This document shows positions 1-64,000 of a stretch of 64,000 nucleotides of DNA, piece by piece (within the stretch, counting starts at the first letter, position 1; each line of letters starts with the position of its first letter). The DNA comes from Mytilus californianus (taxonomy: Eukaryota), in NCBI RefSeq assembly GCF_021869535.1, contig NW_026262701.1, positions 35,340,001 to 35,404,000 on the forward strand, in the 5' to 3' direction. The position numbers were made by a program, and so were the translations under genes. Below the pieces are notes generated by a model that worked only from the letters and a program-made list of their open reading frames with translations, did no database searches and was not told the DNA's origin.

Positions 1-891
1 TTGAGCTTGCGATAGTCTAAACATATCCGCGTAGAACCATCTTTCTTTCTTACAAGGACTAGGGGTGATGACCATGGGCTCTCGGACGGTTCAATGATGT
101 CACTGCGCAACATGTTATCTATCTGAGAAGCTAGTTCAGATCTTTGAGCAAATGGCAATCGGCGCGGTTTTTGACGAATCGGGTCTGTATTTTGAGTATT
201 AATTTTATGCGTTACAATATCGGTACGTCCTATGTCCCACTTATCTTTGGCAAATACACTTTGATTCATCAAAAGTAAGGCTCTGAGTCTTTCTCTCTGG
301 TTTTCATTTAAATGTACACATGAGCTTGTATATAAACTAGTTAAATGTTCAGGAATATCTTCTGTTGACAATTCTTGAGAACAAACTGACTCATTAAGTA
401 TGGTTACTGCTTCACATGTCGCTGCAATTGAATTTGCATATACTTTAACAGACTTATCTGTTGCGTTCAATACTCGCATCGGAACAACAGCTGATGATGA
501 ATTAAATACTGTTTTAGCCAACAGAAGCTGATGTTTCTCCACAAATTTATCTGAAGCTATTAACATGCTACAATCTGGAGCATAACCAATATCAATAACT
601 TTCCCCGGAATAATCTGCTCGACACCCGGCGGAATAACTGTTGTTTCTGACACAGCAACCCGACAACATCGCACACCTTGTGTATTTACTACTGCACAAG
701 ATATCTGTTCTTTGTTAACAGTCATTGTATTGTTAGCCACATCAATGCAACACATATTTTGTTTCATGAAGTCAAAACCGATAATACAGTCTATATCTTC
801 ATCTATATCAGCTACCCACACATCGTGTGTGAGAAGTGTCCTTCCAATTTCAACGTTCATTTTACCTATTCCTCTCACTTTAACTGGTTTA
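1..891 (-). CDS. pol: Ty3/Gypsy pol segment (end of protease, linker, start of reverse transcriptase); continues off the left edge
   Basis: Minus frame is open from 889 to the edge and reads PVKVRGIGKMNV...THKINTQNTDPIRQKPRRLPF...IIEPSESPWSSPLVLVRKKDGSTRICLDYRKL, the classic Gypsy RT N-terminus. Confidence 0.95.
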
Positions 892-1130
892 CACTGTAAA
901 AACAGCGTTTAGATTTAAAACGCTTTTACAACATGTTTAGGTCTAAACATGTTTAGGAAAGCGTTTAGAATCTAAACAGATATGTATCTAAACACAATGT
1001 AACCTAAACATGTTTAGAATTTAAACGTGTTTCAGTTTAAAAATGCTTGATAACGTTAAGAAAGCTAAACACCAAATTACATCTAAACACTTATGAAACA
1101 CTTTCCTAAACATCTAAACACTTTTTACCG
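892..1130. repeat. Left subterminal repeat field (TCTAAAC/GTTTAGA in both orientations)
   Basis: More than ten TCTAAAC-like motifs next to the left TIR. Confidence 0.85.
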
Positions 1131-1518
1131 TTCCAGTTTTTTTTTTGTCGATGTCGAATTCCTTTAAATCCTGTCCATTCTGTGACACAATCTCGATTGA
1201 AATGATATAAAAATTATGGTGCAAATATTCCACGTTAAGTATTTAATTTTAGTTAAGTAAAAATCAGTACTCTGTTTGGTGTTTATCGATGTATCAACCC
1301 CCCTATTTGTATTGCTATAGTACAATTTATTTTATTTTTATCTTACATATGAAGGGCGTGTTTGTGTAGTATTTTAAGTAATAAAGGGAAGATACGGGTG
1401 AATATTTTCTTCCGGAGTCGTTGGACTGTCCGACTGCGTGCTGATATTAGTTAACACACAGAGTTATCTTTCGTGGTAATTTGATACCTATAGACGCCAC
1501 CCATCCCGCGAAAGACGA

Positions 1519-3516
1519 ATGAGACATACAGAGACAAACTTAACAATGGACCCTGTCGACCAAGCATGCTTATCGATCGATGATACAACAGATACACAAA
1601 ATCTCATTGAAATTTTGAAAGAAGCAAAATTTAGCTGGGCTATAATAACAGCAGTGGAAGGTAACTATAATAGTCGGATAGTTTCATGGCATCATCTTCA
1701 ATGAAACAAAAAATACACTGTATAGCATGTATAGGCCTACTTATCTAACATAAATATACACATTTAAATGTATAAATGTCGATTTGGTAAATCCTGGGTT
1801 GGGGCCCCTTTAAAATGTGTGGAGCAGCAGGAAATATCATGATTATTATTATACTGGTAAAATAATGTATATGTCTATTGTTTAATTATTATATGTATAT
1901 GTCATTTAAGAAATAGTACTCCATGATTTTTTTTTAAACAGATTGTAAAAGAATTCGAAATGATGAAACCCGACCTAAAGAAGGATGTACTCCTAGATAG
2001 ATGGACAGATGTTCTTGGCATTTTAGACAAGATGTTTGAGGGTAATGATCAGGTACATATATATTTATGTTTATACACAGCTATTTTTTTTGAAATTCAT
2101 GTCAGTCTTGATAGTGTTTGTATTAGAATACACCTTATCGCTAATCCCGCTTGACCCGAGAATCAGTCCCGCTCGAACTTTTGACGTCAATCAACAATCA
2201 CTTTTCCATTGTGGCGTCAGATATTTTCTATTATGACGTCAAAATTTTACGGGAACTTGTGTGATGTCCAGTAATGGCGGACAAATAGCGATAAGGTGTA
2301 TTGATTTGTTCTTATATTCCAAGCAAAATCTAACATTGTCTTTGGTACATTTAGTAAAGGCTAAACCAGATCTGAACAGCTTTCAGTATAAATGTATATT
2401 TTAAACAGTTTCATTTAAGGGAATCTTTGAATATCTATTGGAATTTTAACCTTACAAAAAAGATGATTTTTCAGATTTTTTTATGATACTACTAGTTATT
2501 GCAAATAAAAACAAAACCATTTCGTCATTTTACCTGTAATATTATGTATACAGGGAAAAAGGGGGAGTGGTCAGCAATAAAGCCATTATAAAGTATATTG
2601 CTTTACTGTATTCTTAAAAGACTTATTTTCATTTTTCTATATGCATTTTTTATAGGACAGTGACAATGAGGAAAACCTGAACACAGATCAGGAACTGATA
2701 AAGATTGTTGATCAAATTGAGGCAAAGATAAAATTTAGAACATCAAAGAAGGAACAGAATGATCTAATTGTGAAAGTAGATGTAAGTAAATAGATATGGA
2801 TATTATTAAGTAGCTTATGCGAAACTATTTGGTTAAATGTCACTGATGCTCTGGTATACATTGAAAATGGTTAATTCTAAAAAAAAAAATCATAAATTGC
2901 AGAATAGGTCTGACTGTTAATCTTGAATAACAAATCAAAAGTATGGAATTAGGAACATGCTTTTTACCTCCAATATATGAGTCCTTTGTTGTGGTCAGCA
3001 TTTTCTTTTTAACTTAAATTTTTTTAATTGTATTTGTATGAATTTTTTTAAGAAGCCTGCTTAATTATTATATTTTAGAGACAGTTGCATACAAATTTAA
3101 AGTTTTAAGGTAGATATTTAAATTTTATAAGCAAAATGCTTTCTTTGGAAGACTTGAAAGTTGGACTAACACTTATGTTTCATTTCAGGTTAAAAAAGTT
3201 AATCTTACTACCAAAAAGAAAAGCCCACCAAGAGCTGTAATACTTACCAATGAAGATGGTTCGATAAACAATACATATATGGTAGGGGATGGACTTCAAA
3301 TATCAGCAGGAACAGACATAAAACAGCTGTTACAACTACTTCTTGTGACATACTATGTATATGATTTGTCTTATCCTAAATGTTACCAACTTTTGGGTTT
3401 TTTTGCAAATGGCTATCCTCAAAGACAATGCCAATTTTCATAAGGGAGCAAATTACCTAAAGTTCGAAAAGGAATTCCTGCAACATGCGGTCAGCCGGGA
3501 AGAAGTTGATAATTGA
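1519..3516 (+). pseudogene. Spliced accessory-gene remnant inside the CACTA element (exons about 1546-1660, 1942-2052, 2656-2781, 3189-3516)
   Basis: Exons 1942-2052, 2656-2781 and 3189- have AG/GT borders and join in phase 0 (IVKEFEMM...GNDQ / DSDNEE...VKVD / VKKV...LLVTYYVYDLSYPKCYQLLGF); an extra T in a T7 run near 3398-3404 shifts the frame of the last exon. No transposase motif seen. Confidence 0.65.
2127..2302. mobile_element. MITE-like element with 17-bp TIR, in an intron of the CACTA cargo gene
   Basis: AATACACCTTATCGCTA at 2127 and its perfect reverse complement ending at 2302; no clear TSD. Confidence 0.75.
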
Positions 3517-4779
3517 TTACAATCGTTCTCTATTTCTGTATGTATTTCTAAATTATAGTGTCAGACTTTATGTGAGCATGCTTCACTGTGGGATACACTT
3601 TTAGCTTTTATTGATCATAAACTTCATGTATAAAATTTTTGTCACATTTTTCTCAAGAACTACAAATATATATATAGGCTTTCTAAAATTTAAGATGAAC
3701 CTTCCTGTGACCATGCTACATTGTATTTTGTGTAACGCATTTTTACAGCCAATGCTCATCATCCTGTCAATAGCTAACAGATAAATTGTTGTCTTGTCTT
3801 AGACATTTTTATGATGTTGTTTTCATTTCATTTAATTTCTTAAAGTGAAATCAATGTTGAATATTTTTGAAATAAAGTTTGCATATGTCTATGAAGAGTA
3901 ATACATGCATGTATGGGAAATCAGCCTTAAAAGAACTGTTTTTGTATATATCTGGGATAATCTTAAGTTGGCAGATTTGTTCTTCAACAATTTACCTTAA
4001 ATATATAGTACACACAAGTGTACAATAGAAATATGTATTAAGATAAAGACTTAGAAATATTGAACCAATACTTGCCAATCTTCTTCCTTAAAAAGACTTT
4101 GGGCAATTTCCTATGATTTTTAGTTCTTGTGCAAGGGCACAAGTATGAAGGTTAAAAACTGGTATTTTATATGTATATTTTATTGACACAATTAAAGTAT
4201 AAAATTGGATTTGAATTTGTGTACATTTGGTCATTTTTCCGAAAAAGTTTGGTTTTGTTTCTCAAAACATTGAAACCAATCAAATTCTTTTTATTGAATT
4301 GTATAATATAATTTATGAAAGCTTTTACAATTTTACAGACTGTCAGGATTAGGTTGTATATTTTTATTTATGATTTCTTTTGAATGCAAGAACCTATTGT
4401 TTTGTTGTTATTGTCTCTTGTACATCTTTATAGATGGGAGTATGTAGACAAATTTATTGTTTATGTATTGTATGATTGTATGTTTGAATGCATTTAGTGA
4501 GACAAATAAAATATTGGAACTATTTAAATTGATTTTATGTTGTACTAGAGAAGATGGTTTACAGCCTTTAAAAGGGCCTTTGGGAAGAATATATTATTTT
4601 ACCCTATTATTATTATGATTATTATATTAATCTCTTATATACACTTAGAGGAATGGTGGTAAAATTGATCAGAAGGACATGAAATCAGAACCAACCAATA
4701 GTGGTATACCATTTAATAGTGGTTTGTTAAACAGATTTTGTTACTTCACACTTCTGAGGTCCAAACAGGGTCAGCATAC

Positions 4780-4940
4780 AATTCTAAACATCTGACATCT
4801 AAACACTTGACAAATCTAAACATCTCACATCTAAACACTTGTTGAAATCTAAACGTGTTTAGATGCTAAACATGTTTCAAAACGTACACAGAAAAAGTGT
4901 TTAGAATTGTGTTTAGAATCTAAACACTGTTTTTACAGTG
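4780..4940. repeat. Right subterminal repeat field (TCTAAAC/GTTTAGA)
   Basis: About ten TCTAAAC-like motifs next to the right TIR. Confidence 0.85.
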
Positions 4941-4942
4941 TA

Positions 4943-6192
4943 CCGTCGGCAAGTTTCATGTTTGTATGTGTTGGACGCAACACCACTTTGTTTCCATCGG
5001 ACAGAGAATCGTATACCTTACTGTTCAAAATTGTCACATTTGCACCTGTATCTACTAAACATTGGATGTTTTTACCTTGAAATTTACCAGAAATATACAT
5101 TCCTCCATCGCCACTCGCTACACGACCGGTTCTTACTCTGTCTTTTTGTTGATAATTTGTTTTACTTTTGTCATATTTAGGACAATTTCTTCTGATATGG
5201 CCTGTATCTCCACAAGTCCAACATCCTCTTTTTCCCGGCTTGTTGTTATTGTTATTAAATCCGCTTCTCTGTTGACTCATACCGCTCTTAAGAAACTGAA
5301 ACTCACGTCGAAGTTCCTCTACCACATCAGATAGTGTTTTGATTTGACCAGACACTTCTGAACTTTCCGATATAGCAAAATTCCGAACACTTGAAGGTTT
5401 GTCCCTCTGTTTATCCGCAATATAAAAAGCCTCAAGCTCAACAGCCAACTTAACTGCATCATCTAGTGTCTTTGGGTGAGCTTGATGTATACGCAACCGT
5501 GTATCCGCGTCATCTAATGCATCAATGAAATGATCTCGGCTCAACATCTCTTGTAGTTCCAATTGAGCTTTGGGATATGCTTTACGGCTTAGTCTCTTGA
5601 TATGTTGCGCCAATTCAGGCAATTCTTGATCTCTTCTTTTACGGATATTCTTAAGCTGCACACGGAAAAGCTCTGTTCTGTTTTCGGTTCCAAATCTACT
5701 TGTTAATGCTGCACATATCGATTGATAATCTTTAAGCTTTATCGGATCAATATCGGCTAAAACACTTTGCGCATTCCCACTTAGACTTGTTGCAAGAAAC
5801 ATTGCTTTCTGATTATCCGCCCAACAATTTAATTCGGATATCATTTCAAACTGAATTTTATAATCTTCCCAAGAAACAGAACCATCATATTTAGAGGGTC
5901 GGACAACTGGCTTTTCAGATCCCATATGCTTATGTGAATTCGATCCTTGATTACGAGAAGGTTGGAACACAGATGGAATTGATGATCTTTTCGGGGTCGG
6001 AGCACTTGAAATTTCATCCTGGAGAGTTTCATACTCTTTAGTTAAACGCTGTATTTCTCTTTGGGTTTCAATCATTCTAGGCGTTGAAGCTGATAACACG
6101 GTTGAACTTAATCCTATCCCTGTATCCATTGATACTTTAGGTCTTGCACCTCCGAAATAAATTTCTCTATCAGAAGAATCATGTTTATCCAT
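4943..6192 (-). CDS. gag: Ty3/Gypsy gag plus aspartic protease (same frame as pol)
   Basis: Gag motif RPSKYDGSVSWEDYKIQFE, CCHC knuckle CWTCGDTGHIRRNC, protease LVDTGANVTI; the ORF-track stop at 4933 is created by the inserted transposon end. Confidence 0.95.
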
Positions 6193-6391
6193 TTTTATAA
6201 CAATTTAATTACAGTTGATTTATTTACGCACATGAAATATTTTATTCCATTTGCTATAATTCTCTCACACAAAATTATCTGAATATTACTATAAATCCAC
6301 AGAATATAATTTGCCAAAATACATTGTTAAATTCCAAATAGCACATCAATCCTTATAATAGAAATAAACTAATCCATGTTAATAATATCCA

Positions 6392-6405
6392 CACCGCTGC
6401 CACCA
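6392..6405 (-). promoter_or_regulatory. Primer-binding site (tRNA-Leu-like)
   Basis: Minus strand TGGTGGCAGCGGTG, 5 nt inside the LTR; complementary to ...CACCGCTGCCACCA, the 3' end I recall for eukaryotic tRNA-Leu (AAG/TAG). Confidence 0.75.
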
Positions 6406-6410
6406 AAAAT

Positions 6411-6957
6411 TGTAACGTGACCGAGGGGAGGAACGACAACGACACAGACGGACGGACATAACCATACTATGGCACGACAATGTATCCTGTGGTAATTTCC
6501 AGTAACTAAAGAATACGGTATATATTTACAAGTTTATTCACAAATGTACATTACTTCAGACTTATTGACAAATTATTAGCAACAAAGTTTAAACATATAA
6601 ACTTTAAATACAAGTCCTCCAGAATCTATACTGATTCAAGACTTCAAGGAAAATCACATCCTTCCAGTATCACAGCTGATACACAATCTGCCAGTCGCTG
6701 ACCAACTGACCTTTATCATAGAGTTTAATTACTGCATCTCTAGACAAACAAATAGGCATAACTAATTTTATTACCCTACACCCCAAGACATTGCTACTTG
6801 TCTTAATTACATCTGACAGTTCAACTTTAACTGCAGATAATAAAACTAGCCATTTGTCAAATTAGCCTTGCGTCATTAATTTTCTCTGTACACAAATAAA
6901 CAGTTATAAAGCCAATTTAACCAGAGGTCAATATTTACAAAACATTAAAATATTACA
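6411..6957 (-). mobile_element. 5' LTR of the Gypsy element (about 547 bp)
   Basis: TGTAA...TTACA termini, adjacent PBS, minus-strand AATAAA near 6532; the distal border (6957 vs 6938) cannot be confirmed without the 3' LTR. Confidence 0.7.
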
Positions 6958-7499
6958 ATACTTTGGTAAGGAAAATCCCCAATATTTCGACCAAAAACAG
7001 AATAGGAGGTGCTCATTGGCATGGTATGGTTAAGATTGTGGGAAAGTTTCAATAAATTGTAATAAGGGGTTAATAAGGATTTGCGGATGTAAATGTGTAC
7101 TATAGTGTGCAGATATGACGAAGTCTACGTCACTCCAAAGTCAACCCAAATTCATTCAGAAGTACAGAAGTACAGTAAGATTCTGTAAAAAATCACTAAA
7201 TTGTGTTAAGCGGTTCAGCAGCATTTGCAGATACAATAGCGGAGAAGAAGGACGAAGGAACAGGCAAGTGAACAGACAAGCGAATAGAAAGACGAACTCC
7301 CCAATTACCATTGACTGTCCACTTTATAAATCGGGATGGAAAAAAATGAATACATTTATTTTTCATTTTTAATTAGGGTTAGGGTGGTATTAAATATTTA
7401 TAGGTAATAAAAATGTAATATCAATAAATCACTTCGTAAATGGTTTATATATATAAAATAAATAATCCAAATGCAATTAAATTGAAACTATAGCTTTAA

Positions 7500-9965
7500 A
7501 AAAGAGGGACGAAAAAAGGAAGTCGAAAATAAAATGACAACGCCATGACAAACAATGAAAAAGATAAAAGAAAACACAAATAACAGTACACAAAACACAG
7601 ATCGAGAAACATGAACCTCACAAAAACTCGGAGACGATCTCAGGTTCTCCGAAAGGGTAAGCAGATCCTGCTCTACATGTGGCACCCGTTGTGTTGCTCA
7701 TGTAAGTACACACCCGGTGATAAGTCTAATTCCGAAGGTCACATTCGGAGAAAAGAGGACAGGACTGTGGTTAGTACGACAATTGAAACATATCCGTTAT
7801 CATCTGTGAAACAGATATTCCATAACGGTCAACCAACTCTTGCTGGCGTCCGTAAAATTTACAAAGGGATGATTTCACCTTCACCACTTGGAACTCTTGG
7901 TTCAATAGCTTCCTTGTGAGTATCAACCCTCTATCAAGGAAATCATGATAGGAAATACAATCCCTGGCATATCGTATCAACTGGGAGATATATACTCCGT
8001 ATGCAGGCGCTGGTGGAATGTTGCTACTTAGAAATGAAAAATTCACGATTTCGAAGCTGAAATCATCCCTTCTGTCGCCAAGTTTTGTTTTCAACCGACT
8101 CTTGTTAACAATTTGTAGATGTAAGTCAAGATATGAGGCTGACTCAGCTGTATCTGTTTCATCCCTTATCTCAAGGTCGATGGAATAGATGCGTAAAACA
8201 TAGTAACCAAACTTTGAATTATTTAGTGAAAGAACATCATCTTTATAGCAAAAAGTGAAGTTAAATGATAATGTTAACTTCTTATCTTGTCCATAAGAAG
8301 CTCCTGTATAAAGTCAGCCTCACATGAACCAAGGAACAAGTTGACAAGAAGAGGAGCACAGTTGGTTCCCATGGGAATGCCGATTGTTTGTTGAAAAAAA
8401 AGTCCTCCAAACGTAACAAATATGTTGTCAATCAAGAAATACAGCATCTTGATAATGTCAGTTTCAAAGAATATTTTGTTTGAATCAGAGTGATTTTTAG
8501 AAAGTATGATTTATCACTCCCTAAGACAAATACTTGTATCTAAGTTGACTATTCTTTTTTATAGAATAAAGCAGGACCAACTCTTTCAATTTGTCTTTTA
8601 GTTTGAAATGGGGAATACATGTGTATAGTATCCACATCTGATTCACACTACCTCTAGAATACGTAGTTTCACATTAACATGATTAACTTTGAAGCCCGGC
8701 TTTGATTGCTGATAAAATTGATGTTAATTATTTTGAAATAGGTTTCGCTTAGCACTTGGAAGACCCAGCAATATAACGTTGTGTGTAAGGACAATTATGT
8801 AATTTAGGTATCCAATACAGTGAAGGAAGATCCAGTTCATATCTGTCACAGAGGTAGGACAGGTGTTTTGCAACATTTTGGTCTTTAAAGATTGATGAAG
8901 CGTATGTATTCATAGACCCATTCAGTTTTTTTAATTTCACAGCCTTTATCCATTTTGAAAGAGTATCTACGTCTTCTTTTTCGCGTTTATCCCATTGCCT
9001 GGCATAATCCTCGACTGAATACACTAGTATTTTGAAGTTGCGTTTCCAATTGATGGATTTAGGCTCACGATCTTTGGATAACACATTTCGCAGAGAAGTG
9101 TTACTGACAATGTTTAGGTCACCAGTAATGACGTGACCAGTCAGAATACATATGAATAGGAATATGAAAGGGAAACTAGTACAAGTGCAATCAGGAGGAT
9201 TATACTTGAAGTCGTCAATATTGAACATGTGTTTGAAATTGAAAATTTTAGTTGCAATTGATTTGGTATAGGTATAAGAAGTGATAGGTACAGAATGGTC
9301 TTTATCACGAAGGATATTGCCCAAATTGATGACATCGAGACCTTTGTTGGCAAAGGAAAGTTTGAGAAAGGATCTTTTCGCCTTTTCATTTTTTCCAATA
9401 CGAACTGATTTGAAAAGTCTGTGACTGGCAACATCTGAGAAGATAGCTGTAAGTTTGTATTAGTTTGAATAAGGGTTTGTAACAACTGTTTCCAAACATA
9501 AATTGTACAGAGAATGAAGTTTTGAAAGGGGTCTTGAATAGAGCTACTAGTGAACGGGATGAATACCAGACGGCTTTTGTATAAATGGCAGCAGGTCATT
9601 AATAAAGACATCATGGAGAGTAGGTGGTGTATAATGACGATGATCATGACTGTGTCTGCGTCGAGAAATAGAGATGAAAATTATCATCACATTCACCGAG
9701 CCACAGGAAAGATTAAATAGAATACCTATACCATCAATTTTGTCATTGCAATCATATGAGGTCACAGTTCTCAATTCTCTAATCCAATAGTCTTCCTTTT
9801 GTCTACGGAGAGGTAATGCAAGATGAGGATTGTTAGTTTTGTGGTATATTTTTCCGATGATGCATTGCATAGAAAGGATTGAATGATCAGACTGTATTAA
9901 ACAACCGAAAATATCATTTGTAACTCCAAGGCACAAGAAACGATCAAAACGAGCATTAATCAATA
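7500..9965 (-). mobile_element. Degenerate Penelope-like element, Naiad type (GIY-YIG C-terminus, CxC linker, RT, 3' UTR)
   Basis: In transcription order: DHSILSMQ...RRQKEDYWIRELRT (endonuclease end), PPDCTC...GHVITGDL (CxC), LYWIPKLH...AGSSKC, MGTNCAPLL (RT), YISQLIRYARDC (thumb); many frameshifts. Confidence 0.85.
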
Positions 9966-10717
9966 TAATAAAAGAGTAACACAGTGGGTATCAGTAGTGG
10001 AGCAAGAACTGTTAAGCTTCCAGAATACTGAGTTTCTCTTTGACTTATGGTTTATTTTCTGTGTAGTGCTTTGTAAACTACTATTTGTTGTTTGATTTTG
10101 TTCTCTTTTGCCATGGAGTCGTTTGCTATTCTTTGACGTATGTTTGTTTGCTCATTAGTATCTCATCCTTATTATTTTTATTATCAAAAATATAATGTCG
10201 TTGTATTCATAAAGTTACTTAGTGGTTTATTATAAAGAGGGCGCCCCCGTAATATTAGTCTATTTTATGATTGAGTAATAAACATTTTTAATGGTATAAA
10301 CCCAGATTTCTCAAACTCAAATCAAGGTGTACGAAAACGTCTTTTTTTTTTCTTAAACCATTTAAAGATAAAATCGCCTTTTACCTCAGTTACTTTTTCT
10401 TCTTTTTATGCTTTCAGGATATACATTAAACAATTAAATACAACTAAAATCTTTCTACTTAAAGGGCAAATTTTCAACCTTAAATATCAAAAAATACATT
10501 GAATACTACGTCTACACATCACATTCCTTGTATGAAAACACACTAAATTACATAAAAAAAAACAATTGAATACATCAGGACCTGGTCAGATTTATATGAA
10601 ATGCTGTAACTATCAACTACATAATGGAGAAACATGTACAATCAGCAATTATTATTATCACATAACACAAAAGTTAATTTGATGAATGCTGGTATCTAAA
10701 AATTGAAAAATACTTAC

Positions 10718-11017
10718 TACTTGCGACAGCCATGATAATCCGAGTGCTCGATCCCGTTCCCAAGATGTTTGTTGAATAACAGTAGTATGACCCGGTGTCA
10801 CTTAACTGGGTATTTGAAATGGTAAGACTAGGATTGCTAACTGAAGATCCACTGTATTTTCCTCCATTTATTGCTATAGTTTCTGTATTGCCTTCTATAA
10901 CCTTCTGCCAATAGACTGAATTATGGGTTGGGTCAGCAGTGACTTCGCAGGCTAGAGTTATAGAGCTGTCAACATTGACAATGTACGCAGATGTTGGTAC
11001 AGTGACAATTGGTATAA
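10718..11017 (-). CDS. Ig exon A1 (intact, 300 bp)
   Basis: IPIVTVPTSAYIV...LACEV...YWQKV...DTGSYYC; cag acceptor, gtaagt donor. Confidence 0.9.
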
Positions 11018-14000
11018 CTGAAACATTAATAAACCAACAATAAAAGGGCAATTAGGCCTTAGATAAATTTGGCTATTTTTTTAGGTATTTTTGTCATATA
11101 GCTCTTCAACTGTTTCAGTTCTTATACATCCTCGGATTTCAAATGTTTGGCTTTGAGCGTTCCTCATGAAGGTAAATCCAGAAAAGCGCTTTGGACGCAT
11201 GAAATTATTAAACGTGTTTTTTTTAATTTTTACAGCACTGGGTCGATACCTCTGCTGATGGACTATCAGACCCCGGTGGTATCATCAGCTCAGTAGTCAG
11301 TACTTCGGTACTGACATGATTTATAACAAACCTCTCTAAAATTGTCCGTTTATAAATTTGGAAATTATAAAGAAACTAAGGTTTCAACTCTCTCAAGCAA
11401 TGTTGACCGTAGATGAATTTGGCTATTTGTTTTTTAGGTATTTTTGTCATATAGCTCTTCAACTGTTTCGGTACTTATACATCCTCGAATTTCAAATGTT
11501 TGGCTTTGAGCGTTCCTGATGAAGGTAAATCCAGAAAAGCGCTCCGGACGCATGAAATTATTAAACGTGCTGTTTTCAATTTATACAAGTTCACGAGTTC
11601 AAATATGCAATATATACCTTTTCTACAACTTAACTCCAAGTCGTGAATAACTAATTTCCTGCAACACTATGACCTCTCCGAGTCCCGAAAAATTAAAAAA
11701 AACCCCGCTTAACTTACTGCTCACAATAATTACAGTAACTTACTTCCTAGAACAGTAAGAGTTCCTAGACTACTTTGACCAGTTCCAACAGAGTTGGCAG
11801 CAAAACAGACATAATTAGCAGCATCACTTGTATCAGCTCTGATTATATAAAGTGATGGTGATGCCACTGTTCCTCCTTCATATTTGCTTGTGTTTGTCAT
11901 GTCAATAGTAACTATTTGTTCTCCCGAAATCTTCTGCCAATATACAGACGTGTGAGATGGATTAGCCGAGACAACACATCCAATGGTCACATTATTTCCG
12001 TAATCGACATTTATGGCATTCTGGGTCAAACTGACATTTGGAGTGTCTAAAAAATAAATTGATAGTTTATAACATTAATAACTGTTTTAAAATCTCTATT
12101 CAAAAGTCTCTAATAGTTACAAGGTAAATAATCGTACACGCACGCATAAACATGTCTGTTTATCGAAACATTCCTTTGTTTCACTTTGATTAACCCATTT
12201 CACTGACGTCATTCTATTGTACTTATTGTAGATTATTATTTTAAGAATCCACTGACCACTGTGTTTAATTAAGATTACTTATATTATAACTTTAAAATTT
12301 TAACTTTATCCTCTCAAAAACGAGTTGCATATGCAGGGTGCAAACGTTCATTGTTAATCAGTTGAGTCTTCAGTCTATGCATGATGCCACTATACCACGA
12401 GTGCTGACATAATTCAACATCTAAATTATACTCTTAAAGCGCTTAATTATCAATACATGTGACTAAACTGATTTCTGTCTCATTGATAATTCGCTTTGTA
12501 ATCTATGAAATATATATATAATGTCTTGGTTTGTTCATGTTCTTTATATATATATATAATGTCTTGGTTTGTTCATGTTCTTTATATATATATATAATGT
12601 CTTGGTTTGTTCATATTCTTTTAAAATTAATTTGATTTATTTGATTTGTTTTATTTTGAGTGTTATTTTTTTAAGGAAGATTATGTTCTACATTTGAACG
12701 TTCTTGAGTATAATCATATAGCAGTATGAAAATATGAAACGAGAGAAGAGAAAAAATAAATAAAACTTTTTCTTTAAAATTATAAAAAAGTGTTTATACC
12801 GGATGTCAGGTTTGAACATTGGTCGATTTGTAACATCGTTATAATGAACCGACGAACCTTTATACGATTGTGGCTATTACACAATAGTTGTAACCGCTAT
12901 ATAATCAATGAATTGTATATATTCCTTGAAAAAAATAAACATCCGTATGACCATTACACTTGTCACTTTTAACGTACATAATATTATCTTACTAATAATC
13001 AATTTTTGTTTGTTTCATTATATATGGTCCAAACATACATCAAATCAACATTGAACGAACTCTAATTTGACAAAAAGTGTGATTTATAAGACACGACCGT
13101 AAAACATCTCTTTGACAGTAAAAACAGAAACAAAATCATCGCCAATATATAAAAATGAAATATATAATACCTCTAAGATGAAAACATAATTTTGGTTAAG
13201 AGAAAAGTTTAAACAAGTTTAATCCACCATTTTCTATATAAGAAAATGCATGTATAAAGTCAGGAATATGGCAGTTGTTATCAATTCGTTTGATGCGTTT
13301 GAGCGTTTGATTTTGCCATTTGCTTAGGGACTTTCCGTTTAAAATTTTCCTCGGAGTTCGATATTTTTGTTATTTTACTTTTTACGATAAAAAATTTCAT
13401 TCCGGGTACAAGGTTTGAAATTAGTACTGTTAATATAACCGTTATGACTTTCTTTACCAACGACTAGACGTTCCCGGCTATGAACAACTTGATTTCAAGT
13501 TTGTAAAATCAACATAATTATACATCTGCAGCAAGAGCAATTCTGCTGGGGATTCGAAAATGCGTACCACAGATAATACTAGTTTATTGACTGGTTGACG
13601 ATAGATTCCAAATGTAATAACGCTAAAATAATCTAAACATAGCGAAACGGAAACAGTTTAAACAAACTTTATATATAATTGTTCAAATAAAACATTAAGC
13701 ACATTATTCTATTTATTTTGGGAAGCAACATGAAATGGAGCATCATGCAACGGTAGGTTTGTCGCAATTACGCTAATCTTATAGATTTGCATTAGTACGG
13801 TTAAAGAGTACCCAGCCCTCAGACAGCTTAATACTATTACAGGTTGCTATTCCATTTAAATAATTTGTAATGATTAAACATTAAATATATTTGTATTTAC
13901 CAATATGAAATTTAGAGTTAAAAAGGGGAGCTAACACCCCACTTAAGTTATATTAATCTTATGTTAACTTGTCAAATATCTAAATACAGATGTGAACCAT

Positions 14001-17000
14001 GTGGATATAATCATATCCAGCTATTGTAGAATAAAATAGACAAAATACGAAATTATCTTTATGAAATTCCGTTGATTTATTGTCAAAACGTAAAAAAAAA
14101 CCAATCGTTTAGAAATTGGTTAAGCTATTAAATTGATAAGAGGAAGTGGTTCGGAAACAATAATCAGCTTGCGACTAAAGTCGCTCGTTGATTATCGTTT
14201 ACGAATCCACTACTTAAAATTGAGAATGGAAATGGGGAATGTGTCAAAGAGACAACAACCATACCAAAGAGCCTAAGGCCACCAACTTTATTTTCAGTCT
14301 TTTTGCTATTATCAACTAATAAGCAAACAAACAAATATATCTTAGATACATAACAAAAAACCTTATTGTTCTTCCTTCTTTCATTGGTTTGATTTTGTTG
14401 ATATTTTGCTGCCTCATTAACATTGGCACACGTCTACGTCTGTTATATATAAAAATGAAAACCTCTACGAACTCATATTTAATAGTCAATTTTTCAAATG
14501 CATTATGAAAATTCCACTTGTTTCAAAACATGTATATTGCAATAGTATATCTTTCTAAGAACAAAATAAAACAATTCCCGTTTGAATGGTTTTACACTAG
14601 TAATTTTTGGGGCCCTTTATAGCTTACTGTTCGGTGTGAGCCAAGGATCCGTGTTGAAGACCGTACTGTGACCTATAATGGTTTACTTTTATAAATTTTG
14701 ACTTGGATGGAGAGTTGTCTCATTGGCACTCATACCACATCTTCTTATATCTATACACTACATTATATAATACAGAATGCTTATAAAAATGTAGTGGTAA
14801 TGCATTTTCAGACTTTTATCTATCTCAATATTTCTGTTTACCTTAAAGCAGAATATATGAAAATCACAGAAGCTTTTCGTGTTTAAAAACAGCAATTCAA
14901 AGCACAGACATGAAAAAACTACTCAAAAAAAAAACTCATTAAAGATACCATGATTCGTCTTCAGTGACGCTCGAATAAAAAAGTTAAAAGGCCAAATGTA
15001 GTACGAATTTGAAAAGCATTGAGGATTGAAATATCGAAACAGAATTAAGCCTGCAGAGCACGGAAATATTCTATGAATAAAAGCTAGAAAGTGAAAATAT
15101 TTATTTTCTGAACATACTGAAAATATTTATTTTCTGAACATACTGAAAATATTTATTTTCTGAACATACTTTTATTAAAAACACATAAACAATAATAAAT
15201 CTCTACTTAAAGTTTCATAACGAAATCCTTTCAATTTAATTTTAATCATTTCTGTATTTCTTTAGTTCTATAGGTATGAATGATTTTAACATTATGCGTT
15301 TCATTACCTTTCCATTTAATCAATGTATTTTCAAATAAATTAATTGATTAATCAAGATTGGTAAAACAATAATTTGATTCATATGCCATTCAAGTAATGG
15401 TTTTATTTGACGAAATGATAATAATATTTGAAATTGTTTTAAGTAACGATTCCAATTATGTACATAGCATCCGTTTATTTTATATTTAATAAACTACTAG
15501 GTAATAGAATATAAGTAATGTTAAATACATTTTATCTATTCATAATTTTCAAAATATTCATACAGTTGTCTTATCATTCAGGAATGCTAACTCAAATTCC
15601 AGGTATACTGAAACATTAAAAAAAAAATTCTTTACAAACCATCCACAAATGACATGACCTTTTACTTTAATTATTTTTCCAATTTCTCCTTTCAGGAAAT
15701 AAAAGTAATTTAGTTGAATGCAAATATAATCTATCTACTTTAAAAACAAATTTTAACCTTAAATGCTTATAATACATCAAATACTATATCTACACTACAG
15801 TACATTCTATCTACAAAAGCACACTAACTTACATAAAAAAGCAAGTGAATTCACCAGGACCTGGTCGGGTCTATATGAAATGTTGTTAAACTATCAACGA
15901 CATAATGGAGATACATGTACAAGCAGCAATTATTATTATCATATAAAGCACAAGTTAATTGGATAAACGCTGGTATCTGAAAATTGAAAAATACTCACTA
16001 CCAGCGACAGCTACGATAATTTGGGTACTATATCCCGTTCCCAAGGTGTTTGCTGCATAACAGTAGTATGCTCCAGTGTCACTAAACTGAGCATTAAAAA
16101 TTGTAAGACTGGGATGGCTCACTGATGATCCACTGTATTTTTCTCCATCTATCTGTATAATGTTTGTATTGGCTCCTATAACCTTCTGCCAATAGACTGA
16201 ATCATGAGTTGGTTCTGCAGCAACTTGGCAAGCTAGAGTGATGGAGCTGTCAACATTGACAATGTATGCAGATGTTGGTACTGTGACAATCGGTATATCT
16301 GAAAGGGTAATACAAAACAAATATAGCAGGGCAATCTATACAAGTTCAAGTATTTAAATATTCCATAATTATTTTTTCTACAATTTGAGCCCCTAGTTCC
16401 TAGACCTCTCTAAGTCCCTGACAAATTTTTATCAAGCTGCTAAAGTACTGCAAGCAAAAGTTAGGGTAACTTACTTCCAGCAACATTCAGAGTTCCTTGA
16501 GTGCTCTGACCTGTTCCAACAGAGCTTGTAGCAAAACAGACATATTTAGCAGCATCACTTGTATCAGCTCTGATTATATAAAGTGATGGTGATGCCACTG
16601 TTCCTCCTTCATATTTGCTTGTGTTTGTCACGTCAATAGTAACTGTTTGTCCTCCCGAAATCTTCTGCCAATATACAGACGTGTGAGATGGATTAGCCGC
16701 GACAACACATCCGATGGTCACATTATTTCCGTAGTTAACAGTTATGTTATTTTGGGTCAAATTCACACTTGGAGTGTCTGAAAAATAAAGTTATCAACAT
16801 GTGATATTGGATTTAAAGTTATAACATAAAATACTATTTAAAAACCTCTCTTTAAAATGACCTCAGATGAATTTGGGTATTATTTTATATCCTTTCTGGT
16901 CATATAACTCTTCAACTGTTTCGATTCCTATATATCCTTGGCTTTCAAATATTCAGCTTAAAGAGCGTTCTTGATGAAGGCAAATCTAGAAAAGCTCTTC

Positions 17001-20000
17001 GGACGCATGGAATTTTGACAGCGTTGTTTACATTTTTATAATATAAAAAATAAGAAGATGTGGTATGATTGCCAATGAGACAACTATGCAACACAGATCA
17101 AATAACATGAAAGTTTACAACTATAGGTCACCGAATGGCCTTCAACAATGAGCAAAACCCCATACTGCATAGTCAGATGAAAAAGGCCCCGAAATGACAA
17201 ATGTAAAACAATTCAAACGAGAAAACTAACGGCCTGATTATTGTACAAAACAATGAACAAAAAAAAATATGATATACAGCAACAAACGACAACCACTAAG
17301 TTACAGGCTCCAGACTTGAGACAGGCCATACAAAATGCGAGGTTCAACTAGTTTGTTGGCACCAAACCGTCTCCCTAACCTAGGATAGTGGTGTAACTGT
17401 ACAACATAACAACAAACTTGCCCTCTTTCGCCTCAGTATGTTCAATCTACATTCCAACTACACTACATAACATTCCATCTGCACTACATTATATTCTATC
17501 TACACTGCTTTACATTCGAACTACACTACGTTACATTTCATCTACACAACATTACATTCCATCTACACTACATTACATTCCATCTACACTACAGTATATC
17601 CCATCTGCATTGCAGTACACTCCATCTACACTACAGTACATTCAATCTACACTATAGTACATGCATATTTCATCTACACTACAATATATTCCATCTACAA
17701 AAGCACACTAACACACAAAAGAGCAACTGTATACATCACGATCTGGTCGGGTCTATCAAATATAAAACTATCAGCTACATAGTCGAGATACATGTTCAAT
17801 CAGCAATTATTTTATCATATAAAACACAAGTTAATTGGATGAATGCTGGTACCTGAAATAAAAAAAAATCCCCACCATCGACAGCTAAAACAACTTGAGT
17901 ACTTGATCCAGTTCCCACAATGTTTTTTGCATAACAGTAGTATGTTCCGGCATCAGCAAACTGAGCATTAGAAATGGTAAGACTAGGATTGCTCACTGAT
18001 GATCCATTATATTTTCCTCCATTATTAGATAAAGTGTCTGTATTGCCTCCTGTAACCTTCTGCCAATATACTGAATTATGAGTTGGATCCGCAGTTACTT
18101 GGCAAGCTAGAGTGATAGAGCTGTCAATATCGACAGTGTATGCTGATGTTGGTACAGTGACAACGTCATGTGCGCAAGTCAATCCACGTCAATTTATCAA
18201 TGAAATGCACACGACTTCATTCATACAACCGATTAACTATCCCAAACGTTTTGTATGCGAAAAAGTAGTTTTACTAACTATTTCATTTTACTTCATATTC
18301 TCAACCAAAAAAAAGAAGGTAAGATAAATTGCAGATAAAAAGAAAAATGGAATTTTATTTTTTAATACCGAACATCTGACAAAAATTCCTAAACCTGACC
18401 TAAGTACATTCTTAAGTAAAAAATCAGATTAAGTAGATACTACAGGATTAAAGACAAAAACATAATAATAATTATATATTCTTTATAACAATTTAACCAA
18501 AATTCATTGAATTATTGTGTTGAAATATAATTATAATAACAAATAAAAAAACTTGGAAAATACTTTCTAGTAAGGTCAATACTGAGAGGACAGATATTTT
18601 ATCAATAACACCATATTGTCGATTCATTTTTATTCGTGGGATACCAATTTTTGTGCATTTGATTTGATTGGGTGAACCATGAAGTTAAATGTTCAACAAA
18701 GAACACATTTTCTGAAGGCTTGTGTGTAGGGTTTGACAAAACTATGAAATCAAGTTTACACAAAAAAAAGCACATTTTCCCCTCAATCTGCGAAAATTGG
18801 TATCCAGGAAAATAAATGAATGTACAAGAATTATCTTTGTTACTTACTTCCAACTACATCCAGATTGGTTATTGTACTAATTCCTGTACCAACACTATTT
18901 GTAACTTTACATTTGTAATTTCCTTCGTCACTCTCCTCAGCATTATAAATAATAAGTGATGGTGAACTAACTGTAGAACCACCATATCTATTATTATTGG
19001 TGGTATCTCCAATGTCTACGACAGAGTTTCCATTAGTTCTCTCCCATCTGACCATAGTTGCAGCAGGATTGGCAGTGTATGAACACTGTAGTGTGATATC
19101 TGATCCTTTGTTGGCCGAGTATGATGACTGGTCTACAGTTACAGTTGGTATACCTAAGTTAAAAATCGAAGTAGTTTTTTACGGTTTTTTTTATACATTG
19201 AAAGGATAAAAGCAATCATCAAAATATATTGGTCAGACCGCACCAACCACCAAGACCAGACTACTCGGGGGAAAAAAGAAAAAACAAGAAGTAAATTTTA
19301 GGTGAAAATTTGTAGCCAGGAAAATTTATGTGAAATGCATCAAAATTTTTCTAAGAATGAATAATAAAATATGTACTAGGATAGAAGTTAAAATCATGAA
19401 TGAATGAATTGTTTGACAAGTATCAATTTCCTTAATAGCTGTAATGTAAAAAATTCTTTCACAAATTTCAGTACAAATTTCATATAATATGTATCTAATG
19501 TATCATGTATTAATACATAAAATCTAAATCTGATGATGAAACAACCATTTATAGTTTTCAACTGCAATTTGATTGTTTTTCTTTAACAAGTGTATTAATT
19601 AAGCAGTTTTAGACGTACTTCCTACAACTGTCAAGAATGTCTGCTGGCTTTGTCCAGTTCCTACAGCATTTGTGGCCAAACAAACATATCGCCCTTCATC
19701 AGATTTCATGGTCTGACTGATGACCAGAGATGGTGAGTTTACAGCACTACCAGTGTATCGACTGTTTGTCATATCGATATCGACAGCATTACCATTGTTA
19801 TCAACTCTCTGCCATTTTACAGATGTATGGAAAGGGTTTGCTTGCACGGTACATTGTAATGTAATTGAGTTGCCTATGTTGACTGAGTAAGAATTTGATG
19901 CAACATTGACCACAGGAGCACCTAAACAAAACAATATTAATCAGATATTTATATCATGTTCAAAATTCCAAATGTCAGTGTCACAAAGATTACTACTTGC

Positions 20001-23000
20001 AGTCAAATGCACCATTATTCTTAAATTTGGTTCTAGTTTTAAGTCAAAGCCAAAATAATTTAACAGTCAGAACATATTTTGCTGTTTTTGTAATTAATGA
20101 CATTCTGCACATATAGAAAAACCAAAATTCATCAAATAAAGAAAATGCACAGCCTTTCTGTAATAATGATTTGAGAGATATGTATTGAATACAAGAGTAA
20201 TCGTTGTTTTTACATTATAATCTCTTTAAACATAACCCCCTGATTCCACTAAAAACATATTCAGCATAAAATTAAAGTCTTTTGTTCAGGTTGTACTGCT
20301 TTTCAGCTTTCCAGGGGTTAATTCTAAAATGAAATATCTAATTATTACGATATCAATTTTACCTGATCAGGTAAACAGTTTATTGAAGGATGTTCTATTT
20401 AAGAAAAGGTAAACCTTTGTACAATGAGACTTTCACAACAGAAAGCTGTTTTAAGTTCTCTTAAACTCATGAGTGTATAACATTTTTGTGTACCTTATAA
20501 TGAATAAAATGTCCTAAACTAAGTAGCTGTTTTAGCTGATCAGGTGAAACTATCTCAGTTTTATCTACTTAAAGTATAGTAACTTTTCCTCTAAACAGAG
20601 AGTTACATTTTTTAAACCTTAAGGCTCATCAAATATTCTTCTATCACACTTTCAGTTTTCTGTAAACTAAATAAAGCTATGATTTTTTTTGCAAACTAAA
20701 CCTACAACGTAATTCAATAAAAAGTTTGAAAAAATTCTTAAACAAAATGTTCAACAAGTGTAAATATACAGATCATTACATAATGTTTATCATGTTTATA
20801 GGGCTGCAAGGTTGAATACATGTCGTTCTTGTCCATATTTCAGTTAGTTCACAACTTAAACCAATGGTTATAACCTCTTCCATTTTAACATAGAATGTCT
20901 CCTATTTGAAAATGTCTTTTATTCCACAAAGGAAAAAAAAAACAAGGCTTCATCTTGTTTTTCACCTTACTATAAAGAATTAACAATTTTTCATATGTTA
21001 TAGAAAATTTACCAAGTGTAAAAAAAGTTAAAAACATGTATTCTGAATTCTTCTGCAAAAAAAGGTAAATAGGAAACAATCTAGTAAATATGGAATTACC
21101 AAAACCACATCTTAGAAAAGGTGTTAAAAACTGTAGCTGATCATGAAATTTACACCCTGCTATTAACATTGAACGTGGTGAAAGCAAAACACAGTTAAAA
21201 AACCGTGACTTAGTAGCTAGCTTTTGACTTACTGTTGACCACATTTAATAAAGTTTGTGCACTCTCCCCAGTACCGACACTATTTGAGGCATAACACTTA
21301 TAGTCTCCAATGTCTCCGGCTACTGTGTTAGTGATTGTTAGTGGGTTAGATACAGATGATCCCGTGCATCTATTGCTTGATGGTAGGTATGTAAATACGC
21401 CATTCACATTCCTTCTCCAGTACACGATTGTGTGGGCGGGATTGACTGTAATGGTACAGATCAAGGTGATTGTTTGACCGATAGTAACACTCACTTCCTG
21501 GAACTATGATTTCCTAGACATTTCTGAGTCCCAAACAAGTTCTTATAAAGGTATAAAATTACTGCTCCTAACCGTTAGAGTAACTTTGTTCCTACAACAC
21601 TATGAGTTTCGAGTTTCGAGACCTCTCTGAGTCCCTGAACAATTCTTACGGATCCATTTACTTACTGCCAACAATAGTTAGAATAACTTACTTCCAGCAA
21701 CAGTAAGAGATCCTGGATTACTCTGACCAGTTCCAACAGAGTTGGCAGCAAAACAGACATAATCAGCAGCATCACTTGTATCAGCTCCGATTATATGAAG
21801 AGATGGTGTTGCCACGGTTCCTCCTGCATATTTGCTTGTGTTTGTCATGTCAATAGTTATCGTTTGTCCTCCCGACATTTTCTGCCAATATACAGATGTG
21901 TGCGATGGATTAGCTGAGACAATACATCCAATGGTCACATTATTTCCGTTGTTGACAGCTATGTCATTGTGGGTCAAGCTGACACTTGGGGTGTCTAAAA
22001 TTTAATTAATAAACATTTGATATAGGACATTAGATTCCCACACGAGATACTGTTCCTTAAAAGCCTTTAATAGTTCAAAGGGAAACTAACACACATTTTA
22101 ATGACTTATATGTCTATGTTTATCAAACAAGAAAATATTTGTTTACTGAACAAAATTTTATTAAAAACATATAAACAATCATAAATATCTACTAACAGTA
22201 TTATAACGAAATTCTTTCAATTGAATTTTTGATCATAATTTTTTGTTTATAATTCGATAGGTATCAATGATTTTAACAATATGTGCGTTTCTTTACTTTT
22301 CGATATAATCAATGCATTTTCAAAAGAGTGGATATTCAAACTTATAAGTTGAAAAACAAAAACACGACAAAAAAACTAAAACCATAACACAAAACACAAA
22401 ACAGAATATAGAAAACTCAGAATTGAGCAACACGAAACCTATCAAAAACCATTTTTAAATACAGTAATTTATCAATTCAGGTTTACAAAAGTTATTTGAT
22501 TTCTATGCCGAGCCAGTAATAACTTGTCATGGTTTAATTTTAAACAAAATGATAAAAAAATTAAAAAATTATTTTTAGGTAAAGATAACAATTAGGTAGA
22601 TATCATCAGTTTATTCTATAATTGATTAAACTACTGGTAACTGTTGTACTTTTGGATAAATTGTCATTTTTGATATAAAAATACTTTGTGTGTGCATAAC
22701 TTTCAAAATTTGAAAACAGTTGCCTACTAATTCCGAAATTGTAACTCAAATTCCAGATGAAAATTTTTCTTTTTTTCTTTTCTCTTTTCTACATAAAGAA
22801 AACATGGCATTTCAATTCAAGTTTTGTTCTTTTTAAGCTTTTAGTTAATACAGTAAAATAATTGAACACAAATTCAATCTTGTATTTAGTTTTCTATGTA
22901 ATGTTTTGTATACTGTTGTTTGTCTTTTGGTCGATTTTCGTGTTATGCCGTGGCATTCTCAGTGTGTGTTTGAATGTCCGTATGGTATCTTTCGCCTCAG

Positions 23001-25551
23001 AACATTTCATCTACACTACAGTACATTCCATCTATAAAGGGACGCTAACTTACATAAAAAAGCAAGTGAATTCATCAGGATCTGATCGGGTCTATAAATA
23101 TGTTAAACTATCAACTACTTAATGGAGATACATGTACAATCAGCAATTATTATTACCAGATAAAACACAATTTAATTGGATGAATGCTAGAACCTGAAAA
23201 ATGACAAATACTCACTACCAGCGACAGCTAGGACAACTGGGGTACTCGATCCTGTTTCCACGATGTTTGTTGCATAGCAGAAGTATGTTCCTGCATCACT
23301 GCGTTGAACATCTGAAATGGTAAGACTAGGATCGCTCACTGATGATCCACTGTATTTTCCTCCATTAATAGTTATAGTTTCTGTATTGCCTCCCGTTACC
23401 TTTTGCCAATAGATTAAATTATGAGTTGGGTCAGCAGTAACTTGGCAATCTAGAGTGATAGAGCTGTCAACATCGACAATGTATGCAGATGTTGGTACAA
23501 TGACAATTGGTTTATCTGAAACAGTAATAAACATAAAATTTAAAAGGACAATTTATACAAGAATTCAAATATGAAAACTTTTATGAATGAATAATTGATT
23601 CATAAAAACAATGTGTTGATGAATAAATAAATTCTTGTGGTCAGAAACAAATTGTATGAATACATAAAAAGGATAACAGCAATCTACAAAAATATTGGAC
23701 AATATATCAACCCACACCAATCAATAACACCTGACTATTGTAATCTTTCAAATGCATTATGAAAATTCTACGTTTTGCAGAGCATGTTTATTACAATACT
23801 ACATCACGCTCTGACTACAATAAAACAATATACAATAAATTAGTACAGAATGCTTATAAAAGTAATAGCGGTTGTGCATTTTCCACCTTTTTTACATATA
23901 ATAATTCGGCTTTATCTAATTATAAACGCAAAATATATGTAATAAACAGAAGATTTTCTTGTTTCAAAGCAGCAATCCAAATCACACACAAAACACACCA
24001 CTCAAAACAGATCTAAGCATGCTACGCACAGCACTATGTAGTAAATAAAATCCAGAAAGGGAACTTATTAGTTTACTTAACATAATATTATTTGAAACAC
24101 ATAAAACAATTATATAACAAAATGCATTCAATTCAGTCTTGATCATTCATTTATGTTTATAGATCAATAGATATAAATGATTTTAACAATGTCCGTTTAC
24201 TTACTTTTTCATTTAGTCAATCTATTTTCAAATTTATAAACTACTGAGAGTGCTATATGTTGTGGTATGAGCATTTTAATGTTGAATAAATTGTAATATA
24301 CATACATTTTAAAATATTTCACACAATTGCATCATAAATTCAGAATTTTACATCAAATTCAAAGTGTCTGAAAGTTTCTAATTTTTTTAAACCATCTAAA
24401 AAGGACATGGCTTTTCATTCTTATTTATTTTCATCTTTTCAAATAGTACACAAACAAATCAAATGAATGATATTAGAATCTTTGTGCTTCAGGTGCAACT
24501 TTTCAACCTAAAATATATCAAATACTATTATATCTAAAGTATGTTCCATCTATAAAGGCACACTTACACATAAAAAAAAACCAAATGAAGCCATCAATAC
24601 CTGGTCGGGTCTACTTGCAATATGGTAAACTATCATCTACATAATGCAGATGCGTATAGAATCAGCATTATTATTATTATTATTATTATTATTATCATGT
24701 AAAAACTCGTTCTATAGATTAATGCTAGTACCTGCAAATTGAAAATTACTCACTACCAATGACAGCTACGAAAATCTGAGTACTCGATGATGTTCCCAAG
24801 ATGTTTGTTGAATAACAGTAGCATGTTCCGGTATCACTAAACTAAACATTAGAAATGGTGAGACTAGGATTGGTCACTGATGATAGCCTGTATTTTCCTC
24901 CATTTATCTGTATATTTTCTGTATTGCCTCCTGTATCCTTCTGCCAAAATGCTGAATTAAGAGCTTGGTTCTGCAGTGAGTTGATAAGCCAGAGTTATAC
25001 AGGATTATTTTTGAAAATTAATGAAAAATTCTTATCTTTAAAATAAAGTACCAATAATTCATTGAATTATGTTTTTTAGTAATTTTAATCATTTCAGTGA
25101 ACAATGATCTCTTCTTAGTAAGGATCATTAGTTGTATTGAGCTATAATTTTAGATTAAAATCTAAATCTAGAATATACTTTCTAGTACGTTCTATGATGA
25201 GAGGTCAGAAATTATATCTATAAAAGCGTTATAACTTGTTATATACTTCCAACTACGACTAGATTGATACTTGAACTTATTCCTAAACCTTCATTGTTTG
25301 TAATTTTATTTTTGTAATTTCCTTCGTCACTCTATTATATATAATAAGTGGTGGTGGATTAACTGTAGAACCATATTTATTATAATTGGTGGTAAATCCA
25401 ATCTCCTAGACAGTGTTTCCATTAGTTTCCATTAGTTCTCTTCAATCTAACCATGGTTGCAGTAGGATTTGCGGTATATGAACACTGTAGTGTGATGTCT
25501 AATCCTTTGTAGGTAGAATATTGTTCTGGTTTTCTGTTACAGTTGGTATAC
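10718..25551 (-). CDS. Multi-Ig (I-set-like) protein gene, internal exon array; 5' and 3' ends not identified
   Basis: Twelve one-domain exons with C...W...D.G.Y.C motif, intact ones 300-306 bp with AG/GT borders, all phase 1-1. Confidence 0.85.
11155..11198 (+). ncRNA. Minimal type I hammerhead ribozyme motif (core mutated CTCATGA)
   Basis: Stem I GCGTTC/GGACGC, palindromic stem III AAGCGCTT, GAAA; core G to C change. Confidence 0.6.
11508..11551 (+). ncRNA. Minimal type I hammerhead ribozyme motif (core CTGATGA intact, cleavage triplet altered)
   Basis: Same fold as 11155-11198, 353 nt downstream. Confidence 0.65.
11744..12046 (-). CDS. Ig exon B1 (intact, 303 bp)
   Basis: TPNVSLTQNAINV...IGCVV...YWQKI...DAANYVC; tag acceptor, gtaagt donor. 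Confidence 0.9.
12511..12620. repeat. 38-bp tandem repeat x3
   Basis: ATGTCTTGGTTTGTTCAT recurs at 12521, 12559, 12597 separated by (TA)n. Confidence 0.85.
15093..15170. repeat. 26-bp tandem repeat x3
   Basis: GAAAATATTTATTTTCTGAACATACT three times; single copy in the paralogous intron near 22133. Confidence 0.9.
15999..16298 (-). CDS. Ig exon A2 (intact, 300 bp)
   Basis: Paralog of A1; cag acceptor, gtgagt donor. Confidence 0.9.
16475..16777 (-). CDS. Ig exon B2 (intact, 303 bp)
   Basis: Paralog of B1; cag acceptor, gtaagt donor. Confidence 0.9.
16865..17035 (+). mobile_element. Decayed single copy of the retrozyme-like repeat
   Basis: Aligns by eye to 11410-11580; hammerhead relic GAGCGTTC-TTGATGA...GAAAAGCTCTTCGGACGC. 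Confidence 0.65.
17042..17415 (-). mobile_element. Abundant interspersed repeat (3' end of a second Penelope-like family)
   Basis: AAGAAGATGTGGTATGATTGCCAATGAGACAAC... also at about 14580, 26315, 37315, 45650, 50395, 53540, 55545; at 37315-38232 it is continuous with a PLE-like ORF end. Confidence 0.75.
17445..17699. repeat. 21-bp minisatellite, about 12 copies
   Basis: Unit CATTCCATCTACACTACAGTA; explains the spurious IPSTLHY-repeat ORF. Confidence 0.9.
17876..18162 (-). pseudogene. Ig exon A3, acceptor lost
   Basis: Body open and A-like, but first codons and acceptor replaced by unrelated sequence at about 18163; donor weakened to gtgggg. Confidence 0.7.
18614..18829. mobile_element. MITE with degenerate approx. 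38-bp TIRs
   Basis: ATTCATTTTTATTCGTGGGATACCAATTTT vs AAAATTGGTATCCAGGAAAATAAATGAAT; absent from the paralogous intron next to exon C2. Confidence 0.65.
18848..19153 (-). CDS. Ig exon C1 (intact, 306 bp)
   Basis: IPTVTVDQSSY...LQCSY...VRWER...DEGNYKC; tag acceptor, gtaagt donor. Confidence 0.9.
19619..19921 (-). CDS. Ig exon D1 (intact, 303 bp)
   Basis: APVVNVASNSY...LQCTV...VKWQR...DEGRYVC; tag acceptor, gtacgt donor. Confidence 0.9.
21233..21498 (-). pseudogene. Ig exon E1, 5'-truncated and degenerate
   Basis: VSVTIGQTITLIC...VYWRR...DIGDYKC; donor gtaagt intact, no in-frame acceptor, one codon deleted (SNPLTI). Confidence 0.7.
21692..21994 (-). CDS. Ig exon B3 (intact, 303 bp)
   Basis: Paralog of B1/B2; AG/GT borders. 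Confidence 0.9.
23216..23515 (-). CDS. Ig exon A4 (intact, 300 bp)
   Basis: Paralog of A1/A2; cag acceptor, gtgagt donor. Confidence 0.9.
24754..25000 (-). pseudogene. Ig exon A5, truncated and frameshifted
   Basis: A-like nucleotide sequence, first Cys codon changed to TAT, indels, 5' part missing. Confidence 0.75.
25247..25551 (-). pseudogene. Ig exon C2, frameshifted
   Basis: C1-like sequence with indels and a short duplication (TTTCCATTAG x2). Confidence 0.75.
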
Positions 25552-26089
25552 CTATGAAAATAATATTAACAGTAAGGACTAATTTTGTTGTTTTTGTAAT
25601 TAATGACATTCTGTTTATAAAAATAAATCATAGAAAAATAAATTCACTTTAAGTAAAGTATATAAGGTACAAGATGAATCATTGTTGTTACAATATAATC
25701 TCATTCAACCGAACCCTTAATTTTACTTAAAAATATATTCAGAATAAAATCTTCAGCTCAGGTTGTACGGTATTTAAACTTTCCAGGGGGACATTCTTAA
25801 AAGAATTATTACTATTTTAAAAATGTTTACCTGATCAGGTATGGCTGAAACAATTAGGTAATTGAATGATGCTGTATTTAAGAAAATTAAACCTTTGTGT
25901 TTTGTGATTTTCAAAATTTATTCCACGTAATAAACCTATTACTTTCACAATATAAAGTTTTTTTTAAGTTCTCTGACATTCATGAGATTAAAAAAATCGA
26001 AACTTGCTCTGATTTTATTATGTAATGTAAAAATAGTTAACATGATATACAAGTACCAATATAACTCTGAATGTCAGAGTATTGAATAA

Positions 26090-26309
26090 GTAAACAACAA
26101 TATTGTGCTATTTCGTGGCGGTCAGTTTTTATTGGTGGAGGAAGCCGGAGTGCCCGGAGAGAGCCACCGACCTTCCGAAGGAAAACTGACAATCCTAGTC
26201 AATTAAGATAGGAGTCGAGTGCACCTGCCCTGTGTGAGATTCGAACTGACAACCTCAGTGTTGACTGGCTAGTTCGACTACATAGACAATTCGGCCACTG
26301 AGGCCCCCC
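26090..26309 (-). mobile_element. tRNA-derived SINE with V/Meta-like central domain
   Basis: Minus-strand head GGGGGGCCTCAGTGGCCGAATTG (A box), GTTCGAATC (B box), core CCGGGCACTCCGGCTTCCTCCACC. Confidence 0.75.
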
Positions 26310-28904
26310 GAAACACATGAAGATATTGGTATGATTGCTAATGAGACAACTATTCACCAGAGTTAACATGAAGTGGTAGCAAGCAGTTGTAGGCCTCCGT
26401 ACAGCCGTCAACAATGAGAAAAACTCATATCGTATACTAGTAATCAACTAGAAAATGTCCCGAAATGAAAAATGTGAAAAAATTAATATTACAATATTGG
26501 TATTTCTTTAATATGATTCTCTATATGAATTAGATTTTTAAACAGTACCTGTCTATTGTCGAAGACAGTATGTTTTTTTTTGTTTTTCGAAACCTTGCTG
26601 TCGCTTTAACATGTACCCCAAATATCCTTTTATACTTGAGTATTTAAACTATAAATTTGACAAAAAAGATTAGTAGAGAACGATATTAAAACAGCAAACA
26701 CAATTTTAGGTTTACATTGCGCTAAAATTTGAATGAACTCAAGTGACTACCTAAGATCCGACATACATATAAGCATACCATTTTCAATGGACAAAAGTAT
26801 AAAGATAATAACAAATACTGACATTAATCTACATTTTTAGACAAATATCAAAACAGAATTAAATGTTTAACGTCACGTTGTCTCTTCAATTTTTTTACAA
26901 ATACTATTTAATAAAAAAAAGTTTTATTTTACCTTCAATGGCCCAAGGAAAGTTGAAGTGTAACCTTTTTAAAGCTAAATAATTATAAATTATTAAAAAA
27001 ATCAACTACGAAATCTGACACCATATTAGTATAAAGTTATGGCCTTTGTTATATATTTAATTGTTTCCCCTCTGTAAGTTTTCAATGCAAAATGTTTTAG
27101 GTGTTTGTATAAATATGCTCTGTTCGGGTTAAAGAAATAGTAGAGAAATTTAATAGATTAAAAGTAAAATATCAGATAGTATTGTCCTTACTAGATAGCT
27201 TGGATGAACTGACAAACACTTAAAAAGTTGTGACACAGTTGAACCAAAACAAAAAATAATACAAATTGTAATGTTATACTATGTAATCTGATAAAGGATT
27301 AAAAATAAATGTTAAAACACTGATATTCTTCATAATGGCATTGGTATTGTCTAAACGCAATGAGATACACATTTTGTTTGGCATTGTTGTGATAAAAGTC
27401 TGTTTTAAGCTTGACTTTTAACACAACACAGTATAAATAAAATGATTAGTTTTAAATCTTATTTGCCAAATATTGAACACATCTAGCAGAAATCCCAATC
27501 TCTGATTGTAATATTATTAGTAAAAAACATAATGTGCAAAGTCGGTGAAATTTTGGGAAAACGTAACTGTTTTCGATGATTTTGTCGTGTTTACAAAACA
27601 TAAAACAGTTTTTCCCCAAATTGCACCGATTTTAAGATTGATTATACTTTTGTTTGTTGCTCTCACTTAAGCGATTACCAAAATGTCTGGCAGAAAAGAT
27701 AACCTTGTCAAAAATTTTAATACCCGGAGTAAAAGTTGGTTATATGAAAAAGTCTATTCTTAATTGAAATTAGTGATGAGGTATTTCTTGGAATTTGTTT
27801 CCAAAATTTAGAAACTTTTACTACTTAAGTTTGGCTCCTGGTGGGGTTATTATCTTTGGTGTCTGGTTATTATTGGCTCTTAAGTGAAAACAGTTAATAT
27901 ATGTTTATTTATTTAAATAAAAATGTGTTTCTAAAGTTATGAACATAATTATCAATAAGTCCCGTGAACGATGAAAGCGCAGGACTTTAAACATATAGAA
28001 AATTTATATTGCATGTCTTTGAAAGACCCAGGAAGTGTTACTAGTATGTACATATAATAAGTATTACTTTTAATTGAGTTTTATAAAAGGTGTTGAAGGA
28101 AAAGAGGTTGTGGTCAATTCTGTACAAAATATAATATATTAAACAATTCATTTGCGTTTTTATTAAGATATACTCTTCAATCAATTGAAAACCAGAAGAT
28201 ATCTAGCTGTCCATATTAGCTCATGTGTTTATACGTAGGTACTTTATGTTAATCGGAATCTTTACAGGGCATATAAGCACATATTTTCTGTCAATGTTTT
28301 ATGTTCCCCATACCATATACTAAGAGATATACGGCAATGATAGGGAAAATTATGAGTTACATAGTGTGCTACTGACCTAATACGATATCTATGGGGTCAG
28401 TAAATTCCATATATCACTAGCACACTGTGTAACACATTTATCTTACCAACTATCTTAACTTGTGGTACTTAGACTAGTGGCCTATTAAAGTGACCAAGCT
28501 TTCAATATTTAGAACCTAGTTCCACTGGTCCATGCATAAACAAATGCTCCACGCGGTCGTTTAAAACCAATCATATTCCTAGAAATGTATAGGAGGTAAT
28601 ATAAATGCACATATCTCCTGTGAAGCCCGAAAAACAATTACATTGTAATTCAGCGTCCTGATTTCAACATTAATTACCATTTTGATCTTTGTTTTTTGTT
28701 CACTGGGGGTATGAGCTCATATCTTTTCTCAAGGCAACCAATCAAATTGCAGCATTAGACGGAAAATAACTACAGTAAGATATAATATAACATACTTGTA
28801 ATCATGACGGACCTTGCCAGAGATCCCCTAGGACATGGGAAGTTGTAAAGATTGAAATCTGACTCATAACTTACATTTTATACATTCCAAAAACAGTACA
28901 AATA

Positions 28905-29090
28905 TTTGTACATGTGGCACCCGTCGTTTTGCTCATGATAGTACAAACCCGATAATGAGTTTAATTTGATAGGTCACATTCGAGAAAAGGGGACGGGCTT
29001 GTAGTCGCGACATTAGGAACATATCCGCTATCATCTGTGAAACGGATATTTTATAACGATCAACCAACTCGTGATGGCGTTCATTAAATA
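28905..29090 (-). mobile_element. Naiad-type PLE 3' fragment
   Basis: RHHELVDRY..SVSQMI..MF motif and the family 3' UTR (ACATGTGGCACCCGTCG). Confidence 0.7.
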
Positions 29091-29299
29091 TACTCATTTC
29101 AGATACTTTGTCCCTATATATATCATTTATAATATTATTCAAATAAATAAAACACACACACCATATACACATGCATTGTAAAGCTTAGAAAGTAATTGAA
29201 GTTTCCAACATTTGCGAGTAAGTTAATTGAAGTTTTATATAGTAAGGTCAGAATCAGGATTGTGCTTGATTTTCATATGATGGAGACATTATCTTTCAA

Positions 29300-30060
29300 T
29301 CAGTTTAATTGAGGTCTGGAGCTGGCATGTCAGTAACTGCTAGTAGTCCTTTGTTTATTTATGTATCATTGTTATTTTCCTTAGTTTCTTTTTTTACTTA
29401 TTCTGACATCGGACTCGGACTTCTTTTAAATTGAGTTTTACTGTGCGTATTGTTGTGTGTTTCTGTATTCTACATTGTTTTTAATTTTAGTTCATTTATA
29501 TGTTTTGGAGTTAAGTATGACGTCCATTTTCACTGAACTAGTACACATTTTTATTTAGGGGCCAGCAGAGGTCCACCTCCGAGTGCAGGATTTCCTCACT
29601 CCATTGAAGACCCATTGGTGGCCTTCGGCTGTTATCTGCTCTTTGGTCGGGTTGTTGTCTCTTTGATTTATTTCCATTCTCAATTTTATTCTTTTAAAAT
29701 GAGTTTAACTGTGCGTTTTGCTGTGCATTTGTTTATACCACTTTGGCTCGAGGTATAGGGGAGGGTTGAAATCTCACAAAACATGTTAAACCCCGCCGCA
29801 TTTTTTGTGCCTGATCCAGGTCAGGAACCTCAGACCTTTGTTAGTCTTATATGTTCTTTAATTTTTAGTTGATTTATATGTTTCGGAGTTAGGTGAGGCG
29901 TCCATTTCGCTGAACCAGTATACATTATTGTTTTTTGGCCAGCTGAAGCCCGGCTACGACTGCCAGGTTTTCTCGCTGCGTTGAAGACCTATTGCTGGAC
30001 TTGGACTGTTTTCTGTCCTTTTGGTCAGGTTGTGGTCTCTTTGACACATTCCCCGTTAAC
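29300..30060 (+). mobile_element. Tandem partial copies of a PLE-like 3' terminal repeat
   Basis: Two related approx. 300-bp blocks (29420-29690, 29695-30055) sharing TTGAAGACC...GTCTCTTTGA with other window repeats. Confidence 0.55.
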
Positions 30061-30189
30061 ATATCAATTCTGATAAAAGCTATTCGTTAAAATCTAAATC
30101 TGCAATTCGTCTAGGAAGGAAAACAATGACTGTTATTGTGCAAATCCTAATGATATACTAGTAAAATATCACTATATATATAGCTGATC

Positions 30190-31255
30190 AAGGAAATCAT
30201 GATAGGAAATACAAGCCCTGGAGTATCGTATCAACCGGGAGATATATACTCCGTATGCAGTCGCTGCTGAAATGTTGCTACATATATAGAAATGGAACGT
30301 CCACAATTTGGAAGCTGAAATCAACTCTTTTGTCGTAAAGTTTTGTTTTCAACCGATTGTCAATTTCTAGATGTGAGTCAAGATATGAAGCAGACATAAC
30401 TATATCTGTGGCATCCTTTATCTCAAATTCGATTGGATACATGCGTTCAACATAGTCACCAAATTTTGAAATAAAGTTAAAGGATACTGCTAACTTCTTT
30501 TCTTTCTTCTTTGGAAGTTCCTGTATGAAGTCAGCCTCATATGAATAAAGAAACAAGTCGGTAAGAAGAGGTACACAGTTGATTCCCATGGGAATGCCGA
30601 TTGTTTGTTGAAAAACACGTCCTCCAAACGTAACAAATATGTTGTAAATCAAGAAATCAAGCATCTTGATAATATCAGTTTCAGAGAATTTTTTGTTTGA
30701 ATCAGAGTGATTTTTTAAAAAGTAGGATTTATCCCTCCCTAAGACAAGATACTTGTATCTACGTTGGCCACTCTTTATTATGAAACAAAGCAGGACTCTT
30801 TCAATTTGTCTTTAGTTTTGAATGTGGAATACTTGTGTAAAGTGTAGAAAAGTCAAATGTTTTAATACTATTGCAAAATGTATTTACTCTAAAAGATCTT
30901 TGGATTTTTTTAGTATCCATATCTGATTCTCGCCACTTCCAGAACATGTAGTTTCACTTTTAGGTTGATTGCTGATAAAATTGATGTAAATAATTTAGAA
31001 CGAGGTTTCGTGGAGCACTTGGAAGACCCAGCAACATACCGTTGTATGTAAGGACTCGTATGTAGTTTAAGTATCCAATACATTGATGGAAGATCCAGTT
31101 CTTCATCTTTTGTTTAAAAGAAGGAACATAGAAAAGACCTATGATTCTCCAGAATTTCCTCTTTAGTAAGTGTCGTTGGGTATATGATGAGTTTCCAAGT
31201 GAATTGTCAATACCTAATATAGGTAATAGAAATGTGTTGCCTAAGTGTTGCAACC
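30190..31255 (-). mobile_element. Naiad-type PLE RT fragment
   Basis: FQQTIGIPMGINCVPLLTDLFLYSYEADF, SASYLD.HLEID; frameshifted. Confidence 0.85.
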
Positions 31256-31861
31256 TTAGGCTAAATATAATTAATTAAGTGTTTTGTAAACAAATATTTT
31301 ACAGTCACAATACTTCTTATATAAAAACAATATATAAACTCAATAAAAAAACATTTTCGTTATATTATAGAAACACAAGGTATCAATAAGTAAAATAACA
31401 AAAATACCGAACTCTGAGGAAAATTCAAAACATCCAGTGTAGTCAAATGGCAAAATCAAAAGCCCAAACACATTAAACGAATGGATAACAACTGTCATAT
31501 TCTTGACTTAGTAAAGACATTGTTTTATGTAGAAAATGGTGGATTGAACCTAAATTGTTCGACGAAGGAATTGTTCATAAGATTGACAAAAATTCTGCCT
31601 GCAGTGAAAGAGGGTCTTTAGAAATGCTGTGAAGCTTTTAACTTGCGTAATGGTATTAACCATATGTGGATTCTAAAAACTTTACAGAAAATCTGGATAA
31701 TTCTAAATCTCGATCTTTCCTGAAATTAGTTCTATCAAAACTTCTAATTTTTCAACCCTGTATACCAGCATTCCCCATGAGAAATTAAAAAATCGTCTAA
31801 AAAAATAATTCGCAATGTTTTTCAATGTAAAAAAGGTAGCATACGGTATAAATTTATTACT

Positions 31862-33395
31862 TTGGGATACCATACGGCATATTTTGTTAATAATGAACAA
31901 AAAGGTAAAACATGCTACACAGAGGAACAAGTGAACAGTATGCTGGAGTTTCATATTGACAACATATTTGGAGGAAAATTCCTCAACAAATTGTCGGCAT
32001 TCCTATGGGAACGAACTGTGTACCTCTCCTTGCCGATCTCTTCTTATTCTCATATGAGTCGGAGTTCCTCTAGACACTTGTCAAAAACAAGAAGATCAAA
32101 GAAGCCAGATCATTCAACTTCACATTCAGATATTTTGATGATGTTTTTTCTATTAATAATCCAAACTTTCTTTTCCGATTGGGTTCTACTAAAGTGGTAC
32201 CAAACACCTGGGCTAAAATTATATTGGCTCGTTTAATTTTCATAAAATTTTGACAAAATATTCACTTTGACCCTTTGACAAAAATGTAAAATTTAAAAAA
32301 AAACTTGAACCACACACTTTGTCGGAAAAATTTCATTGGGTATATAGCAGTTTGACAAACACTATTTTTGATCATTGAGAAGCTTAATATTTCCTTAAAA
32401 ATAGAACGTGATTAAAAAGTTCAGCTGATTTTTACAGAGTTATCTTCCTGTAGTGTTATGTACCACCTTAATATATCCTGCAGAACTAGAAAATAAGGAA
32501 ACAATAGACAAGGCTCCCTCTGCCTTATTTTTAGACTTATACCTCGAATTTGACATAAGTGTTCATTGCAGTACTAGAATCTATGACAAACGAGACGATC
32601 TTAATTATGAAGTTATCAATTTCCCCCGTCTTAGTAGGAATATACCAACTTCATCTGCATATTGGATATACATTACCAAACTCATTCGGTATTCAAGAGC
32701 TTGTAGCTGCTACTCAGGCTTTGTTAAACGTCACCAGTGTCTGAGCAGAAAGCTGACGAACCAGGATAATGTCAAAGAACGTCTCGTCCTTTTTCTAAAA
32801 AAAGTTCACCGGAAGATACCAAGACCTTGTTGATAGATATTCCGTTCAACTTCACAAATAATACACGATGGTCTTGAAGTATAGGTTCTAAGTACTAACG
32901 TTATTTTTCATCTAAATAACGTGTTATAGTGTTCTTTTATTTGTCTTTGTATATCATTACTTTGACTGTAAAGTCTATTTTTTGTAATATTTATTTGACC
33001 TGGCTCGGTACTTATACATCCTCCTTTGTGTTATTGTGCTATGGTAAAATTTTTGTATTCTTGTCTTTCGATTTTGATTATGTACTTTGTCTATATGCTT
33101 TTTTGTTTTTTTTTGTTGACATATTTGTTTTTTTTTATAGTGTTTAAGATAATAACACAATGTTAACTGATGTACCCCTATTATTGACATTTTTACCTAT
33201 TATGTCTGTTTGTTTTGTTCACTCATTGTTGTCAATATAAAGGAATTTTATGCGACTGTCATACAAGTGAGAGGTTTAGCTAGCTATAAAACCAAGTTTA
33301 ATCCACCATTCTCTACATAAGAAAATGCCTGTACCAATTCAGGAATATGACAGTTTTATATCCGTTTCGAATTTTCTTCAGCGTTCGGTATTTTT
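31862..33395 (+). mobile_element. PLE RT fragment of a third family plus 3' UTR, interrupted by a MITE
   Basis: VNSMLEFHIDNIF, LIYPAELE, FLDLYLEFD, TKLIRYSRAC; 3' UTR shared with copies at 13205, 31385, 38885, 47800. Confidence 0.8.
32193..32467. mobile_element. TTAA-target MITE (Kolobok-like), 275 bp
   Basis: Ends (A/G)GTGGTAC...GTACCACC, flanks CTAA and TTAA; removal restores in-frame DWVLLIYP of the host RT. Confidence 0.75.
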
Positions 33396-33488
33396 GACTT
33401 TTGACACCTTTTTGGAGTCTTGGATTGTGGAATAAATTGCAAAAATGTGTTATCAATCTGAAAAAAATGCACCTTCAATTTGACAAAA

Positions 33489-35177
33489 CTAGAGGCTCTC
33501 AAGAGCCTGTGTCGCTCACCTGATTCTACTTTGGTTTTGGAAATCATGTTGAAATAGATTAAAATCATAACAGATACCCTAATAATGAGTGAGGCCAAAT
33601 TTGGTTTAATATTGGCCCTGTAATTTAAAAAAAAAATCCTGGTGGACATCTTGAAAAGTAAATCAGCAACAAAGTAGCAACACTTCATCAGCACCTCATA
33701 AGAAACATTTATGCCATGTTTGGTTTCATTCCATTCAGTGCACCTCTAGAAGAAGCATTTGTATGTATTTCCAATAGGGTCTTATGTTAAAGGAAGTCCC
33801 CCGCTGGCGGCCATCGTGGATGAAGGATCAGCTTCAAAGTAACAACACTTAGTCAGCACCTCATAAGGAACATTTATGCCATGTTTGGTTTCAATCCATT
33901 AAGTGGTTCTCTAAAAGAAGACATTCGTATGTATTGTCCATAGGGTCCTTTGTTAAACACTGTCCCCAGCTGGTGAGCATCTTGGATTATGGATCGGCTT
34001 CAAAGTAACAACACTTGGTCAACCTTCATAAAGAACATTAATGCCATGTTTGGTTTCATTCCATTCAGTGGTTCTCTAAAAGAAGACATTCGTATGTATT
34101 TCCCATAGGGTTCTATGTTAAACTAAGTCCCCCGCTGGCGGCCATCTTGGATGATGGATCGGCTTCAAAGTAACAATACTTGGTCAGCACCTCATAAGGA
34201 ACATTCATGCCATGTTTGGTTTCATTCCATTCAGTGCTTCTCTAAAAGAAGACATTTGTAAATACTTCCCATAGGGTTCTATGTTAAACTAAGTCCCCCG
34301 CTGGCGGCCATCTTGGATGATGGATCGGCTTCAAAGTAACAACACTTGGTCAGCACCTCAAAAGCAACATTCATGTCATGTTTGGTTTCATTCCATTCAG
34401 TGGTTCTCTAAAAGAAGACATTTGTATGTATTTCCCATAGGGTCCTATGTTAAACTAAGTCCCCCGCTGGCGGCCATCTTGGATGATGGATCAGCTTCAA
34501 AGTAACAACACGTGGTCAGCACCTCATAAGGAACATTCATGCCATGTTTGGTTACATTCCATTCAGTGGTTCTCTAAAAGAAGACATTTGTATGTATTTC
34601 CCATGGGTCCTATGTTAAACTAAGTCCCCCGCTGGCGGCCATCTTTGATGATGGATCGGCTTCAAAGTAACAACACTTGGTCAGTACCTCATAAGAAAAG
34701 TTTATGCCATGTTTGGTTTCATTCCATTTAGTGGTTCTCTAAAAGAAGACATTCGTATGTATTTCCCATAGGGTCCTATGTTAAACTAAGTCACCCGCTG
34801 GCGGCCATCTTGGATTATGGATCGGCTTCAAAGTAACAACACTTGGCCAGCACCTCATCAGCAACATTCATGCCATGTTTGGTTTCATTCCATTCAGTGC
34901 TTCTCTAAAAGAAGACATTTGTATGTATTTCCCATAGGGTCCTATGTTAAACTAAGTCCCCTGCTGGCGGCCATCTTGGATGATGGATCGGCTTCAAAGT
35001 AACAACACTTGGTCAGCACCTCATAAGGAACATTCATGCCATGTTTGGTTTCATTTCATTTAGTGGTTCTCTAGAAGAAGTTCAAAATGTAAAAAGTTAA
35101 CGACGACGACGGACGACGGACGACGGACGCTAAGTGATGAGAAAAGCTCACTTGGCCCTTCGGGCCAGGTGAACTAA
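33489..35177 (+). mobile_element. Helentron-associated HINE / pearl-like element with internal tandem array
   Basis: 5' hairpin AGGCTC-TCAA-GAGCCT and GCTCACCTG; 3' (GACG)n microsatellite and hairpin AGCTCACTTGGCCC-TTC-GGGCCAGGTGAACT; sits in A-runs. Confidence 0.8.
33660..35090. repeat. 165-166-bp tandem array, about 8.5-9 monomers
   Basis: GCCATGTTTGG anchor at 33713, 33878, 34043, 34209, 34375, 34541, 34706, 34872, 35038. Confidence 0.95.
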
Positions 35178-35189
35178 AAATACTGAAAC

Positions 35190-35800
35190 TTAGAAACACC
35201 ACTCATGCTATATGGTGAAACTAGGCGAAATCCTTTTTAGATTGTATAAAATGTTGTCTTGGAATAATGTATTGGTAAATGATCACAAGTTGTCAACAAT
35301 TATGTACAAATTATTGTTTGAATTACATAAAACAAATCCTCAAAAGTTCGTATGGATTTCATACATAAAATCTATTTTGGACGAATGTGGATTAAGGTTT
35401 GTTTTGAGTTATCAGGTACATATGGATAAAAACCACACTAATGATCTGTAAGACAAAAACTGACCGAACAATTCATTCAACATTTGGTATCGCATATTCA
35501 AAATTCTGCAAGGGGAGAATTATGTTCTCTATTCAAACACAAAGTTTGAATTTGAAAAATATTAATGAATCTTGAGGACCATAAAAAGGGTATTTATTAC
35601 TTAATTGAGATGTGCAAGTACTATAGAAACTGGAAGATGGACCGGGATACCTAAGGAGAATACATTTTGTTACCTTTACAAAAACGGAATTTGGAATGAA
35701 TCTCACTATTTATCTCCATGTATATTTCCACCATTTTAACAACTTAGAAAAATAGGTACCTAGTTTCTACAGTACAAATTCAAGTGAGATAAAAATGAAT
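35190..35800 (+). mobile_element. Degenerate LINE 3' fragment
   Basis: WISYIKSILDECGL, FEFEKY, IETGRW motifs typical of CR1/L2-group C-termini; stops and frameshifts. Confidence 0.6.
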
Positions 35801-36431
35801 ATTATGTCATGTTCGACTATAAAAAAATTTGTCTTTGTTCCTGAAAAAAGATCTCGAAGTATTTTTTAGAAAAAAACATGTATCAGATTGTGTTTTTAAA
35901 AAACTTAAATATATTGTTGAAGCATGATATCATATGCACGATTTGTATGTATTTCTTTTGTATTTTGTCATTATTTGTGCATCTAATGTTAGTTTATTGT
36001 CCCCCTGTACACTCAATTTGCTAAAGATCAAATGAAGAATTTTGAACTTGACCCTGAACAGTTGGTGTCTACTCATATTATCAAATTAACACAGATGGTA
36101 TGCTGGTTAAGTTAATTTAACCACCAGATTAACCACACTACATATATTTTATATATTCTGCTATACAAAATTGTTTGATAGAAAAGAAAAGCCTTTTTTT
36201 CCTTTTCATCTATATTGCTTTTTATCAAATCAAAATGTATTTTAAATGGAAACTTTTAGATTAAAATTAGATAAATTATATTTACTTTTTTTTTAATCTT
36301 AAAATTCTATAATAACTTTTGTTTTTATTTATTTTTTCATTAAGGAAAGTTTTATATGTTTGAATTATATTTTGTTGTTCTATTACTTTATGGGCACACA
36401 AAGCATCTAAAACAAATATAGCAATTACAGT

Positions 36432-36504
36432 TCAATTTCTCAAGTTGTCTACTTGATAATGCAAACTCGACCAGCTTGTTCTTTCCTCTCTTTTCTGCAT
36501 TTCG
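36432..36504 (-). CDS. Terminal exon, cytoplasmic tail SEMQKREERTSWSSLHYQVDNLRN*
   Basis: Pyrimidine-rich cag acceptor, phase 2 matching the TM exon, TGA at 36432-36434. Confidence 0.65.
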
Positions 36505-37314
36505 CTGGAATGAAAGAAAAAGACTTTTACAGGAAAGTTTTTTTTTTAATAATTACATAACAATATCTAATTTCAATTCAAAAATTTTTAAATAAATTTT
36601 GCAACATCAAATCATTTTCAAATACCTTTTTGAAAGAATTAATTCAATTTTTATTTTCTTTTATAAGAATTTTTCAAAAGATTCAGGATTTTAAATACAA
36701 ATAGTTTCTATAAGCTTCTGTGTTACATTTACATAAATAGTCATGCTTTTTGATGTCATCCACTATTCCATATATGTCTTAAATTGTTTGTGATTTTGGA
36801 ATACGGTTAAACACACTTCGTTTTGTTACATGTTTACTATTTTGTGTTATTTCTATGGCATTATATGCTTGTATTTGATTCTACTCAGGTTTTCTGTTTT
36901 GCATCAAATATTTCATATACATTTCTTACTAAAATTTGGAATCTTTTGCTTAAGTTCTTACAAATATACCTCATGTATTGTGATGATAAAAAAACACTGT
37001 TTAAATTGTTTGTGTGTGTATCTGTGTGTTGACGTTAAAGGTCATTCTTGGATATTTTTTTTTTAATATAAATTAATACCTTAATTTCTGCAATTTTTCC
37101 TCCCTTCTTACTTTATAAATGTATATCCTAAAAAAAACAATGAGAACAATTAGAATGTGTCTTATTTTGTTGTATTCATAGATTGCTTTTTCATTTTGTA
37201 TTTCCAACGTTTTACTATACTTTATTCAAAGCCCAATTGTAAAGGTTCGATTTTATAAATGCAAATAAAATTTCCACATGAAAGCTTAGTAATTAAAAGC
37301 TGTAAAGCTATATA

Positions 37315-38232
37315 AAAAAGAAGATGTGGTATGATTGCCAATGAGACAACTCTCCAAAAGAGACCAAATGACACAGAAATTAACAACTATAGGTCACCGT
37401 ACGGCCTTCAACAATGAGCAAAGCCCATAACGCACAGTCAGCTATAAAAGGCCCCGAAATGACAATGTAAAACAATTCAAACGAGAAAACTAACGGCCTA
37501 ATTTATGTACAAAAAAATTAACAAAAAACAAATATGTAACACATAAACAAACGACAACCACTGAATTACAGGCTGCTGACTTGGGACAAGCACATACATA
37601 CAGAATGTGGCGGGGTTTAACATGTTAGCGGGATCCCAACCCTCCCCTAACCTGGGACAGTGGTGTAACAGTACAACATAAGAACGAACTATAAAAATCA
37701 GTTGAAAGAGGCTTAACTCATCAGATGGATAAAATACAAATAATACAAATACAAGTGGACGTGGCCGGGTAATTGTACATCCAGACAACAAAAAGACACT
37801 AAGAACAGATCTGAGAGTACTCGCAGTTACTGACAGCTAGTTCAAAGCCACTAACAACTATTAAAAAAATCATGCATCTAAGACTAACTTATCAATCCGT
37901 ACACATCCAAAATCCAATGGATTTAGTGTAAAGACGTCATAAACAGTCAGAGAAAAACATGACCTTGTGCAATGCCAAGATACAGGTATCGACAGATTAT
38001 AGATCCATGAATGTGTATATGTATATAACAATAATATTTAGTTTGCTTTTAATTTACTGATAACAAAATCAATATTAGTACCAATAAAAACAATATTTAA
38101 TGATCTAATTACAGTGTAGAATTGGTAACCTTTTAGAATAGGTTTATTTAAAGGATCGATAAGACTACCAGGATCGTTTCTAATTTTCCGGGCACGGTAA
38201 ACAATATTGCCGTAAAAATGAGGATGTGCAAT
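37315..38232 (-). mobile_element. Penelope-like element 3' fragment (family 2)
   Basis: IAHPHFYGNIVYRARK...KGY...IGTNIDFVISKLK* followed by the abundant 3' repeat. Confidence 0.7.
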
Positions 38233-38874
38233 ATGCTTTATTGAGCATTGAAACAACTTAAGCTAATAGGCGTATGATATCCATATGGAGTACAATCCAC
38301 GTGCCGGGGAACTAGACACGTAATTGTGATAGAAACGTGTACTCACATGAAGTGTTTTAGTACGTTTTAATGCTTTTTAAACATTTTTTCTTTGTAACAT
38401 AGTAGTTGTTACCTTTTATAGTCCACTATACGGTATGGATTTCCTCATTATTGAAGGCGACTGCTTTGTTATCTACCGTATCGAGTGCATGTTGAGTAAA
38501 ACAATATTTTCGAAAATGCATTTGAGAGATTTTTGTATACTTACCTGTATTTCTTCCATCCAAAATACGCAATAAAAACAATCACGATCAAGGCAATAAC
38601 TAACCCAGCGACTACACCAGCTACAGATTGATTTCCTAGAAAGTAAATTGATTATGTTTTGACTTGGTGTTGCAACCCAAAGCTTAATTTGAATAATTAA
38701 ATAATTTTTAAACAGACATTTTGCAGTCACAGTACTTGTATATTATGTAATTCATGCTTTATTGAGCATTGAAACAACTTAAGGTAATAGGCGTATGATA
38801 TCCATATGGAGTACAATTCACGTGCCGTGGAACTAGACACGTAATTGTGATAGAAACGTGTACTCACATGAAGT
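38233..38874. repeat. 121-bp direct repeat pair (38233-38353, 38754-38874) flanking the TM exon
   Basis: Three mismatches by eye, offset 521 bp. Confidence 0.9.
38545..38635 (-). CDS. Transmembrane exon NQSVAGVVAGLVIALIVIVFIAYFGWKKY
   Basis: tag acceptor, gtaagt donor, hydrophobic helix followed by basic stop-transfer residues. Confidence 0.85.
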
Positions 38875-40291
38875 TTTTCTGAAAAAAGTAAAATAACAAA
38901 AATACCAAACTCCTAGGAAAATTCAAAACGGAAAGTCCTTTAAGAACTGGCAAAATCAAAAGCTCAAACATATGGAAACCAACTGTCACATTCCATATTT
39001 GGAACAGGCATTTCCTTATATAGAAAATGGTGTATAAAACCTGGTTTTATAGCTAGTTAAACTTCTCACTTGTATGACAGACATAAAAGGTATACATGTC
39101 AAAAATTGATAGACATCATCTTTTGTCAAATGAATTTTCGATGGAAAGAAAATTATATATAAACTCAATAAAAAAACTTATTTGAAATATTAAACAAACA
39201 CAACTTATCAATGTGTTACATATATGTATATAGTTACAGTATTTGGCCAATTTTCATGTTGTCATATACGAAAATCATATTAAAGGATCTATATATAATT
39301 ACTTGTTTATTGTTTTTCGTTTAAATTGGTTACAATTTGTCAATGATGATTATATCATAGAACACTGATATGAACAAAAGGAAATTTGGAATATACTTCA
39401 TTCAAATAGCAACCCAACAGCTGCACCTAGAGGTCAATAATTCATCTTCAGCATAAGCCAATTGTCTATACTTTATGTCAGCCCTTAATTGACCCCATTC
39501 GATAGAAAATAAGAATAAATTGAACAGGTACATCAAAGATCTGCAATCAACACCAAAATCCCCAAAAAGCAAAACTATATCCTTTAATGTTTCAATCAAG
39601 ATATGACTAAATTCAGTCTAATGATTAAAGAAAATAAAACTGGAGCTTTTTCTGGATTTACGTTCACCAGGAAACCTCCAACTAAAACCTTTGAAAGCCA
39701 AGGGTGAATAAATATTTTAGTACTTGAGGAGCTATATGACTAATAAGGACCGGCATATATAGCCGATCTATCTATCGTCAACTTTGTACGAGGTTAAACT
39801 AGACATCTCAACAATAAGTGCTCCCCTTTTTCCTTGATCATTGGACTAACTAAAGATACTGAGCAACTAGCCAAAGAAAAAGATTGTTTTTTTTTATATT
39901 TCAGCTAACTCTACGAAAAAGACTATTGTTTAAACTTATACAAGAGTCTTATTACCGTTATCAAGAAACGATCTGTACGTTTTTCGAAATAATTGTACAA
40001 GCAAGCATATGTATATACTAAATAATATACAGACCGTATGAAATAGTTTTGAATGGGTCATTTGCTAATTATATATAACAAATTTAAAGATAGAATACCA
40101 GCTTTAAACATCAAAATATCATCTACTAGTTTATTTTTGTGTGGTTTTATAAAGCAAACTTATCTAAGCAAGACATTTCTACTAGTTTTATACAGCAAGA
40201 AACGTTTCATATGTTTGAAAAAAAAGATGCACAGATTTATGTAGACTTAACAGAAGATACGCTTTTTATCAAATTATGTGGAAAGATTTAC

Positions 40292-40333
40292 CTGAGGACT
40301 CAGTCACTGGAGTATCTGTAACAGTGTCGTACA
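40292..40333 (-). CDS. Juxtamembrane stalk exon (V)YDTVTDTPVTESS(G)
   Basis: 42 bp, phase 1-1, tttttttag acceptor, gtaaat donor, Thr/Ser-rich. Confidence 0.75.
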
Positions 40334-40869
40334 CTAAAAAAAGCATTTGAAATTTAATTTCCATAAACAATTAAAACATTATTTTCCTTTTGACACAATT
40401 TAAGCCAACAAAGCTGTTTTAGTTAGAGTGCTATATTCATTTGATGATAAAGGTATATCACTAAATTTACATAAAATCTTCGCTAAATGAATATGTTAAT
40501 ACACATAATAATGATTGAATTAAAAATATTTGTCTTCATGCTATTATTTATCTTTTGGTCGTATGAATGTTGACGTGAGAGGGTATTTATGTATCTCGCA
40601 TTCATGTTTTTGACATCGGGCGTTCCTGGTGCAGGTGGGTCATGACTTCTCCTTTTTGACTCTTGTTTTCTTCTTTATATCTAGTTGTGGTGTCTTTCTT
40701 GTTTTTAAGTCTGTTTGTCCATTTTCTTTTTTGTCATGGTGTTGTTCATTTTTCTTTGACGTATTATATTTGATTGTCCCTTTAATATTTTGTCTCTCTC
40801 TTTATTTCTTACATTCAAGAGTGAAATGAGGTGTTCTGGAACTGGAACCATGAAATGGACACATATAAC

Positions 40870-41626
40870 TCATCGAACCTTTTAACAAACTCATTAGTAA
40901 AGGTTATTTTATAAATGTTGTAATAATATCTTTGAATATTGTTAACATTGGCACAAATATCAATTTTGTCATCAACAAATTAAAACATAACTAAATTTGT
41001 ATTCTTTTCAAATGTTTTTTTTTTCGGATGTATAAATACACATCCACGTTCATTTTCTATATAGAGATTACATAAAATCATACACATTTATTATAAGGTG
41101 AAATCCTAACCATACTACTGCCAGTCGATACTTTAATTTTGGCATTGCACAAGTCATGTCATTAAAAGACTTAATCGCTGGGATGTGTTTTAGTTGATTT
41201 TAGTCTCTGATGCATGGGTTTTTATTATTAATTGTTTTGGCTTTTAACTAGCTTTCAGGAATTGCGAGTACTCTCAAATCCTACTTTCCTGTTAATTTGA
41301 TCTGTTGACACAATTTGTAATGCATGTTTGTTATTCAATGTTTACTTATTTTGTGTCTCACCTTTGAGTATTTACCTTAAGTATTTAGTATCACGATAAA
41401 TTTTTAATTCTGTTCTCGTACTATGAACAACAAATTATTTTTTTTTGTAAAATGATATTTCCGTACTCCATGTACTCCTTACTACAAAATTATTATATTT
41501 AGCTGTGTACGTTATTTTATTTTATATTTTGTCCAAGGTTATAGTTGTCTTTCTAATATTGTTTTACATCTTCTCCCCCTTTATTTTATTAATATTGTAT
41601 TTTTATTCGGCATAGATCAAATTTAT
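40870..41626 (+). repeat. Inverted duplication arm A (757 bp; old PLE 3' fragment)
   Basis: Reverse complement of 42942-43698; same length, no difference found by eye including homopolymer lengths. Confidence 0.95.
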
Positions 41627-42482
41627 TCAAGTGCATGTTTACTTGTTTTTGTTAATATGTGTTTTTGATTGAGTTAAGCCATTTCAAATGATATTTCATA
41701 GTTTGTCTTTCTATATTGTAATGTTACACCTCTACTTTAAGTTAGGGTGAAGGTTTGCGCCTGTTAAAAAGTTTAAACCCGCATCATTTGTTTGCACCTG
41801 TCCTAAGTCAGGAACCTGTTGTTCAGTGGTTGTCGTTTGTTGATGTGGTTCATAAGTGTTTCTCGTTTCTAGTTTTTTTTATATAGATAAGACCGTTGGT
41901 TTTCCTGTCTAAATTATCAAATAAATGTGTCGTTATTCAACAGTTATGTAGAAGGTTATATAAAAAGAGAGATATGAAATAGTCTACACAAATGACAGTA
42001 ACATTTAACGAACATTAATAATGATCTAGCCACAAAATCAATGTTGAAGTCAATTCTACTGTTTCAAGATTTCAAGATAGTTCCTTCTTTATTAGAAACT
42101 ACTATAGATATCCAGTTTATACCACTTCCGAAATCAAGATATGTGAGACAAAATGTACTTTTAAATTATCAAAATGCCCATGGAAATGATGTTAAAAACT
42201 GGAAGATTTGTTTAACTGTAGATTAATAAATAACACATAACATCGTTAACACGAATACATGGAATCGTTTACCCCAATGAAAAAGTTGTCTCATCTGAAG
42301 TTAGGTTCAAAGAACCGTCCATAGTTTGCAATGAAAAGGTAAATCACTTTCTTCTTTTTTGATTAGTGTAAAACAATACCTGAGAAACGGGCCATAATTA
42401 CTATTTTGGGTGATATGAAAAAGTATAATGATAATTTCTTGGAAATCTTTCAATGGTTACAATGAAAAGCGTTATAAAAAAG

Positions 42483-42923
42483 TTAATAAAACGCAACCAA
42501 CAAAGAACATATTTATTTACAACTGAAGCCACCAATGAGCATGCAATAAGCTACAGTTAGGACCAGCAGATGATCATCATAACAAAACTAATTTGATGTG
42601 GTATTAGAACAATTTCTATGTACGTAACTACAATACCCTTTCCTTTTTCCCAAATGTGACCTACCGAATTAGACTTATTACAGGGTTTGTACTAACATGA
42701 GCAACACGACGGATGCCACATGTGGAGCAGGATCTGCTTACCCTTCTGGAGCACCTGAGATCACCTCTAGTTTTTGGTGGGGTTTGGGTCACTCAGTCTT
42801 TAGTTTTCTATGTTGTGTTTTGTGTACTGTTGTTTGTCTGTTGGTCTTTTTTTCTTTTTTTGCCATGGCGTTGTCAGTTTATTTTCGACTTATGACTTTG
42901 ATTGTCCCTCTGGTATCTTTTAT
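42483..42923 (+). repeat. Inverted duplication arm B (441 bp; intron DNA plus Naiad 3' end)
   Basis: Reverse complement of 43976-44416. Confidence 0.95.
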
Positions 42924-42941
42924 AATACATAGTACTAATAT

Positions 42942-43698
42942 ATAAATTTGATCTATGCCGAATAAAAATACAATATTAATAAAATAAAGGGGGAGAAGAT
43001 GTAAAACAATATTAGAAAGACAACTATAACCTTGGACAAAATATAAAATAAAATAACGTACACAGCTAAATATAATAATTTTGTAGTAAGGAGTACATGG
43101 AGTACGGAAATATCATTTTACAAAAAAAAATAATTTGTTGTTCATAGTACGAGAACAGAATTAAAAATTTATCGTGATACTAAATACTTAAGGTAAATAC
43201 TCAAAGGTGAGACACAAAATAAGTAAACATTGAATAACAAACATGCATTACAAATTGTGTCAACAGATCAAATTAACAGGAAAGTAGGATTTGAGAGTAC
43301 TCGCAATTCCTGAAAGCTAGTTAAAAGCCAAAACAATTAATAATAAAAACCCATGCATCAGAGACTAAAATCAACTAAAACACATCCCAGCGATTAAGTC
43401 TTTTAATGACATGACTTGTGCAATGCCAAAATTAAAGTATCGACTGGCAGTAGTATGGTTAGGATTTCACCTTATAATAAATGTGTATGATTTTATGTAA
43501 TCTCTATATAGAAAATGAACGTGGATGTGTATTTATACATCCGAAAAAAAAAACATTTGAAAAGAATACAAATTTAGTTATGTTTTAATTTGTTGATGAC
43601 AAAATTGATATTTGTGCCAATGTTAACAATATTCAAAGATATTATTACAACATTTATAAAATAACCTTTACTAATGAGTTTGTTAAAAGGTTCGATGA
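42942..43698 (-). repeat. Inverted duplication arm A'
   Basis: Reverse complement of 40870-41626. Confidence 0.95.
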
Positions 43699-43788
43699 TA
43701 TACTATCCAGACAATTATAATTTCGATTGAGGGGTATTAAATCATTACAATGAACATTATTTAATTTAAATTTGTGAAATAATTGTAG

Positions 43789-43944
43789 ACGAATGTCCTT
43801 TTGGTACATATTGGATCAACGGAGTTTGTGTTATGTGTCCTAAAGGAACTTACCAAGACGAAAGTGGACAAGTAAACTGTAAAATATGTCCTGATGGTTT
43901 AACGACACAGTACATCGCTTCTAAAAATGAAAGTGAATGCGCAG
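43789..43944 (+). CDS. GCC2/GCC3 (ephrin-receptor-like Cys-rich) exon, inverted relative to its host gene
   Basis: 156 bp, tag/gttagt borders, (D)ECPFGTYWINGVCVMCPKGTYQDESGQVNCKICPDGLTTQYIASKNESECA; missed by the ORF track. Confidence 0.9.
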
Positions 43945-43975
43945 GTTAGTAGAAACAATGTCTTGAAAAAGAGAG

Positions 43976-44416
43976 ATAAAAGATACCAGAGGGACAATCA
44001 AAGTCATAAGTCGAAAATAAACTGACAACGCCATGGCAAAAAAAGAAAAAAAGACCAACAGACAAACAACAGTACACAAAACACAACATAGAAAACTAAA
44101 GACTGAGTGACCCAAACCCCACCAAAAACTAGAGGTGATCTCAGGTGCTCCAGAAGGGTAAGCAGATCCTGCTCCACATGTGGCATCCGTCGTGTTGCTC
44201 ATGTTAGTACAAACCCTGTAATAAGTCTAATTCGGTAGGTCACATTTGGGAAAAAGGAAAGGGTATTGTAGTTACGTACATAGAAATTGTTCTAATACCA
44301 CATCAAATTAGTTTTGTTATGATGATCATCTGCTGGTCCTAACTGTAGCTTATTGCATGCTCATTGGTGGCTTCAGTTGTAAATAAATATGTTCTTTGTT
44401 GGTTGCGTTTTATTAA
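43976..44416 (-). repeat. Inverted duplication arm B'
   Basis: Reverse complement of 42483-42923. Confidence 0.95.
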
Positions 44417-44933
44417 TACAATATACAATAGTATATCAAATATATACCGAACAACAACATTAAAATATAGTACCACTAATATTTTTGAAAAAGTAAAAGT
44501 ATTCTGTACATTTTTACACAATCTTCTTGTCAACACGGACATTTGCTTCTCTCAATTTATAGAATTTCAAAACTTCAAATTTTTCATTTTCATGAAACAA
44601 ATCAGTTTTTAGAATATTCAGAAACTTAAAGTTAGTAAAGAGAAATGGACGAAAATTCAGTTGTATCTGTTTTGTCGCTGCCTTCCTTTCAAAACACTTT
44701 GTGAAAAATGCTGGATCTTAAACCTGATTTCAAACATTTTATTGGCAAACACATCCTTTAGTTTAAAAAAAATGGTTCTTCTATAGCATTAGATTAGTTA
44801 TCAGGAAACCCTTGAATTAAAATTGATTATACAAAATTGCATACGAGTAGAAAACTTGGTCTGGAAAAACGTGGCATGAAAACTACCAGAACAACGTTAT
44901 ATGATTTACAGTTAAAAGATTTTTTTTTCATAC

Positions 44934-45122
44934 CACAAATTAACTCTTGTTCGACTGTTCCTTCTGGACATGTAATGTCGATTTTTATTATAAGTGAAGA
45001 CAAGTCAGCAGAATAAATAGTGCCTTTGTCTTCTATTATCAGGACATCCGTGGTATTCAGTTGATGAAGTGACATGGTTAAATCCGTGTATGCTGTAACA
45101 ACTTCCAATAATCCCGAAGAAA
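44934..45122 (-). CDS. Linker exon ending ITCPEGTVEQELIC
   Basis: 189 bp, phase 1-1; homologous position to plus exon ending IKCPENSIPVYCNTISC. Confidence 0.85.
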
Positions 45123-46175
45123 CTTAAAATAGGACATATTTATTCTATAAGCATGTAATTGACATTCAGTTAAGCAGTAATGTTTGTCATTATAATCCAG
45201 TCAAAACACGAATGCACAATCAAAAGCGAGCCTTCATTCACCTCTCAACAACAGTGCAAAGTTTGTTATAACTTGACTAGAACAGGTACATGACCTAGAA
45301 TAAAATGCCTTTTATAAATCTGACGATCAGAAAATTTTCAAAACTGTACGTTATCTTTCTTTCATCTACTTTCAAACTTATGAGTTTGAAAGTCCCTTGG
45401 TATCTTTCGCCTCTCTTTTTCGCCAATTTCTACAATTATATGTACTTGAAGAAAATCTTTCCAAGCATACGTAAGTTATGAAACACGTGTACAACATATG
45501 AAAAATTTACTCAAATCTTGCAGTTGAAGTCCGATAAATATGCGAAGACAAACCAGGAATTTTATAATATAAAAGGTAGCTTCATATAATCAATTCCAAC
45601 AAAAGTATATAGTTTTGAATGCAAAAGTTGTTTTTCCGTCAATAGGGAACCTGTTTAATAGCCGACCATACGGTATGGGTTTTCTCATTGTTGAAGGCCG
45701 TACGGTTGCCTATAATTGTTTACATCCACTTCATTTGAACCTTGGTGGATAGTTGTTTCATTGGCAATCATAACACAACTCCTTATTTCTATGATGAGTA
45801 CTAAGTTTCAAGTAAATGCTAATTCAACTTCAATGTCAACTACCCTAAACTTTATTTTAATCTAAGATTTATAATTACTTTTACAAAACACTTTTACCAT
45901 ATGAATATGTAAATGATTCCGTAATGAGGATTCTGAGCAAAGGTATCATATTAAAGGGAGGTGTTGATATGCAATATCTTAGATGTCTGCTGTTTAACTT
46001 TTTTAAATGAAAGATGTGTTTTTACCTATATAATTGTATACATTTTCAACGATTTATTTCCCAGTGTAACACAGATGCATTGGTATTACATTGGTATCCG
46101 GTAACATGTTATCAATTGTGAATAAACGAGTCATACGCACACTAACAAAAAAAGAAGAAAAAAAAATAAACAAAC

Positions 46176-46452
46176 CTATATTGTTAGAATAAAACTCTTC
46201 CAAAATTAATGGGTGTTCTGACAGTTCAGAATAAATTTGTATAACAATTTGAACAGATGTTACAGTTGATTGCTTTCGTCTACTTTCACATCCAAACGTA
46301 GACGTGCTGACCGTACATGTATTATTCTCCACACATTGAAGGTTCTTTAAATTCTGATTCAGTGTATCAGATACGCTTTCTTCATTACTACAATCCACCT
46401 CATTTGTATGTTACAGCTGCAGTTGCCCTCACTGCTCTAGGTGAATCTGAAC
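46176..46452 (-). pseudogene. SEA-like exon with +1 frameshift
   Basis: 277 bp (3n+1) between phase-1 neighbours; RSDSPRAVRATAAVTY then frame change at TACAAATGAG to NEVDCSNEES...CESRRKQ. Confidence 0.75.
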
Positions 46453-47314
46453 CTTTCAAAATACAGAATGTTGTATTTGTGTTAGTGTTGTGTTAATTTG
46501 TGAAGTTAATTAAAAGCTTTGATTTGAAGAACGCTCTCTGGTACAAATCATATATTCTAGAAGAATAACGTATACATACAATCGTGCAACGATGAGACTT
46601 ATAAGTCATGACGTGGGCAACAGCAAACAGTTACTTAAATATTGAATAGATTACAAATGATAGCTTCTTGATTCACAAGATACTGAAAATGAACCGATTA
46701 AATTATCGTGAAAATACTTTAAAAGAAAGCTTCTGTTTATTTCTAATATATTTAAAGCATAGTTTATATTTAAACATGCCGTGAATTATTGCGGAATTTT
46801 CTGATTTGATTTTATTAAACCAAAAAAAAAGAACCTTTGTTACTAATCTGATATCATCCTCTGTATAACGTTTACTTCGCTTTGCTCACTCAAATTAAAA
46901 CTAATTACACGTTTTCGACATACATGGATATATAAAACACAACAAACACTATAAAAACTGCATTTAAAAAACGCATATTTTTAAATTCATTCCTGGTCAA
47001 ATTCAAATCAATTTTCTAGTACATTTATGTTACCACCTTGCAAAACTACTAAGTACCTTTAAAATTGAATAGGTAGGCTGCAATTGTCAAATTGATAAAT
47101 ACAATTCAACAGGAAGGACAGAATTACCTACTCCCTTAAACATCAATAGACCAGATTGATGTTACCAGTATATAATGCATTGAATGATGTGAGCATCTGC
47201 CCATTGTTGAAAGTCATTTAAGAACATGCTAATGTTTTAATTTTTACTGCATATTTATTTTCTCTATTTCAATATGATATATTGCAATACAAGTGATATA
47301 GGATAATGACTCAC

Positions 47315-47506
47315 GAGCACATGGAGGTGGAATAGCATTCCAAATATGTCCAGTTTGAGGTCCACATTCGTATTGATCAAGTGGTTGATAGTCTCTTACA
47401 AAGCTATACCCATCTTGACACGTGACCACACATGAAGTAGAATCAGATATGCTCGTACAGTTAAATCTGTTTTTGTAAGAGTATATAGTGGAATGACTTA
47501 GACAAA
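47315..47506 (-). CDS. Sushi/CCP-like exon
   Basis: 192 bp, FNC...SCVVTCQDGYSF...YECGPQTGHIWNAIPPPCA. Confidence 0.85.
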
Positions 47507-47799
47507 CTAGAATAAAAGAAATGGGTACAATTTTAAGGGATAAGAAAAACAAACATCGGAAACTATATTCTTTGTGCGCTCGTCGGGAGTTAGGGGTCTG
47601 TTATTTAATGGTTTTCGTTGGTTAATATCTGTTACATTTGATTTTCGTAAATTGAATTTAATAAATTAGGCCTTTAGTTTTCTCGTTTGAATTTTTTCAC
47701 ATTTTCATATCGAGGCTTTTTATTCGGTATGAGTTTTTCTCATCGTTGAATTGCGTATGGTCAACTATAATTACTCTTACTGTTTAGGCAATTTTTGGT

Positions 47800-48890
47800 A
47801 ATATCCATTTGACGTGGTTCGGTACTTATACATCCCGTCATTGTGTTATTGTGCTAAGGTAAATTTTTGTATTATTGTCTTTCGTTTTTGATATGTGCTT
47901 TGTCTATATGCCTTTTTTTTTTCTTTGTTGACATATTTGTTTGTTTTTATAGAGATTAAGATCATAACACAATGTTAACTGCTGTATCCCTATTTTTGCC
48001 TTCTTTATATATTATGTCTGTTTGTTTTGTTCACACATCGTTGTCAATATAAGGGAATTTTATGCGACTGTCATATAAGTGAGAGGTTTAGCTAGCTATA
48101 TAACTAGGTTTAATCGACCATTTTCTACATAAGAAAATGCCTGTACCAAGTCAGGAATATAACAGTTGTTATCCATTCGTTTGATGTGTTTGAGCTTTTG
48201 ATTTTGCCATTTGATTAGGGACTTTCCGTTTTGAATTTTCCTCGGAGTTCGGTATTTTTTTATATTTTACTTTATTCATCCACGTTAAATGAACTCTTTT
48301 TGACAGTTGTATCAATGATAATCATATCCCTTTATTTTCATATTGTTAATCCACACCGGATGCATATTATTAATCTCCCAATTGATACGATATTCCCGGG
48401 CTTGTATTTCCTATCATGATTTCCTTGATAGGGGATTGCTGCTCACAAGGAAGCTATTAAACCAAGAGTTTCAAATGGTGAAGTTGAAATCATCCCTTTG
48501 TAAATTTTACGGACGCCATCACGAGTTGGTTGACCGTTATGGAATAACCGTTTCACAGATGATATCGGATATGTTCCCTATGTCGTAACTACTATACCCT
48601 TCCCTTTTCACGAATGTGACCTACCGAATTAGACTACTTACCGGATTTGTAATAACATAAGCAACACGACGGGTGCCACATGTGGAGCAGGATCTGCTTA
48701 CCCTTCCGGAGCACCTGAGATCACCCCAAGTTTTTGGTGGGGTTCGTGTTGCTTAGTCTTTAGTTTTCTACGTTGTGTTATCTGTACTATTATTTGTCTG
48801 TTTGTCTTTTTATTTTTAGCCATGGCGTTGTCAGTTTGTTTTCGATCTATGAGGAGTTTGACTGTCCCTCTGGTATCTTTCGTCCCTCTT
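47800..48890 (+). mobile_element. Adjacent PLE 3' fragments (family 3 UTR 47800-48275; Naiad thumb plus UTR 48330-48890)
   Basis: ISQLIRYSRACISYHDFLDRGLLLTRKLLNQ and family terminus GGTATCTTTCGTCCCTCTT. Confidence 0.85.
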
Positions 48891-49007
48891 TTATTAACAT
48901 AGTATTAACTAGTCGAATTTAATAGAATGATTTCGATTATAATGTAGATTGATATTTTTTAAAGTAATGGATTGCTATACAAATGATTAATATATATATA
49001 TGATTAC

Positions 49008-49178
49008 CCGGACAAAGATCTGTATTACAAGCCTGCGATGACATGTTTGTTCCAGAGCATTCCAATCCATATAGCTCAGGTGCAGGATCATCGCAGTATC
49101 GAGCTCGGTACTGGGTTCCACCATTACAGGATTGTGAACATTCTGACCAACCTAACCACGAGCCCCATTTACCATGCA
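49008..49178 (-). CDS. TSP1 exon
   Basis: 171 bp, HGKWGSWLGWSECSQSCNGGTQYRARYC...CNTDLCP. Confidence 0.92.
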
Positions 49179-49484
49179 CTGTAATATAAAAACTTTATTG
49201 ATTCACTCTGTTCAAACGGACATAAACTATGCATTTGCTAACGCTTTTTAGGTATAATTGTAAGATTCAGTGGCTGTTATTTATTTACAATGTAATCATA
49301 TATACTAGTAGCGTTTAATAAATGCAACATATTAATCAATTATGTCTCCACTAGACTGCAAGTGATGTTTTCATGCTGCCGTCAAATTTCAATAACCGCG
49401 TTGCTCGTTATTATCAGAACTATGTTATGAACGTGCGAGAAGTCGGCTCCGAACTTTACAGCTAGAAAAGAAAACAAACACATC

Positions 49485-49845
49485 AAAGTTACCAGTATTA
49501 ATATTGTGTACGTCAGACGCGCGTTTCGTCTAAAAAAGACTCATCATTGACGCTCGAATAAAAAAGGTAAAAAAGCCAAATAAAATACGAAGTTGAGGAG
49601 CATTGAAGCCAAAAATTCTAAGAGGTTTTGCTAAACACAGCTATGGTAGAAATACAGCTATACTAGAAAATATTTAGTACTTCGAACAATTCAAAGTTTT
49701 GTAAATAGTTAATTTATAAATATGACAATATCAATGATAATTGATGTCAACACAGACGTGTGCTGTTCAGTGGGCTGGTGGAAACCTCCACCAACATATC
49801 TAAATAAACTCATCATAGATACCAGAATTTAGATTGTGTAAGCCA
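49485..49845 (-). mobile_element. Second retrozyme-like family, decayed monomer with hammerhead at 49510-49555
   Basis: Minus strand GAGCGTCA-ATGATGA-GTCT-TTTTT-AGAC-GAAA-CGCGCGTC-TGACGT; partial second unit about 330 nt away. Confidence 0.7.
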
Positions 49846-49960
49846 TTGCAAAACGTATGTTTTCCTTTTGTTCTTATTTTCATATCATATGTTGTTGAGT
49901 TCTATTTTATATACGTAACCAACATCTTATTTTATACACTTCTTAAAAAAATTGACTTAC

Positions 49961-50194
49961 CAATTTGTGTTTCACAAAACGTTCCTGTACAATTTGAATC
50001 ACATACACAGGAATAATTGGCAAAATTGCTCACACAAGTTGCATTATTTTTACATCCATTTACTTTGCAAAAGTTTGGTGGAATGTCACAATTAGCACCA
50101 CTATACCCACTTAGACATTGGCAACTGTAACCATTCTGTTCGCTTATACAGATGTTGTCATTGCCACAAGGACTTGTCTTACATTCATTATAAA
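49961..50194 (-). CDS. Double EGF exon
   Basis: 234 bp, YNECKTSPCGNDNIC...CQCLSGYSGANCD...CVCDSNCTGTFCE; missed by the ORF track. Confidence 0.92.
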
Positions 50195-52578
50195 CTGAAC
50201 AAAAATATGAAAAGGCTCTAGTAAAGTAAGAGAACGATACATGTTCATACTTGAAAATGTAAGCATATTTTGTGATTTAATACTAAGTCAATTGTAAGTA
50301 CAAAAAAAAGTTTATTTGGTGTCTACCTACATTTCCAAATAAGACTGGTATATTTTCTATTCGCATATATATCTTTTGTGACTATACATAATATAAAAAT
50401 AAGAAGATGTGGTATGATTGCCAATGAGATTACTTTCCAAATGAAACACAGTGACACAAAAAGTACTAGTAACAACTATAGATCACCGTACGGCCATCAA
50501 CAATGTCTTATTTAAAATTATAAAAATGAGAAAATAAAATCGAAATATGATAGACAGCGACAAACGACAACAGTTACTACTGGGTTACAGGTTTCTGTTT
50601 TGGGATATGCACTATAACAATTGACGTATTTAAGATTCGTTATAATGTTCCAACATAACATTTCTGTATTTGCACCATGAAATTTACTCTCAGTACAGAC
50701 ACACCTGTGCAACAGGAAAAGTGAAATGCCTGGCAGCAAAAAGATATAAACTAAAATTACAAGTATTCTATTTTTAAGGTTATTAAAAACGTTTCTTGGT
50801 TTTTATGAGCCTTTCCTTGCCCCAGATCGAGTACGGGAAAAATAAACAAACCCCTGAGTTTAATTTGGTACAGTCGACTCGGTTACTCTTGAATCATTAT
50901 TTGTTGTACAGATATGATATTTGTCTCTTTAGTGTACATATCAGTTAATATAATACAATTCAACTGTAAAGTGAAGGTGACATCTCAAATATTGTATCGT
51001 ACTTAGTTGGATTTTACACCATGCTTTAAATCTTTTTCAAGTTGCACGGTTTTGTCAGAGATAACTTTGTGGTGTCAACAAATATGAAAAAAAAAATGAA
51101 TGATGCATTTTTACTTGATTGTGTGTGATCAACTCTTCCCTAACAGAACCTAAGTAAAAGCTCCAATAATTAGTTTAAAATGGTTCAACGACTAAGTAAT
51201 GAGCACAGTAGAAAATAACGAAAATACCAAATGCAACAAGTACCGACAGAAGAGTACTCGCTGGTACTCAAAACTTAATAAACCAAGCCTCTCAGAAAAA
51301 AACGGATTAAAGGTAAACATGTCAAATTGGTTTTTTTATTGTTCCATTATAAATTAGCACCTTCGTATTCTTGTTTAAATTGTTTTATGCCAGGGCCTTT
51401 TAAAGACTTCTTTACGGGGTTGGTTTTGATCATTGTTAAAGACTGAACGGTGGCCTTTAGTTGCTTACTTCAACTTTATTTGGACTCTGAAAATAGTTGT
51501 CTCTCTTTGGCAATCTAACAACATCTGCTTAATTTTATATTCAAGAATGTTTTAATTTAAAGGATTAGTAATTGTAAATGGATCGTATCTTAATTAACGA
51601 GCTCATAAACAAACATTACCATAAAACGAGGATGTTATATCCCATTTGTTATAAAATTTCTACAGACACAGCCAAACTTCCAAACGAAATCTTTTCAATT
51701 ATTAAAGGATTAATTCAAGATTTAATGAATTTGTGGTAATTTTGACGGAATGATTAATCAGTTATGTATCACTACTAACATACGCAAAAAAAACAAGTAG
51801 GAATATATACACACCGTAAGAAGGACCAACGGAATATCCTCGTCCAAAAAGAAAAATTTACAAGTACTTATAAACCCTTGAATTTTGGGGTTTTGAGCGT
51901 TCCTGATTAAGGTAGATCAAGAAAAAAAGCTTTAGACGAACGAAATCTATAAACTTTCAACTAGTGTTATTTTTATCGACTTAAGGGAACAAAATGGTCA
52001 CTTTTGGCTTAAACTTTAGTAAAGGATTTACCTAGTTTGAAGATAGTTCTATGTTCCACCTTTCCATGTTAATCTGTATATCCTTTTCTATTTTGTTTTG
52101 CTTTTTTTATTTTCAAGTTTGGATGTTATTCCGACATCTTGTATTCTATACTCTTGTAAAGTTTTAAGGAAAAGTAAAATTATTATAAAAACAAGGGCAA
52201 TAGAAATAAAGATGGACAGAAAACAAAACAACAAAAACAAAATGTATGAAGAGATAATAACTATATATAGAAAAACTAAAGATTGAGAGCCACGAACCTA
52301 CCAAAAAACTGTTAGCACAGAGATTTGACTCGTCTTTCTTACCTTTAATGGTGTTGAAGCCATCGATGACTAACAAATCACGACTATTTTCGAAGGTGAG
52401 ACAAAAAACGGGAATGATGGTTCTTTTAAGGGTGAGCAGTTCTTTCTCCACAATTGACACCAGTTGAGTTGCTGATGAAGCCGTCTGTTCATAAGTCTAT
52501 ATCATATATTTTAAAATGAAACTAGTTCTATAAATGATAAAAACATGAAGTCAAAATTTGAAAAGTGAAAACAATTAC

Positions 52579-52764
52579 CGTCACATTTTGAAAAGGAAAG
52601 CTCTGTGTCTATCGTATCTGCCGTAAAAACATCATTCATCGTAAGCAAAGCATTGCTCATATTTGACGAACAATTTTCTGCGAGTTGGTATATCAAAGTA
52701 TCAGACAAAATACCAGTATCAGACAAAATACCATTGTCAAATACAAGCCCTGTAAAAGTCAATC
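52579..52764 (-). CDS. Last pentraxin/LamG exon
   Basis: 186 bp, (G)LTFTGLV...C...SKCD, same position and ends as plus exon GSGFSGY...C...GQCD. Confidence 0.75.
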
Positions 52765-53246
52765 CTGCAAATAAAAAAAAAACTAAAAGTGTATAATTTA
52801 ACCATTCTTTTGTCTAAAAGATTATTATTCATACCACTAGAAAAAACCTCTTGGCCAATAATTTTACTTAGATTTCGTGAGGATGGAATCGCATAGTAAC
52901 ATTAACGGAACTAATGTTACTGCATCAGATGAGCATTTTGACTATAAATGTCGCTAGGGATACTTGAGACAAAATTATTTGATAATTCAAACTTCAAATT
53001 ATCTGACTTTTTTTCTGTCTTACACTTTCAATACTAGTAGATCTAGTATTTCTCATGATAACAAAAACTTTGGGAGTTATCCGATACAATTTGAAGTTTG
53101 TTACTTCCTCACCTCACAGTTTGTAAGATTTTTAACAAGAATTATGTAATGGTTTTGTATTTCGAACTGTTCACCCAGTTTCCACACGTCCTATATTTAA
53201 CTTGTTTAAAAAATACTTAATTCGAACAAAGAAAATTTATTACCAG

Positions 53247-53347
53247 CTGCCTTCGCCTTGATTTCTAAAACTGGATTTGTTGAAAATTCAGTTTCTGCGT
53301 CTGTAGAGGTATCAAATATATGTTCGGTTTTCTTCAGTCCATTAATA
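53247..53347 (+). CDS. Probable SEA-like exon
   Basis: cag/gtaagt, phase 1 to 0, matches phase-0 start of 53878. Confidence 0.5.
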
Positions 53348-56300
53348 GTAAGTATTGATAATTGGATACAAAATAATGATTTACCACAATGATTAATAAA
53401 CTTCTGAGATTACTTTAAGATTGGTTCTTTGTGTCTTTTGTCTTTTTTATTTGTGCTTCGTGTCGATCTGCATATTGTTTTTACAAAAATCAGGCCAATG
53501 TTTTTTTTTTCATTTGAATTGGTTTACATTTTTGTCAAATATCGGGGACGTTATAGCTTACAGTACAATATAGGTTTTCATTATTGTTGAGAGCCATATG
53601 GTGACCTATAGTTGCTTTCATCCACGTAATATTGTCTCTGGTGGATAGTTGTTTCACTGGCAATTATACCACATCTCATATTTATAATTTTTTTTATTGA
53701 CAGTTTATATCCCATATTTAATCAAAGAATAAATCTGCACACTTTATCTTGTGTTCTTTTCTTCGAACTCTATGATTGATGATATTCTAGTAACACATTG
53801 AGTAACACATTGATTCTTTTTTATACAAAAGTGAAAGTATTTTTTTAAATACGCATCGAATACTAGTAATATTTCAGGTTGTTTGCGGAGATACCTCCTG
53901 TAAGCGTTCAACTGGCAACCTGAAAGTTGATGTGGAAATTTATTTTAGCATAGAAAACACAACTGTTTCGTCGATCAAATATGAAGAAGAAGTACTGACT
54001 GTAACAGAACTGATGTATGTAATTGAAAATGAGTTCTCTTCAGAGAACGTGACACTGGATAGCGGAAACCATACTACAGACTTTTTAGGAATTTCATCAA
54101 ATGGACTGGAGATTAAATGTCCCGAAAATTCCATTCCTGTGTATTGTAATACTATAAGTTGTTGTAAGTATACTGATATTTTTATTAAACTACTAATAAA
54201 ACAAATATGTAAATGACTTTTTTTACAAATAGTGATCTAGAAATTTTAAGGGGAAAAAGTAGTCTTGTACATGCAGTGCTCATATATGACCATGTAATCA
54301 CTAAAATGTTTAACTCAAAGGTAAATTGAAAAAGGGGAAGTCAATAAAAACTGACAAAACAAAGCTCTATTGTATCAAGCAAGTACGATTGAACATACAA
54401 ATTAGGTAAAGAAAAATGTATTTAATTAAGGCAACATTAGTTTACCGATGCTCAAATCTCATAAATCGTTTAAGATGATAGAAATCAATGTAACACACAG
54501 AAACCGAGGCGTCGTATAAACTCCAAATGATCGAAATCAGGTGTTTTACAGGGTAAGCGTCACCTGCTATGTATAAATCACCGCCATGCGATTCTATACT
54601 AAGTCATTCAACTTGTAGGCCCTTTAGTCTTATTTTCAATCTTCATATTTTGGTTGACCACTATGTAATATTTGTTTTGCAGTTGACGACCAAGGATCTT
54701 TTTATCTTTTCATGACATCAATAAATGCGACTTATCACCGGATTTTTACTCGTTATGAGCAACACGACGGATAACATTATTTAACCAGGAACTGCTCCAT
54801 TTTTTATTATATACTCGCTTTTACCCCCGGTTTTGTTTGTGGTAATTGTGTTTCTCATATAGTTTTCCTTGTAGTATTATTTCGGACTGTTGTTTGTTTG
54901 TTCTAGTTTTCCTTTGGTCAATGTGTTGACCCTCTTTCTTCGACATCTGGTTATTCTTTGTCACCTCCTATCTCCCTGTCCCCGTGGTGCCTTTTTCCTT
55001 TTTTCCTATGATCAAGACCATAATTTTTTAATTTAGTTAATAGAATGTTTCCATAGCTCATCAAAAAATAATGAAAAAGAAATATCTTCAATTTGTCATT
55101 CAAGTGCCTTGTCCAGCTGGATCATATTATGATAGTGTAGTGAGTGAATGCATCAGGTGCAAAAGAGGATCCTATCAGCCAAATTCTGGACAAAGAAGTT
55201 GTATTTCATGTCCCAAAAGGCTGATAACAGCTATAGAAGGGGCTATTGAATCATCAGAATGTGAAGGTAATATCTCTCAAATACTTTCTTTAATTTTATC
55301 AAATCAACTTATGATGTCGACCGTTGGTTATATCTGTAAAACAGATAATTTTATGTAAATTTTAACTCTCAAAGTAATGCCAAATTTAAATATTAAAATG
55401 AAATTAAGATTTAATCTTATGAATAGTTATTTCTTTTATATGTTTATCGGTATCATTAAATCAACATTGTTTCTTCAATTTTTAACTAAAATAATTGTCT
55501 GCAAATAAATCAAAGTTTGATATTGAAAAATAAGAATAAGGAGATGATTACCAATGAGACAACTATCCACCAAAGTTCAAATAAAGTGGATGTAAGCAAC
55601 TATATGCAACCGTACCGACTTCAACAATGAGAAAAACCCATACCGTATAGTCGTCTATAAAAGGCACCGACATGAAAAATATGAAACATTTCAATTGAGA
55701 AAAATAACGGCATAATTTATAACAAAACAATAAACGAAAAACAAATATGACTGACATGAACCAACGACAACCACTGAACTACAGGCTCCTGACTTGGGAC
55801 AGGCACATAAAGAATGTGGCGGGGTTAAACATGTTTGTGAGCGCTCAACCCTCCCCTAACTTTGAACAGTGGTGTAACAGCACAACATAAGAACAAACTA
55901 TAAAAATCAGTTGAAAAAGGCTTAACTCATCAGATCGATAAAACCCATTTCAGTAGAAATCTATAATGAAACCATGAAGTTTATGATAACAGTCACAGTT
56001 TGTATACTCGTATATTACCTTATAGCAAAACACTATCTAAATTGAATTAAATATGCAACCTATATTGTATTGAACTTTGCAGAAGCCTGTGTTCCTGGAA
56101 CATGGTCTACAACTGGATTACCACCTTGCATTGAATGTGATATCGGATATTATGAAGAAACTTATGGATCTGTGAATTGTTCAAAATGTCCCGGTAACAA
56201 AATTACCTTAATGGAAAGTAGAAGTAATGTGTCAGAATGCTTTGGTAAGAAACTCTTATTAATAGTCGAATGATACATTTGAAACATAAAGGAACACGTT

Positions 56301-59300
56301 TATGATGCAGTTCATTAATTATAAATGACAACACCAATAATAAAAAGGTCAATTTTTTTTTACAGATTTCACGTGTAATTTATTTTCATTTAATTAATAT
56401 TCTGTATATATCTTAATACTTTAAATGCGAAACACGATTGATAATTTTGGGACGTCCGAATCGCTTTTCTAGGTTACTTTCAGAAGGAATGCTCAAACCA
56501 AAACAATTATTTGAAAGATAAGAATGTAAAGGTATTTGAATAAGTACCAAAAAGGACATACAAATAATCTATCGAAAATCTATTTTTCTTAATAATTTTC
56601 TTAGTAAATTCCAAAAGAATAAACAGAGAGTATAACAAAAGTTATTTTACAGGAAATATCAGAACTAATGAGCTGATGATTCTTTCGGGAATATTATCGA
56701 CTAAGCGTTTTTTGTAGATGAGTTTATCTAAGTTTAATTCTTATATTAACCAATAGAAACATTTTAACCCCAACAACGAATTATAAGATGAAAATTCTTT
56801 TTTTTTTTTTGTAGATTTTGACATAGGGTTTCCTAATATGTCAGACGTTAGTTACACGGACCTTGAGATTTCGACCGTAACTTTCCCTCTCTTGGTAACA
56901 TTGCATGCAAAATGCGACACGAATTCCTCTGGAACTATCTTCCGCGTATCCTCAGACGTGGTTGTACTTTTAGAGATTGATGTAAAACAAGTAGTATTTT
57001 ACAAGTAAATAAAATATTTCAAGAATTAAATAGACAAGCTGCTTAAAAGACACCCGACATTAGTTTATCACTATAGCAAATTTAGTCTCGTGTTTTTTAT
57101 TTTTATTTCTCCAAACTATTTGGATGTTATCCTTAATTTTAAATATTCTGTTAATGTCGAACTCAGAACTATAATTATTTTTCAACGTTAAACAAAACAT
57201 CTAAAGACTCTCAAACATTTTATTCTGAAGTGTTTTGATCTTTAAAATAAGCATATATTTCATTGCCCGAAAAAATATATGCTAACGTGAAATACTTGTC
57301 CAGTATCAACACATTTTCATAGAAATAACGGGAGAGAAAGAACTGTGTGTACTAGTCCAAAAAAGACCCCAAAACTATATATTTGCAAACCTATTGAAAT
57401 AGTTATGAATTATTTTTTGTTTTCTAGAAAAGAGTTGTCTTTCTTCACATTACCGAATCTGAAGCCATAGTACAAGTTTCCCGGATTATTCAGATAAACA
57501 ATTTCGCATTAATGTAAATAGGACGTTTTTATTCATTTCATTCATTTTCCTTTTAGTAAAACATTTCAGATGCCAGTAGATTTGTGTCAACGATGGGTGT
57601 ATATTGAGATACATGTAAAACAGAATTTTACCATTATGTATATTGATAGGAAAGAAATATTCAAAACATTGATCAACTTTGATTTAAATGAGATCTCCGG
57701 CTTAAATGTTACCTTAGGAGGTAAATATGTTTTTTGCTGGAAAGTAAAGTTTTAATGTCTTTGATGTGTAAACAATCGTTAACAAATGACTGTACCAAAA
57801 ACCACAGAAAATAAACATTACTAAAACATATAAAGATAAAAGTAATCATACAATTTCTCCTTATTTTATAGTAAATGAAAAGTCTTAATATTGTTCTTTG
57901 TGAGTACAGCTAAAAATTATGTTTAGGCTTCAAACGTTATGTTTTCAATCTATCGGTCAGGTTATATTTCATGTGTTGTAATAGATACCGTATAGAAATT
58001 CTGAATTTTTAGCATCTACACAAACATTAAACTTTCACCTCCTTTTATCCGTAGGGAATTTACTTATTAATGGTGTTGTTTTATTAGATATGAATGAAAA
58101 TTACAAAAATCAATGTTTTCGTTTAACATAGTCAAATATTTTTTTTTTTCATCAGGGAGTGGTTTTAGTGGATATATTTCACAGTTTAACATAAGGTCGT
58201 TAACAGCTAACACAACAGAAGGTTACACGTTCCCCATGTGCAATAGTGAAGACATAGAAGATGGTTATGTCAACTGGGAAGACTTTCCATATAGTAATCT
58301 TGTCAATGCCTTCATTAATATTCCTGGCCAGTGTGATGGTTTGTATACTCTACAAATGATTTGTATATACCAACTAAGTATTGCGCATGTATTCTATATA
58401 CAAATATAAGTATATAGGCATGTAAATGTGTTAAATATGAGGAAGCTGTAGATGGCATTTGCATTTATAGATTTAACCACAGTGGACATTTACAGGTACA
58501 TGCGAACGAAAGTCCTAGCACCTTTTTACATCTTGAATCTATAAATGGTTACCAGTTTTCAACTGAATCATTGAGAATTGGAATAAAACTCAATTATGAA
58601 TCAGACTATCTTCTCTATTTGCATCACAATGCCACACGAATATCATCCACAGTATAAAAAACATTCAGAATAATATGAAGTTTTCTGACTTGTCATATCT
58701 TATTGTTATTGACGATTATTGATATTGGACCAGATGGACAATACATTTCATTCCGTAAGGTCACATTATAAGTCGTGTGAATTAAGTAAAACTAAGATTC
58801 TGACTTCATTTATGCGCTTTAGACCCATTTTAATATTGATACATTCGAACACTATATTTATTTGCCACCCCTTATTGTGTTATTAAAGTTTATTGATACT
58901 TTCAAAAGTTTCCTCCATAACATTTTAAGTTGTACATAGAAGCAAAGTGAGCAGTACATGTTTCTTAAGTTTTCTTTTCATTTCTCGAACATGCTACACA
59001 GAAATATCTGTTCAGTTATTCACATCATATGAAGGGTCTCAGTTAGACAGCGTGTACGTTATTTCAAGAGATCTTGTATTTCAGTCGTTTGATTGAAATT
59101 TTAGAAATATACAAAAGGTATAATTGGATTGATTACAGATTGATAAATATTGCTGTAACTTTCAATAGCGTGTAAGATCACGTTAAAGAGTTTAAAACTC
59201 AACGACGTTGGCCTGTCTATGGTTAAGCTAAAATTTGTCAGTACTATCTTTAAAATATACCGTTTTAACAATGGTGCGTTACTTTTGAGTTTGGGTGTTC

Positions 59301-62300
59301 CTGGAAAGGCGCTTCAGACAAACGGAATAAATTAAGTGTTATTGTCATTTAAAAGATGGGTAGGGTGATTGTGTATATGTAAGTGTGGGTGATTCATTTA
59401 TTAAACACAGTGATATACGATTAATTCATGTGTCATTTGATTATTTTTTTAATAACAGATGTAGATGATTGTATGAGTTATCCTTGTGGAAACGGAACTT
59501 GTACGGACAAACTAGGAGGCTACAGATGTACCTGTCTAGGGGGATTTACTGGACCAAACTGTAATGTTAATATCAATGATTGTATCGCTTGTGCATGTCA
59601 AAATAACGCTACATGTTTGGATGGTATTTCAGCCTACTCATGTCTGTGCATTAATGGATATAAGGGAGAGCTTTGTGAAATTGCTTTAGGTTGGTATAAT
59701 TTGTTCTTATTTTTTATTGCATAATACCATTTTTAAGTAATTTGGGGAACATTGAACTTAAGGAAACTATTAATCATGATATGTCTGCAACATATCTCTT
59801 TGGCCGGGTTGTTGTCTCTTTGACATATTCCCCATTTCCATTCTCAATTTTATTTAATTCCTGGCTGAGTAAGAAACTTGAAACAACAAATGTAGTTAAT
59901 TATTATAATGGTTTATCATAATTTTGTTATTTTTTGCAACGAGAAAAGAATAATTAGTTTTGTCTATTACATTATCGATTAAGCCTCTGTGTTTTCCATT
60001 TTGTTTGAAAAGGGGTCACCTGTTTCATTACATAATTTTTCAAAAGTTCGTTTAAACATGTTTTTCGATTTTGATGTTGTAAAATAGAGGCGAAAGATAC
60101 CAAAGGGACATTAAAATAAAAAAAAATATAAGACAAAACGAAAAACGACGAAGATGCAAAAACACAGTCTACAAAAAACTTCGTAGGAAATTAAGGACTA
60201 AGCAACACGAACACTACAAAAAACTGAGGGGATCTGAGATGATACGGAAAGGTAAGCCGATCTGGATCCGAATGTTGCTGTCGTATTGCTCTTGATAAGT
60301 AATAAAGGTGATAAAAAAGTATCAACAAAAATACCGCCCTCAAAGATAAGTGTCATTCACAAATGATCCACTGATGTCACAATCGTGGAAAAGGGTACGA
60401 GATTGTGGGTAGAATAATTGGAACATACCCGTGGTTATCTATGACAGTAACAGTCAACCAAATCGTGATGGCGTTCGTAATACTTTCGAACGGATGACTT
60501 CAACTATTCTAGTTTGTTCAATAACTTCCTTGTAAGCAGCAACACTCTATCAGGGAAATCATGATAGGAATGCAAGCTCTGGAATATTGTATCAATTTGG
60601 ATATACACTCCATATGCAGGCGCTGCTGGTATGTTGCTACATATGAAATCATCTTTGTTGTCCTTAAGTTTTTTGCCAACCGACCCTCATTGTAAATGTC
60701 TAGTTGCAAGAAAAGACATGAGACAAACTTCTGTTGTATCCTTTATTTCAAGTTCGATGTGATAGTTGCGACATCGTCTATATAGCGGACCATGAAGCTA
60801 AAGGGTAATGCTACCTTCGTTTGATTTTTCCAGAGAACCTCCTGTATGAAGTTTGCATCATGATTAGACGTTTGGTAGTGTACCATTAAAGAACATTAGT
60901 CGGGGATGTAGCTCATTGAAAAAATATCCAACGAAAAGACATTTTTGTTAAAAGTTAAAAATACAAGGGTAAAACGTTATCGAATAAAAAAAAGAAATTT
61001 CTCGTCCTTAAGGTTCACGAATTTTAATTCTATAACACTGTTTTGATATTTTCAAGTACACATGGCGGGTCAAACTAAAGTGTTAAGATATCACCAAAGC
61101 TATGAATATTACAACAGCCAAACGTGACTTAGATATGTGAAGCATTACTCACTCATATTTTTACTACTACACTTTTTCATGTATTTAGTTGATGGTGGAT
61201 GGACTCATTGGGATAATTGGACAGAATGTTCTACAAGTTGTGGTTATGGGACAAGACAAAGAGGCAGATCTTGTTCTAATCCTCTACCTGATAATGGGGG
61301 CCAAAAATGTAATGGAACTGATACAGAAATTGGGGACTGTCTTTCAGAACCATGTCCAGATACAAAATGTACACGTTAAATTTCACAGTCATGCAAAAAG
61401 GAGCTGTGGAGTATGAATTAATGGAAATCCAACGATAAATAATCTGAAAGACATATATATATATCACCATACGGTGTTCAACACTATATGCTACAAATAA
61501 TATGCCAAGCTCTAAATTAGTTAAGACAGGTGAAAATAAGAGTGACTATCAAGATCTACCTTCAAGACCAATTTCGCAATTGGTTAACACATAACGATAT
61601 AATCAACACGAAAACAACCACTGAAGACGTCTTGGACCTTGACTGGGCATAATTATCCCTCCCCTATGTAATAGTATTTTTTTCTGTTAGAAAATAGGAC
61701 AAATTGTCAATATTCAATTCAGAGCGTATAAACAATTTGTTAATAATAGTTCTTACTACAGTAATTTATTAAACATTTAATGACTATGATTTATTAGTAG
61801 AAATATTCTTATTCCATTTTATAGTCTTCTGCCTTAAATTTTTGGAGAATTCCTGTTGGTTGTATGAAATAACCATTATCATAAAGTTGATATAGAAATA
61901 TATGACAGGTCCATAGTGCTTACATTGGAATTGTGTGTCGATCATTTCAGAATGCATAGAACTACGAATCACTCTTCCCTTTTCTGTAATGAATCAAACA
62001 ACATGATTGTATGTTATCACAACTGTGATGACGGTTATTGGTTCGATCAGGATGTCAAGCCTGATTATTGGTGTGGAAATAAAACATTCCATTTGTGGGA
62101 TTTTCAAACGGAGGAAAATCCTTATGCACGACTCCCATCTTGCTCAGGTAAGTAATGGACCACTTTTGATATCTTAAATTGTCTTTTCGGCTAAACTTAT
62201 TACAAATATAGAATTTTCTCTATTTCAATGATTACTGGTTAATGATTAATGATTAACTCATGTTAATTAATAGAAAAAGACTTTTTAATAATGTGATTTT

Positions 62301-62662
62301 CAAAATCATTATTCTCTCCATCTATGAACGAATTTTAAAAAGAAAACATATGAGTTATTCAGTTATACAAACGTTCGTTTTTGAATATATTCTATGCTTT
62401 TTAGAAATTCAAGAGTCGTTGATGATTTATGTGAACTATACTTCTTTTTACGACCTATGGGAATGCGAAAGTGAAACAGAAATGACAATAGCATCAAAAA
62501 TAAGCAATGGATATAAAGAACTATCATGGTATATCTCATCATCTTGCCTTATGACAAACTATGAGATTCATAATTGTAATGAAAACGAACAGCGTACCAG
62601 GCGTGATATCAGCAATGTGAACATTGGATTTACGGTAACCCTTACCTGCAATACCACAAAAC
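53247..62662 (+). CDS. Run of internal exons of a modular SVEP1-like protein (SEA-like, linker, GCC x2, pentraxin/LamG, EGF x2, TSP1, sushi-like, SEA-like); no start or stop exon seen
   Basis: AG/GT-bounded exons that chain in phase; same module order as the minus-strand part. Confidence 0.8.
53878..54163 (+). CDS. SEA-like/linker exon
   Basis: VVCGDTSCKRSTGNLKVDVEIYF...IKCPENSIPVYCNTISC; cag/gtaagt. Confidence 0.8.
55105..55266 (+). CDS. GCC2/GCC3 exon 1
   Basis: 162 bp, PCPAGSYY...CIRCKRGSYQPNSGQRSCISCP. Confidence 0.9.
56083..56244 (+). CDS. GCC2/GCC3 exon 2
   Basis: 162 bp, ACVPGTWSTTGLPPCIECDIGYY...CSKCP. Confidence 0.9.
56815..57004 (+). CDS. First pentraxin/LamG exon (donor uncertain)
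   Basis: Long T-tract tag acceptor, DFDIGFPNMSDVSY...SSGTIF. Confidence 0.65.
57570..57720 (+). CDS. Pentraxin/LamG exon
   Basis: CQRWVYIEIHV...MYIDRKE...LNVTLG; cag/gtaaat. Confidence 0.75.
58156..58338 (+). CDS. Last pentraxin/LamG exon
   Basis: 183 bp, GSGFSGYISQFNI...VNWEDF...GQCD. Confidence 0.85.
59459..59689 (+). CDS. Double EGF (calcium-binding type) exon
   Basis: 231 bp, DVDDCMSYPCGNGTC...NINDC...CLCINGYKGELCE. Confidence 0.92.
60085..60965 (-). mobile_element. Degenerate Naiad-type PLE 3' fragment
   Basis: ISKLIQYSRACI motif and family 3' terminus AGAGGCGAAAGATACCAAAGGGAC. Confidence 0.75.
61189..61359 (+). CDS. TSP1 exon with mutated donor
   Basis: [28 protein letters not shown]...EPCP; 171 bp like the minus TSP1 exon, but followed by AT instead of GT. 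Confidence 0.85.
61917..62147 (+). CDS. Sushi/CCP-like exon
   Basis: LFC...CYHNCDDGYWF...YWCG...LWDF...RLPSCS; gtaagt donor; acceptor approximate. Confidence 0.8.
62405..62662 (+). CDS. SEA-like exon with furin-type RTRR site
   Basis: 258 bp, tag/gtaaga, CNENEQRTRRDIS. Confidence 0.8.
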
Positions 62663-64000
62663 GTAAGATTAAGATAGTTTATAATAATCCCTATGAAAGG
62701 CTGGGTGTATATAAACTTTTTAACAATTTTGGAAGCTTAAAATGAAAAGTGATTCAGATTTTTTCGTTCGTGTTTTGTTTTGTGGATCCATATTTTTCAT
62801 TCACGTTATAACGCATAGCTGGTTTAGTATTGTTAAGCTGTATGTTACTATAATGTTAATTCAAATGTAAACGAATTTTCAAATAAGATAGCACTTAATA
62901 ATTTTAACCGTTATTATATGTGGGTTCTATAATGTTCATGAAATTCAAATCTTTGTATGATCTTATCATGGACAAATGATTAAATAGAACAGAGGTTACT
63001 TTTTCCTATTATTACAAAAAACCAACCGGACATTTGAGTTTACTCCCGTTTTTCATTACGTTCGTATGTGTGAAGGACGATATTTGATAAATTAAGATAA
63101 TGATACAAAATGTGTGTCCTGCCAGTGATTGATTCTGTCAGTGTAAAAGTGCAATATTGATTGCCAAAAAATAAGTCCATAGTTCGGAAAATACGAAAAA
63201 TATATAAAAGCATTCCAACTTTTTTCTTCATATGTTTATTCTTGATAATGAAGATGTTTCTGTCCAAGTTTCGAAACATTGAATGAATATTTAACAAAAT
63301 TAATAATGTCTTTAAAAAATTATACCAGACTGAACATTTTTGTAAATATTAACTTGGGAAAAATAGTCCATCTATCAATAAAATACTGTAAAATGAAACT
63401 AAAAAAATACTGAAGTTGTTTCCCCTTAATCATTAACATTTTCTGTCACAGTTTTTTAAAATAATTTGTCGGTTTTACATAATTACTGATGTTTTAAAAA
63501 GATTTAACGAAGCATTATATCTTAATGTTCACTGCCAGACAAAAATTAACAGCATTTGTCTGTAAAATACAAAAAAAAATAATATATATATTTTCGAAAT
63601 TTTTTTCTGGATACTGACTTTGGACTGATAAGCTGCTGTCTTGTCTCAGTTTTATGAAATTCTATGAAGGTTTGACAAAGTAATTGATGTCTAAATATCT
63701 TTAACCCCAGGCTGAACCTAAATGTTGACAACGACGACGCAAACGCCAACGACGGAATTAGGATTGTTTTGTCAAGCTACAAAACATATACATCCAGGGG
63801 TTAATGTAGGATTTTCTGTGTCTCTTCTCATTATCAACATTCTCTCACAGTCAAAGATACAAAAAATAGGGGTGTAATCTGTAATTTTACCGATTGTCTC
63901 CGATTCCCGATTGCGATATTTTGACTGATTCTGGATTGGCATGGCTAGTTGATGATTATCCTGTCAACGCATCCGGTCTCGCTCCATTTGGAGTATATTC

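What the first reader, a model, noticed from the sequence alone, without database searches (positions are those of the whole stretch)
43789..43944. A single exon is flipped inside its own gene
The GCC2/GCC3 exon has good splice sites on the plus strand but fits exactly, in frame, between two minus-strand exons: linker ...ELIC + G/AC = D ECPFG... and ...ESECA + G/TG = V YDTVTD... (stalk), then the TM exon. In the paralogous module a GCC exon also follows the linker. So the exon belongs to the minus gene and has been inverted. Because it is phase 1-1, skipping it leaves the frame intact (ELICVYDTV), so the inversion deletes one domain rather than the protein.
Basis: partly seen in the sequence, partly recalled or inferred. 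Interest (0 to 1): 0.85.

Follow-up and report, generated by a model that had tools for sequence, protein, structure and literature searches.

The report
Flipped exon in broken mussel gene
One domain-coding exon of a mussel cell-surface protein gene lies backwards in this assembly, while other mussels carry and express it the right way round; this gene copy is also broken elsewhere, so it is a small complex rearrangement (or an assembly error), not a clean domain deletion.

Summary
43789-43944 (+) is an open, phase 1-1, 156-nt exon encoding a full Ephrin_rec_like (GCC2/GCC3) domain (Pfam E 9.5e-15). It lies between minus-strand exons of a Mytilus SVEP1-like membrane protein gene. It belongs to that gene. 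Homologues run linker-GCC-stalk-TM. All their other exons map to the minus strand; only this one maps to plus, in its colinear place (65% identity). Spliced contigs from two conspecific studies join the linker exon (44934) directly to 43789. DNA contigs from another individual and a related species have the exon co-oriented with the linker exon, about 590 nt away. So the flipped state is derived.

It sits in a 3.5-kb complex rearrangement with two 100%-identical inverted duplications (757 and 441 nt), 18-nt and 11-nt fillers and an 8-nt inverted duplication. This is the known class of duplication-flanked inversion.

A real rare allele (about 0.6) versus an assembly artefact (about 0.3) is unresolved.

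The "only one domain is lost" reading fails for this copy. The exon two upstream has a +1 frameshift, and the copy is cut off mid-exon at about 53.35 kb. The scan noted the rearrangement itself separately (s1-302608). Interest is modest.

The parts
43789..43944 (+). Ephrin_rec_like (GCC2/GCC3) exon. It is 156 nt, phase 1-1, and lies on the strand opposite to the rest of its gene.
   Evidence: Sequence. Pfam E 9.5e-15, full length. 65% identical to the GCC domain that follows the linker in P0001. Spliced contigs X17 rec19 and X10 rec4 start it at 43788/43789 directly after 44934/44935.
44934..45122 (-). Linker exon, 189 nt, phase 1-1, ending ...EQELIC + G.
   Evidence: Contig pieces cover 44934-45124. 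91% identical to M. galloprovincialis P0019 and 63% to P0001.
40292..40333 (-). Stalk exon, 42 nt, phase 1-1 (V)YDTVTDTPVTESS.
   Evidence: Sequence. X17 depth in the bin 40200-40366 equals about 45 nt of the spliced contig rec19; this is an inference.
38545..38635 (-). Transmembrane exon (G)NQSVAGVVAGLVIALIVIVFIAYFGWKKY.
   Evidence: Hydropathy scan and sequence with splice sites.
40870..41626 (.). Arm A of the 757-nt perfect inverted duplication. This is the ancestral copy; it is made of high-copy repeats.
   Evidence: X2 contig rec23 spans the L|A border at 40869/40870.
42942..43698 (.). Arm A', the inverted 100%-identical copy of A, inserted between B and the flipped segment.
42483..42923 (.). 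Arm B of the 441-nt perfect inverted duplication. It is in the ancestral position. Its transposable element is cut about 12 nt short of the element's end.
   Evidence: X2 contig rec25 spans the U1|B border.
43976..44416 (.). Arm B', which keeps the ancestral adjacency to the exon segment. The transposable element runs on to 43967.
   Evidence: Contigs X2 rec28 and X10 rec5 span the border at 43975/43976.
43699..43975 (.). Segment C, the single-copy piece that is actually inverted. It holds the exon. Its first 8 nt (43699-43706) are the reverse complement of 44428-44435.
42924..42941 (.). 18-nt filler at the B/A' junction. No template for it was found in the window.
44417..44427 (.). 11-nt filler at the B'/R junction. 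It is absent from the ancestral contig of X2, which goes from 43707 straight to 44428.
46176..46452 (-). Exon two upstream of the flipped exon. It is 277 nt, not a multiple of 3. An extra A in the run 46403-46405 puts TGA (46402-46400) in frame.
   Evidence: tblastn frame jump against P0019, sequence, and intact reading in P0019 and P0020.
47315..47506 (-). Sushi-like exon of the same gene (no Pfam hit).
49008..49178 (-). TSP1 exon.
49961..50194 (-). Double EGF exon.
53224..53346 (-). Remnant of a pentraxin/LamG-like exon. Homology to the orthologue starts abruptly at about 53346, and no acceptor site is there.

Best explanation
The exon is the last extracellular-domain exon of a minus-strand Mytilus SVEP1-like type I membrane protein gene. 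The gene's order is ...pentraxin-like, EGF x2, TSP1, sushi-like, spacer, linker, GCC, stalk, TM. The ancestral local order, in plus-strand coordinates, was L-A-U1-B-C'-R, where C' is segment C with the exon on the minus strand. In that state the exon lay about 590 nt downstream of the linker exon.

The assembled haplotype reads L-A-U1-B-(18 nt)-A'-C-B'-(11 nt)-R. Segment C, which holds the exon, is flipped. B is duplicated in inverted orientation beside it, and an inverted copy of A from 1.3 kb away is inserted at the other junction. This is a duplication-flanked inversion with an interspersed inverted duplication. It is most simply made in one event by three template switches during replication or break repair (MMBIR/FoSTeS type); that mechanism is inferred.

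With the exon antisense, the minus-strand pre-mRNA can only splice linker to stalk, which is in frame. This is inferred, not shown. The same copy also carries a +1 frameshift two exons upstream and is 5'-truncated. It is therefore best read as a decaying, probably non-functional allele or copy. Other individuals carry and express the intact arrangement.

Confidence that the exon belongs to the minus gene and that the flipped state is derived is about 0.97. The 0.6 given for this explanation as a whole is the confidence that the flipped state is real DNA rather than an assembly error.
For: (1) Homologue colinearity. P0001 maps exon by exon to the minus strand from 53343 to 44935 at 51-67% identity. 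Its next segment maps to 43776-43940 on the plus strand at 65% (E 8e-20). P0004 and P0018 behave the same way. All three proteins read linker, GCC, stalk, TM.

(2) Spliced contigs. X17 rec19 (2497 nt) and X10 rec4 (1400 nt), from two studies of the same species, join 44934/44935 (minus) directly to 43788/43789 (plus sense). The tool reports this as an 'opposite strands' joint.

(3) DNA contigs. X2 rec27 (same species, a different study) reads the reverse complement of 45200..44428 followed directly by 43707..43902. X14 rec13 (related species, about 90-93% identical) does the same at 44431/43704. This gives both polarity and an outgroup.

(4) X2 contigs span L|A, U1|B and C|B', the adjacencies expected to be ancestral.

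(5) The arms are 100% identical over 757 and 441 nt, and they are the only such pairs in the 64 kb. There is a 3-nt TGA microhomology at A'|C, two short fillers and an 8-nt inverted duplication.

(6) The B'|R junction joins two single-copy sequences (depth table). Repeat-driven misassembly therefore cannot explain it.

(7) The structure returns to the correct flank in the correct orientation, which chimeric reads rarely do (inference).
Against: None of the three derived junctions (42923-42942, 43698/43699, 44416-44428) was seen in any of the four laid runs. Perfect arm identity is equally expected from an artefact. No carrier RNA was examined, so the linker-to-stalk skip is unobserved. The frameshift and the truncation could also be assembly faults, which would raise the odds of an artefact. 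Only Logan contigs were laid, and these show presence, not absence.
Confidence: 0.6

Rival explanations
1. Assembly artefact. The individual carries the ordinary co-oriented exon, and the 3.5-kb structure was created by a chimeric or template-switched read, or by gap filling, and then polished to perfect identity.
For: No derived junction appeared in four laid runs. The arms are exactly 100% identical. The same gene copy shows a 1-nt indel and an abrupt mid-exon break, which could mean a locally poor assembly. The scan's first readers noted other small inversions with inverted duplications in this genome. Those notes are unchecked.
Against: There are three breakpoints with 18-nt and 11-nt fillers and an 8-nt inverted duplication, and the structure returns to the correct flank. 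This is not the simple palindrome that foldback or missed-adapter chimeras produce (inference). One junction joins two single-copy sequences. The extra A sits in a run of only 3, which is not a typical homopolymer error.
Confidence: 0.3
2. The DNA is real, but it is not an allele. The window holds a 5'-truncated duplicate (pseudogene copy) of an intact gene located elsewhere. The contigs and transcripts of the other animals come from that intact paralogue.
For: The copy starts in mid-exon at about 53346 and lacks residues 1-121 of P0019. It has a frameshift. It lies back to back with another paralogue.
Against: X2 contigs match introns and transposable-element insertions at about 98.5-99% with single-copy depth. 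Among the pieces shown, no second, rearranged set of contigs appears. X17 is identical over the exon (0 differences in 154 nt). Most contig pieces were not listed, so this rival is not excluded.
Confidence: 0.15
3. The exon is in its proper orientation and belongs to a plus-strand gene, for example the paralogue that starts at 53.8 kb or a nested gene.
For: It has good plus-strand splice sites. Plus-strand GCC exons lie at 55.1 and 56.1 kb.
Against: It is only 35-40% identical to those exons, against 64-65% to the GCC domain that follows the linker in homologues. Spliced contigs join it to the minus-strand linker exon. No plus-strand coding exons were found upstream of it.
Confidence: 0.02
4. 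The exon is flipped in all animals and reaches the mRNA by trans-splicing of an antisense transcript.
For: Only the 'opposite strands' RNA joint, taken in isolation.
Against: DNA contigs of X2 and X14 show the co-oriented genomic arrangement, which explains the joint without trans-splicing.
Confidence: 0.01

Closest known systems
Duplication-flanked inversions (dupINV / dupINVdup complex structural variants) described in human genomes (PMC5338099 and its ref. 4; PMC6286558). Their proposed origin is replication-based template switching (MMBIR, PMC2621351).
   Same: There is an inverted segment with inverted duplication(s) at its edge, three breakpoint junctions within a few kb, short fillers and minimal microhomology. 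The copies are perfectly identical.
   Different: This one is much smaller (a 277-nt inverted core). It has an extra inverted copy of a segment from 1.3 kb away (A') inserted at one junction. It occurs in a mussel. It has not been validated by reads of the carrier.
Mytilus SVEP1-like mosaic membrane proteins: M. coruscus CAC5384615.1, M. californianus XP_052093571.1 and XP_052093592.1, M. galloprovincialis VDI64019.1/VDI64020.1.
   Same: The exon and domain order is the same from the pentraxin-like region to the TM segment. Per-exon identity is 77-94% to the M. galloprovincialis models and 51-67% to the M. coruscus-type protein.
   Different: In the window the GCC exon is on the other strand, one exon is frameshifted, and the N-terminal HYR/Sushi/GCC part is missing. 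Both annotated M. galloprovincialis models stop by reading through the linker exon's donor site.
Gene presence/absence and hemizygous structural variation in Mytilus galloprovincialis (PMC7653742, PMC10514466).
   Same: A gene is intact and expressed in some individuals and disrupted in one haplotype.
   Different: The disruption here is an intragenic micro-inversion plus other lesions, not absence of the whole gene. It is not shown that this gene counts among the dispensable genes.

Membership tests
Ephrin_rec_like / GCC2_GCC3 domain (PF07699) | Match to the Pfam model above the gathering score over the full model length. | tested here: met
   54.6 bits against a cutoff of 23.1, E 9.5e-15, model positions 1-48 of 48.
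Mytilus SVEP1-like membrane protein gene (minus strand) | The exon occupies the colinear position between linker and stalk, and is closer to that position's domain in homologues than to other GCC domains. | tested here: met
   64-65% identical to the post-linker GCC domain of P0001, P0004 and P0018, against 35-40% to the window's other GCC exons.
Mytilus SVEP1-like membrane protein gene (minus strand) | The exon is spliced to the gene's neighbouring exons in mRNA. | tested here: met
   The linker-to-GCC joint at 44934/43789 is present in X17 rec19 and X10 rec4. The GCC-to-stalk joint is only inferred, from bin depth.
Mytilus SVEP1-like membrane protein gene (minus strand) | A complete gene with an N-terminal HYR/Sushi/GCC part and an open frame. 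| tested here: not met
   Residues 1-121 of P0019 have no match in the window. Homology starts in mid-exon at about 53346. There is a +1 frameshift in the exon 46452..46176.
Duplication-flanked inversion (dupINV class) | The segment is inverted relative to the ancestral order, with polarity set by an outgroup. | tested here: met
   X14 (related species) and X2 (a conspecific) have the exon co-oriented with the linker exon.
Duplication-flanked inversion (dupINV class) | Inverted duplication adjoining the inverted segment. | tested here: met
   B/B' is 441 nt at 100% identity, A/A' is 757 nt at 100%, and there is an 8-nt inverted duplication as well.
Duplication-flanked inversion (dupINV class) | Junction-spanning reads in the carrier genome. 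| not tested
MMBIR/FoSTeS template switching | Microhomology or short templated insertions at the junctions. | tested here: inconclusive
   There is a 3-nt TGA microhomology at A'|C. The 18-nt and 11-nt fillers have no template in the window.
In-frame exon-skipping allele | A symmetric phase, so that the linker-to-stalk join keeps the frame. | tested here: met
   All three exons are phase 1-1, and G+TG gives Val.
In-frame exon-skipping allele | The skip junction 44934 to 40333 is seen in RNA of a carrier, and the reading frame upstream is open. | tested here: not met
   No such joint appears among the listed joints, although none of the laid animals is a known carrier. The upstream frame is broken at 46403-46400.

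The most novel reading that the evidence does not exclude
The flipped state is a real allele segregating in the mussel population. The frameshift and the truncation are assembly faults, or are bypassed. Carriers would then express a membrane protein lacking exactly one Ephrin-receptor-like domain. That would make it a natural domain deletion produced by inverting a single symmetric exon in one template-switching event. The two interleaved perfect intronic inverted repeats could additionally form long double-stranded RNA in the pre-mRNA.
Probability: 0.1. Interest if true: 0.55.

Novelty: new member of a known kind. Interest (0 to 1): 0.3.

Why it matters
If the flipped state is real, this is a base-resolved invertebrate example of a duplication-flanked micro-inversion. 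Its ancestral state is fixed by both a conspecific and an outgroup. It would show how a replication-type event can disable or remodel a mosaic receptor gene one exon at a time, in a species known for extreme structural polymorphism. If it is an artefact, it flags a local assembly fault, together with a possible indel and a truncated exon, that would mislead annotation of this gene family. Either way it does not open a new kind of biology.

Tried and rejected
(1) I looked for transposable-element copies elsewhere in the window that cross the four disputed borders (L|A, U1|B, A'|C, B'|R), to set polarity from the sequence alone. None crosses a border. On sequence alone, an inversion of U1 was as parsimonious as an inversion of C. 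The contigs settled it.

(2) I searched for a template for the 18-nt filler. There is none within 3 mismatches.

(3) I tried to fetch the M. galloprovincialis locus of P0016 as an independent assembly. It is not on record.

(4) I ran protein searches for transcript-derived proteins of the same species that carry the linker/GCC/stalk junctions or a skipped form. Only P0001, P0016 and P0018 were found, and no skipped form.

(5) I looked for plus-strand partner exons upstream of 43.7 kb. Only transposable-element ORFs are there.

(6) I considered two independent insertions of one transposable element to explain A and A'. I rejected this because A is a composite of repeats with uneven copy number, has no target-site duplication, and its copy is 100% identical to a neighbour that X2 shares as an old insertion.

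(7) Pfam finds no family for the linker, spacer or sushi-like exons.

Full report
**The exon**

The plus strand at 43789-43944 reads ttgtag|AC GAA TGT ... GCA G|gttagt. It is 156 nt, phase 1-1 and open. Its 51 full codons match Pfam Ephrin_rec_like (PF07699, the GCC2/GCC3 fold) from end to end at E 9.5e-15. It is a real coding exon at exactly the stated coordinates.

**Its neighbours**

On the minus strand, the exon upstream in gene order ends ...ELIC + G|gtatga at 44934. Spliced contigs show that this linker exon starts at 45122, so it is 189 nt long. Downstream lie a 42-nt stalk exon (40333..40292) and a transmembrane exon (38635..38545). Further upstream on the minus strand are:
- a spacer exon (46452..46176);
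- a sushi-like exon (47506..47315);
- a TSP1 exon (49178..49008);
- a double EGF exon (50194..49961);
- pentraxin/LamG-like exons (52.6-53.3 kb).

A divergent paralogue (30-40% amino-acid identity) runs on the plus strand from 53.8 kb. It has the same module order, and its linker-like exon is followed by a GCC exon. Every domain exon whose borders I set is phase 1-1 apart from the frameshifted spacer exon, so frame compatibility alone proves little.

**Which gene owns the exon**

A whole-library HMMER search with the linker exon found 13 relatives. Three informative ones all read linker, GCC domain, stalk, TM:
- P0001, which clusters with M. coruscus CAC5384615.1 and is named SVEP1-like by UniRef;
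- P0004, M. californianus XP_052093571.1;
- P0018, M. californianus XP_052093592.1, which turned up in a later search.

Pfam on the full-length homologues gives HYR, Sushi, Ephrin_rec_like x3, a Laminin_G_3-type match in one homologue (P0004), EGF and TSP1. tblastn of P0001 against the window maps residues 95-536 exon by exon onto the minus strand, from 53343 down to 44935, at 51-67% identity. Residues 533-587 then map onto 43776-43940 on the plus strand at 65% (E 8e-20). P0004 and P0018 behave the same way. By contrast, the exon is only 35-40% identical to the window's other GCC exons.

**Evidence from other animals**

I laid four runs on 40200-45200.
- Two transcriptome-sized runs of the same species, from different studies, each hold a long contig that joins the linker exon directly to the GCC exon at the predicted splice sites. 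In X17 rec19 (2497 nt), record positions 812-1002 cover 45124..44934 on the minus strand and positions 1003-1156 cover 43789..43942 on the plus strand. X10 rec4 (1400 nt) does the same. The tool reports this as an 'opposite strands' joint at 43788/44935. These contigs are spliced, so the runs are RNA.
- X17's depth in the bin holding the stalk exon equals about 45 nt of that contig. This suggests the contig runs on into the stalk exon, but that is an inference.
- A DNA contig of an independent conspecific (X2 rec27, 1183 nt, about 99% identical) reads the reverse complement of 45200..44428 followed directly by 43707..43902.
- A DNA contig of a related species (X14 rec13, 1335 nt, about 90-93% identical) does the same at 44431/43704.

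In both of those genomes the exon therefore lies on the same strand as the linker exon, about 590 nt downstream of it. The flipped state in the window is derived.

**The rearrangement**

Two perfect inverted repeats surround the exon. A (40870-41626) pairs with A' (42942-43698), 757 nt. B (42483-42923) pairs with B' (43976-44416), 441 nt. They are the only inverted-repeat pairs of 150 nt or more above 90% identity in the 64 kb.

The assembled order is L, A, U1, B, 18-nt filler, A', C (43699-43975, with the exon), B', 11-nt filler, R. On sequence alone, an inversion of U1 and an inversion of C were equally parsimonious, and no transposable-element copy crosses a disputed border. The contigs decide it:
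- X2 spans L|A, U1|B and C|B', and joins C' to R.
- The ancestral order was therefore L-A-U1-B-C'-R.
- The novel junctions are B/filler/A', A'|C and B'/filler/R.

Further junction detail:
- The transposable element inside B is cut 12 nt short at 42923, while in B' it continues into C. This fits C-B' being the old adjacency.
- 43699-43706 is the reverse complement of 44428-44435, an 8-nt inverted duplication.
- A'|C shares 3 nt (TGA).
- The 18-nt filler has no template in the window.

This matches the known class of duplication-flanked inversions (PMC5338099, PMC6286558), with an extra interspersed inverted duplication. The simplest origin is three template switches in one replication or repair event (MMBIR, PMC2621351). 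That mechanism is inferred.

**Real or artefact**

None of the three derived junctions appeared in the listed pieces, joints or loose ends of the four runs. Most rows were not shown, and Logan contigs prove presence only.

Points in favour of a real variant:
- B'|R joins two single-copy sequences (depth 4-8 in X2), so repeat-driven misassembly cannot make it.
- The structure has fillers and returns to the correct flank, unlike foldback chimeras.

Points in favour of an artefact:
- The arms are perfectly identical.
- The derived junctions are absent from the listed pieces of the four runs laid here.
- The same gene copy has two other oddities (next section).

My estimate is real 0.6, artefact 0.3.

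**Other lesions in the same copy**

The spacer exon 46452..46176 is 277 nt, although both of its borders are phase 1. The run AAA at 46403-46405 has one A more than the reading N-E-V-D-C requires, and the incoming frame hits TGA at 46402-46400. M. galloprovincialis P0019 and the genomic ORF P0020 are open at this point.

Homology to the orthologue's pentraxin-like exon begins abruptly at about 53346, with no acceptor site there. Residues 1-121 of P0019 have no match anywhere in the window. P0021 shows that this exon is continuous in other DNA.

In this assembly the gene copy is therefore 5'-truncated, frameshifted and carries a flipped exon. The conclusion that only a domain is lost does not hold for this copy as assembled. 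A truncated paralogous duplicate, rather than an allele, cannot be excluded.

**Verdict**

The core interpretation, that the exon belongs to the minus gene and is inverted, is strongly supported by independent RNA and DNA. The functional inference is not supported. Whether the flipped DNA is real remains unresolved. It is a new member of a known kind of small complex structural variant, in a species known for heavy structural polymorphism (PMC7653742). Interest is modest.

Noticed in passing
window 53224-53810: The minus-strand gene copy ends in mid-exon at about 53346. Only about 460 nt further on, a plus-strand paralogue begins with an internal (linker-like) exon at 53806-54170. Neither has a first exon here. 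The plus gene's exons are in natural order and only 30-47% identical to the minus gene's, so it is not the flipped 5' half of that gene.
   Followed up: partly
window 46400-46405: There is a +1 frameshift (an extra A) with an immediate TGA in the spacer exon of the minus gene. The M. galloprovincialis proteins are open here.
   Followed up: yes
window 52700-52735: An in-frame 18-nt tandem duplication (GILSDT GILSDT) lies in the pentraxin-like exon, relative to M. galloprovincialis VDI64019.1.
   Followed up: no
P0016 / P0019 (M. galloprovincialis VDI64020.1, VDI64019.1): Both annotated models of the closest relative stop by reading through the linker exon's donor site (...LICGMNKSF). They lack the GCC, stalk and TM exons. 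The locus could not be fetched to see why.
   Followed up: partly
window 10677-25000, minus strand: An array of about ten paralogous Ig-like exons lies here, several near-identical in pairs and one degraded at about 24.9 kb.
   Followed up: no
window 3-908 and 4936-6204 (minus); 7.7-9.9 kb; 30.2-31.3 kb; 32.4-32.8 kb: Retrotransposon gag/protease/RT ORFs and RT fragments.
   Followed up: no
window 41641-41915, 42616-42920, 43967-44283, 48578-48892, 7503-7777: Two very high-copy short repeat families are present, with summed contig depth of 10^5-10^6 in both mussel species. In the related species the contig stops matching at 43969, just where the element in B' begins. That insertion may therefore be younger than the species split.
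   Followed up: no
window 40870-44416: The order A, B, A', B' is interleaved. In a pre-mRNA the two perfect duplexes (757 and 441 bp) would therefore compete with each other rather than nest.
   Followed up: no

What the first reader, a model, noticed from the sequence alone, without database searches (positions are those of the whole stretch)
52579..53347. Back-to-back internal exons: breakpoint of a larger intragenic inversion
The minus run starts with an internal acceptor at 52765 (last pentraxin exon only; earlier pentraxin exons are missing) and the plus run starts with an internal acceptor at 53246 (possibly 52871). No signal-peptide exon or room for two 5' ends lies between them. Both runs follow the same cyclic module order. 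If the plus run were re-inverted it would feed into the minus run, giving one long repeated-module receptor ending in the TM exon.
Basis: inference. Interest (0 to 1): 0.7.

Follow-up and report, generated by a model that had tools for sequence, protein, structure and literature searches.

The report
Two truncated mussel genes fused head-to-head

Summary
The minus-strand exon at 52579-52765 is confirmed by five paralogues on another chromosome. The supposed plus exon at 53246-53347 is better read on the minus strand. It is the 3' third of the preceding exon of the same module, with the family's conserved G|GTAA donor and phase. Contigs from a related mussel keep Sushi-like, X and linker exons contiguous. 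Their homology to the window stops at about 53343, so the junction lies at 53343|53344.

The plus gene ends in its own transmembrane exon and tail, which NCBI annotates as a 159-aa Mytilus californianus protein. The plus gene's missing upstream exons have no orthologue-level copy anywhere in the assembly. The minus gene's missing first module exon is absent from 224 kb around the site. The two runs belong to different paralogue lineages (34-41% identical to each other, 52-64% to genes elsewhere).

Best reading: two separate genes, both 5'-truncated, most simply by one deletion between divergent neighbours. The mechanism is inferred, and an assembly artefact is not excluded. This is ordinary for a mussel genome with much presence/absence variation, so interest is low.

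The parts
52579..52765 (-). Gene M, third exon of the three-exon 'pentraxin-like' module (PTX3). It carries an in-frame 18-nt tandem duplication at 52698-52733.
   Evidence: tblastn with C88 paralogue exons gives E 1e-10 to 1e-8; own-genome search; alignment A2 shows 35-40% identity; phase-1 acceptor and donor are conserved.
52766..53245 (-). Gene M intron between PTX2 and PTX3 (480 nt). It is not an intergenic gap.
   Evidence: It is flanked by the conserved donor G|GTAATA at 53245-53244 and the acceptor at 52766-52767. The paralogue introns here are 418-440 nt (coordinates).
53246..53343 (-). Gene M, surviving 3' part (about 33 codons) of the second module exon (PTX2).
   Evidence: tblastn with three paralogues gives E 0.006-0.07. 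A profile of five paralogues ranks it the top hit of 224 kb, E 0.002. Exon end and phase are conserved. Alignment A3.
53344..53353 (+). Junction, plus the last ~4 nt and the GTAAGT donor of gene P's lost X exon.
   Evidence: The related-mussel contigs L032/L033 align from 53343 rightwards. Identity is 0.7-0.9 to the right and 0.3-0.45 to the left of about 53340, while L032 and L033 stay 0.8-1.0 identical to each other through the X exon.
53348..53877 (+). Gene P intron between the lost X exon and the linker exon. It holds a high-copy MITE-like repeat at 53473-53689.
   Evidence: It is collinear with L033 at 71% identity over 906 nt. The repeat has dozens of copies at 75-78% identity.
53878..54163 (+). 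Gene P, linker exon (linkB). This is the first complete exon of the plus run.
   Evidence: It is 73-76% identical to the related-mussel proteins P0007/P0008 and 38-41% to four C143 paralogues. Acceptor atatttcag|GTT and donor T|GTAAGT.
55044..62742 (+). Gene P body. The ORFs holding its exons are: Ephrin_rec_like/GCC (55044-55355, 56046-56270), three-exon module (56787-57005, 57522-57752, 58098-58406), EGF x2 (59425-59721), TSP1 (61128-61376), Sushi-like (61868-62152) and X (62257-62742).
   Evidence: Pfam hits; self-comparison. Beyond the window the gene continues with linkB' 64184-64303, GCC 66254-66409, TM 68169-68264 and tail 69310-69381.
43770..52578 (-). Gene M body downstream of the junction. 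The ORFs holding its exons are: EGF x2 (49935-50276), TSP1 (48940-49194), Sushi-like (47247-47600), X (46057-46410), linkB' (44830-45123) and a GCC exon (43770-43946) that lies flipped on the plus strand. Ten Ig exons follow at 24994-10677.
   Evidence: Pfam hits; self-comparison; 100% inverted repeats around the flipped exon.

Best explanation
Window position 53343|53344 is the junction of two different, divergently oriented paralogous genes of an SVEP1-/hemicentin-like modular surface-protein family in Mytilus californianus. Both genes have lost their 5' parts.

Gene M (minus strand) is cut inside the second exon of its three-exon 'pentraxin-like' module. It continues leftwards through EGF, TSP1, Sushi-like, linker, GCC and ten Ig exons.

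Gene P (plus strand) is cut at the very end of its X exon. It continues rightwards through linker, two GCC, the three-exon module, EGF, TSP1, Sushi-like, X, linker and GCC exons to its own transmembrane exon, short tail and stop.

Shown: the junction position, the identity and strand of the flanking exon remnants, P's own 3' end, and the absence of P's upstream exons from the assembly. Inferred: the mechanism. The simplest is one deletion that removed both promoters, both sets of 5' exons and the intergenic DNA between two head-to-head neighbours, leaving two promoterless gene remnants on this haplotype. A more complex rearrangement with loss would leave the same result.
For: - M side: the PTX3 exon is confirmed by paralogues. 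The PTX2 remnant on the minus strand is the single significant profile hit in 224 kb (E 0.002). It lies 480 nt upstream of PTX3 and has the family's conserved G|GTAA donor and phase 1.
- P side: the related-mussel contigs L032/L033 carry Sushi-like, X and linkB exons contiguously on one strand. Their DNA homology to the window begins at 53343 and runs to 54216. Their X and Sushi-like exons hit nothing in the 224 kb region.
- Missing parts: in the whole genome those exons find only C143 paralogues at 45-55% identity, against 73-76% for linkB. A profile of C88-type first-module exons finds nothing significant from -60 to +164 kb.
- P's own end: the TM exon has strong splice sites. NCBI protein P0009 [Mytilus californianus], on a contig of the same length as C121, maps to 64184-64303, 66254-66409, 68169-68264 and 69310-69381.
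- Different lineages: M's EGF and TSP1 are 52-60% identical to C88 genes but 34-41% to P. P's GCC2 is 64% identical to C143 genes.
- Local layout: the gene order is L(+) M(-) P(+) TRIM(-) R(-), with TM exons at about -32.0 kb and 111.3 kb for L and R. Head-to-head M/P fits an alternating layout.
- Assembly and biology: there are no N bases in the window. The assembly is a HiFi primary pseudo-haplotype with 2.73% heterozygosity and 67% k-mer completeness (PMC9710001). Mussels show massive presence/absence variation (PMC7653742, title and abstract listed).
Against: - The ancestral head-to-head orientation of M and P is not shown in any outgroup, because the related contigs are only 1.5 kb.
- No orthologue of M was found. 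A search of 1.8 billion representatives with the PTX3 exon gave only spurious repeat hits. Absence of M's 5' part genome-wide therefore could not be tested at orthologue level.
- The PTX2 remnant match is short (34 residues, 35-42% identity).
- Whether L032/L033 are strict orthologues or close paralogues of P is inferred from 71-80% nucleotide identity, including intron.
Confidence: 0.6

Rival explanations
1. One long repeated-module receptor gene on the minus strand was split by an intragenic inversion. Re-inverting the plus run would feed it into the minus run.
For: Both runs follow the same cyclic module order. The predicted plus-strand linker and GCC exons do lie right of the window. Another small inversion, a flipped GCC exon between 100% inverted repeats, lies 9 kb away.
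Against: The plus run ends in its own TM exon, tail and stop. No first or second module exons, second breakpoint or minus-strand 5' exons follow it; a TRIM-NHL gene and a separate Ig-array gene do. The displaced Sushi-like and X exons are absent genome-wide. M and P are of different paralogue lineages.
Confidence: 0.04
2. An inversion between two neighbouring genes, or another complex rearrangement. Two tandem minus-strand genes were broken by an inversion whose other breakpoint lies more than 110 kb away. The displaced 5' parts were later lost or sit on unassembled or alternate-haplotype sequence.
For: The junction joins opposite strands, as an inversion breakpoint does. The locus shows other inversion-type events. 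The primary assembly holds only about 67% of the read k-mers, so sequence may be missing.
Against: It needs two events (inversion plus loss) where one deletion suffices. No reciprocal junction or P-type Sushi-like/X exons exist anywhere in the assembly. There is no M-type first module exon within 224 kb. The neighbouring family genes already alternate in orientation.
Confidence: 0.18
3. Assembly artefact. A chimeric contig or mishandled haplotypes joined two unrelated stretches in opposite orientation and dropped the sequence between them.
For: The genome is highly heterozygous and was assembled as a purged primary pseudo-haplotype. A nearby segment (40870-44416) has two 100% identical inverted duplications, which can be an assembly signature. 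No independent copy of the junction could be found.
Against: The window has no N gap. Contig N50 is 16 Mb from 13-kb HiFi reads. Both sides of the junction are unique sequence, an exon remnant on the left and a donor plus intron on the right. The nearest repeat is 130 nt away, only about 215 nt long, and shared with the related species. Haplotype switches do not create strand flips.
Confidence: 0.13

Closest known systems
Gene presence/absence variation and hemizygous deletions in Mytilus (Gerdol et al. 2020, PMC7653742; PMC10514466)
   Same: It is a structural loss that removes gene sequence on one assembled haplotype of a mussel, in an expanded, fast-evolving surface/immune-type gene family.
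   Different: Here the loss is partial and truncates two neighbours at once, inside exons, leaving two promoterless remnants. Hemizygosity itself was not tested.
SVEP1-like / hemicentin-like modular extracellular proteins (Ephrin_rec_like/GCC2-GCC3, HYR, Sushi, EGF, pentraxin, TSP1, Ig). NCBI names the 3' fragment 'signal peptide, CUB and EGF-like domain-containing protein 3'.
   Same: Pfam-supported Ephrin_rec_like, EGF, TSP1 and Ig exons. Weak Sushi on the paralogue and related-mussel copies of this exon type (E 0.0015, just under the cut-off; the window's own copies gave no Pfam hit), and HYR in a C143 paralogue. One domain per exon.
   Different: A single-pass TM exon ends the genes. The module order is cyclic (Sushi-like, X, linker, GCC, GCC, three-exon module, EGF, TSP1). 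The pentraxin identity of the three-exon module is unverified. No VWA or CUB domain was seen.
Classical balanced inversion breakpoint inside a gene
   Same: Sequences of opposite strand abut, and exon runs point away from each other.
   Different: There is no reciprocal junction, the displaced parts are absent from the assembly, and the two sides are different genes.

Membership tests
   The plus run has its own TM exon (68169-68264), tail and stop, as in NCBI model P0009.
   There are no P-type Sushi-like/X exons in 224 kb or genome-wide at orthologue level. There is no M-type first module exon in 224 kb.
   M's EGF and TSP1 are 52-60% identical to C88 genes and 34-41% to P. P's GCC2 is 64% identical to C143 genes.
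Deletion fusing two divergent neighbours (presence/absence-type structural variant) | Both genes are truncated at one shared junction, with internal exons or introns abutting. | tested here: met
   The M PTX2 remnant ends, and homology to the P X-exon donor and intron begins, at 53343|53344.
Deletion fusing two divergent neighbours (presence/absence-type structural variant) | The missing segments are absent from the genome rather than relocated. | tested here: inconclusive
   Met for P. For M only the 224 kb neighbourhood could be tested, because no M orthologue was available.
Deletion fusing two divergent neighbours (presence/absence-type structural variant) | The ancestral or alternative allele has intact head-to-head genes. 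| not testable with these tools
   The related contigs are only 1.5 kb.
SVEP1-/hemicentin-like modular surface proteins | Ephrin_rec_like (GCC2/GCC3), EGF, TSP1 and Ig domains. | tested here: met
   Pfam E-values run from 1e-7 to 1e-14 on single exons.
SVEP1-/hemicentin-like modular surface proteins | Pentraxin domain. | tested here: inconclusive
   No Pfam hit for any of the three exons in M, P or the paralogues. A profile of the third exon found no pentraxin in the PDB. The spliced three-exon sequence was not searched, and that joined step was left out.
SVEP1-/hemicentin-like modular surface proteins | Sushi/CCP and HYR domains. | tested here: inconclusive
   Sushi scores E 0.0015, 19.3 bits against a cut-off of 20.7, on related-mussel and paralogue exons. 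HYR (E 7e-13) appears only in a C143 paralogue, not in M or P.

The most novel reading that the evidence does not exclude
The junction may have created a new chimeric 5' exon. The antisense of M's PTX2 remnant (53246-53347, plus strand) is open. It has an AG acceptor, uses P's retained X-exon donor and is in frame (phase 0) with the linker exon at 53878. A transcript starting in or left of M's intron could therefore give gene P a new N-terminal segment made from the antisense of another gene's exon. That would be an observable case of exon birth at a structural-variant junction. Alternatively, the junction could be one allele of a segregating inversion or deletion polymorphism that switches two receptor genes off together.
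Probability: 0.05. Interest if true: 0.55.

Novelty: new member of a known kind. Interest (0 to 1): 0.22.

Why it matters
It corrects a misleading picture: there is no giant receptor split by an inversion. It gives a base-pair-level example of how structural variation erodes an expanded surface-receptor family in a mussel, with one event disabling two neighbouring paralogues. It also flags annotation problems. NCBI models only a 159-aa 3' fragment of gene P, and the antisense of an exon remnant can pass for an exon. This is useful for curating the M. californianus annotation and for studies of presence/absence variation, but it is not surprising biology.

Tried and rejected
- The exhaustive representative search with the 62-aa PTX3 exon gave six hits.
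- Pfam on single module exons and a PDB profile search gave no pentraxin support.
- BLAST of window exons against the 224 kb region for extra copies of PTX1, PTX2, X and linker exons found nothing beyond self hits.
- A DNA search of the genome with the related contig's Sushi-like/X segment found no match.
- A word search with the junction-spanning ORF found no candidate, so the junction could not be confirmed in independent data.
Paralogue structure therefore rests on 3-kb loci.
- The plus-strand reading of 53246-53347 as a diverged X exon was considered because of one shared 13-mer. It was rejected because the orthologue X peptide gives no hit and identity is at background level.
- Reading the minus-strand ORF 53943-54236 as M's PTX1 was considered. 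It was rejected because the plus frame matches four paralogues and the related mussel and is followed by GCC exons in all of them.
- A TM exon for gene M was not found inside the window. One candidate lies at about -4248 to -4120, beyond an LTR retrotransposon, and was not followed up.
- The spliced (joined-exon) model was deliberately not built or searched.

Full report
**Setting.** The window is G000:C121:35340001-35404000. It is AT-rich (about 31% G+C) and has no N bases. P0009 is named by NCBI 'signal peptide, CUB and EGF-like domain-containing protein 3 [Mytilus californianus]'. It sits on a contig of 122,239,455 bases, the length of C121. I assembled 224 kb around the site, window coordinates -60000 to 164000.

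**The two runs.** Pfam on single exons confirms the following:
- Ephrin_rec_like (GCC2/GCC3) at 55044-55355 and 56046-56270 on the plus strand.
- EGF at 59425-59721 (plus) and 49935-50276 (minus).
- TSP1 at 61128-61376 (plus) and 48940-49194 (minus).
- A GCC exon at 43770-43946 that lies on the plus strand inside the minus run.
- Ig domains in the minus-strand array at 24994-10677.

The shared module order is Sushi-like, X, linker, GCC, GCC, a three-exon module, EGF x2, TSP1. No Pfam or PDB search of its single exons supports that name.

**The minus side of the finding.** The exon at 52579-52765 is real. Five paralogues on contig C88 have the same exon (alignment A2, 35-40% identity). In those paralogues it is preceded within about 1.3 kb by two further exons of the module and followed by EGF and TSP1.

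Three paralogous second exons hit the window's minus strand at 53242-53358 (E 0.006-0.07 in 224 kb). A profile of five of them makes that ORF the only significant hit of the whole region (E 0.002, next 0.41). The match ends at a G|GTAA donor in phase 1, as in every family member examined. The third exon's acceptor is also phase 1. So 53246-53343 is the 3' third of gene M's second module exon, and 52766-53245 is its intron.

**The plus side.** The linker ORF 53806-54213 has four paralogues on C143 (38-40% identity). In these it is preceded by Sushi-like and X exons and followed by two GCC exons, all on one strand. Two proteins from public mussel read sets (P0007, P0008; 73% identical) lie on 1.5-kb contigs L032 and L033. 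Those contigs carry Sushi-like, X and linker exons contiguously.

Their DNA aligns to the window from 53343 to 54216. Identity is 0.7-0.9 to the right of about 53340 and 0.3-0.45 to the left. L032 and L033 stay 0.8-1.0 identical to each other through the X exon. The X-exon peptide finds nothing in the window. The plus gene (P) therefore keeps only the last ~4 nt and the GTAAGT donor of its X exon. Its intron follows (53348-53877, with a high-copy MITE-like repeat at 53473-53689), and then the linker exon 53878-54163.

**The junction.** It lies at 53343|53344.

**Testing the inversion model.**
- The linker (64184-64303) and GCC (66254-66409, Pfam E 1.3e-12) exons are there.
- What follows is a short exon, a TM exon (68169-68264, strong splice sites) and a tail (69310-69381). 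This is exactly NCBI model P0009.
- Further right lie an intronless TRIM-NHL gene (76003-78924, minus) and an independent minus-strand Ig-array gene with its own TM exon at 111.3 kb.
- No first-module exon of the C88 type occurs anywhere in the 224 kb.
- The Sushi-like and X exons that should have been displaced find only C143 paralogues genome-wide. Identity is 45-55%, against 73-76% for the linker exon.

A balanced inversion is therefore not supported.

**Relationship of the two runs.** M's EGF and TSP1 are 52-60% identical to the C88 genes but only 34-41% to P. P's second GCC is 64% identical, and its linker 41%, to the C143 genes. The runs are different paralogue lineages, each represented elsewhere by separate genes with the same module order. 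They are not two halves of one gene, and they are not a recent inverted duplicate.

**Most likely history.** The locus reads L(+), M(-), P(+), TRIM(-), R(-), so M and P face each other head-to-head in an alternating layout. One deletion from the middle of M's second module exon to the end of P's X exon explains everything seen. Both 5' parts are missing, no reciprocal junction exists, and P's upstream exons are absent from the assembly. This step is inferred, because no outgroup contig is long enough to show the ancestral orientation.

Mussels are known for massive presence/absence variation (PMC7653742, title and abstract listed). This primary assembly represents one pseudo-haplotype, so a hemizygous deletion allele is plausible.

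An inversion followed by loss (about 0.18) and an assembly artefact (about 0.13) remain open. The artefact is unlikely for three reasons. Both sides of the junction are unique sequence. There is no gap. The nearest repeat is short and shared with the related mussel.

**State of the genes.** Both remnants lack promoters and signal-peptide exons. Gene M also has a flipped GCC exon between two 100% identical inverted duplications, already noted by earlier readers. Gene P's second linker exon changes frame near 64180-64212. The NCBI model starts at an internal ATG at 64184 and covers only the last 159 residues. Both are probably pseudogenes or fragments.

**Verdict.** The junction is real but ordinary. 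It is mislocated by about 100-600 nt in the finding, and its interpretation as an intragenic inversion is refuted.

Noticed in passing
window 40870-44416: Two interleaved pairs of 100% identical inverted repeats (757 nt: 40870-41626 / 42942-43698; 441 nt: 42483-42923 / 43976-44416) surround the GCC exon 43770-43946. That exon lies on the plus strand inside the minus-strand gene. Earlier readers have already noted this.
   Followed up: partly
window 52698-52733: An 18-nt perfect tandem duplication inside gene M's PTX3 exon. It adds six in-frame residues (GILSDT x2) that are absent from all paralogues.
   Followed up: partly
window 53473-53689: A MITE-like repeat of about 215 nt with dozens of copies across the genome at 75-78% identity. 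It also seems to be present at the same place in the related mussel contig L033.
   Followed up: partly
L004:184-303 (window coordinates 64090-64312): Gene P's second linker exon appears to change reading frame near 64180-64212. The NCBI protein model P0009 starts at an internal ATG at 64184 and covers only the last five or more exons of gene P.
   Followed up: partly
L009:2003-4924 (window coordinates 76003-78924, minus strand): An intronless 974-aa ORF with RING, B-box and NHL repeats (a TRIM-NHL type gene). It lies between gene P and the next Ig-array gene.
   Followed up: yes
window 3-908 and 4936-6204 (minus strand), extending left of the window: Long ORFs that look like the aspartic protease and gag-like parts of an LTR retrotransposon (judged by eye from the translations; no domain search run). 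They are inserted downstream of gene M's last Ig exon. A possible TM exon of M lies beyond it, at about -4248 to -4120.
   Followed up: no
flanks: about -60000 to -31859 (plus strand) and 111240 to 156399 (minus strand) in window coordinates: Two further family members with arrays of more than 20 Ig exons each and very similar TM exons. The local order is L(+) M(-) P(+) TRIM(-) R(-).
   Followed up: partly
G000:C143:57.99-58.34 Mb and G000:C88:33.45-34.00 Mb: Two clusters of paralogues of this family. C143 has four plus-strand P-type genes interleaved with minus-strand members carrying HYR and Sushi exons. C88 has five M-type genes, three on the plus strand and two on the minus strand.
   Followed up: partly
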